Shown: in pieces, positions 1 through 64,000 of the stretch
Layout: the number at the start of each line of letters is the position of its first letter
Numbering within the stretch: the first letter of the stretch is position 1
IMG/VR virus record: IMGVR_UViG_3300047157_000068
Span: 1-64,000 of that record
DNA: 64,000 bases
Direction: 5' to 3' (one strand)
Source: a virus
Program-made: the position numbers and the translations under genes
The notes under the pieces: model-generated
What the model saw: the letters and a program-made list of their open reading frames with translations, nothing else
The model's database searches: none
Told to the model about the DNA's origin: nothing

Positions 1-3000
1 TATAACACCTTCCTTTAAAGGTTTTTCAGTAACCTCAATATTATCAGCAACATCAGGCTGCTCATATATATCATCTAACTTAACAGTTGTTTGATTTAAT
101 ATAGAAGTAATTAGTGGGTTTTCTGCTAGTAATTCTTGTTTGGGTGTAGATAAAAAGTCTTGAAACCCTGTGTCAGAATCAACAAGTGATTGCTCTATAG
201 GGCTTGTATATACAGTTTCACCAGCTGCATTTTTTGTCATTGTACCTGCAGCCCATACTTGCTTTATAGCATTAAATACATTCTTTAGCTCCTGCGCTTC
301 AGCAGAGTTTTTCCACTCTTGTACAGATAAACTTGTTTTACCTGCTGCAGCCATTCTTGATTTATAACTTCTATAAGATCTCCTCAGTACCTCATCAAGA
401 TAAGGACTTATAGTTATTGTATCAACAGTTAATTTAATACCTGCATTCTCAAGCATTACATCTAAATCGGATTTCTGCTCATCAACATCTTGTCTTTTTG
501 CTTCATCCTTTTCTTCTTGAGTTATTTCTTCTTCACTAGTCTGATCTGTTTTTGTAGATTTATAAACATTTATCAGAGACTGTATCATTTTAAATTTTAT
601 ATCATGAACACCCTCAACAACTTTACCGTTTTCATCATAAAAGTCTATAAGAAAGTCTGCATTCCCTGTCTGTAAAAAAAGTACCATCTGTGCTTCATCT
701 GCATATGCACCAACTGGATCTTTAGCTAAATCATTTATTAGTTGATTTGCTAAAGTAATATCAGTATATTTCTCTAGAGCTGCTTTCATTTCTTTTGCTC
801 TTCCCTCTAGTCTATTCTTAGATAATGCTTGAGATCTTTCTACCATCTCAGCAAACTTTTCAGGGTTATTCATAAACTCAATAGCTTTGTCATATACTTT
901 TGCTCTATTATCTAAAGCATAGTAATCAACTATATCAACTAGTGCAGCATCAATGTTATCTTCATTTACAAATGAGCCTTGCTCTTTAGCCAAAAATCTT
1001 ACGTAATTTTTAAACTCATTTCTTAAGCTATCTTTTAATGCTTTGTTTCTTTTAAATGTACCATTCTTAAATCTATTCTTTTTATCAGTAACAATCTTTT
1101 GAATAGCTTTAAGTCTTGTAATTTTTTCTTGCTTTGGTGATGATGCAGTTGGCGCACCTTTTACACTAGCTCCCTCAAATGCATCTATTTCTTCTTGAAG
1201 GATTACAATCTCCCTCTCAATTGATTCTGGGTCAAGTAAAGTAGTAATATCACTTGCAGCCATTTTTGCAAACAAAGGTTCTGCTTCAAGCTTTGAGTAT
1301 ATCCCATCAGCTCTACTAACTGCAGACATAAAACTTTCATTAGTAAACATGTATAAATAACGTGCATGATCATATCCAGCCCTTGCAACTAACTCATTTA
1401 TATATTCTTTCTCTTGTGTCTTACGGTTGAATTTATTTTCATCAAAAGGATTTACATATTTATCTTTAAGCTTATTATAATTTTCTTCCATCTTATCCAT
1501 TTGGATAATGGTTTCATTTATACGCTTTCTTAACTTGCCATCCTTTTTATCTTTATTACTAACACCAGGGAATGCATCAGCTAATTCAGTATCAGTCATA
1601 TCTAAGAAACCTAATAACTGATCTCTAAAGTGTCTTGTTCCATTTGTTTCAAACATTGTAAAAAACTGTTGAAACTTAGCTGCATCTTCAGCATCTTTAA
1701 ATCCAAAGAAATCTTGTTGATAAGCAGACTTCTTCATTTTTTCAGCCATTTCCTTTTGAATCATAAAATTCAATCTGTTGACATCAAACAACTCTGATGG
1801 ATCTATAGCTTGCTCATTCCATGATTTATTATAAGAGTCAACAATTTTTTCAATCATTTCATCTCTTGTTTTTCTAAACTCAGCAAATGTTTCTTTTTGT
1901 TTTGCCGTAGCTAAACCAATACCAGCTTCTTGCAATCCATACTTATATATAGAAGGCACACCCTGCATAAAAGCTCTTTGTACAGGCTGTACAAGACCAC
2001 CCATTAAAAAACCAGACATAAATACATTAAATCCTTCACCAGAAAACTGATCACCCATTGCAGATAGTATCATTTGATTCTGTAATGCAACACCACCTTG
2101 TGCTGGATTTTGTAGTATTTCTGTATAATAACCAACAGTAGCTGCAGATATTGCTTCTTGAGAAACCTCTTGAATACCTTCAGCAACATTAGCTGCAAAG
2201 TAATCTAACATAACTATACCACCACTACCAGCAACACTTTTCCATCCACCCGCAGCTTTAATTTTTGCACCTAGTCTTTTAAGACCTAAGAAACCTTTTT
2301 CTTTTCCTCCTAAATATTTAAAAGGGTTTTTAATTACTTTACCCGCAGCATCAACTACTTTTTTACCTGCTGTATTTATTACATTTTTAGCAATCCCTTT
2401 ACCAAATGCTGAACCTATTGTACGCTGAATACCTCTTTGGAAACCACCTAATGCATTGCCAAGAACTAACCAGTTACTTGCATATATTATTGGTGCATTG
2501 GCCATCATTGTTTTAAATGCAGCTTGATCAGCAGCATTATTTATTCTAGCCATCTCATATTCATCAACACCCTGACCACCATTAGCAGCAGCGTAGTTAT
2601 TCATACCATTTTTAAGTACTTGATTATATGCCATACCAGCTTCTAACTTGCTCTCAGCCATAGCTAAATTAACAGCTCTCATATCTCTATAAAAACCACC
2701 AAACTTTGCATTCATCTTAGCAAGATTACTCATATTTTGACCAGCATTTTTTGCAGTCTTAATATCTCTAAATGCTTTTACTGTATTAGGTGTAAAACCT
2801 CTACCAAGTAAATTTCCTGCAGCTTTTAATCTTTCACCGCCTTTAGCAGCAACCCAGAAATCTCTAGCATTTTCAATTGCTTTAGCTTGCTTTAATATAT
2901 CTCTTGTACGTTCGTACATTTTTGTGAAACTAAAAAAGCCTTTAACACCTTTAACAACGTTTGCACCTGTCTTAGCTATAGTAACTGGTGCTGCTGTACC

Positions 3001-3783
3001 TCCTGAAAGTGCTGTAACACCCGCTAACACTAGCTCTTCTGCAGCAATAGATATAAGTATACCTCCTGTATATGCAGAGTTAGCTGCTAGGTTATTCATA
3101 AACCCACCAAAACCTCCTCTGGTAGAATTCATTATACCCATCTTGTCTTCAAAAGCTGTAGCTGAGTCAAGATCTGGCTCAAGATAATCAGAACCACTAA
3201 ACATAGATCCATATACAGAACTTAATCCTGTACCAACTAATGACCACCAATTACCTCTCATTCTGGAAAAGTCATCATAAATTGTAGAATTTGCATTATA
3301 AAAACTTTCCATATTAGAATATGGAGAATATCCTAACTTATCAAACTCAGGATGTTCAAAATATCTCATAAACTGAGTTTGCCTCATTCCTGTAAATGCA
3401 GGGGCAACTTTTTTTTCTGATACAGGTGTATCATTTAAAGTCAATAACCTCTTCGTCATTGAAAAGGTGTTCTCAGTATTATCAGGTCTGCTTTGAGTAA
3501 CAGGATTATATGTATCAGTAGCAGGACCGGGATCAGCTATACCTAAACTTGCCATAGCACCCACACCATACTTATCTATTGCTGCTGTGTATTCATTAAC
3601 ACCTGATATATCATCAGCTGCTAAATCACCGCTCATAGCATAATTATTAAAATTCTCTTCTGGAGTTTCAAATAATTCTTCAATAGGTTCAAAACGGAAC
3701 TGCCCATCAGGTATTACACTTGGGGCAGGTCTTTCAGCTTCTCTATTAAGTTGTTGTAATGGTGTTTTAGATTCGTTTTCCAT
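1..3783 (-). CDS. Giant internal virion (cargo/ejection) protein, N-terminal part; runs off the left edge
   Basis: ATG at 3783 (MENESKTPLQQLNREAERP...). The frame is open where checked (first ~300 codons and the last codons at position 1); it is absent from the ORF track, consistent with having no stop in the window. Gly/Ala-rich hydrophobic stretches and an EGIQEVSQEAIS motif; position matches crAss-like cargo/vRNAP genes. Confidence 0.8.
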   Translation of the reverse strand, partial: MENESKTPLQQLNREAERPAPSVIPDGQFRFEPIEELFETPEENFNNYAMSGDLAADDISGVNEYTAAIDKYGVGAMASLGIADPGPATDTYNPVTQSRPDNTENTFSMTKRLLTLNDTPVSEKKVAPAFTGMRQTQFMRYFEHPEFDKLGYSPYSNMESFYNANSTIYDDFSRMRGNWWSLVGTGLSSVYGSMFSGSDYLEPDLDSATAFEDKMGIMNSTRGGFGGFMNNLAANSAYTGGILISIAAEELVLAGVTALSGGTAAPVTIAKTGANVVKGVKGFFSFTKMYERTRDILKQAKAIENARDFWVAAKGGERLKAAGNLLGRGFTPNTVKAFRDIKTAKNAGQNMSNLAKMNAKFGGFYRDMRAVNLAMAESKLEAGMAYNQVLKNGMNNYAAANGGQGVDEYEMARINNAADQAAFKTMMANAPIIYASNWLVLGNALGGFQRGIQRTIGSAFGKGIAKNVINTAGKKVVDAAGKVIKNPFKYLGGKEKGFLGLKRLGAKIKAAGGWKSVAGSGGIVMLDYFAANVAEGIQEVSQEAISAATVGYYTEILQNPAQGGVALQNQMILSAMGDQFSGEGFNVFMSGFLMGGLVQPVQRAFMQGVPSIYKYGLQEAGIGLATAKQKETFAEFRKTRDEMIEKIVDSYNKSWNEQAIDPSELFDVNRLNFMIQKEMAEKMKKSAYQQDFFGFKDAEDAAKFQQFFTMFETNGTRHFRDQLLGFLDMTDTELADAFPGVSNKDKKDGKLRKRINETIIQMDKMEENYNKLKDKYVNPFDENKFNRKTQEKEYINELVARAGYDHARYLYMFTNESFMSAVSRADGIYSKLEAEPLFAKMAASDITTLLDPESIEREIVILQEEIDAFEGASVKGAPTASSPKQEKITRLKAIQKIVTDKKNRFKNGTFKRNKALKDSLRNEFKNYVRFLAKEQGSFVNEDNIDAALVDIVDYYALDNRAKVYDKAIEFMNNPEKFAEMVERSQALSKNRLEGRAKEMKAALEKYTDITLANQLINDLAKDPVGAYADEAQMVLFLQTGNADFLIDFYDENGKVVEGVHDIKFKMIQSLINVYKSTKTDQTSEEEITQEEKDEAKRQDVDEQKSDLDVMLENAGIKLTVDTITISPYLDEVLRRSYRSYKSRMAAAGKTSLSVQEWKNSAEAQELKNVFNAIKQVWAAGTMTKNAAGETVYTSPIEQSLVDSDTGFQDFLSTPKQELLAENPLITSILNQTTVKLDDIYEQPDVADNIEVTEKPLKEGVI

Positions 3784-3794
3784 TTACTTATGCT

Positions 3795-6700
3795 TTATTT
3801 TTTACCATAAATAGCCTGATCCTTTTCTCTCAAAGCTTGGTTATTTCTTCTTATCTCTTCATACTGAGCTTTCATAGCCATCATCTGCTGATCAATACCC
3901 ATTAAACCATTTCTAAAATCCATTTGTATAGTACCTGAATCTGTAGTATACTCAGTATAATTTTCTGCATCAGGATCATAAGGATTATAATAATTTACAT
4001 TATAACTAAAATTATAATCACCAGTTCCATTTTTTATAACTCTATACTCTGCAGTATTAGTTATACCATTATCATTAGGAATTGTATAGTCATGATAGTT
4101 ATTATTATCTCCACCTAATATATCTATTTCTGTTGAAGAATAATAATCATTCTTTTTAGCTTTAACGTTCATATCATCTTGTTGATCATAAACTAAGAAT
4201 ATACCACTCTCATTGTTGTCTGTACCAACACCTTTTAATTTCTTTATGTCTTCTGTTGTTAATGAACCATACTGTGAATCTTTTGGCCCTTTAACTTTAG
4301 ATGCTAGCCATTCTGGACTAAACTTAAGCTCATATCCTGCATGAGTTTTATCTCCTACTTTAGCTTTGTCATACACAGGCATATAAGCTAATGTCCCTAT
4401 TGGAGCTATGGCATCTGTGTTAGATCTCTTAGGATTATTAATCCACGTATTTAAATCTTCTATCCACAAATTATAGACTTTTAATGCTAAATCATTTTTT
4501 TGTTCTAACTCACTATCCTTACCTAATGTACCAACACCCATTCCAAATGTAGAGTTGTTAGCTTGTAAAGTTTTAATTTGATTAATCATGTTAGCCATTT
4601 CTTGCTCATTGTCAGCATTTCTTGCTAAAGGATTAATAGCATAGTTATATGTAGGATTACTTACAACATCAGTAAAGCTTCCATCAATACCATATCTAGC
4701 AGAATTAAAATCTCCTGAATTTACATTAGCATCTAACTGACCTGTAAGTCTTTTGTTTAATCCTTTTTTAATTGCATCATATACCATACTTGCTTCTGAT
4801 TCAATTGCGGTATTATCCATCATCATTGCTCTAGAACCATCCTTATTATATCTTGGAATTTTCGTAACACCACTTGTTTTGGACGCAGGGTTAATTTGTA
4901 AATCATAAGCAGGTACCATATAATCTTTATTATTAGTTCCAACATCTACTTTCCAATTTAAATCAACATTGGTAATTGTACCATCCTCAACACCTTTCTT
5001 AACCAAAGCAATATACTCAGTTTTATTTAAAGGTATACCGTCTTTAAAAATGTTTGGGAAATTACCATTATCCATTAAGTTTTTAACATGCTTATTTTGT
5101 TTTTTAACATTAACAGTAGTAATATTATTTGCTTCATCAAATTTTTCATATGCTGTTGTTACAAATTGTTCTACACCTTTTATCTGAGTGTTAGTACCAT
5201 TAATACCATTCATTTTTTGATACAACGCATCATACTGATTTCTTTGATCTTTTGATAATACCATATTTGGATTATCTAAAGCCTGCTGTCTAGTGTTTGA
5301 AAACTGTTCATTTTTGTCACTATATATTTTATTAATCAAATCTCTATTAACATAACCAGTAGATTCCCCGTCTTCATTAGTAGTTTGTTCTAATAGTTTT
5401 GTTTTTATTTCTGATATAGATCCTCTAAATTCTTTTTGTTCTCCATTTTCTCCTGTTACAGTAATACCATAAGTTTGATCCTCACTTTCATTGTCACCTC
5501 TAGGATTCATCAAACTCATCATGCTAACAATATCATTTACTTGATTAGCAGCTAATTTAGTATCAGCTTCTTGAAATTGAGTTTTAGTCCTTTCAATCAT
5601 GTCAGTATTCTGGGTAACCTCATTTTTTTTATTAGTGGCTAAATCTATTGTATTACCATCACCCAATGTTGTATAGCCAGAAGATAGTGCATCACCAAGC
5701 GGACTGTTTATACCAGTACCTTCTAAGTCACTTTTATATTTTTCAAGGTCAAGTCTGTTTTGTTGTTTAACTTTCTCTAGGTTGAGAGCATTAGCAGCAT
5801 TAGCTCTAATCTTGCTCATGTCATACTTGAACTGTTTTTCTTTTAAAGCATATGGGTTGGCATTCATTTCATATTCATAGTCTCTTGCGCTAAATGCTTG
5901 TGCAGATTCTCTCATATCATTCATGATATTATTCTGCATAAGCATACTATATGCTTTATTTAAAGTATTATTTAATGTTTTACTAGGTAAAGCTGCTTCT
6001 TCTCTAATTCTTTTTTTAGCTTCTAGTGCTGCTTTAAATTGTTCTGTTCTTGATAATTGTTCTGTATTAGCATTATCAAGTTGTGAGCCTTCTATTATAC
6101 CATTAGCACCTTTATAGTTTGCCCAAGAAACATTAGCTTTTTCTGCTTTAGCTAAAGCTTGCATATCTTGAGCTATTCTAAGTTCATTAATACCTTCAAT
6201 TCTTCTAATTGTTTCAGAAGCCCAAAGCTCTTGTCCTTGCTCTAAGTTAGCTGCTCTACCTTCTTTAACTGCAGCTGTTGCCCAATCCATACCTTTTACA
6301 TATGCTTCTGTTTGATATGCAGCTTGTACTCTTGGATGTTCCATAAGTCTATTTCTGATTTGCTGTAATGCAGCACCAGTTACTTGAGCACCATTTTGTT
6401 CAGTAATTATCCAATCAGAATTTATAATTTCTTTTGGGTTAGTTGCAGATATAGGCTTATTAGGATTATATTTAGGATTAGGTTTTTTAGCAAACCTATC
6501 TCTTTTCATTTTTAAAGGTGGGTCCATGTTCTCTAATAGTTGCTGACCCATTTCAAATAAGTTAGCATCAGGAACATATTTTGGAAGAGCCATTTGCATA
6601 GCTTTATCAGGACTAGCATTAATAAATGCATCCATTTGATATTGCATTGCTCTTTCTCCTGTTTTCCAATATTTACTTTGTACACTTCTATCAGGTGAAT

Positions 6701-7079
6701 TCAGCAATAAATTTGCTGTTTTCATTTCTTCTCTATATCTAGAAGTAAACAAAACATCTTTTACAGTAATATCATCTTCATAGAATGGGGCAAACACGTC
6801 CCTAGCTGCATTGACATTTTGTTGTAATGATAAATCCATACCAGATATTTTTTCAATCTGTGGTGCAATTTGTTCTGCGTACTGATCTCTTCTTTCTTTA
6901 GTATCTTCTCTTGACAAATCAGCATAAACTACTTTATTATATAATTCATTAGTAGCTTTAAAATTAGTATCATACTTATCTTGTCTTGTCTCCAATACAG
7001 CAGACAAGAATTTATAATCCGGTGTAAACGGTTTAATATCCGGTAAGTATGTATCTGCTCCTTTTATGTATGTTGCCAT
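3795..7079 (-). CDS. Internal virion cargo protein (1094 aa)
   Basis: Long helical ORF, N-terminus PFTPDYKFL; lies between the muzzle and the giant gene as in crAss-like cargo clusters. Confidence 0.65.
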   Translation of the reverse strand: MATYIKGADTYLPDIKPFTPDYKFLSAVLETRQDKYDTNFKATNELYNKVVYADLSREDTKERRDQYAEQIAPQIEKISGMDLSLQQNVNAARDVFAPFYEDDITVKDVLFTSRYREEMKTANLLLNSPDRSVQSKYWKTGERAMQYQMDAFINASPDKAMQMALPKYVPDANLFEMGQQLLENMDPPLKMKRDRFAKKPNPKYNPNKPISATNPKEIINSDWIITEQNGAQVTGAALQQIRNRLMEHPRVQAAYQTEAYVKGMDWATAAVKEGRAANLEQGQELWASETIRRIEGINELRIAQDMQALAKAEKANVSWANYKGANGIIEGSQLDNANTEQLSRTEQFKAALEAKKRIREEAALPSKTLNNTLNKAYSMLMQNNIMNDMRESAQAFSARDYEYEMNANPYALKEKQFKYDMSKIRANAANALNLEKVKQQNRLDLEKYKSDLEGTGINSPLGDALSSGYTTLGDGNTIDLATNKKNEVTQNTDMIERTKTQFQEADTKLAANQVNDIVSMMSLMNPRGDNESEDQTYGITVTGENGEQKEFRGSISEIKTKLLEQTTNEDGESTGYVNRDLINKIYSDKNEQFSNTRQQALDNPNMVLSKDQRNQYDALYQKMNGINGTNTQIKGVEQFVTTAYEKFDEANNITTVNVKKQNKHVKNLMDNGNFPNIFKDGIPLNKTEYIALVKKGVEDGTITNVDLNWKVDVGTNNKDYMVPAYDLQINPASKTSGVTKIPRYNKDGSRAMMMDNTAIESEASMVYDAIKKGLNKRLTGQLDANVNSGDFNSARYGIDGSFTDVVSNPTYNYAINPLARNADNEQEMANMINQIKTLQANNSTFGMGVGTLGKDSELEQKNDLALKVYNLWIEDLNTWINNPKRSNTDAIAPIGTLAYMPVYDKAKVGDKTHAGYELKFSPEWLASKVKGPKDSQYGSLTTEDIKKLKGVGTDNNESGIFLVYDQQDDMNVKAKKNDYYSSTEIDILGGDNNNYHDYTIPNDNGITNTAEYRVIKNGTGDYNFSYNVNYYNPYDPDAENYTEYTTDSGTIQMDFRNGLMGIDQQMMAMKAQYEEIRRNNQALREKDQAIYGKK

Positions 7080-7138
7080 AATGTAAAATTAATATAATTA
7101 TATAAGTTTACAAAGTGTTTTGTATAAACCCTTTAAGT

Positions 7139-10132
7139 TTACATTCCCATCTTACCACTGTAAAATGGTACTGCCCACTTTGATAAACGCTTTTTATTCT
7201 CTTTTGTCTCCAGACCCTTTTTACCTTTTTGTACATAACCTGGGGGTAATCCATTGGAGGACAAATCTCTTTGTGCATTATTCAATCTACTATTTTTACT
7301 TGTAGTTTGAGAATAATAACCAGGATATAAAAACTCAAGATATTCTTTTGTTACTGGTCTTTGTACACCCTCATTATCTTCTCCTATTAGTTTTTGAGCT
7401 CTTTCAAAATCTTTAGCTCTTTGATATGCCTGATCATATTTTCCTTCTTCTGTAAATTTTCTACCATCTTCAGTAAATTCAATTATACCAAACTGATTTG
7501 GGTTAGTATTGAAATTTGGATTAATTGTATTTAAGTTATATGTATTAGCCAAATTAGTTAAGCCTGCATTAAACAGTTCATTATACTTTCCTGTTCTCCA
7601 ATTAGTAAAGTTGTCCTTCTGCTGGAGAGCGGTTATAGTATCATCATAAAGCTGCTTATTAGTTGCATTGTTTAACTGATCTACTTTCATATTAAGTTGA
7701 GGTTGCATAACTCCAACTTGATTCATGGTTCTAACATTATTTTGATTAACTTGATTAATTGCTTTTGCATTAGCATCTAAAGTTTTACCAAAAACATTAC
7801 TTCTTGAAATAGCCTGTGGACCATATGCACCTAGTGCATTAACCATAGTATTTAATGCAGAAGTATTAGCATTTACTCTACCTGTATAATCATCAAGTAC
7901 ATAATCTATTTTTTGATCTTCTAATACAGGTGCATATGGTAAACGTAAAGTATCTTTTATAGCTCCAACAGTATTAAGATTATTAATGTCTTGAGCCCAC
8001 CATAATTTATCTGGGCCCTCATATTCTTTAACATCTGTTGTTATTATTTCTTTATCCGGCTCTGGTAAATCCATCATTCTAATATCTTCAGGACTATAGT
8101 CTATATCAAACCCTGGAGCATTATATGTATATCCACCTCTTGCACCATCAAATCTTCTTTTCTTCCATTTTCTATCTATTTTACCATCACCATCTTCATC
8201 ATAGGTTTTTGGATCATCTTTAAATGCTGCTGCTAAAGATTCATCAGTAAAGAAATATGGTATATAAGGAAGATCTTTCTTTTTAAAATACTCCCTTCTT
8301 TTTTCTTCATATTTATTTTGAAATGATCTCCAGTTTTTATCATAACCTTCTCTGTCTGATCTAGGAAAATTATATTTCCAATTTGGTCCTAACTCATCAA
8401 TGATAGATTGATTTCTAAATCTAAAATCTTCTTCAGCTTCTTCTGAAGAAAATAAAGAAGAACCATAACCAAATTCATCAGCTGTAGCTTGTTCATCAGG
8501 TAATTTTACATTATCATACATACCAGGTATAAAAGATGCTATTCCAGATGCATCTGTTATCTTTTGTTGTTCTTGTACCTCATCTGTATATACATCAGAT
8601 CTATTTCCACTACCTACTATATCAGCTTCTGTTGCTTCTCCTTTTTGTCTAACTCTAGTATCTTTTCTTTCATCTGACGCAGGTTTAATAAACTTTAGTT
8701 GTTTTTTACCATCTATAGTAACTACAACAGGAGAGTATCCTTCTTTAATATTTAAATTAAACTCATTATGTTCTTTAGTTCCTGCTTTAAAAGGATTTTT
8801 ATTTCCTTCTACTTTAGCTTCTTCTTTTTTTGTTACTGGTATTTCTGTGTCAGAAACCTCTTCGTTTTGTCTTTTTTGTACATTAGTTTGTTTAGGACCT
8901 ACAAAGCCTTCTACATCTTCAGGAAACTGTACAGCAAATTCTTCTTCAGTAAGTGAAAGATCACCGTCATTAGATTTTGCTAAAGTCATTGGATCATAGT
9001 TATCAATAGGAGTTAATGCTTTACCATATAAATACTTTTCTCCCACAGTTAACTGATCTAAAAATTTAGGATTTATAGAACCATCAAATTCTCTATGTAA
9101 ATTATGTCTAATAAAATAATCATAATATTCTGCTCTAGTAGCTGGTTGGCCATTTAAAGTATAAGTACTTTTTTTCTCACCATTACCCTCTTGTGCTTTC
9201 TTTATAAAGTCTCCTAACTCTGTACCAAATTTAGCAGTAGTTAATGCTCCTTCATCCCCCAAAGCCATAGCCAGTGGATCTGCACCCATAGGCTGTTGCA
9301 TTTGCTGAGAAGGCATCATTTGTTGATTACCTTGAGGTGCCATTTGCTGTTGATCTTGCTGAGCTAAAAATTGTTGCAACATCATTATTTGTTGTTGTTG
9401 CTCAGGAGGTAAAGCAGCTAATGCTTTTTGTTGTGCTTCTCTTCTTGATATTTCCTCAACCTTAGCTGTAAACTCAATTGGATCTTCTCCAATAGACACT
9501 AAGTAAGGATGAGATGCTAATGGTACACCATCAGAAAATTCTTTCTTTGCTTCTTGCATAAATGCTAACCTAGAAAGATCATTCATGTTTTTCTTTAACA
9601 TTAATTCAGCACTTGTTGCAGATATGTTATCAGAGTATTGTGAGTTTAACTCGCCATAATATTCTTGTAAGCCAAATTTCTTTGACACTTTAGCTGGAGT
9701 TTTTTTAGCTCCACCCATATCAAATTCTGACATCTCATCTTTTGATAGTTTTAATTTACGTGTATCAGAAAAAACAAAAGATTGCTCTGGCAAAAACATT
9801 GGTACACCACCACTTGTATGTCTAGGACCTGTTATATCATATAAACCAAATGTCCCATCATTATTTAAATCAGTCAAAACTGTTTCTCCACCTTCTGCTT
9901 CTAAATTAGCATCTTCTCTTGGTACACTTGATAAACTATATCTAACTGATTCATCTTGTGAATCATTAAAATTAGTGTTTCCATAGTATGCCTGTGGAGT
10001 TGTAACCAAACCATAATCAGCTTGATCACCTGTTGTCATACCACCATCTCTCATAGATTTAGTATCTTCTACAACTTTACCATTGCGTATAGCAAATCCT
10101 TCAGGTAGTTTATTTATTTTAATTTTTGCCAT
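7139..10132 (-). CDS. Internal virion cargo protein (997 aa), Gln-rich, with EAEGGE...GPRHxxGGV module
   Basis: ORF track; ANLEAEGGE...GPRHTSGGVP...FVFSD module, poly-Q segment, DEDGDG motif. Confidence 0.65.
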   Translation of the reverse strand: MAKIKINKLPEGFAIRNGKVVEDTKSMRDGGMTTGDQADYGLVTTPQAYYGNTNFNDSQDESVRYSLSSVPREDANLEAEGGETVLTDLNNDGTFGLYDITGPRHTSGGVPMFLPEQSFVFSDTRKLKLSKDEMSEFDMGGAKKTPAKVSKKFGLQEYYGELNSQYSDNISATSAELMLKKNMNDLSRLAFMQEAKKEFSDGVPLASHPYLVSIGEDPIEFTAKVEEISRREAQQKALAALPPEQQQQIMMLQQFLAQQDQQQMAPQGNQQMMPSQQMQQPMGADPLAMALGDEGALTTAKFGTELGDFIKKAQEGNGEKKSTYTLNGQPATRAEYYDYFIRHNLHREFDGSINPKFLDQLTVGEKYLYGKALTPIDNYDPMTLAKSNDGDLSLTEEEFAVQFPEDVEGFVGPKQTNVQKRQNEEVSDTEIPVTKKEEAKVEGNKNPFKAGTKEHNEFNLNIKEGYSPVVVTIDGKKQLKFIKPASDERKDTRVRQKGEATEADIVGSGNRSDVYTDEVQEQQKITDASGIASFIPGMYDNVKLPDEQATADEFGYGSSLFSSEEAEEDFRFRNQSIIDELGPNWKYNFPRSDREGYDKNWRSFQNKYEEKRREYFKKKDLPYIPYFFTDESLAAAFKDDPKTYDEDGDGKIDRKWKKRRFDGARGGYTYNAPGFDIDYSPEDIRMMDLPEPDKEIITTDVKEYEGPDKLWWAQDINNLNTVGAIKDTLRLPYAPVLEDQKIDYVLDDYTGRVNANTSALNTMVNALGAYGPQAISRSNVFGKTLDANAKAINQVNQNNVRTMNQVGVMQPQLNMKVDQLNNATNKQLYDDTITALQQKDNFTNWRTGKYNELFNAGLTNLANTYNLNTINPNFNTNPNQFGIIEFTEDGRKFTEEGKYDQAYQRAKDFERAQKLIGEDNEGVQRPVTKEYLEFLYPGYYSQTTSKNSRLNNAQRDLSSNGLPPGYVQKGKKGLETKENKKRLSKWAVPFYSGKMGM

Positions 10133-10134
10133 AA

Positions 10135-12723
10135 TTATAATTTTTCTATATCAGCTCCGGCTGCAATTAACTTTGCTAACATTCTTGAATCTACTTCTAG
10201 AGTTTCTCCACCTTGTTTCAAACCTTTAGTTTTCATTGCTAGTTTTATACCTTGTTGAGTAGCCCAACTAGCATCATCATAAAAATCTTGATCATAAACA
10301 TAGTCTCTTACTTGTTGTTTATCTATCCCTGCTTCTTGCATTAATGCTTTAAGATCTTTCTTTTTAACACCTGTAAAGAAATCTAAACCTTCTCCTACAC
10401 TAGAAATATTTTTAGCTTGATCATAAATATCCATAAGATTTGTTGCAGTGTTTGGTTGAATTCCCAAAAGTTGCTGTCCCATTTTTGATTCCATAAAATC
10501 TTTCGGTAAACCTGATAGTATTGCAGCTGTATCAACAACTGCGGTACCACCACCTATTTGCATATTCTTAAGTATATTGTGTTGTACATAATCAGGAAGT
10601 GCTTTAAACCCTTCATTATTAACTCCACCACCTTCTTTAGCAACATTCATATATAGGCCTGTAGTTCTATCTCCTTCACTACCAAATCCACCTGGATTCA
10701 CTAGCTCTCCCTTACCACGTTTGAAATTCATATCATACATAACACCAAAAGTATTATCAGCTATAGTATCTACAGTTTTTAAATCTTTTTCTGCTTGTTT
10801 ATTACTTTTTGCTTCTTTAATATCATTGGAAATTCTAAAACCTTGATAAACTGCATTTGATCCTTTACTATAAAGTTGACCCATTGCAGTATTAGGAAAA
10901 TCTTCCATAGCAAACAAAGGATCTCTTTTTCTTTTAACTGTAGGTTTATTTATCCTACTTCTTAATTCATCTGCAGATGGGCTTCCTGCTGTACCTGGTG
11001 TTCCTTCCCCTGTACCATCACCTCCATCTATATCTATGTAATCAGGTATACCGTCACCATCTTCATCAAGAAAATTACTATTTGATTGTTCTGACTCTTC
11101 TGTTCTATTACCATATGTCCCATCATCAATAGCTGCTCTCTTTACTAACTCAGTATCTTGCATATAATTTGTTTGACCAGCATTTTTCATAAAATCTGCT
11201 AAATCATCTGTATAAGGATTAAATCCTCCTCCAGTCAAATCAAATTCAGATTCTTGTTTACCATACATAAAATCTGGAATATTGAACTGTGCTTTTGGTA
11301 AATTAGAACCACCATATCTTTTAGATTCACCATTAGGAAAAAACTTACCTTTTAAATTTTCATATAACTGCTTACCTTTCTCAGACAAATTATCTATATT
11401 CATATTAAGAAACTTCTTAATTTCAGGATCATTAACATCAATGTTTTCTGTAGAAATTTCATTTGCTATTTTTTCTGACTCTTGAACAAGATTTCCTAAT
11501 ATATCTTTTTCAGGGTTTTCATATTTCCATTGTGTAACATAATCATCAAAGGCTTTTTGATTTTCTTCAGTTACATCAAATTTAATCTTATACTCTGAAT
11601 TTTTTAACTTAGTTAATTTATCATCAACCCTGTTTTGCTTAAAGTTACTAATAGCACCATCTTCACCAAAGAAATCACTAGCTACACTTGCAGTAGTATT
11701 TATTATATCATTTATATTAATGCTTTGATCTCCAAAAGCTGCAGGATTTAAATACATTGGGTTAGGCGCTAAATAACCATTATCTTTATTTTGTATAACT
11801 TTATTTTTATTAGATTTAGAAGCTATATTTATAAAATCAGATAACTGATTTACTGTTGGATCATTGGCAAACTTTTGTTCTAATTTAGATTGTGCTTGGG
11901 GATCAGGGTTAAAACCAATTGGGACATAACCACCCACATTCATTTCTTTTATATAAGAACCAGGCGTTCTATTAGATACAGGTGTATCATAAATACCTTC
12001 TCCACCATCTTGTGCTTTAGGTGCATCATGAGTATATCCTGCTTTCTTTAGTCTAAGATGTGCTTCATGATCTCTTGCTCTGATCTTTCTATCACCTTTA
12101 TACATAAAGTGTGGCTCAAATTCACCACCTTCTTCCTTCTTCCATCCAGCAGCATTCTTAGCAAAATTAGCCATCTTAACTACACTTGGTGGATAAGCTT
12201 TAGTATTTGACATAACTTTGTTATAAGCTTGCTTAACAGTCATACCACGTGATTTAGCCCATGCTGTAAACTTACCTTCATTTTTAGGATCTATTTCAAT
12301 ACCTGACTTGGCCATATTGATTGGATCAATATTCATATCCATAGCTGGTGCATCTTCTTGCATTGATTCTGCCCTTGCTAATTGTTGTGGGTTGTTTGTT
12401 ATTTCTTGAGGGCTAGGTTCTTGTTGTCTTTGAGACTGCTCTATTTGTTTAAATAATTCTAACACCATATCTTGTTCATAACCCATAGTCATAAGTGCTT
12501 GACCTATAAGGTTTTGATCAACATCTTGTGCCATCAAGTTCATTACTATCTCTTGTGGTTGCTGTCCTTGATTCATTGACTGAGAAAAAACCTCAGTTAT
12601 CTGCATAACTTGAGGATCAACTTGAGGTTGCTGTTGCATTCCCATAGGTTGTTGTTGCATACCTGGTTGTTGAGGTATCATTGCTCCTCCTTGCTGTTTT
12701 ACACTTTTTTTGTTTAAATCCAC
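10135..12723 (-). CDS. Internal virion cargo protein (862 aa), modular with repeated xxGG motifs
   Basis: GTG start; Q-rich N-terminus, GKFTAWAK...ANFAKNAAGWK module, DEDGDGIPD motif, at least eight xxGG-type motifs. Confidence 0.65.
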   Translation of the reverse strand: MDLNKKSVKQQGGAMIPQQPGMQQQPMGMQQQPQVDPQVMQITEVFSQSMNQGQQPQEIVMNLMAQDVDQNLIGQALMTMGYEQDMVLELFKQIEQSQRQQEPSPQEITNNPQQLARAESMQEDAPAMDMNIDPINMAKSGIEIDPKNEGKFTAWAKSRGMTVKQAYNKVMSNTKAYPPSVVKMANFAKNAAGWKKEEGGEFEPHFMYKGDRKIRARDHEAHLRLKKAGYTHDAPKAQDGGEGIYDTPVSNRTPGSYIKEMNVGGYVPIGFNPDPQAQSKLEQKFANDPTVNQLSDFINIASKSNKNKVIQNKDNGYLAPNPMYLNPAAFGDQSININDIINTTASVASDFFGEDGAISNFKQNRVDDKLTKLKNSEYKIKFDVTEENQKAFDDYVTQWKYENPEKDILGNLVQESEKIANEISTENIDVNDPEIKKFLNMNIDNLSEKGKQLYENLKGKFFPNGESKRYGGSNLPKAQFNIPDFMYGKQESEFDLTGGGFNPYTDDLADFMKNAGQTNYMQDTELVKRAAIDDGTYGNRTEESEQSNSNFLDEDGDGIPDYIDIDGGDGTGEGTPGTAGSPSADELRSRINKPTVKRKRDPLFAMEDFPNTAMGQLYSKGSNAVYQGFRISNDIKEAKSNKQAEKDLKTVDTIADNTFGVMYDMNFKRGKGELVNPGGFGSEGDRTTGLYMNVAKEGGGVNNEGFKALPDYVQHNILKNMQIGGGTAVVDTAAILSGLPKDFMESKMGQQLLGIQPNTATNLMDIYDQAKNISSVGEGLDFFTGVKKKDLKALMQEAGIDKQQVRDYVYDQDFYDDASWATQQGIKLAMKTKGLKQGGETLEVDSRMLAKLIAAGADIEKL

Positions 12724-12743
12724 GTTGATAATATTATATTATT

Positions 12744-12753
12744 AATATACAAA
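12744..12753 (-). promoter_or_regulatory. Phage promoter motif TTTGTATATT
   Basis: Exact motif 21 nt upstream of the 12723 start. Confidence 0.55.
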
Positions 12754-12783
12754 TAATTAAGGAGATTCACTAATCTTTAGGGT

Positions 12784-15700
12784 TTAAGAATCTTTAATAA
12801 GTTCTGTCATTATGAAATTTGGAACACTCATACCTCTTTGTTTAGCTTCTTGATAATGTTTTGCATTAAGTTTATTATATAATTCTGTTGCACTTTTTTC
12901 TCTATATGTTCCATCATATTTACCAGATATAAAGTTATTGTATACACCGTACTCTCCTCCTTGTGCCATAGATGACATTTCAAAAGGTGATGGATCTTGG
13001 TCTACAGAAGCAAATCTTTCAGGAAATAAATCTGATCTATATTTATTTACTTTTTTAATATAAGAGTCAGCAGGTTTTTCTAATCCAACTGCTTGAGCAA
13101 TCTCAAACACTTGCTGACCTACTCCAGGAATATGCTTATAGTTAGTTGAACTTATATCTGCTAATGTAGCATCGTACAATTCTCTTAAAGCTTGCACCTC
13201 TTCTTGTGAAGTTCTATTATCATCTACACGTCCTGTTTTTAATAATCTATTAGATCCTTGATTATATGCTAAAATTGCCATGTTTCTTATATCAGTTTCT
13301 GTCAAACCTAATGAAGGATATTCTTTTGCATAGTCTTTAAAAAGCTCATAGTTTTTAGTTATCATATATGTTATTGCATCTAAACCTTTATTGTCATCTT
13401 TAAAGTCTTCTACACTATTAATATCAAAATATTCTTTTGCAAAACTATCTAATGATGCAAGTTTAGTTTTACCAATACCTAATGAAATATCTTTATCCTT
13501 TTTTCCTTTAAGATCATATACTACTCCTTTAACAAAAGAAACATCATCTCTTGATCTTGGTACATTACTACCAACTCCTGTTTCAACACCTGTTATACCA
13601 ATAACAGTTGACTCAAGCCAATCAGGATTCACAGAAGAATTTAATATCTTGGGTATTTTTAAAGAATTATATTTTGCTCTTTTAAATATATTCTGAAGTT
13701 GTTCAAGTCTTTCCCCTTCATAAACAACTTTATCTTCTTGAGAGCCTGAATATCTAAATGCTAAATTTTGTATTGCATTATCATTTACTTGAATATCCTC
13801 TATTCCATCAACATTATACTTTGATTTAATATCAAGATTTTCATTAGGTCTCCTGATCCATGCTGTAGTTAATTCATTATATGGTTGTTGTCTAACAGAA
13901 CCATTTACATTATGCGTAATAATTGGAACACCATCAATTATATTTGATACAAATCCACTATGAGTGTTATGTGTTTTTGACTTTAATGTTTCTTCATGAT
14001 GACTTGATCCATCCCAATATAAACCAACTATATCACCTATTTTATAATCTGATGCTTTTGTTTGTTTTTTCTTTTTTATTTGTTTAGTAATTCTTTTTAA
14101 ATCTTCTACTGAATTAACATTTTTAAATGCGGCATCATCATATATATTAAAAATAGTATTACTGTTTTTAGTTCTGTCCATATTTTCATATATGTCCCAG
14201 GCATCTTTATATTTAACACCCAACGCATCTGTCATTACTTCATTTCCCTCAAGTATAGTACACATACCAGCCGCACATCTTGTTTCTTCTAAACTGCTTG
14301 GTATAAAATCAAACACAAGAGCTTGAGGATCTTCTTCAGTATTAGCAGTGTTATATGCATCTAATGCTTCTTTAGTTTGGTCACCAAACTTTCCATCAAT
14401 ACTACTTGTGTTTTTATTAGGTAAGGTAGGAGAAAGATAACCTTCATCAACAAGTTTTTGTTGAATACCCATTACTTCTTGTTTAGTATCTGAAGAATAT
14501 TTTTTATGATATCTGGATATTGATGTAGGATTTAAATTTAAATCATCTACCATAGCCTGATGAGCAGCATATGTATTGCGTCCATATATACCATCTACTC
14601 CAGTATAACCAATGTTATATCCTTTACTTAGCAAAACTTCTTGTAAATCTTTAATTTCTGTTTCACTAGCATTACTCATATCTTTCCAACCCCTTGAGTA
14701 TTCATTAGATTTTCTAATAAAATCAGCAATTAAATTAGGACTATCATATGGTGTCATTAATTTTTCTTCTTCAGATATATCTTGCATTAACTTTTCATAA
14801 TCACCCTTAGCCATACTCTCTGGATTAAGTATACGCTGTTTGTTAAAATTAGGAATGTTTACGGCTGTATTATCTTGTGCAATTACCCTGTCTCTTCCAT
14901 AATCATCATTAAGTTGAGTTGGGTCAGGGAAATTTAAAAAGTCTTGTAATGGTGTACTTGGTTCAAAATTTAAATCAGGTAATATATCAAGTCTGGGTCT
15001 AACAACTCTGGTATTATCTTGTGGTATAGTATATCTTTCTTCACCATTACCATATTGTTTTTTATAATATGGTCTTGTTATATCTAAATATTCAGTTGGT
15101 GTCTTATTAGCTTGTTTAATAGTTTTTCCATATAGGTTAGGATAAACATCAGCTAAAGTTTTACCATCTCTAATAACATTACCAAAATACTCTCTTGTGC
15201 CTTGTCTACCTAAAAAATTTGATAAAGCTATAATATCCTCATAAGAAAAATTAAAGCCTTCTATTTGTGGCTTATACTCGTTCATCAAATCAAATGCATC
15301 TTTTAATAAAGGAGTTGTATTATTTGATTTTAAACCTTCATTAAGTCTTATACCAAATATTCTATTTTGTGCATCTATATCAGCTATAAACTCATCTCTT
15401 GTTCCATCATATAATTTTCCTTTTTGTAATTCAGAAAAACGTTGTCCATATAATCCAGAAGCCGTTGAATCAGGATTTTTCATAAGTTTACCATTTAAAC
15501 TTTCTGCCTGAGCAATTGCTCTTTTTAATTTTTCTTGATCAATATACTTAATTGTATCTTGCCATGTTTCAGGTTGTGCGGGTTGTCCACCATCTTGATA
15601 AACTCTACCACCAAGCTTTTTATAGAAAGCATCTAGGTTTTTCATAATTGATTCAGAATTACCTATCATAGTATTAAATCCTGGACCACTGGTACCTTCT

Positions 15701-16743
15701 CTCATAATTTTAACTAAAGCTGGTGGTAAAACGTATTCACCCCGCATAGGTGCGTTACCCACACCCCCGCTCATACTTCTAGCAATTGATGTACCTTGTG
15801 AACTAACATCAAAAAGTTTTGCATCTGCAGGATCTAAATATGCTGACATAACTCTTTTAGGATCTGCAGGATTTAATAAACCACCCTTCAAAGTATTCTT
15901 TGCATTGTTTAAATAAAAAGGTTGAATATCATCACTAAACCAATTACCATCTTCATAGTTTGTAAATGTTTTATTGTTTACATTTGCATCTTCAATTCTA
16001 TTTAATCTTACAGCATCTGTTTTCTTCATAAGTTTTTTAGAACCATCTGAAGTAAATACTTCTACCATGTCATCAGTTTTATTTAATAATGGTTTTACTA
16101 CTTCTTTTGCTTTATTAACTACCGGTTTTACTAGTTGCTTAATTGGTTCTTTTAAATTTTTACCCTTAGCCAACCATGCAGGTACAACAGGTATAGCACC
16201 CAAAGCATCAAAAGTTGCATCTACATATTCTCCTTCTTCAATATTTTGATTGGCATTTTCTGCATATTGTTTCCATGCAAAAGGATTAACCATATCTATT
16301 ATTGAATCAAAAGCATTTCTTTTAGAATTATTTACATTTAATCTATCAGGAATATCTTGACCACGTGCACTAAAGCCAAATGCTGTCATAGGATTAGCCA
16401 TTATATCAGCAGCTTTTTCATACCATGATTGTTCTTCATATTGAGATATGGTTGGTTGTTCTTTACCACTTTGAGCCATAGGTATTTCAACAACATAATC
16501 TGCATCACCATAGTTATAATTTTCTTTTCCGGGTATCATATCTTGAACAATGCCATTATTACCATATCCTCTAACTGGAAAATCTACACCCTCCATAGTA
16601 ATATCTGATGATGGTATAATGTTAAAAGGGTTATTTACATCAGGGCTATTTCTTTTATATCCTTCTGTACTAAACATTTCTGATACATGTGTTATGTATT
16701 CATTTGGTCCGCCTGGTAATCCTATGCTTTTTTTATTTGCCAT
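12784..16743 (-). CDS. Virion-associated multi-domain peptidoglycan hydrolase / cargo protein (1319 aa)
   Basis: Lysozyme/SLT-like motifs (AIAQAES...STASGLYG; GITGVET...ILAYNQG), two PG-binding repeats (LQEVL...VDGIYGRNT; IQQKL...IDGKFGDQT), CHAP/NlpC-like C...GDIV...H.GFV motif. Confidence 0.75.
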   Translation of the reverse strand: MANKKSIGLPGGPNEYITHVSEMFSTEGYKRNSPDVNNPFNIIPSSDITMEGVDFPVRGYGNNGIVQDMIPGKENYNYGDADYVVEIPMAQSGKEQPTISQYEEQSWYEKAADIMANPMTAFGFSARGQDIPDRLNVNNSKRNAFDSIIDMVNPFAWKQYAENANQNIEEGEYVDATFDALGAIPVVPAWLAKGKNLKEPIKQLVKPVVNKAKEVVKPLLNKTDDMVEVFTSDGSKKLMKKTDAVRLNRIEDANVNNKTFTNYEDGNWFSDDIQPFYLNNAKNTLKGGLLNPADPKRVMSAYLDPADAKLFDVSSQGTSIARSMSGGVGNAPMRGEYVLPPALVKIMREGTSGPGFNTMIGNSESIMKNLDAFYKKLGGRVYQDGGQPAQPETWQDTIKYIDQEKLKRAIAQAESLNGKLMKNPDSTASGLYGQRFSELQKGKLYDGTRDEFIADIDAQNRIFGIRLNEGLKSNNTTPLLKDAFDLMNEYKPQIEGFNFSYEDIIALSNFLGRQGTREYFGNVIRDGKTLADVYPNLYGKTIKQANKTPTEYLDITRPYYKKQYGNGEERYTIPQDNTRVVRPRLDILPDLNFEPSTPLQDFLNFPDPTQLNDDYGRDRVIAQDNTAVNIPNFNKQRILNPESMAKGDYEKLMQDISEEEKLMTPYDSPNLIADFIRKSNEYSRGWKDMSNASETEIKDLQEVLLSKGYNIGYTGVDGIYGRNTYAAHQAMVDDLNLNPTSISRYHKKYSSDTKQEVMGIQQKLVDEGYLSPTLPNKNTSSIDGKFGDQTKEALDAYNTANTEEDPQALVFDFIPSSLEETRCAAGMCTILEGNEVMTDALGVKYKDAWDIYENMDRTKNSNTIFNIYDDAAFKNVNSVEDLKRITKQIKKKKQTKASDYKIGDIVGLYWDGSSHHEETLKSKTHNTHSGFVSNIIDGVPIITHNVNGSVRQQPYNELTTAWIRRPNENLDIKSKYNVDGIEDIQVNDNAIQNLAFRYSGSQEDKVVYEGERLEQLQNIFKRAKYNSLKIPKILNSSVNPDWLESTVIGITGVETGVGSNVPRSRDDVSFVKGVVYDLKGKKDKDISLGIGKTKLASLDSFAKEYFDINSVEDFKDDNKGLDAITYMITKNYELFKDYAKEYPSLGLTETDIRNMAILAYNQGSNRLLKTGRVDDNRTSQEEVQALRELYDATLADISSTNYKHIPGVGQQVFEIAQAVGLEKPADSYIKKVNKYRSDLFPERFASVDQDPSPFEMSSMAQGGEYGVYNNFISGKYDGTYREKSATELYNKLNAKHYQEAKQRGMSVPNFIMTELIKDS

Positions 16744-19700
16744 TATCTTTGTGATAGTAAAAGTTTAGTATTATTTAACCTCAATAGCATTTTTCTGTTT
16801 CCTGATACATTTCTACGTAAAATTAAGTTATTAGAATAATGTCTAAACTTCTTGCGTTCAGTTGGAGATTTTTGATAATTAAGGTTAATTGTATTTAATG
16901 GTCTTATATATCCATTTGATTCTGTGTTAAATATAGACTGCTCAACATTAGTAAACTCACCTCTGTCTCTTGTAATATCCCAAAATTGATTAAATCTAAA
17001 CTTGTGTTCAACTTTAGATACTAATATATCTATACTATTTAAATTTACTATTGGATAATTTAAATTAGCCCACGGACTATTAACTGGTTGTGGGTTTAAT
17101 TCAAGTAAGCCTGATGTTTGATCATTGTTATAAATAATAGATGCATCAAAATTAAAATCTAAATCTTCCCATTTATCACCCCCACACATATTATATTGAG
17201 GATCTCCTTTATAAACATATGTTTCAAGTTGGTATTCAAAACTTCTAATTGTATTTACAGCTTGTCCTGTATTAGATATTAAATCTATTTCCCAAGGATA
17301 ATCCACATTATAAAAATTAGCAAATGAATCACAACGTACATTGTGTCTCCAAATACCTCCATACACATAATTAGCTTGTGTACTTATATAATAAAAATAG
17401 TTACATCTAGCAGGATCAGGTTGTATAAAGTTAGGATCACCAATTTGATAAATTAATGGTGCACTATCTGGACATGTTCCTAGTTCTGTTACAACAGTAC
17501 CTGGCACTGTAATAGGTGGACATTCACATTCTACCTTTCTACATATAGGTGCTAAGTTTGGATCATCACTACATGTACCAGTAGATGAACTATATGTTGA
17601 TGTACTTGGGTCAGGATAAACTAGTGTATAACCTGTAGGACATTCACATACAAAAGGTATAGAACAAACATCACCAGCTATTGCAGTTGCTGAATCTAAT
17701 AATGATTGATTATTATTAGCAGCCATTGTATATTGATTTGGACCTGGTGTTGAATTAGGAACATCATATGTTGTATTACTTATACTGTCTAATAAAGCAG
17801 TTACACCAGGAACTGGATTAGTAGCCCCACAATAAACAGCAAATATTTCTTGTTTATGCTCATCTTGTAAATCTATGTCTGCTGATTGATTTGCTCCTGC
17901 TGCCCAATTACCTGTATTAGCATTAGGTCTACCCGTAGCAATTATAGCAGAATCCTGATACTGAGGTACACCATTTGCTGTACTATTAGCATTAGCACCC
18001 TGTGTTCCATCTGTGACAACAATCAATACTTGTCTAAAACTAGGATCTTGTGTTCTACCAGGATATTGTGCACTAAAACTTGATGCAGACTTATTATTTA
18101 ACATTGCTAATCCCCCATTACCTGTTAAAGGATTATTGATTCCACCAGTACCAAAAATAGCATTATTAGCACTAGTTCCACCACCAGCTGGCCAATTTGC
18201 AGTATATAGATTACATAATGATACACCTGTTGCATTAGAGTTCATACTCAAACCACCCTGAAGTAATTGAGTGCTAGCACCTGCCCACATTGTAGTACCT
18301 ATTTGCATTGTTCCTGCAGCTAAAGCATCAGTTACTTCTGTGCTATTCATAAATACATCTAACCAACGTAATTGTGCTGTACCATTATCTGTATTACCCA
18401 TAACTCCTGTACCAGGAACTAAATTTCCAGCAGCATCAAATACCATAGGAGTATAATTAGGAGGTCCACTAGGTGTAGTACTTCCAGATACATCCATTGC
18501 AATAACAATATCTAATAAACAATTAGTTGCTCCACCTGTAATATCAGCTGCTATATTAGTAACAGTTACTTCAGAATCTTCTACCTCATTTATACTTATT
18601 TCACATAAACCATTTACTGGGTTAAATGTATATCCTGGAGGACAAGATGGATTGTTTAAATCTTCAAAAGCATTAGTAGTAAAAAAATGATTTATGCTTG
18701 GTAACGCTAATCCCGGATGCCAATCATGAAATGATATCCATGCTTTAGCTTTTGGATCATAACTAACAGTCCATGAGCAGTCATCAAAATATAGTGGATC
18801 TCCTATATCTACAGGAATACTATTAGCTCCTAAAGTAATAGTAATTGGTTTAGCTATGCTATCAGTAAATTCAGCTGTTGCTATATATTGTGATTTAAGT
18901 TGATAATCCTTTTTCATAAAGTATACTATATCATCTACTGAATCATAAATGACATGACACCCAACTCCTGCAACAGGGTTATCTGACCAAACAGAATTCT
19001 CTGATTCTGGAAACTGTTTTACAAATTTAGAAGGTAAGTATTTTGCAAACCACCATTTCATTCCATTATTAGAAATAGGATCTAAACCTTTACCTCCATA
19101 CTGAAATATTTTACCTTGAGCTTGAGATATAAAAAATAAACCTAAAGGTGTATTTATAACTCCTCTTAAACTTTCTGATGAACCATATTCATTTGATAAA
19201 TCTGCATTAGCAACATTTTGAAATGGTTGGCTAAACAATCCTCCGTCACCTATAGTAAGTTTAGTATCTAACTGTGTTCTTAAAGTATCAAGACCTTGGA
19301 ACATTTGAGGTGATAAGTGAGGAAAGAATATTAATGCTCCACTTTTATTTATTGGTTTTATTACACTAACATCATTTTTAAAGTCTTTATAATTGTTTTG
19401 CAAAAAGACTCTCCAAAAATCTTTCTTAGATTCTTCCTGTGCTTGTAATGAGTAGATTAATCTTTTTGGATAATTTACAAAACATTCCTCTGCAGTTATT
19501 GGATCATAGTCTAAAGGTTGAACAAGACCAAAAGATGTCATTTGTGTAGGAAACTTACTAGGGCTTAATGACTCATCATATTTATAAAAGTTATCTGCCT
19601 TTTCAATCCTTGCATGAAATAATGCATCTACATCATTATAATCATAAGGCTCATATATTCTTTTTTGTGGTTCATCTTCCCAATCTCTGTGTGCTAAATT

Positions 19701-22700
19701 TACATCTGATTCAACATAAAAATCTAATATACCATTAGTATGCGTATAACCATATGCATATCTCATTTCAAAAAACCCATTAGGGTCACTACCATTCCAT
19801 GTTGAACTATCAAATGCACCTCCACATGAGTTTTCTCCTCTATCTAAATAATATAGATCATTTGGAACTATATCATCCCAACCACCAATAAGACCTGTGA
19901 GACCTAAACTTGATACTGCTCTAGCTAAATTAGTTATATCAAATCTTTGTGAGTTCATCCAATATCTTGGATAAGGTATGTTTACATATAAGGCATAATC
20001 AAATGTAAAACCATCTGGTTCTCCAAGCAAGTACCTGGTAAAAATAGGCATTATGGTTTTTTCTGTGTATCTTCCAACAAACGTATCACCAGCAAAACTA
20101 GGTGCTGATGAATATAAATAACCTAATGGCTTTTCTGGATCTAATAGTTCAACACAGCCTCTCATAGGTATTTGTTTAATACCTGAAAGCTGTCCATATT
20201 GATTATCAAAATTAAATTTTAATGCACCATAGTGTGCTGATATATCTGAACCACGTGGATTATCTTTTCCTGGAGATACAAAATAATCATCACTGTGAAC
20301 ATTCTCTGTACCATCAGCATTAACAGAACCACCTACTACAAATCTTGAATTATCTTGAACAGTAGGATTTGCAATTTCTTCACTCAATGATACTGCTACA
20401 GTTGTTGGTCTAAATAAATTGTTTATTTTATATTTTCCACTATCAAATGTTTGAAAAGAAGATCCTAAATAATTAGAGTCTTCATTTTTAATTCTCCATA
20501 AACCATTGTTAATTGGTGTAAAATCTGTAAACTGACCATCAGAATTATACTTCCACATGTAGTCTCTGTAATCAGTAGAATTATAAAATGCATCAATAAT
20601 TTCATTACCTGCAATAGCTATGTTTGTTTGAGTACTCAATAAGTTTGTGGCAATCTTAAGAAACTGTGGTAAGTTTGATACATTTGTATCATTACTACGT
20701 GTTCTTTCTACCTTACCAGTTTGAATTCCCGGAATTGCACCATCCTGTTGGTCTTTTTCAGCGTTATAATCTTCTGCATTTCGTGCAGAATTACCACCAA
20801 TATATAAATCACCTATCCCTGCAAGTGCATCAATAAGGTTTGTAGCGTTAAGATCAAAATCTATTCCTGCTGCGTTTTCATTTCCTCCTGCAGCTTCAGC
20901 TGATGCAACAGCTTGATCTCTTGCAGCATCAATATAATCATTAAATCTATCATCCCATGGTCCTTGAAAATCACCACCAGAAATTTCACCCCCACTTCTT
21001 GGAGTCCAGTTTACCGTAGCAACACCAGGTGGTACAGTTAACGTAACAAATCCATTGTTACCCCTTTGCGCTTTACCTTTTATTTCTTCTCCTTTAACTG
21101 TTGTACTAGATAGGTTAGTACTATTACTTGTAGCATTTCTACCAGTAGTACCTCTTAACTGATGCAAAGCATAACCAAATCCAATTATAGCTGAGGCAAA
21201 TGCAGCAATCCCTCTTATTATTTTTTGTTGAGGGTGATCTTCTGATGGTATAAAGTATCCTGATGATCTTCCTGATAATTCACCATATAAACGTGTCTCA
21301 TATGCATTTAAAAAAGGCTGCTTAAACATTAAGTCAGGAGATGAAAATGTAAAAACTGATTTTGAATATCCATCTAAAGGAGCAAAATCATCTATAGATT
21401 CTCCAAATTTATTACATCCTTCAGTTAATTTATCATTAACACCATCTTGAAAATACACATCAGGTCTTAAATCATTATAAGGATGATTAGGATATAAACC
21501 TTGAACAGTTTCACCTCCTATCAAATCTTCAGGATTAGGCACAGTATATTCTCTCATGTTTCTAAACAAGCCCTTTCCTAATATAGATTTAGCTCCTAGT
21601 CTTGAACCTCTTAGAAGTTCATACCCTACAACATTTGGTATATATGTACCATCATTATATTTAGGTCTTTCAATGTTATTAAATTGAACTCCTAAAATGT
21701 TTATTAAATCTATTCCAGTATTTGACAATGCAACAGTAGGTCCAACTTCTTCAGTTGGCATTTTATGATGTCTTATTGGTTTACCACATAAATCACCCCA
21801 TATATCTGGTTCATTTGGATATCTTTCTGTTGACTCCCAATAACCCATGTTACCTCTAGATGTTATTGTAGATCCATCAGGTAACTGTGAGACAGCAGTA
21901 CTTTCAACAGATGCTGTATTATATACTTTAAATAATTTTTCCCCGTCTGTTGTATTTAATACATTAGCTCCATTAAAAAATTCATCTTCATTATAAACAT
22001 CAGGACCTGGTACATTTGTAATTTGTCTAGTTACAACATTATACAATTCTGGAGCCCTACCGGGTATATGATATGAAGAAGATCTTTCCCCTGTATTATA
22101 TATCCATCTTATAAAAAAAGCATACTGCTCATCACGCAAAAAATTATATTTATTACCTCCCTTATGGTAATAGTTAGAAGGTAAAGAATTGGTAACCCAT
22201 TCAACCTTTATGTTATTTGCTAGTGGTTGATAGTTAAAGTCAAATTGTTCAACGGGTCCTTGTCTTATAAGCCAGTCATTTACAACAAACATTGATTCAG
22301 ACTTTTCATAAGCAGGACTCATTAAAGGTATTTGAATTAAGTCTACTGGAGGAAGCGCTTCATCAATATAATCAATGTTAATTTTCTTTTGTTGAGTGCT
22401 ATATAATCCTATTTTCTTTGCAGATGTTTGACCTTGATTTCTCCTGAGTATTACTAATTCATAGTATTCATATTTTTCATCTAAATTAGAAACTTCAATA
22501 TCTAATGATCCACTAGTACCTAAATGATCAAATATTGTTTGAATATTTGATATACCTATGTAGTCACCAACCTTTTGCTCATTTTCTGTATAAGCTATAA
22601 ATGCTTGATAAGATCCATTAGAAATCATACCTGAATCAACTGACTGAGATAAATTAATACAAGGTGTATCAACTAATGGTGCTAATCTTATTTTTTCACA

Positions 22701-23258
22701 ATTTAATGTTCTAGGAATAATATCTTCATATTCAACACAATCAGACCCATCAATATCTGGACCTGTAACCTGTATTTGATTCCATGGAATTTTATCTATA
22801 TTTAATGTTCTTGATGGGTTATTACCATCATCCCAATATACTTGCCATGTACAATCAAAATTTTCTTTAGCAGCTCCAGTAATTAAAAACTTTTTATTAA
22901 AATTTAAACACTGATCATTCACTAATGTTGTGTATGTACATTCACTATCATCAAATGTACCTATCTCAGAGTTTATATCATCTGTAGAATAAATAACCCA
23001 TTCATCTCCATATCTATGTATTGCACCTATAACTGTATAGGGTATAACACCACACATTAAATTTGATGGCTCATTTCCTATCATACCTAAATCTCCATCT
23101 TCAGAATTATTTGCTGCATTACGTGCATGCCACCATGATTGCTTACCTTCAAAAGAAGGAGCAACATCTTTATTCATACCTTTAGTAAATGAATTTGTGT
23201 TTACTGAAGATGTTCCTTGTGCAGCTGCACGTGGAGAAGAAGATTTCTTTTTTGCCAT
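16743..23258 (-). CDS. Tail stabilisation / muzzle protein with inserted VWA domain (2171 aa)
   Basis: N-terminus NSFTKGMNKD, YWDDGNNPSRTLN, RDEQYAF and WISFHDW motifs typical of the crAss-like muzzle; DVSGS MIDAS motif. Confidence 0.8.
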   Translation of the reverse strand: MAKKKSSSPRAAAQGTSSVNTNSFTKGMNKDVAPSFEGKQSWWHARNAANNSEDGDLGMIGNEPSNLMCGVIPYTVIGAIHRYGDEWVIYSTDDINSEIGTFDDSECTYTTLVNDQCLNFNKKFLITGAAKENFDCTWQVYWDDGNNPSRTLNIDKIPWNQIQVTGPDIDGSDCVEYEDIIPRTLNCEKIRLAPLVDTPCINLSQSVDSGMISNGSYQAFIAYTENEQKVGDYIGISNIQTIFDHLGTSGSLDIEVSNLDEKYEYYELVILRRNQGQTSAKKIGLYSTQQKKINIDYIDEALPPVDLIQIPLMSPAYEKSESMFVVNDWLIRQGPVEQFDFNYQPLANNIKVEWVTNSLPSNYYHKGGNKYNFLRDEQYAFFIRWIYNTGERSSSYHIPGRAPELYNVVTRQITNVPGPDVYNEDEFFNGANVLNTTDGEKLFKVYNTASVESTAVSQLPDGSTITSRGNMGYWESTERYPNEPDIWGDLCGKPIRHHKMPTEEVGPTVALSNTGIDLINILGVQFNNIERPKYNDGTYIPNVVGYELLRGSRLGAKSILGKGLFRNMREYTVPNPEDLIGGETVQGLYPNHPYNDLRPDVYFQDGVNDKLTEGCNKFGESIDDFAPLDGYSKSVFTFSSPDLMFKQPFLNAYETRLYGELSGRSSGYFIPSEDHPQQKIIRGIAAFASAIIGFGYALHQLRGTTGRNATSNSTNLSSTTVKGEEIKGKAQRGNNGFVTLTVPPGVATVNWTPRSGGEISGGDFQGPWDDRFNDYIDAARDQAVASAEAAGGNENAAGIDFDLNATNLIDALAGIGDLYIGGNSARNAEDYNAEKDQQDGAIPGIQTGKVERTRSNDTNVSNLPQFLKIATNLLSTQTNIAIAGNEIIDAFYNSTDYRDYMWKYNSDGQFTDFTPINNGLWRIKNEDSNYLGSSFQTFDSGKYKINNLFRPTTVAVSLSEEIANPTVQDNSRFVVGGSVNADGTENVHSDDYFVSPGKDNPRGSDISAHYGALKFNFDNQYGQLSGIKQIPMRGCVELLDPEKPLGYLYSSAPSFAGDTFVGRYTEKTIMPIFTRYLLGEPDGFTFDYALYVNIPYPRYWMNSQRFDITNLARAVSSLGLTGLIGGWDDIVPNDLYYLDRGENSCGGAFDSSTWNGSDPNGFFEMRYAYGYTHTNGILDFYVESDVNLAHRDWEDEPQKRIYEPYDYNDVDALFHARIEKADNFYKYDESLSPSKFPTQMTSFGLVQPLDYDPITAEECFVNYPKRLIYSLQAQEESKKDFWRVFLQNNYKDFKNDVSVIKPINKSGALIFFPHLSPQMFQGLDTLRTQLDTKLTIGDGGLFSQPFQNVANADLSNEYGSSESLRGVINTPLGLFFISQAQGKIFQYGGKGLDPISNNGMKWWFAKYLPSKFVKQFPESENSVWSDNPVAGVGCHVIYDSVDDIVYFMKKDYQLKSQYIATAEFTDSIAKPITITLGANSIPVDIGDPLYFDDCSWTVSYDPKAKAWISFHDWHPGLALPSINHFFTTNAFEDLNNPSCPPGYTFNPVNGLCEISINEVEDSEVTVTNIAADITGGATNCLLDIVIAMDVSGSTTPSGPPNYTPMVFDAAGNLVPGTGVMGNTDNGTAQLRWLDVFMNSTEVTDALAAGTMQIGTTMWAGASTQLLQGGLSMNSNATGVSLCNLYTANWPAGGGTSANNAIFGTGGINNPLTGNGGLAMLNNKSASSFSAQYPGRTQDPSFRQVLIVVTDGTQGANANSTANGVPQYQDSAIIATGRPNANTGNWAAGANQSADIDLQDEHKQEIFAVYCGATNPVPGVTALLDSISNTTYDVPNSTPGPNQYTMAANNNQSLLDSATAIAGDVCSIPFVCECPTGYTLVYPDPSTSTYSSSTGTCSDDPNLAPICRKVECECPPITVPGTVVTELGTCPDSAPLIYQIGDPNFIQPDPARCNYFYYISTQANYVYGGIWRHNVRCDSFANFYNVDYPWEIDLISNTGQAVNTIRSFEYQLETYVYKGDPQYNMCGGDKWEDLDFNFDASIIYNNDQTSGLLELNPQPVNSPWANLNYPIVNLNSIDILVSKVEHKFRFNQFWDITRDRGEFTNVEQSIFNTESNGYIRPLNTINLNYQKSPTERKKFRHYSNNLILRRNVSGNRKMLLRLNNTKLLLSQR

Positions 23259-23272
23259 AATATATTACTTCT

Positions 23273-24217
23273 TTAACAAGTTGGACATGATGCTGATGAT
23301 CCTGAAACAGACGGTGCTGTAACAACTCTTGGATTTGCAGGAGCATAACTTAAAAACATATTATAATAATTATGATATTGTGCTCTTCTATTCATTGTCC
23401 ATACTTTTCTCATCTCTTGGAAATTAGGTGTATTAACAAAACCAAGTGCATTATTTCTTGCTGCTCTCAATCTAGTTTCTACTAACCCTAATTGTTGTGA
23501 TACATTTTCACCATTCCAAACCATGTTTTCTAATATTCTTTGTTTTATTGCATACTCATAATATTCATTGCAATATGGTTGATCTAATACTAGCAAATCT
23601 CCTTCAGCATTTTCCATTGCTCCTTGAAAACTTAAATAGACTTTACCTGTACGGAATGTTGTAATTAAAAATCCGTCTTTAATTTCTGCTATATCTATAG
23701 CTTGAGCACCTAAACTAGGACAATAACAAACTTTATCATTAACATTTTTTATCCTTAGTTCAGTCCAATCTGTAAATGTTCTAAACTGACCTCCCCCTAT
23801 TCTTTGAACTAATTGATATTGATTTTTATCATTACAAGTCTTAACTACACATACGTCCTTACAAGCTTCTCCATCTTCACATGGTGCAGCATCATCTGGT
23901 GCTGGTATATATGGTACATCATTATATGTTTCTACGTGTGTGCCTGATGGCATAGAATTGTTTACTGTATATGAACCACATCTAAATGCATAATTTAAAT
24001 ATTGAAAATCAGAAGGCAATTGACCTTTACCATGTTCTATATCTATAATAACTTCTTTAGTTCTATGTATACGTAAACCCAAATCATAATTTACTCTTTG
24101 TGCAACTTTAATCAATTGTGCAGGTTCTATCATTCCTTCTAACGCATAGTTAGAAAAATCAATAGATACGTCTTCCATTAATTGACTAAATGTTCTATAT
24201 TTTTGTGATACCCCCAT
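23273..24217 (-). CDS. Tail tubular / ring protein
   Basis: Directly upstream of the muzzle; GQLPSDF motif; crAss-like synteny. Confidence 0.6.
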   Translation of the reverse strand: MGVSQKYRTFSQLMEDVSIDFSNYALEGMIEPAQLIKVAQRVNYDLGLRIHRTKEVIIDIEHGKGQLPSDFQYLNYAFRCGSYTVNNSMPSGTHVETYNDVPYIPAPDDAAPCEDGEACKDVCVVKTCNDKNQYQLVQRIGGGQFRTFTDWTELRIKNVNDKVCYCPSLGAQAIDIAEIKDGFLITTFRTGKVYLSFQGAMENAEGDLLVLDQPYCNEYYEYAIKQRILENMVWNGENVSQQLGLVETRLRAARNNALGFVNTPNFQEMRKVWTMNRRAQYHNYYNMFLSYAPANPRVVTAPSVSGSSASCPTC

Positions 24218-24227
24218 TGTTATAATT

Positions 24228-24902
24228 TTATGTTCTTGCTAGGTTACGTTTATTATCTGAATCTTCAGACGGTATTTTTAATGTACCCACCATAGTCTGT
24301 ATTACTTGACTTTCTATTTCAGCAAACAATGCTTCAGGTATATATATTTCTTGTTCATATCTAGGTGTACAATCATCTTCAGTATCACAATTCCATTTTG
24401 TAATGTCTGAATCAAAAACCCCTTCTACTTTAATTGCATCCCAAGCTATATTTGGACAATAGATATATCCATCAAGCCACCAAAAATAAAGAGTTTTATT
24501 ATATTTAAAAGATGTACTTTTAGTTAAAGAGGTATAAGTACCCGGCTGTGTGCCTTGTAATTCTTGAGATCCATCTATTGAACTAATAGTACGGATTAAT
24601 GGTCCCCAGTATCCTTCAAACATTGAAGGCAGTCTATGTTTTGTACGCTTTATAGTACAACCGCTTTGTATACCTGCACAATGAGCTTCAACTTTATCTA
24701 CGTCAATTAATTCTACATAAGGTAATGTTTTCCAGACTGAATTAAATTTTAATAATTTGTTTGCGTAATCTTGCCTTCTCATTAAAACCTGAGCATACTT
24801 TTCAATTAAGCTATAAATATATCTATCAGTAGTAAAGGCATCTTGAACCTCCGCTTTTACTTGGCCTCTAATTCTAGATATTGTTTCTGCTATTGTTGCC
24901 AT
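24228..24902 (-). CDS. Tail ring/adaptor protein
   Basis: Synteny; KRTKHRLP, YFWWLDGYIY and KVEGVF motifs resemble crAss-like ring proteins. Confidence 0.55.
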   Translation of the reverse strand: MATIAETISRIRGQVKAEVQDAFTTDRYIYSLIEKYAQVLMRRQDYANKLLKFNSVWKTLPYVELIDVDKVEAHCAGIQSGCTIKRTKHRLPSMFEGYWGPLIRTISSIDGSQELQGTQPGTYTSLTKSTSFKYNKTLYFWWLDGYIYCPNIAWDAIKVEGVFDSDITKWNCDTEDDCTPRYEQEIYIPEALFAEIESQVIQTMVGTLKIPSEDSDNKRNLART

Positions 24903-24907
24903 GTTTT

Positions 24908-25474
24908 TTATTTTTCAAATTCATTATAGTACTTTAATGCTTTGCTGGTTTCTTCAGGGTTTTCATCATAAAGATGAGCCACCTTATATTTGTTCTTCAT
25001 AACTAAATACTTGGTCCAGTTGACAGGGTAATTTTTTGCCACGCTTCTTTTAAATTCTCTGCATGCTACAAATCTCCATAACTCTCTATTTTTGAATCTA
25101 TATTTAGTTGAGTAATTTGTATAAAATATTTTTCCTAAATTGCCATCTGTTTCCCAGTTTTTATTTTGTAAAACTTTACCATATTGTTTTGATAATGCAT
25201 AATTAGTATTAATTGATTTAGATGAAGGACATGTTCCAATAAACAAATAACCTAATGAATCAGGCAATTCTACTCCATCTCTATTATCTACTACAGTATT
25301 CCAAAGTTTAACATTATATAATTTAATTATCTTTTTTAATTTAACGTTATCTATGTCAGAGTATAAAGGTTTTTTATCTTTAAACTCCTTAAATGTTTCT
25401 TCATTTAATAACCCAAGTCTTTTCTCTCTATATCTAGGAGCATTTAAATTGGGTTTTTTAAAATTGTTGATCAT
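24908..25474 (-). CDS. IHF/HU-like protein of the crAss-like tail module
   Basis: GVELPDSLGYLFI and WRFVACREFKR motifs; basic; conserved position before the ring/muzzle genes. Confidence 0.6.
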   Translation of the reverse strand: MINNFKKPNLNAPRYREKRLGLLNEETFKEFKDKKPLYSDIDNVKLKKIIKLYNVKLWNTVVDNRDGVELPDSLGYLFIGTCPSSKSINTNYALSKQYGKVLQNKNWETDGNLGKIFYTNYSTKYRFKNRELWRFVACREFKRSVAKNYPVNWTKYLVMKNKYKVAHLYDENPEETSKALKYYNEFEK

Positions 25475-25488
25475 ACAGTTATATTTAT

Positions 25489-25498
25489 AATTTACAAA
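25489..25498 (-). promoter_or_regulatory. Variant phage promoter motif TTTGTAAATT
   Basis: One-mismatch copy of the TTTGTATATT motif, just upstream of the 25474 start. Confidence 0.4.
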
Positions 25499-25531
25499 AA
25501 AAACCCCACTTAATGAAATTAAAAGTGAGGT
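25496..25531 (-). terminator. Intrinsic terminator
   Basis: ACCTCACT...AGTGGGGT stem followed by a U-run right after the phosphoesterase stop. Confidence 0.7.
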
Positions 25532-25533
25532 CT

Positions 25534-26757
25534 TTACAATGCTTGATATGTTAATTCACATATATTACCCATTGTAGGGTGTTGTAATTCAAGTTTACCA
25601 GATCTTCTATTACCAACATATTTATTGCTATAATGATAGTAATCTGTCTTTCCTAAACTTGGTAGCGTCTTTTCAATAAAACCTGCTGTCTCATTGGATG
25701 TCATATACTCTACCTTTCTGTCTGTATGTATATGACCTTTAAATAACGTTCTGTTTGTTGTAGCACCCCATTGTTTAGGATACTCTGATGCATAGATTAA
25801 AGGATTATTTTTGCTGCGTTTATCACCATGCTCAAAAGCATTAAAGTTATTATGCCAAACGTGAACTTTTCTTTCTTCATATTTAGTATCCCAAACTATC
25901 TCATCACTAATAATAGACTTAGATAAAGCATGAACTAAATGAAAAGAAGATAATCTATCATGATTACCTGGAACATATACAACAACTAATTCTTTACAAT
26001 ATGCTTTGATATAATTTATAGCCCAATGCATTGCATCAAATGCTTGCATATAAGCTTTTGTAGCAGGCATACAGTTATCTAATCCTGTTCCGCTAGTGGT
26101 AGTACCATCAAATGTATCCATGTTGATTAAATCACCTCCTACAACAAAGTACATTCTCTCTATATAATTAACTGGAGCTGCCTTTTGTATTAAGTAAGTA
26201 ACTGTATCTTCAAAATCTTTATCTATGGTATCATTACCTTCTTTCCCAAAATGAATATCTTGTAATGATATTACACCACACACAGGATCATTTGAGACAA
26301 TATTCTTTAGATTTACTTTAGGTAATTTATAAGTCTTAGGTTTCCAGTTTTCCAATAACTCTTTAAAAAGCTTTTCTTCTGGGTTTTTAATTTGAGATAT
26401 TAATGCTGACACTCTCCAGTGATCACCCATTTGTTTATTCCAATACTGAGATAGTTTCCATCTGTCAGTATCTATTTTTAGTAACTCAATTATTTCTTCT
26501 GCACTTTTAGGTTCATGATCAAAAGTTCCTGATATCTTACCTTCCCCTTTTTCTAAATCAATTGCTTCCACAACCTGAGCATTTTCTGCTGCTTTGCTGA
26601 AAAATATTGATTTCTTTTTTTTATTCTTCCTCTCAGCTAGTAATTCTTTTTTAATTTTTCTGTATTGTTTCTCAGTTATACCAAGTCTTTCACTACTAAT
26701 TGAAGGGTGTTTTTTCCACTTTAATGATTCTAATACTCTTTGTTTTAAATTGTCCAT
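25534..26757 (-). CDS. Calcineurin-like metallophosphoesterase with N-terminal HTH-like region (~407 aa)
   Basis: Motifs DIHFG, GGDLIN, PGNHD, HGD, GHIH. True start is likely MDNLKQ at 26757, since the longer ORF-track start reads through a terminator. Confidence 0.85.
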   Translation of the reverse strand: MDNLKQRVLESLKWKKHPSISSERLGITEKQYRKIKKELLAERKNKKKKSIFFSKAAENAQVVEAIDLEKGEGKISGTFDHEPKSAEEIIELLKIDTDRWKLSQYWNKQMGDHWRVSALISQIKNPEEKLFKELLENWKPKTYKLPKVNLKNIVSNDPVCGVISLQDIHFGKEGNDTIDKDFEDTVTYLIQKAAPVNYIERMYFVVGGDLINMDTFDGTTTSGTGLDNCMPATKAYMQAFDAMHWAINYIKAYCKELVVVYVPGNHDRLSSFHLVHALSKSIISDEIVWDTKYEERKVHVWHNNFNAFEHGDKRSKNNPLIYASEYPKQWGATTNRTLFKGHIHTDRKVEYMTSNETAGFIEKTLPSLGKTDYYHYSNKYVGNRRSGKLELQHPTMGNICELTYQAL

Positions 26758-26786
26758 AAAAATTTTTTTGATTATTGTAAAGATAT

Positions 26787-26820
26787 AAAAAAAAAAGAGA
26801 CTGGAATAAATCCAGCCTCT
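26787..26820 (-). terminator. Intrinsic terminator
   Basis: AGAGGCTGGA-TTTAT-TCCAGTCTCT plus a long U-run. Confidence 0.85.
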
Positions 26821-26866
26821 TCCAACGTTTGTAGTAGAAAACCAACAAACCACCACTTGTTGTTTT

Positions 26867-27427
26867 TTATTGTGCTCCTGTAGAAATTAAAATTTCAATT
26901 GGTTTACATGAAGCCCCTATTCCCTCATCCACAACTTTAATTTTATATTGTGTATTAGGTACTAGATTTGTTATTTTAAAATTATTTATAGTTGGCTGTA
27001 TTGGTGTTGCATTTGCTAATGTCCAACTACCCGCTCCTATTTGAGTTTGATAATAAACATTTAATCCAGTGCTATTACTCCATACACCATTCCAAAGTAC
27101 TTCAACTGAATTTTTAGTTACTACTCCAGCATAAACATTATATGGATCATGCTGAACATCATCTGATGTACATGCACCCAAGCCGTTTGCCAAGATCATA
27201 GAAAACTTTTGTATAATAGAGTCTAATCTTTCACCAGAAGTTATAACTATTTTGCTACCAGTTTCACCAATTTGAAATGATGTACCACAGTAGCTTACAC
27301 ATGATGCACATTGAACATCATCACATCTTTCGCTACCTACACTGCAATCAGTATAAGTACATGCATTAGTTATTGCTGTGTCAGCGCAACTACAATTTTT
27401 ATTACATTTTGTACAATTACAAGCCAT
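26867..27427 (-). CDS. Cys-rich virion protein with C-terminal fibronectin type III domain
   Basis: MACNCTKCNKNCSC; VEVLW...VYY...ITNLVPNTQYKIKV FN3 signature. Confidence 0.7.
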   Translation of the reverse strand: MACNCTKCNKNCSCADTAITNACTYTDCSVGSERCDDVQCASCVSYCGTSFQIGETGSKIVITSGERLDSIIQKFSMILANGLGACTSDDVQHDPYNVYAGVVTKNSVEVLWNGVWSNSTGLNVYYQTQIGAGSWTLANATPIQPTINNFKITNLVPNTQYKIKVVDEGIGASCKPIEILISTGAQ

Positions 27428-27442
27428 TTTTTATTTTTTATT

Positions 27443-29665
27443 TTATGAGCAACCTGCTACTATGTCCGCACTAATTTGAGAAGCATCTGCTGATGAATTA
27501 TATACACCTCCAGTTTGTGTTGCCAATTCTCTCCAAGGATATATCGGAGATGTCATACCAGACAATGTTTGACTTAAATTTACACCAGGTCCACAAACAT
27601 TATATTTAATTCCGTTATCATTTGCAAAAGCTATCATTGACTGAATACCAGCCCATGTAGTTGCGTCAAATGCATCTGACGTTCCTCCTGGTAAATTGTC
27701 AGTTACAATAATAACATACTTAGCTACATTGCTTCTAAAGGTTCCACTTAATGCAGCAGCTCCAACAACTAGTTGTGAAGCATAATCACATGGCTCAGGA
27801 CCATTAATCCCAGAACCTATATTAACACATGTTCCATCAACACCCCCGTTTAGTTTATCTAGTTGTGATGTAAACGTTGTTCCATTGTTAGTAGAAAATT
27901 GTTCCCAAGATGTTATAATTTGATATTTACCACCTGTTCCTAGATTTCTTACTTTTTGATTATTTGGTAAACCAGTATAGTCTACACAACCATCATATGG
28001 TGTAAAATCACTACTTGATTCATCTGCAGTAACTAATGCTAATCTATAATCATTAGAACCTGATGCTGTATCTATTGTATTAACAAGAGACGCTACACCT
28101 GCTTTTACATTATTAATGATTGGACTCATACTTGATGTATAGTCTAAAACAAATGCTACATCCATTCCTTCACTACAAGGAGCAGATCCTGCTACAGTTG
28201 TAAAACTTGTAACAAACGGACATTCTTTTGTAGCACCATCAATAACTATTTTTAATTTAGCTTCATATGCTGTATTAGGTGTTAAACCTGTAAATGTATG
28301 AGCTATTGAGCCACCAGGATTATTAAATACTTCTGTATCTACTACAGTTCCTGATTGTACTAAGTCTAGTGTATATTGTGCTGTTATTCCTAAATTATTT
28401 ATAAAAGACAGACTTACTTCTGTTGATCCTATATTATCTATCAAAACAGTAGGGCATGGTACAATTCCATCGGATACACTTGTTATTCTTGATTCACATG
28501 TATCACTACCATTTGATACTGCAAAATCAACTGTTATACTTATATCTTGAAATACATTTAATGAGCCGGTAGAAATGTTTACTCCAGATGCATTATTTTG
28601 CAATGAAGCTACATTTACTACTGAGCTAAGTGAACTACCGTTTGCATCAGTCAATGTAATAATTGAATGACCAGATGTATCATCAAAACCAACAGGTATT
28701 GTTGATCCGGTAAAATCAAAGTTAATTAAGTTTATTACACCTACTGTATTAGTTTGTCTTGATGTAGAGTAATCAAATACAACTGAATCACATCCACCAG
28801 GACAACAATTAGTTTGTATACTTTGTATAGCATTGTACATGTCATCTATAACTATCCAAGCATTTTGCACTGATTGAGCTAATGTAGATGGAGATGTATT
28901 ATATCCTGCTATTGAATTATATGTAGCATTTTCTGTTCCTAACATTGATGTTGAACCAATGATTACTGTTTGTGCCACAGCATTACTAATTAATGCAGGA
29001 GTACCTACAGCATCTCTTAAAGAACAAAAAGCACTCTCAAGTGCTAAAACTACAACTGATACATCAGTCAATTGACCAACTGTACTTACACATGTTGGAA
29101 TAATTTGTTCTTCAGTTGATAAACCAACTTGACATACATCACCAACAAATACACAATTTTCTATCCTAGTAAGTCTTGTATTTATATTAGCTATCTGTGC
29201 TTTAGCATCATTTATTTCTTGAACATTGTCACAGACTTTTTGAGCTATTAAAGTAGCGTACTCATCTAAAGGAAGTTGAGTTATTGGATTACCGTTTCTA
29301 TCATCTACTACTAAACATTGCTGCAATGTCATTATAGGTAAATCAATTGATTGTGCTCTTCTAGTTGCTGGATTAGCATTAGCACATATTTGTACTACCA
29401 TAGCTTGTAGTACAGGTACTATCTCTGTTGGATCAGTACCAGGTAAATCTAAACATGATAAATCTAAACCTGCTAAATCAGGATTTGCTTGAACACCACT
29501 TTCAATAAGGTCACATAATTTAGTAGCTAATTTAAATACTACTTCTGAAATAGTATCTCCATTACATAAATCTATGCAAGATATATCTGGTCCTTGCCAT
29601 ACTACACAATTAGAAGATATGCTATCACATCCATTTGTGGTGCCGCTTGAGTTTGTTGGGATCAT
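27443..29665 (-). CDS. Cys-rich fibre/spike protein with FN3 and C-terminal VWA domains
   Basis: FTGLTPNTAYEAKL (FN3); DVAFVLDYTSSM and YVIIVTD (VWA/MIDAS). Confidence 0.75.
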   Translation of the reverse strand: MIPTNSSGTTNGCDSISSNCVVWQGPDISCIDLCNGDTISEVVFKLATKLCDLIESGVQANPDLAGLDLSCLDLPGTDPTEIVPVLQAMVVQICANANPATRRAQSIDLPIMTLQQCLVVDDRNGNPITQLPLDEYATLIAQKVCDNVQEINDAKAQIANINTRLTRIENCVFVGDVCQVGLSTEEQIIPTCVSTVGQLTDVSVVVLALESAFCSLRDAVGTPALISNAVAQTVIIGSTSMLGTENATYNSIAGYNTSPSTLAQSVQNAWIVIDDMYNAIQSIQTNCCPGGCDSVVFDYSTSRQTNTVGVINLINFDFTGSTIPVGFDDTSGHSIITLTDANGSSLSSVVNVASLQNNASGVNISTGSLNVFQDISITVDFAVSNGSDTCESRITSVSDGIVPCPTVLIDNIGSTEVSLSFINNLGITAQYTLDLVQSGTVVDTEVFNNPGGSIAHTFTGLTPNTAYEAKLKIVIDGATKECPFVTSFTTVAGSAPCSEGMDVAFVLDYTSSMSPIINNVKAGVASLVNTIDTASGSNDYRLALVTADESSSDFTPYDGCVDYTGLPNNQKVRNLGTGGKYQIITSWEQFSTNNGTTFTSQLDKLNGGVDGTCVNIGSGINGPEPCDYASQLVVGAAALSGTFRSNVAKYVIIVTDNLPGGTSDAFDATTWAGIQSMIAFANDNGIKYNVCGPGVNLSQTLSGMTSPIYPWRELATQTGGVYNSSADASQISADIVAGCS

Positions 29666-29717
29666 AAATGTTTTATTTTACTATAATGTACTGCCGTCTT
29701 GTAAACTATACATTTAT

Positions 29718-29727
29718 AATATACAAA
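29718..29727 (-). promoter_or_regulatory. Phage promoter motif TTTGTATATT
   Basis: Exact copy of the recurring intergenic motif upstream of 29665. Confidence 0.55.
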
Positions 29728-29794
29728 ATTTTTTAAAACCAAACAAGTTAATGCCAGTTTTAAAAAATTTTGCAAACAGTTATGAAAAGTAAAT

Positions 29795-30055
29795 TTAAGC
29801 TTTTTCTAAAGTAGCTTCTTCTTTTTCAATATCAGATATAGTCCCATCTTCAAGACTAATGTTTACTGAACCATATTTTTTCTCTAAAGATTCACTTACA
29901 GTCTTCCACTCAACTTGTAATTCTGCATGTCTAGATACTAATTGGTTCTTAACTAATTCAGCATTACCAATATTCATTAGTAATGTATTAATTTGATTTT
30001 GAAGCTCTTTTACTTCATTCAATTCCTTTTTAGAAATCTTTTTTGATTTTGCCAT
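29795..30055 (-). CDS. Small coiled-coil protein (LEKKYG...ISLEDG), tail-fibre associated
   Basis: ORF track; clean start and stop. Confidence 0.7.
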   Translation of the reverse strand: MAKSKKISKKELNEVKELQNQINTLLMNIGNAELVKNQLVSRHAELQVEWKTVSESLEKKYGSVNISLEDGTISDIEKEEATLEKA

Positions 30056-30087
30056 TATAATTGGTTTTTAAAAATTTGTATACTCTT

Positions 30088-30095
30088 CAAAGATA
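30088..30095 (-). promoter_or_regulatory. Bacteroidota sigma70 -7 element TATCTTTG
   Basis: Exact TAnnTTTG match ~33 nt upstream of the 30055 start. Confidence 0.6.
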
Positions 30096-30110
30096 ATAAT
30101 ATTTTCTAAA

Positions 30111-30560
30111 CTACCAAGGAAGATCAACAACTAAATTTGTATCAGGTAATAAATCTTTCTTAATTATATTCTGCATTCCTTTTATATAATCATCCCGTAA
30201 ATACTTTACTAAAAATGTTTTTACATCATTTTTAGATAATGATTTATAATCTTGTTTTGCTACAACTCCTTCATCAGTATCTTTTACTATGTATGATCCG
30301 TGTACAGTAACACTTTTCTTTTCATATGTTGATTTTAATGACTTGGGTATTACTAATGAACCTGTATAAGTAAATACTATCTCCTTTATTAAAGAATTAC
30401 CATCTGTAACTAAAGACTCAATATCAAAATAAAATCTTTGAGATAAGTGCTCTTTAACTACAGGTGCCTCTACTTTTTTAATAGCTTTCTTTTTTACTAC
30501 TTTTTTCTTAGTAGGTTTTTTAATTACTTTTTTGCTTGATGTTTTTTTCTTTTTTGCCAT
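30111..30560 (-). CDS. Tail-fibre-associated protein with Lys-rich N-terminus, ending in LPW
   Basis: ORF track; immediately downstream of the fibre gene; C-terminal LPW is common in fibre accessory proteins. Confidence 0.6.
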   Translation of the reverse strand: MAKKKKTSSKKVIKKPTKKKVVKKKAIKKVEAPVVKEHLSQRFYFDIESLVTDGNSLIKEIVFTYTGSLVIPKSLKSTYEKKSVTVHGSYIVKDTDEGVVAKQDYKSLSKNDVKTFLVKYLRDDYIKGMQNIIKKDLLPDTNLVVDLPW

Positions 30561-30577
30561 AATAGTTAGTTTAAATA

Positions 30578-33500
30578 TTAAAATCTAGGACAATCACCTG
30601 CATTAAAACAAAGTTGTGTTCCATCTTCTAATGTTATCATCATAACAGGGAATTTTTGTCCTTCAACAAAAAAGTCCATTCTGTTAATTGCACTTGTTTT
30701 ACCATCAAGTGAAACTGGAAAACTTGCACCATCATCACCTTTTGGCCCCTGCGGTCCAGTTGGACCTGTAGCACCTGTGTTACCCTTTGATCCAGCAGGT
30801 CCTTGTATTCCTTGTGGTCCTTGACTTCCAGTTGCACCTGTATTACCAGTAGGTCCTCTAGAACCTGTTGGCCCTTGACTACCAGTTGGCCCTTTATCAC
30901 CTTGTGGTCCTTGCGGTCCTTGACTACCTGTAGCTCCGGCTGATCCTGTTGCACCTCTAGGTCCAGTAGCTCCAGTTGCACCTGGTGCTCCATCACTACC
31001 ATCAGTTCCATTACTTCCTGCAGGTCCTTGTGAACCTGTATTTCCTTTAGCTCCAGCTGGTCCCTGGGCACCGGTAGTACCTGTAGCTCCTCTTGGTCCC
31101 GTATCTCCTGTATCCCCTTTAGGTCCTGTCAAACCTGTTGGATCACCTACCCATTCTCCTTTAGCATTAATTACATCACTACCATTAATTCTAACATATC
31201 CTACATCAGCAACATTCTTAACTTTTAAATTACCTGAAGTAGTTAATGACATTGCACCGTCACTATTTGACTGACCTTCATACTTCCAAACCCATCCACG
31301 GTCTGAGTCATTATTCATTTGAAATACTGTAGCATAGTCATTTAAATAACCATAGCTTTGACCAGATTGCATTCCTATACCATAAGTAGATGAGGTACCC
31401 CAGAATCTATATTTACTTGCATTATCACCTGAATTAGTATAGTGATATGTTCCACCATTAGGTCCGGCTGGACCTTGAGAACCAGTATCACCTTTTGGAC
31501 CTTGAGATCCCGTGTCTCCTTTTGCTCCTGCTGCACCAGCAGATCCAGTAGCACCACGTGCACCCGTATCTCCCTTAGCTCCTGCGGTTCCCGGATTACC
31601 TTGAATACCTTGTGAACCTTGAGGACCTCTGTCTCCAGTGTCACCCTTGGCACCTGCAGCTCCAGCGGCTCCTGCAGGTCCTCTTGATCCTGTAGCTCCT
31701 GCATCACCTGTATCACCTTTTGCACCAGCTGTTCCAGTTAATCCACGTATTCCTTGTATTCCTTGTATACCTTGTGATCCTGTATCTCCCTTAACACCTT
31801 GTATTCCTTGAGACCCTGTGTCTCCTTTAGGACCTTGAGGGCCTGTATTAGTTGGCATTGTTACAGAGTTACCATCACTAATTGTAAGTGTTTGACCTGA
31901 TACAGCAAGAGTTTGTTGATCTGCACAAATAGTAACAGTTCTTGCTTCTTCATCAATTTCTACATTTGTTCCTTTACAACCTTGTAAAGTTAAAGTATCA
32001 TTATTGCTACCCGCTTTAATAATACCTTTGCCATTAGTTACGTTTTTAAATATAGTTTGAGAAGAACCTCTATCTGTATTTGTAATAGTAATAGTACCTC
32101 CACTAGATGTAGAAGTCATTTCTGATTGTATACCACTACCTTGTGCTATTGTTAATGTCTCACCATTTGTAACTGCTGTACTTTCTGTTCCATTCCCTTC
32201 TTTAATAGTCCATGAAGACATAGTACCTTGTGGATTACTAAATGATGTAGTAAAGTACCACCATCTTTTTGTGTAAGTGTTAATGTTATTGTAGAAGAAC
32301 CTGAATCACTAAAGCCAGTAATCATGTTATCATACGCAGAGTTAGATTCTGCTGAACTACCACCTGACTCCAAGTTACTGCACCACCTACAGCTAAAGCA
32401 TTTGTTACCATTAAAAGTTAACCCTGAATCACTTGTTATATTTGATGCCATTCCAGTATGCAACTCTACCAGATGAACCACTACCTGTTACATTACCTAC
32501 TTGTGTATTATCTATCTTTTGCCAAGCATCTGTAGCTTGATCAGAGAATACAGCCCAATCTCCTACAGCCCAATCTGTAATGCCGTCTAAATTTGTAGAT
32601 CCAGCTTTGAAACTATGTAATATTCTCCTACTGTTCCTGATCCACTTGTTAATGTTGGTGAGTTTGTACAGCATTCCAACTCCTTCATATTTTAATACTC
32701 CTGTTACAGCTGTATTAATAGCTGTTTGTATCTGTGCACCTGTTGCTAAGTTAGAAGAAGAAGAACTTACTGCACCAGTTTTTGGTGTTAATGTTACTGC
32801 ACCAATTAATGTTGTTCCGCTAGAAGTTAATGTGTTACTATTTCCAGTATTTGCAGTTAACACCGTTAGATAAAACTGCTGGTACTCCAGTGTCTGATAC
32901 TTTCTTAGAGTTATTTACAATAGCAGTTGCCTGTGTAGAAGTAATAGTTGTTGTATTACCTGCCATAGCAGTTGTTGCTGTTGTACCAATAACTAAGTTT
33001 GACGTACCACTTCCTGTACCTGCTCCTATAAGAGTTCTTACCTCTGATGCACTTATTCCTGTATTTAGAGTTGGACTTGCACCATCAGATAATATTGCAG
33101 GTCTACCAGTATCTGGTAATGTGTTAGTAATAGTTATAGTTCCACCACTACTTGTTGATGTCATCTCAGATGTAATACCTGTACCCTGAGCAATAGTAAA
33201 TGTTTCTCCATTAGTAACAGCAGTTGATTCAGTACCATTACCTTCTTTTATTGTCCAAGAACTCATAGATCCTGAACCTGTTCCAGCCCCAATTAATGAC
33301 CTTACTTCTGCTCCAGTTACACCGGAAGCTAAAGTTGGTGTACCACCACCACTAAATATACCCGGCTCAGCATAAATAGTAGAACTATTAAATGCATTAC
33401 TTCCATATGTATATGTTTGATTTGTAGTACCACTAACGCTAAACGTAAGTGTGTTACCTGATTTAGTTATACCATCAAGATAAAAGTTTGAAGCAGATGT

Positions 33501-33785
33501 TAAATATCTACCATCTAAATCTACTGTAAGGTCTGCTAGACCTGAACGTGTTAATGTTAAAACTCCATTACTAGTATTAAAGCTTATACCTGATACATAG
33601 TTATTTGTACCTGTCTGATCATCAATCCATTTTACAGCTGTACCTGTAGTACTAAGAACTTGACCATTAGTACCAGCAGATCCACTACTATCTAATATTC
33701 TACCACCTGCCCCTAAAGAAACAGTAGTATCTACAGTGTTACCTTCTAAAGATAATAATCTTTGTGAGCCAGTTATTGTTGCCAT
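30578..33785 (-). CDS. Long tail fibre with collagen-like C-terminal region (one gene split by apparent indels into ORFs 32838-33785, 32429-32863, 32152-32481, 30578-32221)
   Basis: Continuous Gly/Ser/Thr-rich fibre sequence across overlapping frames; WAVGDW...WQKIDN motif; G-X-Y repeats. Confidence 0.75.
30730..31845 (-). repeat. Two collagen-like Gly-X-Y tracts (~30730-31130 and ~31465-31845)
   Basis: [10 protein letters not shown] repeats flanking a non-collagen domain. Confidence 0.9.
32078..33266 (-). repeat. Diverged ~145-bp direct repeat ([22 protein letters not shown]...[11 protein letters not shown]) at ~32078-32221 and ~33120-33266
   Basis: Near-identical peptide in ORFs 30578-32221 and 32838-33785, with synonymous differences. 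Confidence 0.85.
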
Positions 33786-33786
33786 A

Positions 33787-35532
33787 TTATTTCTTTTTTC
33801 CTCTTAATTTAAACTTAGTCATTTTTTGTTTAATAGCAGGATCCATTTCTGATGCATACTTAGTTCCACACATCATAAAATCTTCTGTTTCACTCATCTT
33901 ATATGCATTTTTAGATATGTCACCTGATGCAGATAATTTTAACAAAAGTTTATTTCCTGGTTTTGAAAACGTATGTTCTGCAGTATCAGTACCGGAATAT
34001 ACTTCCCATGTTGCTCCATCATCATTAGACACATAATAACTCAATGTACAACCATTAGGAATAAAATAATCTACTCTATTCCAAAAAACAAAATCAACAG
34101 AAGCTGAGTTATCTAATGTATAAGGTCCATATACTATTTCCCAATTAGGTATAAAATGATTAGCATATTTTGCATCCCATATTCTAAAACCATGTCCATC
34201 ATATCCATAACCCATCTGAATCCACCATTCTGCACCGCCTGTAGAATACATTCTAGTAATGTTACATCCATAATCAGCTCTATAAGATCTTCCTCTTCCC
34301 TCTGATGTGGTATCTTCAACAACTGTATCATGTCTACGTAAAGCAACATATCTATCATTATCTTGATCTAAGAATCCTGGTATCATAGCTCCACCTCTAT
34401 CTGCTGCAGTAGGAATAAAATTAGGATAACCTACCATTTTATCAGTTGGTTTACCACCTTGAGCATCTTGATACTTTACTCCAGCTCTAAATAAAATACC
34501 ATAGTTATTACCTGGATTAGTAGAACCTTCATATGTAATTTGCAAAACAGTGGCTTTATTACCAGTAAGACATGGAGTCACATCAAGTTTGGTATGTCTA
34601 CCAGACGCACCAACCCAAAATACATTAGGTTCATTTATTGGATCGGGTATAAACCATCCTTGTTCATAACCATCATCTCCCTGACTTATATCTCCCATAT
34701 CTACATAAACTGATTTAGGTTTGGCTGTAGATGCATCTAATATTAGAGAAAAGTTTGCATTATAGTAATAAGCATATAATATCCTGTCATTAATTTCATC
34801 ATACATAATCCAACCTCTGTATCCATTTCTATCTACAGGTTCGGAGCCTTCAAACATTATATTTCCTGCTGTGGCATCCATATATAATCTTTCTTCAACA
34901 CCAGTTTTCATGTTTCTACGCATACATCTTTTATAATGTCTTGCATCATAGTCACTTGCATATGCCCATTCTCCTGCTGCACACAAGCCTCCTACATAAT
35001 ATAGACCTGTGCTTTCTACATAACCTCCACCAGTATCTTGTGACCCTATATATATTTGAGGATTACTGTGTGTTGGTCTTGGATCTTTAACAAAGGTTGA
35101 TCCTCCATTCATAAGACCACTGTAGTCAAATGTAGTATAGCCATTAACATTATAAGTCATAACTACACCTTTCTTGTTTATTTTATCAATACAAATAGAT
35201 TGCATATGGTTGTATGTAGATGTTGTATCTCTCCATAAAAAGTTACTGTCAAAAAATAACCTTGTCATAGTACCATCATCATTTAGTCTACGTACAGCAA
35301 AGCCATCACCCCAACCAACTGTAAAAAGTAAGTCACCATCTATTTCAAAAGCAGTTGTATAACCAATAAGTCTGTCACCACCATCATATTCACCACTACC
35401 AGAAGACACAGTAACATTACTCATACCTCTTTTAGTTACAGGTACAATAGCTACTTGCCCACTATAATTATTAGAGGCACATCCTACAATGGATTTTATA
35501 TCACTATTACTTACGTTAGTTGCTTTAAACAT
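33787..35532 (-). CDS. Putative receptor-binding / beta-propeller-like tail protein (581 aa)
   Basis: Aromatic/Gly-rich, located in the fibre cluster; YYVSNDDGATW BNR-like motif. Confidence 0.5.
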   Translation of the reverse strand: MFKATNVSNSDIKSIVGCASNNYSGQVAIVPVTKRGMSNVTVSSGSGEYDGGDRLIGYTTAFEIDGDLLFTVGWGDGFAVRRLNDDGTMTRLFFDSNFLWRDTTSTYNHMQSICIDKINKKGVVMTYNVNGYTTFDYSGLMNGGSTFVKDPRPTHSNPQIYIGSQDTGGGYVESTGLYYVGGLCAAGEWAYASDYDARHYKRCMRRNMKTGVEERLYMDATAGNIMFEGSEPVDRNGYRGWIMYDEINDRILYAYYYNANFSLILDASTAKPKSVYVDMGDISQGDDGYEQGWFIPDPINEPNVFWVGASGRHTKLDVTPCLTGNKATVLQITYEGSTNPGNNYGILFRAGVKYQDAQGGKPTDKMVGYPNFIPTAADRGGAMIPGFLDQDNDRYVALRRHDTVVEDTTSEGRGRSYRADYGCNITRMYSTGGAEWWIQMGYGYDGHGFRIWDAKYANHFIPNWEIVYGPYTLDNSASVDFVFWNRVDYFIPNGCTLSYYVSNDDGATWEVYSGTDTAEHTFSKPGNKLLLKLSASGDISKNAYKMSETEDFMMCGTKYASEMDPAIKQKMTKFKLRGKKK

Positions 35533-35693
35533 TCTTGTATTTCAAATTGTAACATTTTAATCATACTATCATTAGAACCTGCTGGAGCTACATTTACCAT
35601 GTTTAACTCTTCAGCCAATGCTTCTTCAAATTCAGCTAGACAATCTAACCAATATTGTCTGTCATCTGTTATTTCAGTTCCTCTTTCTGACAT
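35511..35693 (-). CDS. Small acidic hypothetical protein
   Basis: Fills the gap between two genes with tight spacing. Confidence 0.6.
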   Translation of the reverse strand: MSERGTEITDDRQYWLDCLAEFEEALAEELNMVNVAPAGSNDSMIKMLQFEIQECLKQLT

Positions 35694-35694
35694 C

Positions 35695-37287
35695 TTATGT
35701 TGTTATTACTTCTACCCAAAACTGGTGAAAATTCCTACTTACTCCTACACTATGCATATAAGATGAATTCATTCCGCTATAAACCAATGACGCATTAGAT
35801 CTTGATAATGCACCTTGAGTTGTTGCTGAATCCATGTATATTTCTATGTGGTCTATAAATCTTGACAAAGGCAAATCATATTGAACATAATATGCAGAAG
35901 GTAATTCTATTACTGACATATTAATAACAGACAACGCACCTGCTGTATAAGCTTGACTTACTAATGAAGGACTTGAATATACACCTTCTTTAACGGCATA
36001 TATTCTATATGACATTGTACCACTAGTATTAAATGTAGTATCTACAATAGTCATTGTGCCAGAAAAATCATCTATTGGTACTTGACCTATAATACCAAAG
36101 TCTGCACCATCATCTGATGACCAAACTTGATAGTAATCTATATTATTTGAACTTGATTTACCAAATACAACCTCTATTGTTTGACCAACCACTGAAGCTG
36201 ATACATTAGTAGGAGCACCTGGAGCTGCAGGTCTATGATTGCTTATAGCATTATCTACATATGTTTTATTTGTTGCATCTGTACCAGATGAAACTGTATC
36301 TACCCCTTGTATTCTACCAGTTCCCCCAAGGGTAATGTCACCACCAGAAACTGTTATATCATTAGCAAAAGTAGAATTACCACTTGAATCATTTATTGTT
36401 GTTGTTTTTCTACCTGCCCAGCTACTACTCCAATTATCAGGGGAAGAGTTTATCTGTATTCCTGACTCAGCATTTAAATAAACTAACTCACCTGTTTGTC
36501 CTGATGCGTAACTAGATGATTCTCCTGCATTAAGTACAAGTTGTTGACCACCATAAGTTCTTACTTGATTAGTTCTTAATCCATCTCCATTGGAAAAATC
36601 AGCTCTACTTGTAAATGTTTTTACATCACCAATGGATTGTGCACCTGAAGTTCTTACTACTGTACTATCTACTTCAATTGTACCTGTTGAGGTTATTGTA
36701 CCTCCTGTAATACCATTTGATGTAGCTATAGAAGTAACACCTGAGCTTGTAACATATCTTCCATCAAGATCAACTGTTACTGCAGTAAGTCCAGATCTAT
36801 TAAGTGTTAATACACCATTACCTGTATCAAAAGATGCAGAACTTAAATAATAGTTTGTTGTTGTATCCTTAGATATAATCTCAATAGTATCTGTACTTGC
36901 ATCAGTCTTTATTGTAATATTACTACCTGCTTTAAATGTAAGTGTATCATTATTATTATCTGCAACAATGTTAGATTGACCAGCTGCTGCAATATTTTTA
37001 AATATGTTTTGAGCTGAACCTCTATCACTATTTGATAAGGTTATTGTACCACTTGATGTTATTGTACCTGTACCAGATAAACCATTAGAACCTGTAACAG
37101 TAACTGAAGTCACAGTACCTGTTCCTGAACCTGCACCAATATCTGATAAAAGTTGAGCTTTAGTTCTGTACTTCAATCCTGAACCATCCCATACTAATAT
37201 ACCAGTATATGTACTGTTATCATTCGCTATACTAGTGACAGTACATGATCCGTTTATTTCTATTGAAGATAAAAAACTTATAGCCAT
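35695..37287 (-). CDS. Tail fibre protein with C-terminal FN3-like domain
   Basis: GTVTSV repeats, DATNKTYVD motif, PGAPTNV...YRIYAV. Confidence 0.75.
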   Translation of the reverse strand: MAISFLSSIEINGSCTVTSIANDNSTYTGILVWDGSGLKYRTKAQLLSDIGAGSGTGTVTSVTVTGSNGLSGTGTITSSGTITLSNSDRGSAQNIFKNIAAAGQSNIVADNNNDTLTFKAGSNITIKTDASTDTIEIISKDTTTNYYLSSASFDTGNGVLTLNRSGLTAVTVDLDGRYVTSSGVTSIATSNGITGGTITSTGTIEVDSTVVRTSGAQSIGDVKTFTSRADFSNGDGLRTNQVRTYGGQQLVLNAGESSSYASGQTGELVYLNAESGIQINSSPDNWSSSWAGRKTTTINDSSGNSTFANDITVSGGDITLGGTGRIQGVDTVSSGTDATNKTYVDNAISNHRPAAPGAPTNVSASVVGQTIEVVFGKSSSNNIDYYQVWSSDDGADFGIIGQVPIDDFSGTMTIVDTTFNTSGTMSYRIYAVKEGVYSSPSLVSQAYTAGALSVINMSVIELPSAYYVQYDLPLSRFIDHIEIYMDSATTQGALSRSNASLVYSGMNSSYMHSVGVSRNFHQFWVEVITT

Positions 37288-37308
37288 GACATTTTATTCT
37301 TTGTTTGC

Positions 37309-37318
37309 AATATACATA
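37309..37318 (-). promoter_or_regulatory. Phage promoter motif TATGTATATT
   Basis: GTATATT core upstream of the 37287 start. Confidence 0.5.
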
Positions 37319-37322
37319 TTTT

Positions 37323-37369
37323 AAAAAAAAGGGGAAACACTAAATTCTAGATTTAAATGCTCCCCCTTT
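37323..37369 (-). terminator. Intrinsic terminator
   Basis: AAAGGGGGAGCA...TGTTTCCCCTTTTTTTT. Confidence 0.75.
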
Positions 37370-37384
37370 AAATTCTACTCTTTA

Positions 37385-39790
37385 TTATCCTACAAGTTGC
37401 ATTACTACTGTAATGTCATTTGCACCCATATTAGCACTTGTAGTAAATGTTACAGTTCCTGAAGCTTTATCTGCAAGAACATCCATAAATACTTGATTTC
37501 CTTTAGAATCATAAGTTTGAATAATCCAAGGTCCATTAGCTAATCCATGAACACCAGTAGCAATACTAAAAGTGTTTGTAGTAGTTGCTGGATAAGTACC
37601 TGTGTATGATCTTTTAGATTGAGCACTTGCCAATGTTGCTGGAGTTACATATCTAAATGTATCTGTTCCCGCATCAACTTCAGCTTGTGTTGCTATCTCT
37701 GTAACACCAACTGATCCTGTTGCAGCATTAGGTAATGTTCTTTTACTCATTGATGTAATAACACCATCTGTAACATTAATCTGATCTACAACGTCTACAT
37801 CACTTGTATCAAGATCTGTACTAGTACCAATCTCTTTGTTGAATGTACTTGCTAGTTGAGCATCACTAATTCCACCTGCTTTAACAGTAATAAATCCAGT
37901 TGCTGTACCAGCAAAAGTTGCACTACTAAATCCAGCAACACCTTTTTCAGTTGCTCCATCTGTAGCACCTACTCCTGCAATGTTTTGATCTTGAATAACA
38001 ATAGCATAATCTGAAGCTGGAGGATTAGAACTTGCTGCAATTGCTTGATTAGCATAAATTGTATCTCCAACCTCTACATCTACATTACTTCCATTAAATG
38101 CTATAGTACCATCTTTAGTAACAACAAAGAAATCCCCGGTTGTTAGTGCAATGTTACTTGCTCCTGCTATTGCTGGTGAGTTTGCTGATGCATCATATCC
38201 ACCTTGGAATACACCAACTCCGGCTACAAGTGCTTGTACTTGTCCTAAGTTAACTGCATCTTTTGATGCTGTACCATTTGCTAAAGCTGTAAGTTTGAAA
38301 GCTCCAAAACTTAAATCAGCAAAAGGTGCATCAAATACAGATAATGAAACTTTACCAAGCGGTTGTTTAACTGTTTCTCCTTTACCACTTGCTACATCTT
38401 GTATTAATATAAGGTCATCAATCAGTGGATTTTGTGCCATTGGTGGAGCATCTTCTATAAGACCAGTTATACCATAATCAACTTCAACTGTTCCTGTAGC
38501 TGTAATTGTTCCACCTGTAAGACCTTTACCTGTACCAACACTTGTTACTGTACCAGTTGTATAAGTACCTAAAGTTAAATCACCAAGTACTACTTGACTT
38601 GATGAACCTGCTCCTGCAATGTTTATTGTACCTGAAGTAGTAATTGGTCCACCTGTAATTGTTAATGCATTACCTGTTTCTGTTATTTCAATACTTGTTA
38701 CACCTGAACCAGAATCATTAACCCACTCTACTACACCTAATGAGGAAACAGCAAGTCTTTGCCCACTTCCACCAATTCCTAATGTAGCTAATGAATTTGC
38801 ACCATCTGCAAATAATATATCTCCTTTGGTATATGATGCTAATCCTGTACCTCCGTTTACTTCGTTTAATGTACCAGCTAAAGTAATTGTTCCAGAAGCT
38901 GTAATTGGACCACCACTTGTTGTTAAACCAGTAGTTCCACCACTAACATCAACAGAAGTTACAGAACCTGCACCTGCATTAATATAACTTGCTACTTGAG
39001 ATAAGTTTGCAAATTTAGCATTGCTATCTGTATCATCAGAAAATAAAATTTTATCATCCGCAACTAAAGTAACAGCTGTTCCATCAGCACCATCTAAAAT
39101 TATGTTATCAGCTCCTGCATATTGTACAGATATTGTACCTGTTGCAGTAATGGCACCACCAGTTAAACCAGCTCCAGAATCTACAGAAGTTACTGTACCA
39201 TCTTTACCAAACCCTGGCATTTTATCAATTGATGTCTTGTAGATAACATCATCTGCTTGAGCTGAAAACCATAAAAAGTCTTCTGATGTTGGACTCTGTG
39301 CAGTTGCTGCTAAGATTGCATTCGCTGCAGTATCATATAGAATATTTACTGTAGGTACGTCTGTTGATTTACCAGTTATACTAATACCAGTACCAGCTAC
39401 AACATCTGTTACTGTACCAACGTATTGATCAGCTGAATTAATAGTGAATGTAGAACCGGCACGTGTTACTGTAGTTGTACCAGAACCTGTATATACTATT
39501 GAATCAGTACTAGCTGGATTTGAAGCAACTAAATTTAATGTTGCTGTTCCGTTACCAGATCCTGTTGCTGTTAAGTCATAGGTTGTGTTACCATCTGCAC
39601 CTGTTGTTATATCTACCCAAGCAGAACCATCATATAATTTTAGTTTATTTGTACCAGAGTTATAATAGATTTTACCTGCAATTCCTGACGGGTCAGCGCC
39701 AAGAGGCTGAATGATCACATTTTGTATTTGATTATCATTCAGATTTAAATTTCCTTGGACATTAAGTCCCGTTAAAAATTGTACTGCCAT
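37385..39790 (-). CDS. Tail fibre protein (801 aa)
   Basis: Repeated GTVTSVxxGxGLTGGxITxxGTI, DAVNLGQ and EIATQAEVDAGTD fibre motifs. Confidence 0.8.
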   Translation of the reverse strand: MAVQFLTGLNVQGNLNLNDNQIQNVIIQPLGADPSGIAGKIYYNSGTNKLKLYDGSAWVDITTGADGNTTYDLTATGSGNGTATLNLVASNPASTDSIVYTGSGTTTVTRAGSTFTINSADQYVGTVTDVVAGTGISITGKSTDVPTVNILYDTAANAILAATAQSPTSEDFLWFSAQADDVIYKTSIDKMPGFGKDGTVTSVDSGAGLTGGAITATGTISVQYAGADNIILDGADGTAVTLVADDKILFSDDTDSNAKFANLSQVASYINAGAGSVTSVDVSGGTTGLTTSGGPITASGTITLAGTLNEVNGGTGLASYTKGDILFADGANSLATLGIGGSGQRLAVSSLGVVEWVNDSGSGVTSIEITETGNALTITGGPITTSGTINIAGAGSSSQVVLGDLTLGTYTTGTVTSVGTGKGLTGGTITATGTVEVDYGITGLIEDAPPMAQNPLIDDLILIQDVASGKGETVKQPLGKVSLSVFDAPFADLSFGAFKLTALANGTASKDAVNLGQVQALVAGVGVFQGGYDASANSPAIAGASNIALTTGDFFVVTKDGTIAFNGSNVDVEVGDTIYANQAIAASSNPPASDYAIVIQDQNIAGVGATDGATEKGVAGFSSATFAGTATGFITVKAGGISDAQLASTFNKEIGTSTDLDTSDVDVVDQINVTDGVITSMSKRTLPNAATGSVGVTEIATQAEVDAGTDTFRYVTPATLASAQSKRSYTGTYPATTTNTFSIATGVHGLANGPWIIQTYDSKGNQVFMDVLADKASGTVTFTTSANMGANDITVVMQLVG

Positions 39791-39826
39791 TTTATTTTTT
39801 TTATTTGTTATTTATTTGTTTATTAT

Positions 39827-40369
39827 TTAATTTAAAAATACACATCCTGAAAATGATGCATTAAAAGTTATAACTAATTGTTGTGTGCTTTTGTAGTCCA
39901 CATTACCTACTACTACTGTATTACCGCTATCAACAACCGTAACAGAGGGGTAACTTCCCAAATTATGTGTAACAGTCCATATACTAGATGCATTCTCAAA
40001 ACATTGTGTATATGTACCTTTATCTTCTAATATTTCTTCTAAATCTAATACTGTACAAACACTTGATGGTGTCTCTGGACAACTCATGCTTGCTTTTAAA
40101 TTTATTTCAGCCAGTGGCTCAACAAAAACACCGGGTGATTCTGTAGCTGCAACTACTTTAAAGCTAGCAGCGTTTTGCCAATCACATATATCTTTTCGTA
40201 GTATAGCTTGCTCCATATCCGTGTAGCAACATGCTTCTATTCCAAATCTAATAGATTGAAAATTTGCATATACTTGCTGAGCAAAAGTTTGTTCAACTTT
40301 AATTCTTTTTATTAAAGCCTGCTCTTTTACTTGTTCTGCATTAGAATATGATCTGATTGCTTTAGCCAT
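39827..40369 (-). CDS. Tail hub / fibre-attachment protein
   Basis: WTVTHNLGSYPSVTVVD motif; synteny. Confidence 0.5.
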   Translation of the reverse strand: MAKAIRSYSNAEQVKEQALIKRIKVEQTFAQQVYANFQSIRFGIEACCYTDMEQAILRKDICDWQNAASFKVVAATESPGVFVEPLAEINLKASMSCPETPSSVCTVLDLEEILEDKGTYTQCFENASSIWTVTHNLGSYPSVTVVDSGNTVVVGNVDYKSTQQLVITFNASFSGCVFLN

Positions 40370-40370
40370 A

Positions 40371-40544
40371 TTATTTATTTCTTAAATCTTGTATTTGTTG
40401 TCTAGCCAATTGTTTATTTACATTGTTAGTGTTACTTGAATCAGCTTTAGCTTTACATTGTTTACATACTACTACTCCATTTCCTAATGAAGCTTTCTGG
40501 CATCCGCAGGTAAATCTTTTATTACAGTGTGCACAATTTGACAT
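40371..40544 (-). CDS. Small Cys-rich (Zn-binding) protein, 57 aa, not in the ORF track
   Basis: MSNCAHCNKRFTCGCQKASLGNGVVVCKQCK...; fills the intergenic gap exactly. Confidence 0.7.
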   Translation of the reverse strand: MSNCAHCNKRFTCGCQKASLGNGVVVCKQCKAKADSSNTNNVNKQLARQQIQDLRNK

Positions 40545-40554
40545 TTTATTTGGT

Positions 40555-41130
40555 TTATATTAAATATGTTTTACTTGATCCACAGTTCCCTGATGGACAT
40601 GCAATTTTGTTTAATCTACTTTTAGCATAATTATATAACTGCATACCATGTGCAGAAGATTGACAATATTCTACATTTGCTACTGCTGCATCAATTATTG
40701 TTCTTATATAACTCATTTCAGATAGTATTGATTGTTTATCTGAATCTGGTTGACAAGCCTGTACTTCTAAATCACATAATACTTCATAATAAGTGGTTAG
40801 CAATCTAGTTACTCTTAAATGATTATATTCTACATAAACCTTAGAGTTTGGAGATACACTGTATTTAATAACGTATATTCCGTCTGGTATTTTATCTTGT
40901 GAGGTTCCACAATTATTTTTTTGTAAGGCAAGTGTACAAGCAGTAAGACACATGTCAAACTCTTTATCAACTTTTATAAGTACAGGTACAGAAAAACCAG
41001 GAAGTGTAATTAGCAACTCTTCACAGTCAACTGCCAATTCTGAACTGTATTGACTTGTATCTTTAATACATAATAAATCACAGTTAGATACTGTGGGTAT
41101 TTCTAAACTTAATATATGTTTGCTTGCCAT
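40555..41130 (-). CDS. Tail hub-like structural protein
   Basis: IPDGIYVIKYSV motif; crAss-like synteny after the auxiliary capsid gene. Confidence 0.5.
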   Translation of the reverse strand: MASKHILSLEIPTVSNCDLLCIKDTSQYSSELAVDCEELLITLPGFSVPVLIKVDKEFDMCLTACTLALQKNNCGTSQDKIPDGIYVIKYSVSPNSKVYVEYNHLRVTRLLTTYYEVLCDLEVQACQPDSDKQSILSEMSYIRTIIDAAVANVEYCQSSAHGMQLYNYAKSRLNKIACPSGNCGSSKTYLI

Positions 41131-41159
41131 TTTTTAGTACTTTATTACACTATATAGAT

Positions 41160-41169
41160 AATATACAAA
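41160..41169 (-). promoter_or_regulatory. Phage promoter motif TTTGTATATT
   Basis: Exact motif 30 nt upstream of the 41130 start. Confidence 0.55.
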
Positions 41170-41190
41170 AAATTACAGACAATATAAAAT

Positions 41191-41220
41191 AAAAAGAGCA
41201 GGAGATTTCTCCCCTGCTCT
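41191..41220 (-). terminator. Intrinsic terminator
   Basis: AGAGCAGGGGAGAAATCTCCTGCTCT followed by a U-run. Confidence 0.85.
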
Positions 41221-41243
41221 AATATTAAAATAGAGTTCTCTAA

Positions 41244-42476
41244 TTAAGCAGATACTGTAATAGCATCTATATCTTGCTCATAAGGAACAAAGTTTCCAGC
41301 TGAATCAGCCCATACTGACAATGCAGTCATAAGCTTTTCAATTTCACCTTGTGCAGCTTCGTCAGAACACTTCACAAAGATTTTATATACATACTGATCA
41401 TTATCAAACACTCCTGATGGATTGTTGAATCTTGGCACAGAATGTTGAATATAATATGCTTTGTAAGTTGAACTTCTATCTACAGCAGCAAGAAGTTGGC
41501 TAGATTGCTCAATTTCTCTGATTCTTGAACTGTCAGCGTTTCCTTGGTTAAAAGGACTTTGACGGTATCTTTCAGACATAATTAAATCTCTAATTACTTC
41601 TTCACCTTGAGTTTGTTGCATTTGACCTGGAGTTCTTGATGCTACACCACAGTCATTACAAGGATTACCAGTTTCATCTAGTAATGAAGCAATGATTTCT
41701 ACTGGCTCAGCATTGAAATGATCTCTTGTATCAAAAGAACAGTTTCCAAATTCAGTATCAACATAAGCTCCTACAAAGTGAACTGAAACAGATACTTTAT
41801 CAACTCCATTAGGATCAGTAGAAGCAACATATGTTCCATCTAATACCTGAGCAATTGTAAAAGTAGTTGTTGTTGCTACACCACCTGTAGTTACTGTTAC
41901 ATCTACACCACCACCATTTTTCTCAGCTACAAAAGGCTTGATTAATGGATCTGAAAGAACCATATCCGCCATTGTTGCAGCTACTAAAGCTGGGTCAATA
42001 AACTCTTGCCCTTCAACACAGCATACATTAGCTGAATCTCCAATAGCATAAGCATTGTGGTTTAAGAATCTTAGTGCAGGTGAACCCTTTACATCCATTC
42101 TCATAAATTGTGTTTTACCACATGGTGCACAATCAGAAGCTAAAGATAAGCTTGCTGTAGCTTGTACAGCTGACTGACATGTTGCATCCCATAATCTTGT
42201 AATATATCTTGGGTTGATCCCTTTAGATTTTACAGATTCTTTGTACCCTCCGTGACCTGGATTGTTTCCAATAGTATCTTTAGCGTAGAATGAACCTTGA
42301 ACTACGTAGCCAAGTGCTCCCTTTGCAGGTGCTCCTGGTAATGCTACTGATGCCCAAGTTGCATCACTTACTAAAGCTACTTGACCAGCAGTAAGAGCAC
42401 TTGTTGCAGTACCCGCTGTATCTAGCGTGCTATCTGCAATAAACGTCTTGTTAAACGCATGATTAAAATAAGCCAT
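41244..42476 (-). CDS. Abundant structural protein, probably auxiliary capsid (crAss gene 73-like)
   Basis: Own promoter and terminator; C-ending codon bias like the MCP; synteny. Confidence 0.55.
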   Translation of the reverse strand: MAYFNHAFNKTFIADSTLDTAGTATSALTAGQVALVSDATWASVALPGAPAKGALGYVVQGSFYAKDTIGNNPGHGGYKESVKSKGINPRYITRLWDATCQSAVQATASLSLASDCAPCGKTQFMRMDVKGSPALRFLNHNAYAIGDSANVCCVEGQEFIDPALVAATMADMVLSDPLIKPFVAEKNGGGVDVTVTTGGVATTTTFTIAQVLDGTYVASTDPNGVDKVSVSVHFVGAYVDTEFGNCSFDTRDHFNAEPVEIIASLLDETGNPCNDCGVASRTPGQMQQTQGEEVIRDLIMSERYRQSPFNQGNADSSRIREIEQSSQLLAAVDRSSTYKAYYIQHSVPRFNNPSGVFDNDQYVYKIFVKCSDEAAQGEIEKLMTALSVWADSAGNFVPYEQDIDAITVSA

Positions 42477-42571
42477 AATTATTAATTTTGTGTGAGGACC
42501 ATTACCCTCACTGGTTATAAATAAATGATTTTAACAGTTTACTCTGTCCGTAACTTCCTTGTTACTATAAT

Positions 42572-42581
42572 AATATACACA
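42572..42581 (-). promoter_or_regulatory. Phage promoter motif TGTGTATATT
   Basis: GTATATT core upstream of the 42476 leader. Confidence 0.5.
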
Positions 42582-42602
42582 TTTTTTGTTTAAAATCATA
42601 TA

Positions 42603-43308
42603 TTAATTATTTCTTTCTGCAGTTTGTGTACCACGTTGTGCTTGATACAGATTCTCTATGTCACCTGCAATAATAGAAGCAGTGTCATCTAACATTACTT
42701 CAACCAAGTCATCTTTAAATTCACAATCTACATTTACTAAACTTGTATTTCCTGTATATGGATCAACACATCCTTCAACTTGAATTAAGGTTGGTTTTTG
42801 ATAATAAGTTAAAACAGGATTAACAATATTAAAGTTAGCATTTCTATATATTCTTATTGTATTACCAAGCATTGTACAAAATGTTTCACCCCATTCAAAA
42901 TCAGGATTCTTTAAAGGATCTCTTAATAATAATGATACATTTGCTTCTTCAGCTAAATATACTGTCATTGATCTTGGAGTACAACAATCATCTTTTGCTT
43001 GTGTAGTAACACGTTTAAATTCTAAATATGTATCAACTGGAAAATTGTCTGTTTCAAAATAATTTTCTGTCTCAGTGCCAGTAAGAGATAATTCTCTAAG
43101 TAATGGTTGTAAATCATCTATTCTTTTTTTAGATAATTCATCTCCTTCCTTATACATATTACCTCCGTGTAAATTTCTTCTACACCACTCTATCTGTGCT
43201 TTATTAAAAGCCTCAACAAATTGCCAACATTCAATATTATCATAATCTTGACTATCAAGTTTATTTAGCCTTTGTTTAAGCTTTAAGTAAGAGTGTACTA
43301 TTTTCCAT
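42603..43308 (-). CDS. Ring/head-tail adaptor protein (crAss gene 74-like); one apparent extra base near 43282
   Basis: MENSTLLLK/LKQRLNKLDSQDYDNIECWQFVEAFNKAQ joins ORF 42603-43157 after removing one A. Confidence 0.65.
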
Positions 43309-43320
43309 TATTAATTATAT

Positions 43321-44342
43321 TTATGAATTCCAATATGGTTCAACTTTATCCATCAAAGAAAGAAGCTGTTCTTCATTATCAGGTTTTTGTAAAAACTCTA
43401 ATACTTCAGAAGGTCTTTTACCCATTCTTACACCACTGTCAATTGGTTCAATCCAACCACCAGCTTTTGTTGTAATAAATCTATAATAAAGACCATCTTT
43501 AATTAATGCTCTAATTTTTAATTCTTCCATTCCTAATTTTGAAACTTCTAAGAATTGAGAGGCTGCTCTTTTTTTGTTTGATTCAGCACCATGACCGTTA
43601 ATATATGTATCCATATTTTCATACATAATATCATTAGGGGTATTCTTTGTATACTGTACACTATCTACATCAGCTACTTTAGCTACATACATTAATTTTG
43701 TAGGGTTGCTATCATATAACTCTTGTAATGCTGACAATGCTTTATTTTTTAATCTTAGTTAATTCAGTTCTTGTTGTAAGTGTTTCCTCAACAGTATCTA
43801 AATAAAACTTAGGATTATTTTGTGCTTTTTTAGCTTCTTTTAATGAACCTGCAACTATAGAAAATCCTCCTGCTTTTATAGCATATAGTTTTATTCTATC
43901 ATATGGATCTACATCAGCATCTAAAAATACTGGATCATTACCACATCTTAATTGTATCTTATCCCAAAATTTAGAATTATCAGGTTTCATTACAGTTAGT
44001 TTATTCCAAAATTCTTTATCATCTGGATCAACTAAATTAGCTGCTAATTCTGCTTCTAGTTCAGAAACAACTTTTCTGATTTCAGCAATTTTCTTTTTCT
44101 TTTCTTTAGGAGGTAAGCATTTTTACTTCAGGTGCAAACTCATTTAATCCAGTAATATATCTTTTAACACCATTCATTTCTAAACATGCTAAAGACTCTT
44201 GATGAAATACTCCATCATGTAATGATAATCCATATTGTTCTAACCCCATATTTTCTTTATTTGGATTAAAATAAGGTCTTATAGCAATAGTGCTACTTTT
44301 TTTTGCTTGTTGATACTTTTCAACAATTGTGTAATCTTCCAT
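43321..44342 (-). CDS. Conserved protein downstream of MCP (crAss gene 75-like); split by indels into three ORFs
   Basis: ORFs 44106-44342, 43742-43990 and 43321-43737 join through A-run frameshifts. Confidence 0.65.
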
Positions 44343-44467
44343 TTTTTGGTTTTTTTTAAAAATTAATAATTATTACTCTAGTCAAATAATGCACCGTAGT
44401 GTACAATCTATTATTACTAATATTTCTAAAGCAAGGTTTTACCCTTGCTAAAGTTTTTGACTATGTA

Positions 44468-44668
44468 TTAAACTACTATCTTCAAATCTCCTGCATTGAA
44501 TGATATATATCACCTTTAGCTAAACCAGCTGCTTTTGCTGCAGCATTATCAGCATAGATCTCTGACTAACATATCAATCCAAATGCTTTTGAAGCAACAG
44601 TATTTTATCTACACTTGAGTTTGAAAACTCATATGTTCTTGTTTGCTAATTTTAATGTCTAGTGCCAT
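44468..44668 (-). CDS. Small virion protein with YADNAAAKAAGLAKGDIY motif (frameshifted)
   Basis: ATG GCA CTA GAC at 44668; the recognisable motif reads across several indels. Confidence 0.5.
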
Positions 44669-44692
44669 GATTATCTATTTATAGTTAAAAAT

Positions 44693-44725
44693 AAAAAGGG
44701 AGGAGGCATAAACCACCTCCCCTTT
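44693..44725 (-). terminator. Intrinsic terminator after MCP
   Basis: AAAGGGGAGGTGG-TTTA-TGCCTCCTCCCTTTTT. Confidence 0.85.
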
Positions 44726-44736
44726 AATTATAGTTC

Positions 44737-46356
44737 TTAGAATGATCCTCCTGTAACAGGGTTTCTCATTACAATTTTTAGAACTTTGGTTGGATCTTTA
44801 ACCCATATAGCTGGCATGGTCTGAGTCATATAAACTCTGTATCCATTAAACTGACCAGTAGAAGCAAACCCTTGAGTTCTTCCCATGTAGTCCATAGTAC
44901 CATTTTGGTAGAACCACTTAAGTTGATTATCCCAAGAAAGTTTCAACAAGTGAATGTTGTCATTTCCTTCATCAGTTACATCAAAGATAATAAAGCTAAA
45001 TGAACTTAGAGGTCTACCATCAATTAATGGATTCTCAATGTCATTAGTATTTAAGTTATCAAATGCTGGATTCAATACAAACTTAACGTTAGCTAAGAAA
45101 GGAATAGTAAAGCTTGTGTAAGCAAAACCATAATCTAAATCCATACCAGAACCTTTAACAGCTCCTATATCAGATGCATTTTGAACTAAACCAGAACCAT
45201 ACACTTCATCAGCAATTGCTTTGTTGATTAGTTGCATACCACCAATACCTGTTTGTACAACAAGTGATCTTTGTGGGTCTGGCCCTTTAAATTCAACTTT
45301 ACCTTGATAGAAGTTGTAAAGCTCAGACTTAAACATGTCAAGAGTAAATGAAGACTTGTTATATACTCTTTTGAAAGAGTTATCTAACTGTGCCCATAAA
45401 CCTACAGATAATCTAATATCATCTGGTCCGTCTTGTTTAATTCTACCACCTTTACCCCACATTAGGTAAGTTTCAATATCCGTTGCAATTTTAGATAAGT
45501 GAGCTGCTTCCATATTTGTAATGAAAGTTCTTGTAAGAGTTCCATTTTCAAATGCTTCTCTTGCACCTGCTTTACCCATGTTGCTACTAAGTCCTTCAAT
45601 ACTAGGTACTGATGGATTGTTTGGATCTGTGTCAAAGTTTCTCCAGATTTCAGTTACAGGTACAGTACCATCAGCGTTTAATCCACCTTTGATCATTAAA
45701 TCTGCTCTTGAAGAAATTGAATAGTGTACGTGTGCTTCTGCTCCTCCTACAAAGTTGTAGAATTCACGGAAACCAGAACCTGTTTCAATGTCAGAGAATC
45801 TTTCTCCGTACTCACCTCTTGCAGAACCTTTTCTGAAGAATTTAGTACCTTTAGCTAAATACTTGTTATCCAAGATAGCCGCATTGTTGTTGTTAACTAA
45901 TTGAACAGTGTAAACAAAACCGTCACCTGCTGGGATAATATCATCTGCTGTGATGTAAAGTTCAAGTCCATTATACTTATCATAAGTAATAATGTCACCA
46001 TGTCCAAAAGTTCTTTTGTTAATTTTGATCTTAAACGTTGTACCATCTACACCTTTACTTGCATTAGCTGGTTCAATATCCGCTACTATGTAAGGAAGAT
46101 CTTGTGCAATAGGAGTTTGCCACTTGTACTCACCTCTAGCGTTATCCACCATGATTGTATTCTTTCCACCAAAAGAAGCCATTTGATATAAAGGCATTTC
46201 TACCTTTTGGGTCATAGCCCATAAATCAATTGGTCCCATATCCATAGGCTCAGGATTACCAAGCATTTGGGTAAGGTGATAAGAATCAACATGTGAACTT
46301 GCTTTGTAGCTTGTATCACGTAGGAAAATCCCATTATTTAAAACTGGAGTTGCCAT
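44737..46356 (-). CDS. Major capsid protein (crAss-like, 539 aa)
   Basis: Position after portal and scaffold, strong codon bias, terminator downstream; YLMWGKGG...GLWAQL and IWVKDPT motifs. Confidence 0.85.
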   Translation of the reverse strand: MATPVLNNGIFLRDTSYKASSHVDSYHLTQMLGNPEPMDMGPIDLWAMTQKVEMPLYQMASFGGKNTIMVDNARGEYKWQTPIAQDLPYIVADIEPANASKGVDGTTFKIKINKRTFGHGDIITYDKYNGLELYITADDIIPAGDGFVYTVQLVNNNNAAILDNKYLAKGTKFFRKGSARGEYGERFSDIETGSGFREFYNFVGGAEAHVHYSISSRADLMIKGGLNADGTVPVTEIWRNFDTDPNNPSVPSIEGLSSNMGKAGAREAFENGTLTRTFITNMEAAHLSKIATDIETYLMWGKGGRIKQDGPDDIRLSVGLWAQLDNSFKRVYNKSSFTLDMFKSELYNFYQGKVEFKGPDPQRSLVVQTGIGGMQLINKAIADEVYGSGLVQNASDIGAVKGSGMDLDYGFAYTSFTIPFLANVKFVLNPAFDNLNTNDIENPLIDGRPLSSFSFIIFDVTDEGNDNIHLLKLSWDNQLKWFYQNGTMDYMGRTQGFASTGQFNGYRVYMTQTMPAIWVKDPTKVLKIVMRNPVTGGSF

Positions 46357-46419
46357 AATTTTTGATTGTTTTTTTGTTAATAATTAATTTTACTCTGTTT
46401 ATATTTAATTTACTTCTAA

Positions 46420-47760
46420 TTAAATTCGTTTAAATATGTTGGTTAGGTCTTTGAATCTTTCTTTTTGAGCTTTTCTTTGAACTTTCTTTTCTGCTTGATT
46501 AACACCTAATGATGCTCCACCTGCATTTGACTGTTCACTCTTAAGTTTTCTAACCGTTTTTCTCAACACTCTTTTGTGCACCCTTATCCATTATTTTTGC
46601 TTTATATCCTGACTGGATCTTGTAATAACCACAAGCTTCAGAAATTAATGCATAATTAGGTTCCACAAATTGATATTTTTCTAGTAGGTGTCCTAATAAA
46701 TTAGTATTACGTTCCACTTACTGATGGATAATTAGGTTGAACTAAACCATTATATAACATGGCTTGAGTTTTTCTATCTACTTTAATATCTCCTAATTTA
46801 CCTTCTTTTAATGTTTCATATACATTTTTCATGTACGCTTGAGATGCATTTTCTTGTTGTTTCTTTTTAAGCTCTTGCTCTTCTAATTTTTGTGCAACAA
46901 CTTTTTCTTGCATCTTATCTAACTTTGGTTTGAACTTACTTGCTTGTGTTTCAAGCTTACCTAAGTCTTTCCAAATTTCTATTTCTTCTTGAATATCTTC
47001 AGCAGTACCATAACCTGTTGCACTTAAATATTCTGTTATAATTTTTTCTTGATCCAGTGACTTTTTTAATATCAACTGGTTTATAGTTTCCTCTACTTGT
47101 GATAGTTGTGAAAATAAGCCTTTAAATCTTTACCACCATCTGCAACATATCTTGCTGCTATTTGTAATTCTTGTGGTAAGCTATGAAAAAATTGCTTAGG
47201 TGTTTCACGTCTTACTTGATTAGCTTTTTCTTCTAAATTAGCTTCAATAAGCTCCTCCCAATCTTTTGCAGTATACTCATCTAAAGTTCTTTATCATCAT
47301 CAAAAGGAACTATTTTATCATCTTTAATTAGTTTTGACCAAATACATCAGATATACCGTTAATAGATCTTTCTGCCTCTTTTTTCTTTTTTGTTTCTACT
47401 ACTTCTTCAGTTTCTTCTTGTCTAAGTTCACCAAAGATTTCTTCAACACTTTCTTTTAGAAGTTTCTTTATTTTCTTAACTACCTCTTCAGTTTCAGTAG
47501 TTTCTTTTACCTCTTCTGTAGCATTTTCTTCTTTTTCTTCTGATTTTGCTAAATCATCTGTTGCATCATCTTTATCAGGATCAGCAAAAGACATATCAGC
47601 TTTTTCAGTTAAGCCCTGAGAAGATATTTTTAGGTTGAGATTTAGTATCTTGAATCATATCAGCACCACTTGGAGCAGCGTTGAATATCTCATCTAAATT
47701 AACTTCTACATTTTGTGCTACGTTACTTTTCACAGGTTGTGTTTCTGTTGTTGTACTCAT
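46420..47760 (-). CDS. Acidic scaffolding protein (crAss gene 77-like), multiply frameshifted
   Basis: ATG at 47760; very E/K-rich; ORF fragments 47328-47594 and 46707-47075; ends NIFKRI*. Confidence 0.65.
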
Positions 47761-47877
47761 AATATTTGTTGGTTTTAATATTAATAACTTCTTACATATA
47801 TAATATAAGAAATGTTTCTTATATAATTGTCAAGTTAAACTTAAAATATTTTTAAAAAAGTGAAAGTTTTTTGCAGT

Positions 47878-47890
47878 ATATAGCTAACGC
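47878..47890 (-). promoter_or_regulatory. Conserved GCGTTAGCTATAT site
   Basis: The same 12-13-mer occurs at 59976-59987 and 63275-63287, all intergenic. Confidence 0.5.
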
Positions 47891-50647
47891 TACTTTTTAT
47901 CTTTCTTTTTTTGACATCATACTTATTTTTGTTCTCTCTTGCTATTTGTAGTTTAGTATCAGCTATTTGTTTTGAAGCAGCAATTTTTTCTCTTTCAACA
48001 GCTAATCTATTATTTTCCATGAGCATGATTTAGACAGCACTTTCTTCACGTTTAAATTCATTTGTTCTCTATACTGTGTAGTTTCTCTAATATCTTTCAT
48101 AGCATCTTGATAATCAGATTGTTGATTTTGATTTAATATCAACCATTGATCCATATCCTGCTGATCTTATTTCAGCTAATAGTAACATCATTCTGTCTGT
48201 CTTTATCATTTTCAGACATTTCAACTTGAAGTTTTTGTTGTTCTTCTTGTTGCTTTAGCTTTTAAGTTGTTGCTCTTGCATTTGACGTTGCTGTTGCATT
48301 TCTTCTTGTCTTTGCTTCTGAATTCTAGTTTCAGAATCTTTAAGTATATCTGATACTTCTGCAATTGAGTCTGCTTTAACAATATTACCTAAGTTCATAT
48401 ATACTTGCTCCTGTAGTATTATTAGTTAAGAGCCATTTGCTTTAAGTTTTCTAATATAGCTCTATGATTAGTTTTAGTTGTTGCAAATACGTTAAAGTCT
48501 CTAAGTAATAAATCTGTACCATTTATTTGGAAATTAACTTTCTCTGCTTCTGTAGATATATATTGTAGTCTAATACTTGGATTAGTACTATAATAATATT
48601 GTGCTAAGTCAGTTCTCATTTGATGTATACGTGGCATCAAATGATCAGAGTGTTGTACAAAATACATCTCTGTTTGTGCATATGATTGTTGCATAGCTTG
48701 TACAACCCCTGTAGCGGTTTGAGCTGATACAGCTCCTCCTAGACGTTGTGGGTTAATACCTATTGCATCAAAACATTGTTGTTTAAAATAATTTGCAAGT
48801 TGAATTCTAGACATCAATCTATTAGTCTGCTCCATGTTTAGAGTTTGATAATGATTAAAGTTAGTTGCATTCTCAGTATTTGTAATAGATGTATCAAGAG
48901 GTAGCATTTGAAAATCTTTCATTGCTACGTATGCTTTTGCATAATTGTTCTTACCCCAGTCTTCTCCCATTGAGTGACGTGGCAAAGCATTTTGATCAAA
49001 CATTATTACTGTTCCTAATTCATCTATTAGAATGTCAGCAATCTGGTTATTAACCATATTGTATCCAACTTGATATGCTTTCATTAAATCAACTAATGAT
49101 GTAGATCTAGTATTTCTATCTGAAAATACTCTACCTTCTACAGGTAATTTACACCCATATAAGTGATGTATCTCCTTTAAATTGAAATGGTAATCTACCA
49201 GGTTTAGTTCTATTAATTCCTAAATAAATAGGATTAACATTATCACCCATTGTAGATTGCCACATAGCTGGTAAGTTTGGTCCAATTTTTACACCACCCC
49301 ATACTTCATTTATCCAAATCCAATCAATATGTTCACCTTCTAATAAATTATCTTTTGTCTTTTGTTTAAATATAGAAGTATCATATATGGCCTTTTTAGT
49401 AATCTTAAAAGTCTCATCTATGATCTCTTGTGTTACTTCACCATCATCTTCTATTTTAGTTAAATGACCTACTCTACGTTGTGTTTTCCAATATATTGTT
49501 GCAACTCTCATTAAGTTACCTTCACCCCACATAGATACATCTTCATTCTCATCTAGTATTTCACTAAGTATATCTCCACCTCTTGCAGGGATCATTCCAA
49601 TAATTACTAGTGTATTGTCTATAAGCTAACCTGGCGCATTAGTATTCCATTCATGTGATCTTGTTGCATCATAATATGCACCATCATTTTGATAGCCATT
49701 AACTTGATATTGTGCAGATTTAGCTGGATATATCTTTTGTAAAGATTTTAATTGTTTTTCATCCATTAAATAACCATATCTATCAACTACATCTGATACA
49801 GTCATTAAATCTACTTTACCAGCATAATTTGAATCTGCAATATATCTTTGATCTGGAGATTTTTGATAGAAAGTTAATACAGGATTCCATAGCTCTACAT
49901 CATAGTCATCTTCTAACATTCTAAAATGCCAGAATTCTCTATCTGCAATAAGCATATCACGGAAACCTCTTTCTTCAAGTTCTTGCATTTTGAATCTTTC
50001 TTCATCTACTGCAAGTTGATGTGATGCCCACTCTTCTACCATACTTCTGTAAGACTTACTAAAAAAGTCTTCTATTTCTGGTAATGTTTTTAAACCTTCT
50101 GGAGATAGTTGCTTTTGTGCTTCTTCTGAACAGGGTCCATACCCATCTCAACCATCTTACCAACTAAGTTTGCTTCTGCTTCTGCTAATAAAGCTTCTTC
50201 TATTTGAACCTTTTTTGCGTCAAGCATTTCATTATAAGATGCATCATCAACAGCTCTAAACTGTACTTTAGAATATCTTTTAGCAAACTCCCCTGTAAGA
50301 ACATTTATTACATTAGGTACAATAGGATAAAATTTTAATTCTAATGCTGAGTCATTCTCAGCAGTTAAAGTATCCATAAGATCTTTATATTCATTATCTG
50401 GCTCAACAATATAATCTGTTTTATCAATTATACCTTTAGCTAACTTATAATTTTTAAGAAGTCTTCTAGAATTTTGACGTAGAAATTCAATACCTTGAAG
50501 TTCTAACCAATCTAAATTCCATGCTGCCCAATCATCATCTTTTTGCTTATAAGGTAAAAACTGAACCGGTTGTGTTAAGCTAGAAAATGTAGGCCCGCTT
50601 TCAGCTTTTGCCCCATTCTTCATTTGCATTGCATTTAATACTCTCAT
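47890..50647 (-). CDS. Portal protein (split by several indels)
   Basis: Fragments 50090-50647, 49626-50042, 49149-49595, 48422-49084, 47841-48026; KFYPIVPNVINVLTGE, WIWINEVWGGVKIG and GINPQRLG motifs; follows the terminase. Confidence 0.85.
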
Positions 50648-50658
50648 ACCTGTTTAGT

Positions 50659-52850
50659 CTATTTTATATTCTTGAATCCGGATCTTCTTATTTTAGAACC
50701 ACCAAATGTCTTGTTACGCCCAATATTTCTAAAAGGACCATTATACTTTAATTTACTCATTTTTTCTGAATTATCCAAAGAATTACCTTCAGATTCACGT
50801 CTCTTAGTATAACCTCTATTTGACTGTTGAATTTTAACAAATGCAATTAATGCACCAAATGTTACAAGTCTATCTACGTTTAATCCAGGATAATATGCAA
50901 GCATTTCTTTTAATAAGCATTGGATCAGGTATTCTTTCTATACCTAATGTTTGATTCATGACATTACCATTTTCATCTAATTCTTCATCTATTACTTCTC
51001 TTAAAAATTCAATAGCATATGATATTAAATGACTTTTAAATAATGTACCTGTATTTTTCCAACCATATTCTTGATATACAGTTCTATTAGATCCTAAGTC
51101 TTTTAAGAAAAGTATTTGCTGCTTAGGTACAAGATATCTTTGTTTTTTTCTAGCAATCATGTGTTGAATAAATAATGATATATTATTTTCAACAATAGTC
51201 CATGCATTATACCACTCAATGATCATTTCTAATCTTTCGTGTGTTTTATTTATATCATCAAAACGCCCACACCATGCAGCAACAATTTTATCTTTTTCAA
51301 TAAATTGTTCTACTTCACCTGACGCAGTTGTTCTTATAACTTCTACTAGCATTTTTGTATATGTATATACTACATAATGAATCAGATGTTGTTGTTTTTC
51401 CTTCTGACACAGGGTCAATTGATCCATAATACTGGCCAAACTCAGGACTTTTTACTGGTCTTTCCCAAACAACTATTGATCCTGTTTTATCAATTTCTTT
51501 TTTATTTACAGGAAAAGAACTTATAGGTAGCTTTCTAGTACGCTTTGCTACTATACCTGTTTTATCTCTATCTAATTCAATTAACTCATAGGGGTATTCT
51601 TTCTCTTCTATACTTTTTAATTGCTTACTTAAGATACCTTGTGGAAAGATAGACTCTTTTCTATATGCAAATGCTTCAGCTATATTAAGTGGTTTTTGAG
51701 ATATTCTTAATTGATACTGTTCTCCACTTAATTCATTCTTCCATCTGCTTCTTTCAATTATTATAGCCTCTATTGCTTCTTGAACTTGTGAGTTACCGTA
51801 ATCATCAATATAAGGCGGCATAGACCATTGTTCTGGGATAAATAATCCTGCCATACCAATTGCTCCCTCAGCATCCATTAGATTTGTTTCTACAGCATAT
51901 ATATCATTAGCACTTGGATTAAGTATCATTTCTTTTAATGGACCACATTGTTCTAAATCACCCACTGATCCAGCAGCTATAAACATACCTGTAGTCATCA
52001 TACCGGATGACATTGCAGGACGCAAATACTCATATGTCTGCATCATGTTTTTAGCAATTCCTGCCTCCTCATGAAAGAAATATGTACATGGACCCCCTAC
52101 CCCTGTAGTAGCATTCTTTTCAAATGAAGCACCTTGTATCTTTGATTTGAGACCTCTTGATGTTTTTCTATTGTTTACTTTGACCTCAATTTGCTGTTGC
52201 CATAGTAAAACCTTTTCAGGATTACTTGGTCTATACCATGCGGTATGTTCATTAAGAAATGTTTTATATTCTTCTAAAAACTTCCATGAACCTTTATCAT
52301 TAATATAATCTTTTAATGATGCTCCTACTTTACAAATTGAACCTTCTTCAAACCAATATTGATTTATAATCTTACCCATATGAAAATATGAGGATGCTAT
52401 CTGACGTTTTTTAAGTATTGCAGAATGCTGATTATTTAACTCAGCTAATAGCTCATATAAAGCCATGTGATACTGTGCATCTCTTACCTTAGCAAAACCA
52501 TAATGCTTTTCTTCTTTATCAAATATTGGTAAGAAGTTTAACCACATGTAATAATCTCTAGTTAAATACCATTCATTATCACCATCTTTATATATAACTC
52601 CTACTCTACATTTATTTTTTTGATCTTCCCAATAAGCAGTAAAATCTTTTGATCTAAATGGCTTATTACAATAAAACCCTTGCTCATTAAATACCCTTGC
52701 CTCTTTATTAAATTCAAAAGCTATTTTAGTAAAATTATATTTACCAGGTTCTTTAAAAATACTATATAGATATTCTGCAAAGTCTTCATCACTTTTAAAT
52801 GATGTTACATCCCACTTTCCATTTTCATATGTAGGTATGATTCTACTCAT
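50659..52850 (-). CDS. terL: Terminase large subunit (two apparent +1 indels, ~51349 and ~50910)
   Basis: Walker A LKKRQIASSY, Walker B FFHEEAG, nuclease GSIDPV...IVENN...NVDR. Confidence 0.9.
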
Positions 52851-53121
52851 ATCTTATGATAGCATATACATCACCTACTTGTAATAACAAATGATCTTCT
52901 CCTTGGTGTTTCATTGGTGTAGGCATTGCATGTTCTGCATATTGAACAACATCACCTATTTGTATTTCAGTAACCTCATCACCTCTACCTACCACTTTAC
53001 CTTGAAATGTTTGCTTAAGTGCTATCTCAGGTAGATATAACCCTGACTTAGTTTTTGTTTCTGGTTTTATCTCTTTTATTAAGAGTTTCATCCCTACTGG
53101 TACTACTACTTGATTTTTCAT
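52843..53121 (-). CDS. groES: GroES-like co-chaperonin
   Basis: PVGMKLLIK...KTKSGLYLP...GKVVGRG...IQIGDVVQY; start likely MKNQ at 53121. Confidence 0.9.
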   Translation of the reverse strand: MKNQVVVPVGMKLLIKEIKPETKTKSGLYLPEIALKQTFQGKVVGRGDEVTEIQIGDVVQYAEHAMPTPMKHQGEDHLLLQVGDVYAIIRYE

Positions 53122-53200
53122 TTTTTTTATTTGTTGATTTATAATTAAATTCCGGTTCATCCCAATAGCAAAATAACCATTGTGTTTTGTTTTTACTCAT
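53048..53200 (-). CDS. Micro-ORF, 50 aa (MSKNKTQWLFCYWDEP...)
   Basis: ATG directly after the upstream stop; overlaps the groES 5' end. Confidence 0.4.
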   Translation of the reverse strand: MSKNKTQWLFCYWDEPEFNYKSTNKKNEKSSSSTSRDETLNKRDKTRNKN

Positions 53201-53719
53201 CTACATTTGATCATAAGCAAGTCCTGCACCTCCACGTACTGAGCTTTCTTGTTCTTGTCTCATATCTGTAAATGCACCTTTATATGACTGTCTTATATTT
53301 TCAAACTTAGCAGCTGCATTTACCATAGCATTGATATTTCCGTCTCTACCGTGTTCTATTGCCGTAACTTCCATATACTTAGCCAATCTATCTAACATAG
53401 ATTTTATACCTACATATGCTCTATATGTTGGAGTTTCATATAATTTCTTACACATATCTAAAGCATATCTTATTTTACTGTCTTCAGGAGATTCTTCAAG
53501 TTGTATTTCTTCTATAATTATATCCTCTTTTTCATGTTCAGGTAAATTAAAAAAAGGATTTAGATCAGGATTAGGACATGACATATAAAATAAATATTGG
53601 TATACTGCCATATGTGTATCAGGATATTCTTCCATTATACCTTTTAAAAATGGTAATGCATAACAGTGTTCTGTTAATACAACTTTACTATTTTGAATAT
53701 CAAATAATCTTATCACCAT
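53201..53719 (-). CDS. Candidate terminase small subunit
   Basis: Helical 172-aa protein close upstream of terL, ending VRGGAGLAYDQM; assignment by synteny only. Confidence 0.45.
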   Translation of the reverse strand: MVIRLFDIQNSKVVLTEHCYALPFLKGIMEEYPDTHMAVYQYLFYMSCPNPDLNPFFNLPEHEKEDIIIEEIQLEESPEDSKIRYALDMCKKLYETPTYRAYVGIKSMLDRLAKYMEVTAIEHGRDGNINAMVNAAAKFENIRQSYKGAFTDMRQEQESSVRGGAGLAYDQM

Positions 53720-53979
53720 TATTTATTTATTTTTTGAAATGTTAATACATCTTTTTTTAATTCTTCATATCCAATAACTAAAATGATTGGTTTAGTTTGA
53801 CCAAATAGCAATACTTCTGCATGTGTATTCTGAAACTTATCTGTAGCTACATGAAAGTATTCTTTAAACCACACTACTTTACCTAGATCAATACATATTT
53901 TTGTTTGCTCAAATCTAAAATCAGTAGGTACTTTAGATTTTCTTGATTGTATTTCTACTGCTGCTGTATATTCTTTCAT
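53719..53979 (-). CDS. Hypothetical protein
   Basis: ATGA overlap with the upstream stop gives start MKEYTAAV. Confidence 0.65.
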   Translation of the reverse strand: MKEYTAAVEIQSRKSKVPTDFRFEQTKICIDLGKVVWFKEYFHVATDKFQNTHAEVLLFGQTKPIILVIGYEELKKDVLTFQKINK

Positions 53980-54791
53980 AGTTTGTTGTCTTTTAACCAC
54001 ATTATAATAGAATTAACTTCATCCTTTAGATATGGTAGTTCATAGATTTTAATATTTTCTAAAACTGGCTCTCCATTTACATGTTCATTAATAGGATAAC
54101 CATTAGCATCTTCACCAACTTGTTTAAACTTTACATGTTGTATAGTTAGTTTGCCTATTTTTAATTTAGGGTTGTGCTTTTTAATAATATACGCATAAAT
54201 ACTGAGCTGTAAGTTATAATGATTTAAATTACAATCATCTAAATGATTAACAGGCTTATACATTTTATTAGTTATTCCTTCCCAATTAGTAAATCCTTTT
54301 TCTTTTATTTCTTTATTTGTCTTGTAATCATTGATATTTATGTAACCATTAACTACTTCAACTACATCTGCTTGACCACATAAACCAACTGATTTTAAAT
54401 ATACTAAATGTTCAGGATAAACTCCTTCATCAAGTTTTTGCTTTGGTGCAATTTTAATTCCTTGTTCATCAATAATAGGTTTAATGATAGGAACTTCCAC
54501 ACCATGTCTACCAATTGTTTTAAGATCTAGCATATCCGCTTCTCTTTGGTTATGATAAAAGTTACCAAGTTTAATTGCTCTTTCAGTTTCACCATCCCAT
54601 GCAGCAATAATCTCTTTTGGTGTCATACCATACCACTTAGATCTTTTATTCTTAGATGATTTTTTGGCTTGACCATCTCTATCAAACTTAGGTTTAAACT
54701 TAGCAATGAATGATGTTACACTTAGCCAGTTTATTTTTTCTTCGTTAGTGCTTTCATACACATGACCTTCTTCTATAAATTTTAGTCCCAT
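53976..54791 (-). CDS. PD-(D/E)xK exonuclease
   Basis: SVTSFI, GNFYH, PEHLV, GQAD, INDYKT, YNLQLSIY motifs. Confidence 0.85.
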   Translation of the reverse strand: MGLKFIEEGHVYESTNEEKINWLSVTSFIAKFKPKFDRDGQAKKSSKNKRSKWYGMTPKEIIAAWDGETERAIKLGNFYHNQREADMLDLKTIGRHGVEVPIIKPIIDEQGIKIAPKQKLDEGVYPEHLVYLKSVGLCGQADVVEVVNGYININDYKTNKEIKEKGFTNWEGITNKMYKPVNHLDDCNLNHYNLQLSIYAYIIKKHNPKLKIGKLTIQHVKFKQVGEDANGYPINEHVNGEPVLENIKIYELPYLKDEVNSIIMWLKDNKL

Positions 54792-54793
54792 AT

Positions 54794-54886
54794 CTATGAT
54801 ATTGTAGTATACCAGTATGAGTTAGTATTCTTTATCTCTAAAGAAGTTACAGTATCATTGTATACATAGTTAATTATTAATTTCAT
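54794..54886 (-). CDS. Micro-ORF, 30 aa (MKLIINYVYNDTVTSLEIKNTNSYWYTTIS)
   Basis: Fills the gap between two genes with tight spacing at both ends. Confidence 0.4.
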   Translation of the reverse strand: MKLIINYVYNDTVTSLEIKNTNSYWYTTIS

Positions 54887-55205
54887 TATCTTCTATTTGT
54901 TTTGTTATTAATTCTTCTTGTTCTTCTGATGTATATGAATCCCAATATCCTTTTGGACACTCAGAAGATAAAGATCTTACTTTAAAAGCTAAACTGCAAC
55001 CACAACTTGCACAACAAGGCTGAGTACCAGGAGCCATACACTTATCACCTCCTGCATCAAATAAAGAACATTTGATACAAACCTGAAATCTATCAGTTGC
55101 TACTGCTTCAATGTGTTCTTTTTTAAAAATGCTATTCTTAATTCCTTCTGCAATTTTATCTGCATTTTTAAATACATCAAGATATTTACTCCACTTCCCT
55201 TTCAT
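54870..55205 (-). CDS. Small Cys-rich metal-binding protein
   Basis: CxxC...CCxxCGC...CPKGYW. Confidence 0.75.
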   Translation of the reverse strand: MKGKWSKYLDVFKNADKIAEGIKNSIFKKEHIEAVATDRFQVCIKCSLFDAGGDKCMAPGTQPCCASCGCSLAFKVRSLSSECPKGYWDSYTSEEQEELITKQIEDNEINN

Positions 55206-55551
55206 TTCTAAATTCTTTTTTCTTTAGTATGTCTTTTTCTAATTGATCCATAGCGGCATTCATTTGCTTTATGTTATTGTGAATTTCTTCACTTTGTGCA
55301 AAACCGTTATATGTTCTTTTAGTTATATTACCCAATAAACTTTTGTTTTTTAAAATAGCCTTTTCAAGTTTATTTTTTCTTAGGTAAAATGTACCTAATC
55401 CATCTATATTTATTCTAGGATAAGCTAAGGTTGAAAGTTTCTTTCTAACTTTTGCATAATAAAATGATATAAAATCATCTACAACTGATGGATGAACTCC
55501 AACCTCATCTGCAATACCCTTTCTCAAGTCTTTATGATTCTTCGGATTCAC
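55186..55551 (-). CDS. IHF/HU-like DNA-binding protein
   Basis: IADEVGV...INIDGLGTF motif. Confidence 0.7.
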   Translation of the reverse strand: MNPKNHKDLRKGIADEVGVHPSVVDDFISFYYAKVRKKLSTLAYPRINIDGLGTFYLRKNKLEKAILKNKSLLGNITKRTYNGFAQSEEIHNNIKQMNAAMDQLEKDILKKKEFRNEREVE

Positions 55552-55903
55552 GGCCTAATATTTTATAGTCTAATAAAACTAGACCATTGGATTGAACATT
55601 AATATTAGGATTTAATTTAATTGTTTTTTTATTGTGTCCCGTTTTAATCAATAAACCCTTTTTTTCTGCCTTAGTAATAGCATTTCTAGCAGATTGTGCA
55701 CTTTTAAATATGTTAGTTTCAACAGTATTAGTGCAAAATTTAGTTAATTCAACGCCTTTTTGTTTTGCTAATTCACTTAAAAAATCTAAGTCAGAATTAC
55801 TTATACGTATATCATTAAAGAAACAATATGTGACTATCTGATACTTTATTGATACATTGATATCTACTTGGTGCTTAAGATCTACTTTATTTACTAGTGC
55901 CAT
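55532..55903 (-). CDS. Winged-helix DNA-binding protein (putative)
   Basis: SAQSARNAITKAEKKGLLIK...IKLNP pattern. Confidence 0.55.
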   Translation of the reverse strand: MALVNKVDLKHQVDINVSIKYQIVTYCFFNDIRISNSDLDFLSELAKQKGVELTKFCTNTVETNIFKSAQSARNAITKAEKKGLLIKTGHNKKTIKLNPNINVQSNGLVLLDYKILGRESEES

Positions 55904-55904
55904 T

Positions 55905-56828
55905 TTATAAACTCATTATCATATCAACAAAATCAGGATGAGGATAACAATCCATCTTTCCTTTTCTAACATTGGTATGTGTTAACAATCCTTTGACTTT
56001 ACCGTAATATGCATCTTCTTGAAAATCAAATCCTTTTGTTGGACCAAACTTTTTTATGTATTGCTTTAATCCAAGTCTTATGTCTATCTCATCTCTTTCA
56101 GCAACATACTTAATCCACTTTTCAGTTTCTTTAATCTGTTCATCTGAGTAGTTATGCCAATGTAATTTACCTTTAAAATGCTCAGGTAACTCACATACTT
56201 GTTCTTTAATACATTTAGAACCTACATAAGTAGTAAGATCTTTACTATCTAAGTAGCCCATATTACATATTTCTAATCCTACAGAATGACGGTTCATATA
56301 ACCAGATCCTGTTCTACCTAAATGCCAACCCTGACATCCTTCTGGAAATGCCTGAACCATAACACCATTAAATTCATCATCACCATTTCTATGATTAATA
56401 CCACCTAAAACAAATTCAGTAGCAATTCTACCTCTTGAATCTCTTCCCCAGTGATCAATACATCTGTATGGGTTTGGGTTTCCTGCTGTATGATGTAAAA
56501 ATATATAGTGATTTTTTATTGGGCCTTTAATATATTCTCCTTTAGGTAAATAATGTCTGTGGATTACTTGATCAAATCTTGTAGTAAAATACTGTGATGT
56601 TGAATCAGTATCCTCATCTATTGCCTCATCTATAGTATACTCCATGTTAAGTACTAATACCCACATGTCTGCATCAACTACTCCAGTCACCATTAGACCT
56701 TTGTCTAATTGAAATCTTTCTACAGCTTTTTCTGTTAAGGGTCCAAAGACCCCATCTGCGGTAAGTCCTAATGCTGTCTGTAGAGTTTTTACATCAGAAC
56801 CTCTGCTACCTTTCTTAAGCTGTTTCAC
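55905..56828 (-). CDS. Endolysin: N-acetylmuramoyl-L-alanine amidase with N-terminal PG-binding domain
   Basis: LKKGSRGSDVKTLQ...DGVFGPLT; LHHTAG, WHLG, SVGLEI, LTH, KMDC amidase_2 motifs. Confidence 0.9.
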   Translation of the reverse strand: MKQLKKGSRGSDVKTLQTALGLTADGVFGPLTEKAVERFQLDKGLMVTGVVDADMWVLVLNMEYTIDEAIDEDTDSTSQYFTTRFDQVIHRHYLPKGEYIKGPIKNHYIFLHHTAGNPNPYRCIDHWGRDSRGRIATEFVLGGINHRNGDDEFNGVMVQAFPEGCQGWHLGRTGSGYMNRHSVGLEICNMGYLDSKDLTTYVGSKCIKEQVCELPEHFKGKLHWHNYSDEQIKETEKWIKYVAERDEIDIRLGLKQYIKKFGPTKGFDFQEDAYYGKVKGLLTHTNVRKGKMDCYPHPDFVDMIMSL

Positions 56829-57126
56829 CTTGCATTGCTTTTACCATTGCTTCTTGAAATGCTTTACCTTCTTCTGTATTAGGATCTGGAGCACCTTCAC
56901 CTTTTTGAGCAGCATACTGTTGAGCCATAAACATTTGAGCTTGCATACGCTCTGCTCTAGCTTTTTCAATAGCAGCTAAAAGTGTTTCATAATCTGCTTG
57001 AACTTCTAAATGAGGAATGTTGTCTTTGTAGAATTGAGTTATCTCTTCTCTACGTGCTGCCATTTCTTCTTTTGACATTTCTGGATTAGTATCCTGAAGA
57101 TTTGGGTTGGTTTTTGAATTTGACAT
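56815..57126 (-). CDS. Hypothetical helical protein
   Basis: ORF track; overlaps the amidase start. Confidence 0.7.
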   Translation of the reverse strand: MSNSKTNPNLQDTNPEMSKEEMAARREEITQFYKDNIPHLEVQADYETLLAAIEKARAERMQAQMFMAQQYAAQKGEGAPDPNTEEGKAFQEAMVKAMQGETA

Positions 57127-57152
57127 GTTACTGTTTTTAAAGTTAATAAAAA

Positions 57153-57160
57153 CAAAAGTA
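57153..57160 (-). promoter_or_regulatory. Bacteroidota -7 element TACTTTTG
   Basis: TAnnTTTG match ~27 nt upstream of the 57126 start. Confidence 0.45.
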
Positions 57161-57186
57161 ACAAAAATAGTTTAAATAAAAAAAGT

Positions 57187-57447
57187 TTAGATAGTTATTT
57201 TAGAAACCGTATTACGTCTAAGTACGTCAATTAACATTTTGGCTTCCGAATATTGCCATATTTTGATTGTCATTGCAGGATCTTGAATATACCATCCTCC
57301 ATCTTCTTCAGCTTCATCATTACCTCCAGTATGAAACAGCATGTCTCCAAATTCAATGCTAAAATAATAATATCCTTCTGGCCAATCATCATCTTCATGA
57401 TGACCCATTTTAGTAAATCCTAGTTCTTTCAAATTTGCTGCTGTCAT
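57187..57447 (-). CDS. Hypothetical protein (LKELGF N-terminus)
   Basis: ORF track. Confidence 0.7.
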   Translation of the reverse strand: MTAANLKELGFTKMGHHEDDDWPEGYYYFSIEFGDMLFHTGGNDEAEEDGGWYIQDPAMTIKIWQYSEAKMLIDVLRRNTVSKITI

Positions 57448-57450
57448 ATC

Positions 57451-57744
57451 CTACCATTTAACTTTGTCTGCCCAGTAAGCAGCAGACATTTTGCCTTTCT
57501 TTATGTTTTTGCCATGCCTAGCCTTAAAACTTTTACGTTTAGCTTTCATTTTAGCTGACTCACCTGCTTTTGGTTTACCGGCAGTCTTTGCACCCTTTTG
57601 TCCAAAACGTATAGTCTTAATCTTGTCTCCTTCTTTGGCTACAACAATATGAGATTTCTTTGGGTGTCCTGGTGTACGTTTAGGCTTGTTATATCCTGAT
57701 ACACCAGCTTTAGCTAATCTACTATCTTTTTTCTTAACTGCCAT
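57451..57744 (-). CDS. Small highly basic protein (RFGQ...SFKARH...SAAYWA..W)
   Basis: Very Lys-rich; motif recalled from many marine phages. Confidence 0.8.
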   Translation of the reverse strand: MAVKKKDSRLAKAGVSGYNKPKRTPGHPKKSHIVVAKEGDKIKTIRFGQKGAKTAGKPKAGESAKMKAKRKSFKARHGKNIKKGKMSAAYWADKVKW

Positions 57745-57986
57745 TATCTTTTCTTTCCTTTATGCAAACCATGTTTTGCGTGTTGTTTACCTTTCTTGGT
57801 AGCAGCACGTTTCTTTGCATTAGCTGCAGCCAATTTCTTTTTACCTTTCTTAGTACTCTTAAGTTTAGATATAGTTCTAGAAGGTGCATATACCTCTCCG
57901 GTTTCGGAAGATTTCTTTCCGCTTGCCGTTCTCCATTTCTGCTTAGTCCATCTAGTTAGACTTTTTTGTTGTTTAGTCTTTGCCAT
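57744..57986 (-). CDS. Small highly basic protein (QKSLTRWTKQKW)
   Basis: TAATG coupling on both sides. Confidence 0.8.
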   Translation of the reverse strand: MAKTKQQKSLTRWTKQKWRTASGKKSSETGEVYAPSRTISKLKSTKKGKKKLAAANAKKRAATKKGKQHAKHGLHKGKKR

Positions 57987-58207
57987 TACTTACATCTTGA
58001 TTCTTGTAGCCTAATAATTTCTTTTTCTAATTCTACAATCTTATCTTCCGATTCATTGATCATTTTTATTTTTTTTTCTAGCCTAGATTCTAGTACAATC
58101 ATATCATCTGATAATTGTGCTATTTGGCTATATGCTATACCCATTGTGAATATAATACCTATGATCCAGATTATATTACCAATATTTAGCGTTAGGTCTT
58201 TCATCAT
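57986..58207 (-). CDS. Single-TM plus coiled-coil protein (holin/spanin-like candidate)
   Basis: IIWIIGIIFTMGIAY followed by heptad repeats. Confidence 0.6.
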   Translation of the reverse strand: MMKDLTLNIGNIIWIIGIIFTMGIAYSQIAQLSDDMIVLESRLEKKIKMINESEDKIVELEKEIIRLQESRCK

Positions 58208-58410
58208 TTCTTGGATTTGTATCCACCTCCGTTAGCTTTGTAACGTTTAGCAAGCATTTGAGCTTTACGTGCAGACCATTGACCCGGTGCACCACCTTTA
58301 CTACCAGCCTTGATAGAATTAAATAATCTTTTACGCATTCCCGGTTTAGTGTAGTTACCACTACTATTTACGGTACTTTTCTTTTTAGTTGTTTTTCTTT
58401 TTAATGCCAT
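58204..58410 (-). CDS. Small highly basic protein (GGAPGQWSARKAQ)
   Basis: YTKP...WSARKAQ...GGGY motif. Confidence 0.8.
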   Translation of the reverse strand: MALKRKTTKKKSTVNSSGNYTKPGMRKRLFNSIKAGSKGGAPGQWSARKAQMLAKRYKANGGGYKSKK

Positions 58411-58414
58411 AACT

Positions 58415-58738
58415 TTATGCTTTGTATGTTTCTGGATACGCCTTAAACATTATATCTCTTAATTTTGCACACTTTTCATAGTCTTCTTCTTCTACGAAGT
58501 ACGCTATTATATTTTCTAATTCTTCAAGTTTTGGTCCGTTATCTGGATCATAAGCCATCACTAATTCTTTTCCTTCACTGAATTGACTTGATATAAGTTC
58601 GTCAAAAGTTATTTCTCCGGCCAGCAACATCCAAGCATTATTGTATGCAGTATCTAATATAATAGCATCCATTTGCATTTGTTGTATATCTGACAGTCCA
58701 CCCCCTTCTGTCTTATCATTATCATCCCAGTCTGCCAT
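58415..58738 (-). CDS. Acidic protein with C-terminal UVR (UvrB/C) motif
   Basis: FVEEEDYEKCAKLRD. Confidence 0.7.
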   Translation of the reverse strand: MADWDDNDKTEGGGLSDIQQMQMDAIILDTAYNNAWMLLAGEITFDELISSQFSEGKELVMAYDPDNGPKLEELENIIAYFVEEEDYEKCAKLRDIMFKAYPETYKA

Positions 58739-58774
58739 ATCATTTTATTTAGTGAGTAACTCTTCTATAAGAAC

Positions 58775-58784
58775 AATATACTAA
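58775..58784 (-). promoter_or_regulatory. Phage promoter motif TTAGTATATT heading the leftward block
   Basis: GTATATT core 37 nt upstream of the first leftward gene. Confidence 0.55.
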
Positions 58785-58899
58785 ATTTAAAAATCCTATG
58801 AAAATTTTTCTAGCACAACATGCCCCCGCCTACTGTAAAATTGTCCCTACGCCCCACCAAAAAATTGTGTGTTTGGCACTTTCAAGAGGTATTACTGTA

Positions 58900-59777
58900 C
58901 TGCTCCCCAACTAAGTTTTGCACCGGTGGTACCCCCTATCAACATTGGCTACTGCTGTGCAACTTGTGTAGAGATACAAAACAAGTGTACTAAAAAATAA
59001 AATGTACACATCTGTATCTCTCACAACGGAGTAGTGTAGTGCTACTGTGTCAACGTAAGTATCTACTGAATATCAGTACATCATTGATTTGTTTGTATTC
59101 ATCAGTAACTATAGTACGTACACACACTCACTACATAAAGGCATTTTCCAATGCCTCTGCTCCCAAACTATATAACGCATAGGTAATTATGCTTAATAAA
59201 CTTTCAGTAAATGTATTACCACATTTATAATCAAAAATTAAATATTAAACATTATGAATTTAGTAACAGTAAGAAAATCAGAAGACGGATTAACAGTAAG
59301 AACATCTAAAAACCCATTATACGGCTTTGTAGTAATGGAACAAAAAGGTGCATTTGCTGTATCAGCAACAGGCTGGGTGGATATAAAGACACCAACGTGT
59401 CTAATCCAAGGTACTATGGAAAACCTTAAAGCAATGGAAGAAACATTGAATAAAGGTTTAGTAGGTAAGATTGTGCATAAGGAAAGCTTAGAGCCTTTCA
59501 ATCTAAAAAATCCTATGAATGATATTAAGTATGCAGGTAAAACAAAGATAGCTTGCTCTGTAAAAGGAAAGCCTATCTATAGAGTATCTACATTTAGTGC
59601 TGATATTAATGCTGTAGATGAATTGATTGCTCATGATAATGGTAAACAAATATCTGAAGCTAACTTAAAAGGTCAGGCTGTAGAGAGTTTAAGTGCTCTT
59701 AAAGCAGAACCTGTAACTGCGTAACTGTAACATTAGGCTGTAGGCGTGCATTTCCATGCACGTCTGCTCCCTAACTA
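58900..59777 (+). repeat. Three copies of CTGCTCCCnAACTA (58900-58913, 59157-59170, 59764-59777), two preceded by TTCC-loop hairpins
   Basis: Read directly from the sequence. Confidence 0.85.
59254..59724 (+). CDS. Early protein, beta-rich (possible OB-fold/SSB-like); paralog of the 63702 gene
   Basis: Shares NPxYGF, GW, GKIVxxESLEPFN and KYAGxT with the 63702 gene. Confidence 0.75.
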   Translation: MNLVTVRKSEDGLTVRTSKNPLYGFVVMEQKGAFAVSATGWVDIKTPTCLIQGTMENLKAMEETLNKGLVGKIVHKESLEPFNLKNPMNDIKYAGKTKIACSVKGKPIYRVSTFSADINAVDELIAHDNGKQISEANLKGQAVESLSALKAEPVTA

Positions 59778-60105
59778 CAGCATGTTAGAACAAAATAGTT
59801 AACATTAACTAACAAAACTAAAAATGTTAGACTATAGTTACAAAACAGTTAGATAAACTTATTTATTGTGGTAATTTTATTTTATTTGTGTGTGTCACTC
59901 TGAATGTGAGGTCTTATACCCACTAAATACCACCTTTTACCACTCTTGTAACTATGAGTGTTACTAATAATATAAATATAGCTAACGTTACTACAAGCGT
60001 AACAATTACACTCAACAATACAACAAGGGTAGTCTTTGTCTCTTCCTCTATAGGATAAGAGCCATATTACCCGCAATATCAATAATCCTTAAATACTAAA
60101 TCATT

Positions 60106-60444
60106 ATGCAAATCAAATCAAAAACTAAATTACCAGAAACTGTAATAACTATCAGGTTAACCTCAGCAAAAGAAATGTATGACTTCAGTGAACTTACACA
60201 TAGCCATACAGAGTATGATACTGATTGGGATGAACTACTGTATACATTGAGTGAGTACAAAGGTATTGATTCACATATATATCTTCAGTATCCATCAGAT
60301 ATGCAACTCAAGAATGGGGATGTAGTTTGCACTATAACTTTGTATTGTAAAGATTATGAGAAACTAGATTATCTTGAGGCAGAGATAACCAAAAGAATAT
60401 CAACTGTATTAACAGTTACTTGGCCTTGGGAAAGGGATAACTAA
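60106..60444 (+). CDS. Hypothetical early protein
   Basis: ORF track; leader ACTAAATCATT-ATG. Confidence 0.75.
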   Translation: MQIKSKTKLPETVITIRLTSAKEMYDFSELTHSHTEYDTDWDELLYTLSEYKGIDSHIYLQYPSDMQLKNGDVVCTITLYCKDYEKLDYLEAEITKRISTVLTVTWPWERDN

Positions 60445-60468
60445 ATCATTCACTAAAACTAAATCGTA

Positions 60469-60645
60469 ATGGAAATAGCAAACATAGAAAGAAACTACAA
60501 CAAGCATGAAGATAAATATGAAATCGTTATGTGGGTAAAAGATACCGTAAATCATTCTAGAACACCAATAGTAGTAAAAGATACTACAAACAATAGCCTT
60601 AACTATGCTTATGCAAGTAAGCTATTTAAATCTTGGAATAAATAA
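60469..60645 (+). CDS. Small hypothetical protein, 58 aa (MEIANIERNYNK...)
   Basis: Leader ACTAAATCGTA-ATG; TAATG coupling to the next ORF. Confidence 0.65.
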   Translation: MEIANIERNYNKHEDKYEIVMWVKDTVNHSRTPIVVKDTTNNSLNYAYASKLFKSWNK

Positions 60646-60815
60646 TGTTCTTTGAAGATGCACAAGATGCTTGGGATTTATATAGTATAAGTCCTGAGCT
60701 AACATGTACCTGTGATGAAGTACATACATGTCAACAATGCTATGAAGAATGGCAAGAAGAAAAGAAACTTAGACTTCAAAGACTTGAAGATGCTCTGAAA
60801 GAGAGTAAAGAATAA
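60645..60815 (+). CDS. Small Zn-finger-like protein, 56 aa (CTCDEVHTCQQC)
   Basis: Translationally coupled; four Cys plus His. Confidence 0.65.
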   Translation: MFFEDAQDAWDLYSISPELTCTCDEVHTCQQCYEEWQEEKKLRLQRLEDALKESKE

Positions 60816-60825
60816 TAACTAATAA

Positions 60826-61216
60826 TCCTACCGTATGGATGGAGGTAAATAACGGAGTGAATATCTCTATTAGTTATATCTTTTTAACCCGTGGCAACGG
60901 GAGTGCTGGGTGTCACTTTGTACACCAAGAGGAATAGTTTGTCAGCTTAACCTCGTATACGTTAGGGCCAATGTGCCTGTAAGGTTTGACAACCTGAAAC
61001 CGTGTATTTGACTTGTCTGTTGAATATGTAACAGTCATCGTCAACCGGGTAAACGGTCGTTAAGAGGTAATCAGGCTCTTTATTTTTAACTACACTGATT
61101 GATGACACTAGAGATCAGTATAAATGTATGTGTCAAAAACTTAGAGCAATGAGTCACGCAATACCACTGACTATTCTGTAATAGTGTCAGCCAATAATGG
61201 ATAAGCACTCTAAGTT
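60826..61216 (+). ncRNA. Putative structured non-coding RNA(s), class unknown
   Basis: ORF-free, locally GC-richer, many nested helices. Strand inferred from flanking genes. Confidence 0.45.
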
Positions 61217-61243
61217 ATTTTTAATCACTAATACTAAATCGTT

Positions 61244-61423
61244 ATGAAAAAGAAATTTTGTTACCTTATGCTACTCCTATTCATAGGAGGACCAATACTT
61301 CAATCATGTGGATCATCTCGTGGTTGTAAGAAAATGAGAAAATACCGTAAGAAAAGAAGTAAAACTTCATATGCATATCAAAATGCATTAATCATTAATC
61401 AATTAAATACTAAACTATCATGA
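61244..61423 (+). CDS. Small basic lipoprotein, 59 aa
   Basis: MKKKFCYLMLLLFIGGPILQS-C lipobox; ATGA overlap with the next gene. Confidence 0.7.
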   Translation: MKKKFCYLMLLLFIGGPILQSCGSSRGCKKMRKYRKKRSKTSYAYQNALIINQLNTKLS

Positions 61424-61881
61424 AAAATTTAATCTTATCCTTATTTATTGGGCTATCATTTGCTTCTTGTCAGAAAGAAGAACTTGAAATAGTTCAACCA
61501 ATGCCACCAAGTAATACATCGTATGAAATATATGCTATGTCAAGTACTGGTGCAGGTGCATCTTTACTATGGACATACTTTATGTATGAGTCTATTGATA
61601 GTAATGGAGTAACCGCAGCTGATAAACTCGTAGCTAACTATAATGCTTGGCAACTTGTTTGTACTGAATGTGACAATGAGGATGAGTATTATATTTATTC
61701 TATGGACACAAGTCTAGTTAGTAATCCTGACGCAGTTGTAATAAGCTCGTTTAATTACGTAGACTTTGCAACAGTATATTTTAATAATGCTAACTCGCCT
61801 GTTGGTGATGGTAGATTTTATCTCTATCCTCATGACATGTTAGATAGCTACAACAATCTAGATCAAGTAACCTTATATTAA
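61420..61881 (+). CDS. Lipoprotein (likely surface-exposed)
   Basis: MKNLILSLFIGLSFAS-CQKEE signal peptide II followed by a K/E-rich export-like motif. Confidence 0.8.
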   Translation: MKNLILSLFIGLSFASCQKEELEIVQPMPPSNTSYEIYAMSSTGAGASLLWTYFMYESIDSNGVTAADKLVANYNAWQLVCTECDNEDEYYIYSMDTSLVSNPDAVVISSFNYVDFATVYFNNANSPVGDGRFYLYPHDMLDSYNNLDQVTLY

Positions 61882-61900
61882 TCAAATCAATAAAACTATC

Positions 61901-62215
61901 ATGAAACAAATTTCAAAGTATCTAATCAAATTACTTTATGTAATTATCATTCCACTAGCTGTAACCTATGTATTCATAGAAATATTAGCTAGTGATGGCA
62001 CAGTATCAACAGAGAGCTTAGCTCTTATCATGGCATTTTGGGTTATAACATTCTTTAATGCAGTTTTCTGGCTTATAAACATGAAAACAACTCATCTTTT
62101 ACCTAAAATGAAATGTCAGTGGAGAACTGGCTTTGGTATTTATATGAGAAAGGTCAACTTCCACTGGGAGTTAGATTTACCACTATTCACTATAATCTTC
62201 CAAAGAAGAAAATAA
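61901..62215 (+). CDS. Two-TM membrane protein
   Basis: Two hydrophobic helices. Confidence 0.75.
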   Translation: MKQISKYLIKLLYVIIIPLAVTYVFIEILASDGTVSTESLALIMAFWVITFFNAVFWLINMKTTHLLPKMKCQWRTGFGIYMRKVNFHWELDLPLFTIIFQRRK

Positions 62216-62306
62216 AAGGCTCACATATGAACCACTAACAACACCAGTAATTATATCTATATATTAATACTAGTGTTGTTGGCTGTGTTCGCAATCAATA
62301 ATTATT

Positions 62307-62860
62307 ATGCAAAAACAATATAACGTTCAGCAAGAGATACTTAAAGGTATCTTACATAAATTATTTGACGGTAAAGCTGTCAATCAAGTAAAGAATCTAA
62401 GTTTAATAACAGATATTATCTTTAGAGACCTTAAAGAGTCAGCTCTAGAAGCTATTACTCATCTTATGTTAACTGAAAAAACATTTATACCAACAAAATT
62501 GGTGATTATGTCAAAGTAATACCACCTAAGTACCATGAAGGTAGTGAATTTGAGGTAGATGTACTTGAAGACATGGGTTTATTGGGTAAAGGAGATGAAT
62601 ACAGTCCATACTATGTCTATGGTCGTGTTAAAGGAGATACATCATGGGGATCTGATCCTTATGATCCATTTCATAGTACAATAAAAGTTGATCTTATGTA
62701 TCATGATGAAAATAAAGTAATTAAACATGTAGAAGGAACATTTAGTCCTTTACATGCTCTTCATGTACAGAAAAGATTTATACCTTTTTTAAAAGACATT
62801 AATCAAACAGAATTAAAATTTCAAGAAAATGGCACAGATATCAATGGAGTTACTGCATAG
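62307..62860 (+). CDS. Hypothetical protein, split by a -1 indel near 62498
   Basis: Adding one A to CCAACAAAATTGGT restores PTKIGDYVKVIPPKYH... into ORF 62573-62860. Confidence 0.65.
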
Positions 62861-63041
62861 TGAGCAAGCATCATGGAGGTTATTAGATAACGCACTCAAA
62901 GATGCTGATGGCAAAAATATATCTTTTGGAAGGTATATGAATGATAAGTATAGTATGAATGATGATGAACTAGCTAAAGAAGAGAGTGAATCAATGGCCA
63001 TGCTTATACTTTTAAAAAGTCATGTCAAAGAAATCAGATAG
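62829..63041 (+). CDS. Hypothetical protein
   Basis: ORF track; overlapping operon. Confidence 0.65.
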   Translation: MAQISMELLHSEQASWRLLDNALKDADGKNISFGRYMNDKYSMNDDELAKEESESMAMLILLKSHVKEIR

Positions 63042-63273
63042 ATTTGGTATAGTTAAGCATGTTGTCTGTACAGATCCTAACTTGTCTATTCAAGCTAAGG
63101 GTCTGTATAGTATTTTATGCTGTTATGCCAATAAAAACAGAATTTGTTGGCCATCAATTAGTACACTTGCAGATGACTCTGGCTCAAGTCAATCATCTGT
63201 TAAAAGATGGATAAAAGAGCTAAAAACACATAAATACATAAAAAGAATAGGTAATAAGTTAACCATATTATGA
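63022..63273 (+). CDS. Stand-alone winged-HTH protein (replication-initiator N-terminal type)
   Basis: LSIQAKGLY...CWPSISTLA...SVKRWIKEL pattern. Confidence 0.8.
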   Translation: MSKKSDRFGIVKHVVCTDPNLSIQAKGLYSILCCYANKNRICWPSISTLADDSGSSQSSVKRWIKELKTHKYIKRIGNKLTIL

Positions 63274-63356
63274 TGCGTTAGCTATATTTATGCTTTTTAT
63301 TTTTGAATTAAGTCCAAATTCATTTTATATTTCTGACACAGGTTAAGTTATATTAT

Positions 63357-63364
63357 TATCTTTG
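63357..63364 (+). promoter_or_regulatory. Bacteroidota -7 element TATCTTTG
   Basis: Exact match 20 nt upstream of the 63384 start. Confidence 0.6.
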
Positions 63365-63383
63365 ATAAACATTAAATAAGATA

Positions 63384-63656
63384 ATGATAATACAACTTCC
63401 TAATGGCAGAATCATAGAATGTTCTTTAGAACAGTACCTCTCACTCTCAGATGAGGAGTACAATGATCTTAATGGCCTTAGTTCAGCATACACAAAGGAA
63501 GTGGTTGATCCATGGTATAATAAGTTTGCAAAAGCAACTGGTAAAGCTGTCTCAGATGAAGCAATAGAGAATATTGAAGAGTATGAGCCTGCACTAGATG
63601 AGATTGAAGCTTATGAAAAACTGGAAGACCCGTATTTTCACTCTGATGATAGTTGA
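63384..63656 (+). CDS. Small acidic protein (MIIQLPNGRII...)
   Basis: ORF track; own promoter. Confidence 0.75.
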   Translation: MIIQLPNGRIIECSLEQYLSLSDEEYNDLNGLSSAYTKEVVDPWYNKFAKATGKAVSDEAIENIEEYEPALDEIEAYEKLEDPYFHSDDS

Positions 63657-63701
63657 TCATCACACACAATTATTTTATTAATCATTTAAATTTTATTAAA
63701 A

Positions 63702-64000
63702 ATGCAAAATCAAGTAGAAGTCCTAGCGGATGACATGGGTAATGTTGTACGCTTAAGCAAAAACAATCCAGAGTATGGATTTATTAGATTAGGTCAAACA
63801 AGATCTATAATTACTAAAGATGGTTGGTTAGCGCCAAAGAATCTTACAACTTTAGTATTAGGTAAAGCAGAAGATTTAACAACTTATGCTAAAACTTTAG
63901 GTAAAACATTACCTGGTAAAATTGTAGTAATAGAATCATTAGAGCCTTTTAACTCTAAAGATCCAGACAGAGATTATAAATATGCAGGTCAAACTGGTAT
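63702..64000 (+). CDS. Partial gene, paralog of 59254-59724
   Basis: MQNQVEVLADDMGNVVRLSKNNPEYGFIRL...GKIVVIESLEPFN...YKYAGQTG; open to the window end. Confidence 0.8.
   Translation, partial: MQNQVEVLADDMGNVVRLSKNNPEYGFIRLGQTRSIITKDGWLAPKNLTTLVLGKAEDLTTYAKTLGKTLPGKIVVIESLEPFNSKDPDRDYKYAGQTG

Follow-up and report, generated by a model that had tools for sequence, protein, structure and literature searches.

Conserved seam peptides at the module joints of predicted cargo proteins in a marine crAss-like phage

The closest described counterpart of the proteins considered here is the cargo protein C1 (gp45; PF25725 crAss_CARG1) of Bacteroides phage crAss001, the structure of which is available (PDB 7QOG and others; Bayfield et al. 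2023, PMC10172136). Residues 425-552 of gp45 were modelled continuously in the virion structure, and the sites F426-G-G428 (G427-G428) and Q433-G-G435 (G434-G435) are located inside this density (PMC10172136). The resolved docked segments, 214-245 and 425-552, begin no more than 4 residues from a GG (Y208-G-G210 and F426-G-G428; PMC10172136). The seam motif reported below is not described in that paper (Bayfield et al. 2023, PMC10172136). Gel bands of crAss001 virions were observed at 85, 100, 150, 270, and >300 kDa (PMC6235969); these are compatible with unprocessed cargo as a comparison of sizes, the bands carrying no protein assignment. For the fused vRNAP polyproteins of crAss phages, cleavage by a zincin-like domain was proposed (bioRxiv 10.1101/2020.03.07.982082).

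Polyvalent proteins of phages and conjugative elements are likewise large, injected, multidomain, and extensively shuffled, with wall-attacking or effector domains, and their processing by zincin-like metallopeptidases was proposed (Iyer, Burroughs, Anand, de Souza, and Aravind 2017, PMC5512222). The text of that paper mentions no junction motif, with 0 occurrences of 'glycine' and 'linker' (PMC5512222). The modules of the present locus differ in being mostly non-enzymatic cassettes of 20-60 aa, and no hallmark domains of polyvalent proteins were detected by Pfam. In polymorphic toxins (VENN in CdiA, pre-toxin domains), a short conserved peptide marks the border of recombining variable modules; there is one such junction per protein, before the C-terminal toxin, whereas in the predicted virion cargo described here there are many, between all kinds of cassettes. 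The internal proteins (IPs) of T4 carry a capsid-targeting sequence and are cut by gp21 at L/I-x-E, and the inner-body proteins of phiKZ are cut by gp175 at S/A/G-x-E. These head-internal proteins, packaged and ejected as is predicted for the present cargo, resemble it in the shortness of their N-terminal leaders and in the repeated use of one short site, and G-x-E is frequent within the seams; in contrast to T4 and phiKZ, searches of this genome for a prohead protease of the assemblin or HK97 type were negative.

The window analysed is a stretch of 64,000 nucleotides (positions 1 to 64,000 of IMG/VR record IMGVR_UViG_3300047157_000068) from a marine crAss-like phage with a genome of 115.8 kb. 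Matches of the MCP, portal, and terminase in a PHROG search placed the genome within Crassvirales, and the MCP alone matched >590 IMG/VR stretches at 87-99% identity. Three genes, A, B, and C, are flanked by those of a 2171-aa virion protein and of the vRNAP polyprotein (ZW), at the position of the cargo/vRNAP block of a Crassvirales genome:

7139-10132, minus strand: gene A, 997 aa; predicted cargo with three motif copies, in which the N-terminal 240 aa are very conserved
10135-12723, minus strand: gene B, 862 aa; predicted C1 (gp45)-like cargo with mini-cassettes; the motif excess falls mainly in this gene
12784-16743, minus strand: gene C, ORF of 1319 aa; predicted variable cargo protein
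1-3783, minus strand: N-terminal 1261 aa of the 4,671-aa ZW vRNAP polyprotein ORF, which crosses the record ends with no stop across the junction

The cargo block would consist of R, C, B, A, Y, and ZW, proteins that travel inside the particle and reach the host by ejection; A, B, and C are most likely packed into the particle and injected. They are strings of small exchangeable modules with short conserved peptides, the seams, at the joints. In both B and crAss001 C1, the GKFT module is present, the N-terminus is basic and ends in GG, and the chain is mostly disordered, the small docked segments of C1 starting at GG. The present system differs from crAss001 C1 in being split and expanded, with separate B and A and an extra variable gene C, and in the gene order, the marine block opening with the 2171-aa protein. 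Seams of the K/M and KAQxG kind are specific to this marine group and set it apart from crAss001 C1. Moreover, crAss001 C1 has the CARG1 portal-binding domain, whereas none is detectable in this phage: PF25725 gave no match to A or B even at E<=5 (gut C1 control, 1.6e-66) and none in a six-frame search of the whole genome at E<=10.

All 17 motif copies listed in the first-pass annotation (17/17) were recovered at the same positions. The strict pattern [K/M]xxGG was fitted by 9 copies (one in A, six in B, and two in C), with 0.65, 0.91, and 0.68 expected in shuffles of A, B, and C, respectively. The pooled count of 9 versus ~2.25 expected (p about 0.001) and the count of 6 versus 0.91 in B (p about 0.0005) are given with p-values that are indicative only, since the motif was defined after the data had been seen. 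The enrichment over shuffled controls implied by the first-pass annotation thus held for the pooled genes and for B, the only gene significant alone, and failed for A and C taken individually; their copies are conserved and located at junctions. The density of the strict motif was 2.83 per 1000 aa in A+B+C versus 0.34 in the remaining 32,114 aa of the genome (8 times), from which the motif is rare in capsid and tail proteins, in agreement with its initially noted absence there.

The copies MAKSG, KAQDG, KAQEG, AKFG, MAQSG, and MAQGG were grouped into a second motif, [KM]A[QK]xG, which occurs five times in A+B+C versus 0.28 expected and twice elsewhere in the genome, in the cargo-block proteins R and Y. 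Its sharper, nine-residue consensus is (L)-P-[K/M]-A-Q-x-G-x-E-[I/T/V], with 4-11 fold enrichment of P at -2, K/M at -1, Q, G, E at +5, and I/T/V at +6. The first seam peptide takes the form [K/M/aromatic]-x-x-G-G(-E), and its GG-flanking consensus is weak (K or M 30%, Q or K 39%, E 22%). The two peptides are at times fused as xxGG-x-x-L-P-K-A-Q-x-G. Codon identity among motif copies was 0.66 versus 0.54 expected from codon usage, which places the signal at the protein level and not in a DNA repeat. The motif is kept down to about 35% identity, also in gut Crassvirales C1 proteins, which are GG-enriched too (16 vs 4.1 and 16 vs 8.3). A GG within the first 40 aa was found in A, B, and C (3/3) versus 6/83 other ORFs; the leaders of the three proteins are basic, with a K-K-S-[IV] consensus, and end in GG. 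The seam peptides are real and appear undescribed, no paper describing the motif having been found.

In the B family (n=634 homologues), 86 strict motifs were counted versus 15.7 expected in 18 non-redundant representatives. The AF2 model of B has a mean pLDDT of 48.6 with helical islands. Segments with pLDDT<50 make up 59% of the protein and contain 11 of the 11 GG clusters, which flank the confident islands; the AlphaFold mapping thus bore out the suggested correspondence between motifs and domain boundaries. No Pfam domain was detected in A or B, and a PDB sequence search with B and C returned nothing useful. The joints of B and the mobile module between two of them are as follows (all on the minus strand, residue numbers in brackets):

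12685-12699, minus strand: KQQGG (9-13), N-terminal leader joint in a disordered segment
12301-12315, minus strand: MAKSG (137-141), joint immediately N-terminal to the 52-aa module
12145-12300, minus strand: 52-aa mobile helical module, IxIKPxNxGKFT...ANFAKNAAG (phrog_20603)
12124-12138, minus strand: KEEGG (196-200), joint past the 52-aa module, homologous to crAss001 gp45 F426-G-G428
12001-12018, minus strand: PKAQDGG (236-241), second-motif copy at the edge of a variable insert
11929-11943, minus strand: MNVGG (261-265), lineage-specific, within the insert; 57% of homologues have nothing but gaps in this column
11287-11322, minus strand: KRYGGSNLPKAQ (468-479), composite joint xxGG-x-x-L-P-K-A-Q at which a low-pLDDT segment begins
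11308-11322, minus strand: the KRYGG copy
10624-10641, minus strand: AKEGGG (695-700), [SA]KxGGG kept family-wide; a disordered segment ends here
10546-10563, minus strand: MQIGGG (721-726), M[AQ][YGI]GG conserved; at a drop in pLDDT that separates a helix from the 730-837 domain
10138-10221, minus strand: LKQGG (835-839), then a conserved, nearly invariant 23-aa C-terminal tail
10207-10221, minus strand: the LKQGG motif

The leader joint was kept as [KNR]Q[QMD]GG in 37 of the 38 aligned homologues covering the position, and the MAKSG site reads [QMI]A[KE]SG in 44/44 homologues, with an xxGG counterpart in gut C1 proteins. At the PKAQDGG site, K-A-[QA]-x-G is present in nearly all homologues and divergence starts right behind it. 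The composite joint recurs in C-family homologues (GGAIPKAQTG, GGSALPKAQ, and GGGLLPKAQTG). In locus L007, a 32-aa cassette sits between two copies of the KEEGG joint; in L005 and L007, whole modules are missing between an upstream joint and the LKQGG joint.

The 52-aa module was found in 1,761 protein clusters (E<=0.001); the proteins range from 63 to 1675 aa and may hold it anywhere along the chain. Among 81 representatives, a G or GG lies directly N-terminal to it in all 73 with enough upstream sequence (73/73) and a GG within 10 aa C-terminal to it in 70/81; at edges with no G/GG, a protein terminus takes the place of the seam. Residues 142-201 of B aligned with residues 235-294 of the Steigviridae C1 protein cr128_1 (E 3e-13, 46% identity), and residues 368-432 of crAss001 gp45 contain the GKFT module. 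B thus carries the shared 52-60-aa GKFT module (phrog_20603), which is located ahead of the portal-binding domain in C1 and is a feature of C1 membership. The only tblastn matches of the module were in the gene behind the muzzle ('stabilization') protein of gut crAss phages.

In gene A, the motif copies mark the leader and the end of the conserved part:

10040-10054, minus strand: MRDGG (27-31), end of the N-terminal leader; G30 and G31 invariant in 24 homologues
9185-9235, minus strand: AKFGTE (300-305) and KAQEGNGE (312-319), second-motif copies at a conserved-to-variable boundary
9224-9235, minus strand: the AKFG copy
9185-9199, minus strand: the KAQEG copy

The orthologue forms of the latter two sites are MAQ[FY]G[TS]E and KA[QG]xGxE, and the alignment of A to its orthologues decays directly past them. 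Residues 1-240 modelled alone gave no confident AF2 structure (pLDDT <50 over 1-124). A had no tblastn match in the phage collection and no match to any PDB sequence. Its derivation from the C-terminal half of C1 was rejected as not demonstrable by sequence and profile searches (A family versus gut C1: hhalign probability 0.5%, BLAST E 0.05 or worse).

Gene C consists of a conserved N-module (1-95), an exchangeable middle, and a conserved C-module of about 60 aa; its orthologues, of 1073-2061 aa, have only these two end modules in common. The following sites were located:

16708-16722, minus strand: GLPGG (8-12), N-terminal leader, an addition to the first-pass list
16459-16479, minus strand: MAQSGKE (89-95), end of the conserved N-module
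16465-16479, minus strand: the MAQSG motif
15586-15621, minus strand: KKLGGRVYQDGG (375-386), double joint KKLGG + YQDGG between two exchangeable blocks
15049-15063, minus strand: KKQYG (561-565), a loose copy present in the sequence
12952-12969, minus strand: MAQGGE (1259-1264), start of the conserved C-module
12955-12969, minus strand: the MAQGG motif

Across 9 C homologues, the leader K(K/R)S-I-G-L-P-G-G does not vary. BLAST blocks of C to 6 homologues stop at residues 93-97, i.e., at MAQSGKE (P-[MQI]-[AV]-Q-x-G-x-E in orthologues), and begin again at 1256-1267, i.e., at MAQGGE ([YM]-x-x-G-G-E). Block 52/177-381/392 stops and block 383-1319 begins at the double joint, so that four of the four block boundaries of the 1319-aa protein coincide with motifs; no homology breakpoint was found at KKQYG. 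PG_binding_1 (residues 755-797) was the sole significant domain in C. The ART-like and CHAP labels given earlier to parts of these proteins were not confirmed: the ART-like block in C was dropped for want of support, and CHAP (PF05257) had no match in the genome. SLT-like sequence motifs were seen in C by eye, with no HMM support.

Across the families, breakpoints lay within 5 aa of a motif in 28% of cases for B (13% for random positions) and 33% for C (6%). Cassettes of 20-60 aa are gained, lost, and re-ordered exactly at motifs; their order is variable (29 architectures among 120 homologues), and every cassette is motif-bracketed. The motifs lie in low-confidence AlphaFold linkers adjoining confident helical islands. 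Breakpoint clustering, these linkers, cassette turnover, and the bracketing of the 52-aa module uphold the initial placement of the motifs at module boundaries, and the plug-and-play shuffling of payloads suggested with it was also borne out, the motifs being the exact places at which modules are swapped, added, lost, or re-ordered. A protein-level linear-motif system marking module boundaries is therefore supported.

The motifs are thus real, conserved, and located at boundaries where modules are shuffled, and one homologous joint in crAss001 is uncut. We read the seams as conserved hinge or boundary elements between cargo modules that stay uncut, the hinge role being conjectural, and give this reading about an even chance. 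Several points count against it: leaders ending in GG and position-independent cassettes are also compatible with processing, this genome has a vRNAP fusion of the type for which zincin cleavage was proposed (bioRxiv 10.1101/2020.03.07.982082), and the uncut joint is seen at one site only, in a distant relative. In addition, a plain hinge would not need the extended consensus, which suggests that the seams have a reader, be it an enzyme or a binding partner. If the reader is an enzyme, the seams would be cutting sites, as the first-pass annotation had proposed alongside docking, and a packaged protease would cleave the cargo into individual peptides and effectors in the capsid or after ejection; the N-terminal leaders would then be propeptides or targeting signals, comparable to the capsid-targeting sequence of T4 internal proteins. 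This is a serious but minor possibility. The specific consensus with its frequent G-x-E, resembling the phiKZ gp175 and T4 gp21 sites, the GG-terminated leaders of A, B, C, and crAss001 gp45, and the occurrence of modules as free-standing termini speak for it. It finds precedent in published hypotheses (bioRxiv 10.1101/2020.03.07.982082 and PMC5512222). Cutting at the motif was nevertheless not supported: G427-G428 and G434-G435 of crAss001 gp45 lie in continuous modelled density (PMC10172136), which argues against cuts at these two sites, the former within the joint homologous to KEEGG of B; the crAss001 band sizes are compatible with full-length cargo; and the genome yielded no protease of the GG type or prohead type. 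PF03420 (S77), PF04586 (S78), PF00770 (C5), PF03412 (C39), PF00574 (ClpP), and PF05257 (CHAP) had no match in the genome, and a T4/HK97-type prohead protease, adenain, C39, ClpP, and CHAP were rejected on these searches. A protease in the portal-MCP gap was also rejected, as the gene located there in intact relatives encodes an acidic protein of 431 aa that is scaffold-like and lacks Pfam domains. Thus, no cognate maturation protease of the GG-X (adenain/ASFV) or x-x-E (T4 gp21/phiKZ gp175) type was found among the genes of the virus. Double-glycine leader peptides of the class II bacteriocin type, which a C39 peptidase-ABC exporter cuts, were considered, the leaders ending in GG, but were rejected with the missing C39 domain. 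The bacteriocin leader consensus differs from the basic K-K-S-[IV] leaders.

Of the zincin or cysteine protease that the first-pass annotation had suggested looking for, the cysteine types C5, C39, and CHAP were without match, and a zincin-like candidate is present in ZW. This 4,671-aa ORF, a vRNAP fusion of the type for which cleavage was proposed, has HEAFH at residue 2146 and the RNAP motif DFDID at residue 3621; the DFDID region aligns with the RNAP subunit of gut crAss phages and matched 78 Crassvirales records. The zincin-like HEAFH (HExxH) is the only candidate packaged protease, and a gut crAss neighbour gene carries a ZnMc annotation. The HExxH region had no Pfam or PHROG match and gave weak Atlas leads to LPD1, LPD39, and MuF_C (scores 0.89 or less). 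Seams are absent from the expected fusion points of ZW, R, Y, and V, which also argues against cutting; the GG sites of ZW are not seam-like save KKQGG 1678 and KLYGG 4225, neither near an expected junction. A DUF2201 metallopeptidase-VWA protein encoded in the replication region is another protease candidate. That a zincin-like domain of the vRNAP polyprotein cuts cargo at xxGG / KAQxGxE, releasing dozens of 20-60-aa peptides and separate enzymes, seems unlikely. If the reader is a binding partner, the seams or the strand-Pro-turn following them (I-x-I-K-P / L-P-K-A-Q-x-G) would be docking or loading tags for the portal, tail-ring paralogues, or scaffold, and a putative, plausible interaction at repeated sites would load and order the cargo. 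Linear binding motifs are typically seen as conserved stretches inside disordered segments, the motif is confined to cargo proteins, and the docked segments of crAss001 gp45 start at GG, with rings as paralogous 12-fold targets (PMC10172136). The freely varying copy number and cassette order fit ordered docking sites poorly, however, and the conserved N-terminus of A alone has no confident AF2 structure, and docking is on balance improbable. It is very unlikely that there is no shared code, i.e., that disordered linkers are simply rich in Gly pairs and that terminal glycines happen to be kept separately by each family of modules. The post hoc choice of the pattern, the lack of enrichment in A and C singly, the weak GG flanks, and the lowering of pLDDT by glycines themselves would agree with this, but the density is 8- to 25-fold above the rest of the genome, the same peptides end unrelated modules in three proteins and, beyond them, in distantly related Crassvirales families, the consensus of the second motif is sharp over nine residues, and neighbouring disordered or giant cargo proteins lack the motif. 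Module exchange at seams would also suit DNA-level recombination signals, i.e., short conserved nucleotide linkers promoting exchange; since identical residues are encoded by different codons from copy to copy, with a codon identity of only 0.66 versus 0.54 expected, this was rejected as having next to no likelihood.

According to the hinge reading, the cargo would be mostly disordered chains bearing autonomous modules, namely 20-60-aa cassettes and a few larger domains, with B as a relative of crAss001 C1 (gp45) and C as a variable payload with peptidoglycan-binding repeats. Each joint would carry one of the two related seam peptides and most likely remain uncut, and the hinges would let every module fold or dock independently along the portal and tail lumen and allow the chain to pass the tail as a thread on ejection. 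Since all modules share one in-frame seam at their ends, proteins recombined there stay viable, which would account for module gain, loss, and re-ordering.

These results bear on the question of how crAss-like phages load, order, and eject their large cargo complement. The seams provide a rule to parse otherwise unannotatable cargo proteins into modules and account for payload evolution by cassette exchange, and the seam peptide is a handle for mutagenesis, peptide-binding assays, and N-terminomics. If the seams are cut, they would represent a new kind of phage polyprotein processing, and with such a processing code, crAss-like phages would inject a programmable, recombination-shuffled peptide cocktail.

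The IMG/VR virus record, whose first 64 kb form the window, was 115,836 bp long and was rated complete by CheckV. Its GC content was about 32%, and nearly every gene was located on the minus strand. PHROG matches were obtained for the MCP, portal and terminase fragments and a collagen-like fibre; because of these, and because the DFDID RNA-polymerase region matched 78 Crassvirales records, the phage was assigned as a marine crAss-like phage. The cargo-block order on the minus strand (R, C, B, A, Y, Z) was kept in 11 IMG/VR relatives.

Features discussed (window positions unless stated)
1-3783, then genome 105604-115836 (L014), minus: Z, giant vRNAP polyprotein, N-terminus of a 4,671-aa ORF
7139-10132, minus: cargo protein A, 997 aa
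10135-12723, minus: cargo protein B, 862 aa
12145-12300: 52-aa helical module, B residues 142-193, phrog_20603
12784-16743, minus: cargo protein C, 1319 aa
15300-15580 (C ~395-480) and 13150-13520 (C ~1075-1200): lytic-transglycosylase-like motifs, by eye
16743-23258, minus: cargo-block protein R, 2171 aa
Cargo block, minus: protein Y, 1094 aa
44737-46356: MCP, by PHROG match
B residues 34-98, 146-193, 386-402, 430-465, 730-837 and 845-858: confident helical islands (AlphaFold2)
B cassettes: 22-aa YLANRD, 32-aa RQREG, 40-aa PHFMYKG, 52-aa GKFT module and C-terminal tail

The terminase, portal and scaffold-like genes were in about 12 pieces (46383-52850, minus), their intact counterparts in relative L017 being 729, 916 and 431 aa long. 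The breaks comprised frame changes and one in-frame stop, with the neighbouring MCP and giant cargo ORFs intact, and could mean either that the assembly is poor at this place or that the variant is defective. A 547-aa protein (30578-32221, minus) had strong tail-fibre matches in PHROG, and its 22.7% Gly with almost no GG (2 versus 28 expected) indicates collagen-like G-x-y repeats. A 149-aa extremely basic protein (30111-30560, minus) opens with a stretch of K, S, T, V and P; it could be a virion protein that condenses DNA or resembles a histone.

The first-pass annotation had proposed a [K/M]-x-x-G-G code for maturation cleavage or capsid loading in A, B and C, and all 17 motif copies named there were found in place. 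Nine of them conform to strict [KM]xxGG, with a density of 2.83 per 1000 aa in A, B and C versus 0.34 in the genome's other 32,114 aa. Against shuffles, enrichment held for the pooled proteins (9 versus 2.25 expected, p 0.001) and for B (6 versus 0.91, p ~0.0005), but not for A (1 versus 0.65) or C (2 versus 0.68) alone. The non-conforming copies represent a second motif, [KM]A[QK]xG, found five times in A, B and C (0.28 expected) and only twice elsewhere in the genome, in R and Y. In logos of ~130 homologues, the latter reads [L/A/M]-P-[K/M]-A-Q-x-G-x-E-[I/T/V], with P, K, Q and E enriched 5-11 fold, and the GG motif has the weaker context [K/M]-[Q/K]-x-G-G-E. Both are often fused in homologues (e.g., xxGG-x-x-[L/I]-P-K-A-Q-x-G), the B copy being KRYGGSNLPKAQ. 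Moreover, GG is present within the first 40 residues of A, B and C (3/3) versus 6 of 83 other ORFs. Chance or composition is a very unlikely explanation of the motif-bearing joints (seams), and a DNA-level signal an extremely improbable one, codon identity among copies being 0.66 versus 0.54 expected, with no common nucleotide sequence beyond codon bias.

A metagenome protein collection yielded 634 B homologues; 18 non-redundant B representatives contained 86 [KM]xxGG (15.7 expected) and 36 [KM]A[QK]xG (2.0 expected). Seven of the nine B sites from the first pass were kept family-wide, MNVGG and KRYGG lying inside lineage-specific inserts. In A, G30-G31 and the MAQxGxE/KAQxG pair are conserved. 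The nine C homologues all retain K-K-S-I-G-L-P-G-G (N-terminal), P-M-A-Q-x-G-x-E and [Y/M]-x-x-G-G-E, the middle region being non-homologous across them. In the most distant relative (L011:9995-12779), B is divided between ORFs of 443 and 492 aa that overlap in different frames, and a short leader ending in GG (residues 12-13) also opens the second of them.

The proposed position of the motifs at boundaries between modules was corroborated by four independent lines: BLAST block ends, AlphaFold2, cassettes and the 52-aa-module profile. In C, each of the four internal BLAST block boundaries coincides with MAQSGKE, KKLGG/YQDGG or MAQGGE. Breakpoints lay within 5 aa of a motif in 33% of cases for C (6% random) and 28% for B (13% random), counted over all pairs, whose shared ancestry inflates p-values. 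In the B model (44 homologues; mean pLDDT 48.6), all 11 GG clusters and MAKSG are in segments with pLDDT <50, most of them 2-5 residues from the confident helical islands that they flank. The five B cassettes, each flanked by GG or KAQxG, were gained, lost and re-ordered into 29 architectures among 120 homologues, in agreement with the suggested plug-and-play shuffling of payloads; in relative L007, the KEEGG joint is present twice, with an inserted cassette separating the copies.

The 52-aa module matched no Pfam family. At E<=0.001, its profile, built from the module alone with flanks excluded, detected 1,761 protein clusters (50% identity); the proteins range from 63 to 1675 aa, and the module can be anywhere in them. 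G or GG immediately preceded it in 73/73 representatives with enough upstream sequence (of 81), and GG followed within 10 aa in 70/81; the remainder had the protein start or end in place of G/GG. The module is N-terminal, internal or C-terminal, sometimes in two copies, and stand-alone proteins of 63-80 aa exist; it is a highly mobile mini-domain. It is shared by B and the gut crAss C1/gp45 proteins (gene after the muzzle protein), occurring at residues 368-432 of crAss001 gp45. Gut C1 proteins, unlike their neighbours, are GG-enriched as B is. Since PF25725, the C1 hallmark domain, had no match in the whole genome, A and B included, B counts as C1-like, not as a demonstrated orthologue. Among the domain labels proposed for C, PG-binding was borne out by two PG_binding_1 repeats, and the others found no confirmation. 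By eye, C also shows E-S ... G-L-Y-G-Q, then E-T-G ... A-Y-N-Q-G; no Pfam model was significant in these lytic-transglycosylase-like regions.

Since Z runs stop-free over the record ends as one 4,671-aa ORF, the genome is circularly permuted. This ORF contains zincin-like HEAFH at 2146, the RNAP motif DFDID at 3621 and Gly-rich hydrophobic segments at residues 220-600, and is a predicted zincin-plus-vRNAP fusion, whereas gut crAss phages encode ZnMc and RNAP as separate genes. About 10.8 kb past the window, in a replication-side block (genome 74825-79445; L015), a protein combines DUF2201_N metallopeptidase and VWA-like domains (Pfam 1.2e-17 and 1.7e-17; HExxH at residue 72); it is a possible protease candidate, though an unlinked one.

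Cutting of the cargo at the motifs, as first proposed, is unlikely and remained unsupported. A hinge would not require so specific a motif consensus, G-x-E is frequent in the seams, and the leaders of A, B and C terminate in GG; in addition, a zincin-like neighbour domain was proposed to cut fused vRNAP polyproteins (Drobysheva et al.; bioRxiv 10.1101/2020.03.07.982082), and the same kind of processing was proposed for polyvalent proteins (Iyer et al.; PMC5512222). However, the search of the full genome for a cognate Cys or prohead-type protease gave no S77, S78, C5, C39, ClpP or CHAP match, and the portal-MCP interval of intact relatives encodes an acidic, scaffold-like 431-aa protein, not a protease. 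The crAss001 virion bands (85-100, 150, 270 and >300 kDa; PMC6235969) would fit unprocessed cargo. Furthermore, gp45 residues 425-552 were continuously modelled in that virion (PMC10172136); F426-G-G428, homologous to the KEEGG joint of B, and Q433-G-G435 (alignment numbering) are uncut there because both lie within this segment. Docking tags are a rather doubtful reading, although a GG lies no more than 4 residues from the start of each of the two assigned docked gp45 segments (214-245 and 425-552).

The seam motif is not described in the crAss001 atlas (PMC10172136), the 2018 isolation paper (PMC6235969), the phi14:2 vRNAP preprint or the polyvalent-protein paper, and nothing further on it was found in other crAss cargo literature; the nearest known kinds are C1-type cargo and polyvalent proteins. 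We give about even credence to the seams being uncut hinge or boundary elements. By comparison with crAss001, they would also fit as the edges of docking units, and the data support the seams as places of module shuffling.

Follow-up and report, generated by a model that had tools for sequence, protein, structure and literature searches.

The viral record studied here comprises 115,836 bp at 32.6% G+C, and its first 64 kb form the stretch of DNA that was analysed (the window). Leftward genes, which include those for terminase, capsid and large virion proteins, extend to 58738, and rightward genes run from 59254. The boundary between these two blocks is a divergent junction, and it is there that the copies of a short motif, CTGCTCCCnAACTA, cluster. 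No terminal repeat was seen in the record, and BLASTN of the motif region against GenBank phages returned no match.

The original prediction took the genome to be that of a crAss-like phage. This identification is borne out by a 3326-aa protein encoded beyond the window (genome 105604-115584, minus strand; L120:6605-16585), which carries DFDID at residue 2276 and matches crAss-phage polymerases. Its region matched 97 crAss-like records in tblastn, including the annotated RNA polymerase gene of IAS virus (E 1e-13); tblastn is the one search that makes this link, sequence searches of Pfam, PHROG and PDB all being without a match. Phmmer against solved structures also gave nothing. The protein is about 1100 residues longer than polymerases of the phi14:2 gp66 type. 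Judged by this homology, the genome encodes a candidate cognate polymerase for the elements described below.

Three copies of an extended motif at the divergent junction

The three reported occurrences of CTGCTCCCnAACTA are exact copies, all on the plus strand (Table 1), and the whole 115,836-bp genome holds no further copy even when one mismatch is allowed. Searched with a covariance model that joins hairpin and motif, it gave only these three sites, scoring 64.7, 32.8 and 18.7 bits, the next match having an E value of 0.16. The motif is asymmetric, and all copies aim into the rightward gene block from its upstream edge. They are spaced by 257 and 607 bp with a gene in between, each copy standing ahead of its own unit; about 320 nt of non-coding sequence follow copy 3, until an ORF at 60106.

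Table 1. Elements and neighbouring features at the head of the rightward block
Feature	Position	Strand	Sequence or description
Copy 1 upstream block	58865..58899	+	TTGTGTGTTTGGC ... GAGGTATnAnTG; family-wide conservation; stands where the hairpin would be
Copy 1 core	58900..58920	+	CTGCTCCCCAACTA, AGTTTT, invariant G at 58920; without upstream hairpin
ORF-free stretch, about 220 nt	58920..59138	+	Several conserved hairpins, one A-rich loop; from alignment and RNAalifold
Copy 2 hairpin	59139..59156	+	AGGCATT-TTCC-AATGCCT
Copy 2 core	59157..59177	+	CTGCTCCCAAACTA, TATAAC, invariant G at 59177
First-gene 5' leader	59177..59228	+	Two conserved hairpins; covariation and G·U pairs in relatives
First rightward gene, 156 aa	59254..59724	+	Paralogue of the gene at 63702-64148
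Extended helix at copy 3	59733..59774	+	From RNA folds of 26 variants
Copy 3 inner hairpin	59745..59762	+	CGTGCAT-TTCC-ATGCACG
Copy 3 core	59764..59784	+	CTGCTCCCTAACTA, CAGCAT, invariant G at 59784

The element is real and spread well past the window. Pattern scans retrieved relatives from 26 viral contigs and 36 metagenomic contigs, the latter contributing 18 new sequences. Three copies are present in 33 of the 34 family records with at least 1.8 kb of sequence downstream of copy 1, and four in the remaining one (the metagenome contig L310). In two other complete relatives, 116,157 and 114,829 bp long, the copies again form a cluster of exactly three, with none elsewhere.

Aligning 62 distinct units from these genomes showed that the conserved unit is longer than originally described: it reads T-CTGCTCCC-h-AAyTA, followed by six A/T-rich bases and an invariant G. 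Position -1 is T in 60 units and position 0 is C in 59; TGCTCC is then invariant, and the next C is present in 61. After TGCTCCC come one variable base that is never G, two A residues and a C or T, then an invariant TA and six positions that are nearly pure A/T. The G at +20 is found in 62 of 62 units and is usually followed by C or T and then A.

Copy 1 lies in a long context that is conserved on both sides, GGTACCCCC. We considered the block upstream of it as a sigma-70 or Bacteroidota -33/-7 promoter and, judging by reading, found that its spacing fits neither. The recognisable form of this block recurs in a distant 110.7-kb relative (G005; L345 8020-8560), a genome of the class with direct terminal repeats, as GGAGGTATCTATTA before TCTGCTCCCC. 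G005 has a single motif copy, with core sequence CTGCTCCCCAGATCA, at the junction 70 nt ahead of the first rightward gene. The whole unit reads GGAGGTATCTATTA-TCTGCTCCCCAGATCA-AAAAT-G, with the G retained at +20 and the flanks conserved but without a conserved hairpin; a 95-aa gene and a canonical terminator follow. The non-coding region past this terminator resembles window positions 59880-59990.

Covarying hairpins and RNA-type structure

Both hairpins named in the original prediction are present as drawn before copies 2 and 3. Copy 1 showed none in the DNA fold, and a hairpin is lacking at that copy in every genome. In 71-nt windows at copies 2 and 3, the plus strand folded as DNA with z scores of -2.7 and -4.1. 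We found 14 hairpin types across the family, with stems of 6-8 bp and, in every case, a TTCC or TTTC loop closed by T·A; on the template strand the loop always reads GRAA. The closing T·A aside, no bases are common to all the stems, and eight unrelated inner stems occur (GGCATT, TGCATT, GGGTTT, CACGTT, GTGCAT, CGTGCT, CGTGGT and GCCTGT). Pairing is Watson-Crick throughout, save one C·A pair in one variant. The distance from hairpin to motif, which had been singled out for checking in relatives, is kept in all 14 types, the motif beginning 7-8 nt past the last loop base; the earlier figure of 8-9 nt is an inclusive count of the same spacing.

A constant structure on a changing stem had been taken as a sign of selection, and the relatives show exactly this. 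In an ungapped alignment of 18 sequences 94% of cells are paired and five of the seven stem pairs change on both sides, compared with 15-52% pairing in controls in which the partner was slid by 1-3 columns; the covariation lies largely between paralogous copies and among related genomes, and the changes counted are therefore not independent of one another. Selection acts on the hairpins that precede copies 2 and 3. Genome-wide, plus-strand hairpins with the same loop and a stem of at least 5 bp occur only at the two motif sites, and a shuffled genome yields 0.9 of them (0.1 with a stem of at least 6 bp). The hairpin thus never stands alone, and the motif does. No intrinsic terminator, as a GC-rich hairpin with a T-run, was called at the hairpins, which are followed by CTGCTCCC. 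Mimicry of CRISPR repeats was also considered and discarded, as the stems differ between copies of one genome.

At copy 3 the hairpin sits in a longer helix. The longer stem first proposed, GCTGTAG/CTACAGC, is seen in the DNA fold; the RNA fold favours instead GTAGG (59740-44) paired with TCTGC (59763-67), plus TTAGG (59733-37) paired with CCTAA (59770-74), an extension that covers most of the motif. The complementarity is maintained in other lineages by GGGTAG, or by AGTAG plus GGG, and an A-to-G change in one relative (L102) is retained as a G·U pair. These wobble pairs (G·U/G·T) work only on the plus, non-template strand, implying that a non-template-strand or RNA structure burying the 5' half of the motif is selected at copy 3. 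No comparable extension is present at copy 2 or at the fourth copy of L310.

The helices downstream of the copies carry 8-30% plus-strand G·U pairs together with compensatory changes. In the leader of the first gene, one hairpin starts from the invariant G itself (59177-59192, GCATA..TATGC) and a second follows (59208-59228, TAAATGT..ACATTTA). Conserved RNA-type hairpins at or just past the invariant G point to plus-strand RNAs that begin near it. The ORF-free stretch between copies 1 and 2 is a candidate early non-coding RNA, judging from its conserved folds; it opens with GCAG, which is able to pair with CTGC of the next motif. Rfam covariance models run over 58600-61500 at E values up to 1 gave nothing relevant.

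The first rightward gene has a 148-aa paralogue 4.4 kb downstream (45% identity, E 4e-36) and no match in Pfam or PHROG. An AlphaFold2 model (pLDDT 81) has a small N-terminal beta-barrel. This model gave no significant fold match, with nothing below E 0.1 in Foldseek and VIA as the best hit at Z 4.2; the label "SSB-like" is unsupported, SSB and PriB rows at Z of about 3 being noise. In more distant phages the homologue is present in one copy and has an acidic tail ending in TFEL.

The lineages vary in how hairpins and terminators are distributed. In a divergent subgroup (L133/L135/L322 and others) the three copies follow the consensus TTATTCTGCTCCyyTGCTA and have no conserved hairpin, and canonical GC-hairpin and T-run terminators lie between the first gene and copy 3; in the main group the hairpin is present and canonical terminators are missing. 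An AGCAG/CTGCT pairing in the divergent subgroup was examined as a shifted hairpin and dropped, as it is not conserved in L326. L310 has a cassette of two or three small genes inserted between copy 3 and a fourth hairpin plus motif, giving four sites within 1.7 kb, one per cassette; the fourth hairpin begins immediately after a stop codon. In the region from -150 to +2450 of its copy 1, the extra cassette genes encode 60 and 116 aa, the cassette is flanked by the new stems CGTGGT and ACACGTT, and the copy 2 stem is GGGTTT. Given a hairpinless copy 1 everywhere and a single hairpinless copy in G005, copy 1 looks ancestral, and the hairpin-plus-core units look like a clade-specific expansion.

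Candidate promoters of a phage polymerase

Host-type signals in this genome lie elsewhere. In 98 Bacteroidota rrn leaders (L147-L266), a comparison for which the host phylum is assumed on the strength of the crAss-like polymerase, two words are enriched: TACCTTTGCACC, a -7 box of the form TAnnTTTG, and the boxA-like GTTCTTTGAA. Both lie upstream of the 16S start, the former by about 260 nt and (A)GTTCTTTGAA by about 115-130 nt. On its plus strand the phage has clear TAnnTTTG boxes between genes, in the orientation of the genes they precede, at 63298, 63357, 69167, 73188 and 95984; intergenic DNA from 58.7 to 63.2 kb has none in plus orientation. At the elements themselves, copies 2 and 3 are without TTTG, and copy 1 has TA-n3-TTTG, one base too long for a sigma-A box. 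The lack of a TAnnTTTG box suggests that the first 4.4 kb of the rightward block use a different signal. Such an order, a small early class and then a middle class, would by analogy match the pattern of crAss001, whose early genes lie at the physical genome end and in which a small early class likewise precedes a middle class.

In the region 63276-63365, the first -7 boxes of the rightward block read TATTTTTG (63298) and TATCTTTG (63357) and lie right past inverted ATATAGCTAACG. A direct ATATAGCTAACG copy is found at 59976-59987, in the non-coding stretch past copy 3, and is conserved in L310; direct and inverted copies bracket a 3.3-kb early cluster. As for the motif and the block upstream of copy 1, sigma-70, sigma-54 and Bacteroidota -33/-7 readings were rejected by eye on spacing rules. 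A consensus scan gave fewer sigma-70-like sites than shuffles did.

We propose that a phage-specific polymerase, most probably the injected virion RNA polymerase of the DFDID type, uses the elements as promoters, and give this reading a probability of roughly one half. It is favoured by the copy number, the position at the block edge, the sense orientation, the extended core and the plus-strand RNA structure that starts from the G. It is also favoured by a hairpin that is selected and coupled to the motif, by the crAss-type polymerase homologue that the genome encodes, and by host-type boxes that precede other genes but not those of the first 4.4 kb. Furthermore, the inserted cassette of L310 brings its own hairpin and motif, and the single copy in G005 stands before the first rightward gene with its G in place. 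The elements also stand at the very head of the block whose phi14:2 counterpart is early and depends on the virion polymerase. Early promoters of the virion enzyme, as originally proposed, are accordingly plausible from block position and polymerase homologue; what did not stand is the hairpin as a general requirement.

In such a scheme, copy 1 would launch the structured non-coding RNA of about 220 nt, copy 2 the 156-aa gene and copy 3 the remaining early cluster. The core of about 21 nt would comprise a specificity part, (T)CTGCTCCC-h-AAy, and an A/T-rich part, TA plus six W, that melts; transcription would probably start with the invariant G. The small TTYC-loop hairpin abutting copies 2 and 3 would belong to the same unit as the core. 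It might be extruded as a DNA hairpin that helps a single-strand-preferring polymerase to open an internal promoter, or might be a signal that stops or insulates the unit before it and is joined to the start of the one after. Copy number, orientation and covariation are direct observations, as are the anatomy and position of the element and the RNA-type structure downstream; from them we infer the start of transcription at the G and the identity of the polymerase that acts there.

Some of the evidence pulls the other way. The long conserved block upstream of copy 1 could be the sole true promoter, just three sites would have to serve the early region, the core resembles the rrn boxA, and the wobble extension at copy 3 shows that read-through RNA matters there. 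The whole 30-kb rightward module of phi14:2 is rifampicin-resistant, with no common motif found (Drobysheva et al., 10.1101/2020.03.07.982082), and the motif studied here is absent from that phage; both facts count against promoters.

The best-surviving alternative, which we regard as a minority possibility, makes the hairpin an end signal for the unit before it (a terminator, an insulator or a structure that protects the 3' end), joined to the promoter that follows. It accounts neatly for hairpins at internal copies only: copy 1 would need none because nothing is transcribed into it. The L310 hairpin that begins right past a stop codon fits as well, and so does the exchange between lineages, with canonical terminators after the first gene and no conserved motif-adjacent hairpin in the divergent subgroup and G005 and the reverse in the main group. 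Extension of the copy 3 helix by plus-strand G·U pairs implies selection at the RNA level, again in keeping with an end signal. Nevertheless, no U-run follows the hairpin, and neither the last unit nor any other gene ends in a hairpin of this kind. An ordinary terminator, moreover, needs no invariant loop, closing pair or fixed distance to the motif.

We consider it unlikely that the hairpin is an N4-style recognition element, a template-strand DNA hairpin with a GRAA loop that is extruded by supercoiling and read by the virion polymerase. The inner stems do look like DNA: they have no G·U pairs, compared with 8-30% in the neighbouring RNA-type helices, and their sole non-Watson-Crick pair (L029/L140), C·A on the plus strand, is G·T on the template. 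The constant template loop and T·A closing pair, the fixed hairpin-motif junction and the absence of any hairpin without a motif also favour this idea. N4 has exactly three early promoters, with loops stabilised by a sheared G:A pair, and phi14:2 gp66 favours single-stranded templates. Against it, the conserved hairpin is lacking at every copy 1, at the divergent subgroup's three copies and at the single copy of G005, and about 30 nt separate its centre from the invariant G, where N4 has its hairpin at -11. The polymerases are unrelated, and the helix extension of copy 3 can pair on the non-template strand only. The dispensable hairpin, the distance and the plus-strand extension reduce N4-style recognition to one of several possible hairpin roles; of the likeness originally drawn to N4, the compensatory stems and the purine-rich template loop stood, and the claim weakened on the hairpin's dispensability and upstream location.

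In a joint reading, which we hold to be doubtful, these would be the first promoters to be recognised for the virion RNA polymerase of the crAss type (two-barrel, QDE-1-like), and they would work as stop-start junctions. Copy 1, with its long conserved context, would be a full entry promoter, followed by compact hairpin-plus-core junctions at each of which this one injected enzyme finishes a unit and begins another. The hairpin would then act as a DNA or RNA structure read by this single-strand-preferring polymerase.

Still less probable are RNA-level sites of the boxB/boxA (nut-like) kind, acting in antitermination or processing on a single long early transcript begun upstream of copy 1. The core, UGCUCCCnAAC in RNA, does resemble the E. 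coli rrn boxA, UGCUCUUUAACA, and that of Aquifex, GGCUCCUUGGCA. In rrn leaders a hairpin stands before boxA, an order that the elements recall, and the motif of copy 3 is embedded in an RNA-type helix; the true promoter could be the long conserved block ahead of copy 1. This explanation is rated so low because the likely host phylum uses another boxA, GTTCTTTGAA being the conserved word, and because 0 of the 98 rrn leaders carry the phage motif. Nus factors, moreover, act on the host polymerase and early crAss transcription is driven by the virion enzyme; copy 1 has no hairpin, four sites in 1.7 kb with one per cassette are unlike nut sites, and an invariant G at fixed +20 past an A/T stretch has no role in boxA. 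Mimicry of the host boxA, considered separately, is likewise unsupported by the 98 leaders of the assumed phylum.

Improbable too are DNA sites unconnected with initiation, such as an operator for an early regulator, a replication origin or priming signal, or a packaging signal near a genome end: the elements do cluster in a divergent junction, crAss001 has its early genes at a physical end, and nick or priming sites share the layout of a hairpin with adjoining conserved single-strand sequence, but the motif is asymmetric, its copies have a gene between them and each precede their own unit, RNA-characteristic structure lies at a fixed distance downstream, and the record shows no terminal repeat.

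Relation to known systems

Promoters of crAss virion polymerases had been described as undefined, and this agrees with our literature search, which covered publications later than the phi14:2 study and found none that defines a promoter for this polymerase class. If the promoter reading is right, the element would offer a concrete template for biochemistry on how an injected crAss-like polymerase chooses its start sites, having a core that does not vary, a candidate start base at a fixed place and a hairpin that covaries. Natural variants are at hand, with and without the hairpin and in three- and four-copy genomes. The element also serves to mark the early region and its non-coding RNAs when genomes of this marine or environmental phage clade are annotated.

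The rrn and lambda nut sites (boxB plus boxA, PMC3177189) resemble the elements in having a conserved-loop hairpin beside a linear motif, in leaders, and the E. coli boxA shares UGCUC..AAC with the motif. The differences are that the likely host phylum uses its own boxA word, that CCC replaces the U-run here, and that a fixed downstream G, an A/T stretch and one site per gene cassette are found here.

In the early promoters P1-P3 of N4 the hairpin, with a stem of 5-7 bp and a loop of 3 nt, is itself the core promoter and has its centre at -11 (PMC4496689). As in N4, three sites lie at the start of the early region of a polymerase-injecting phage (PMC4496689), the hairpins are small, with stem bases that vary and a template-strand purine loop that is conserved, and the polymerase favours single-stranded DNA. 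In contrast to N4, the hairpin here is dispensable and stands about 30 nt upstream of the likely start, with a 4-nt loop followed by a 14-nt linear motif. N4 also conserves bases inside the stem, whereas these stems have only the closing T·A in common, and its virion polymerase is T7-like, whereas the crAss enzyme is a two-barrel polymerase.

A parallel in layout is offered by promoters of the T7 type and by those of P23-45, whose single-chain two-barrel virion polymerase uses a conserved sequence motif (10.1101/2022.12.01.518664). Common to these and the elements are a contiguous conserved stretch of about 20 nt that is lineage-specific, specificity and A/T-rich parts, a G at the presumed start, and few copies placed before early or pre-early genes. 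The elements differ in having no sequence similarity to them, in the added upstream hairpin and in a start site that is predicted only.

Finally, the phi14:2 virion polymerase transcribes the rightward early block and prefers single-stranded DNA; once purified, it starts efficiently on single-stranded templates only, and no promoter is known for it (10.1101/2020.03.07.982082). That phage does have a repeat, TTAACAAyTAAAACTAA(AGAAyAAATG), just ahead of several early start codons (L344, 260-280, 1958-1986, 2171-2188 and 3573-3592), which is probably a translation-start context unrelated to the CTGCTCCCnAACTA motif. The absence of a common upstream motif in phi14:2 sets it apart from the present genome. 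In both phages, however, there is a rightward early block with gaps near its start: in phi14:2 the long gaps produce abundant early non-coding RNAs (10.1101/2020.03.07.982082), and here the first gap holds the candidate non-coding RNA that would start at copy 1.
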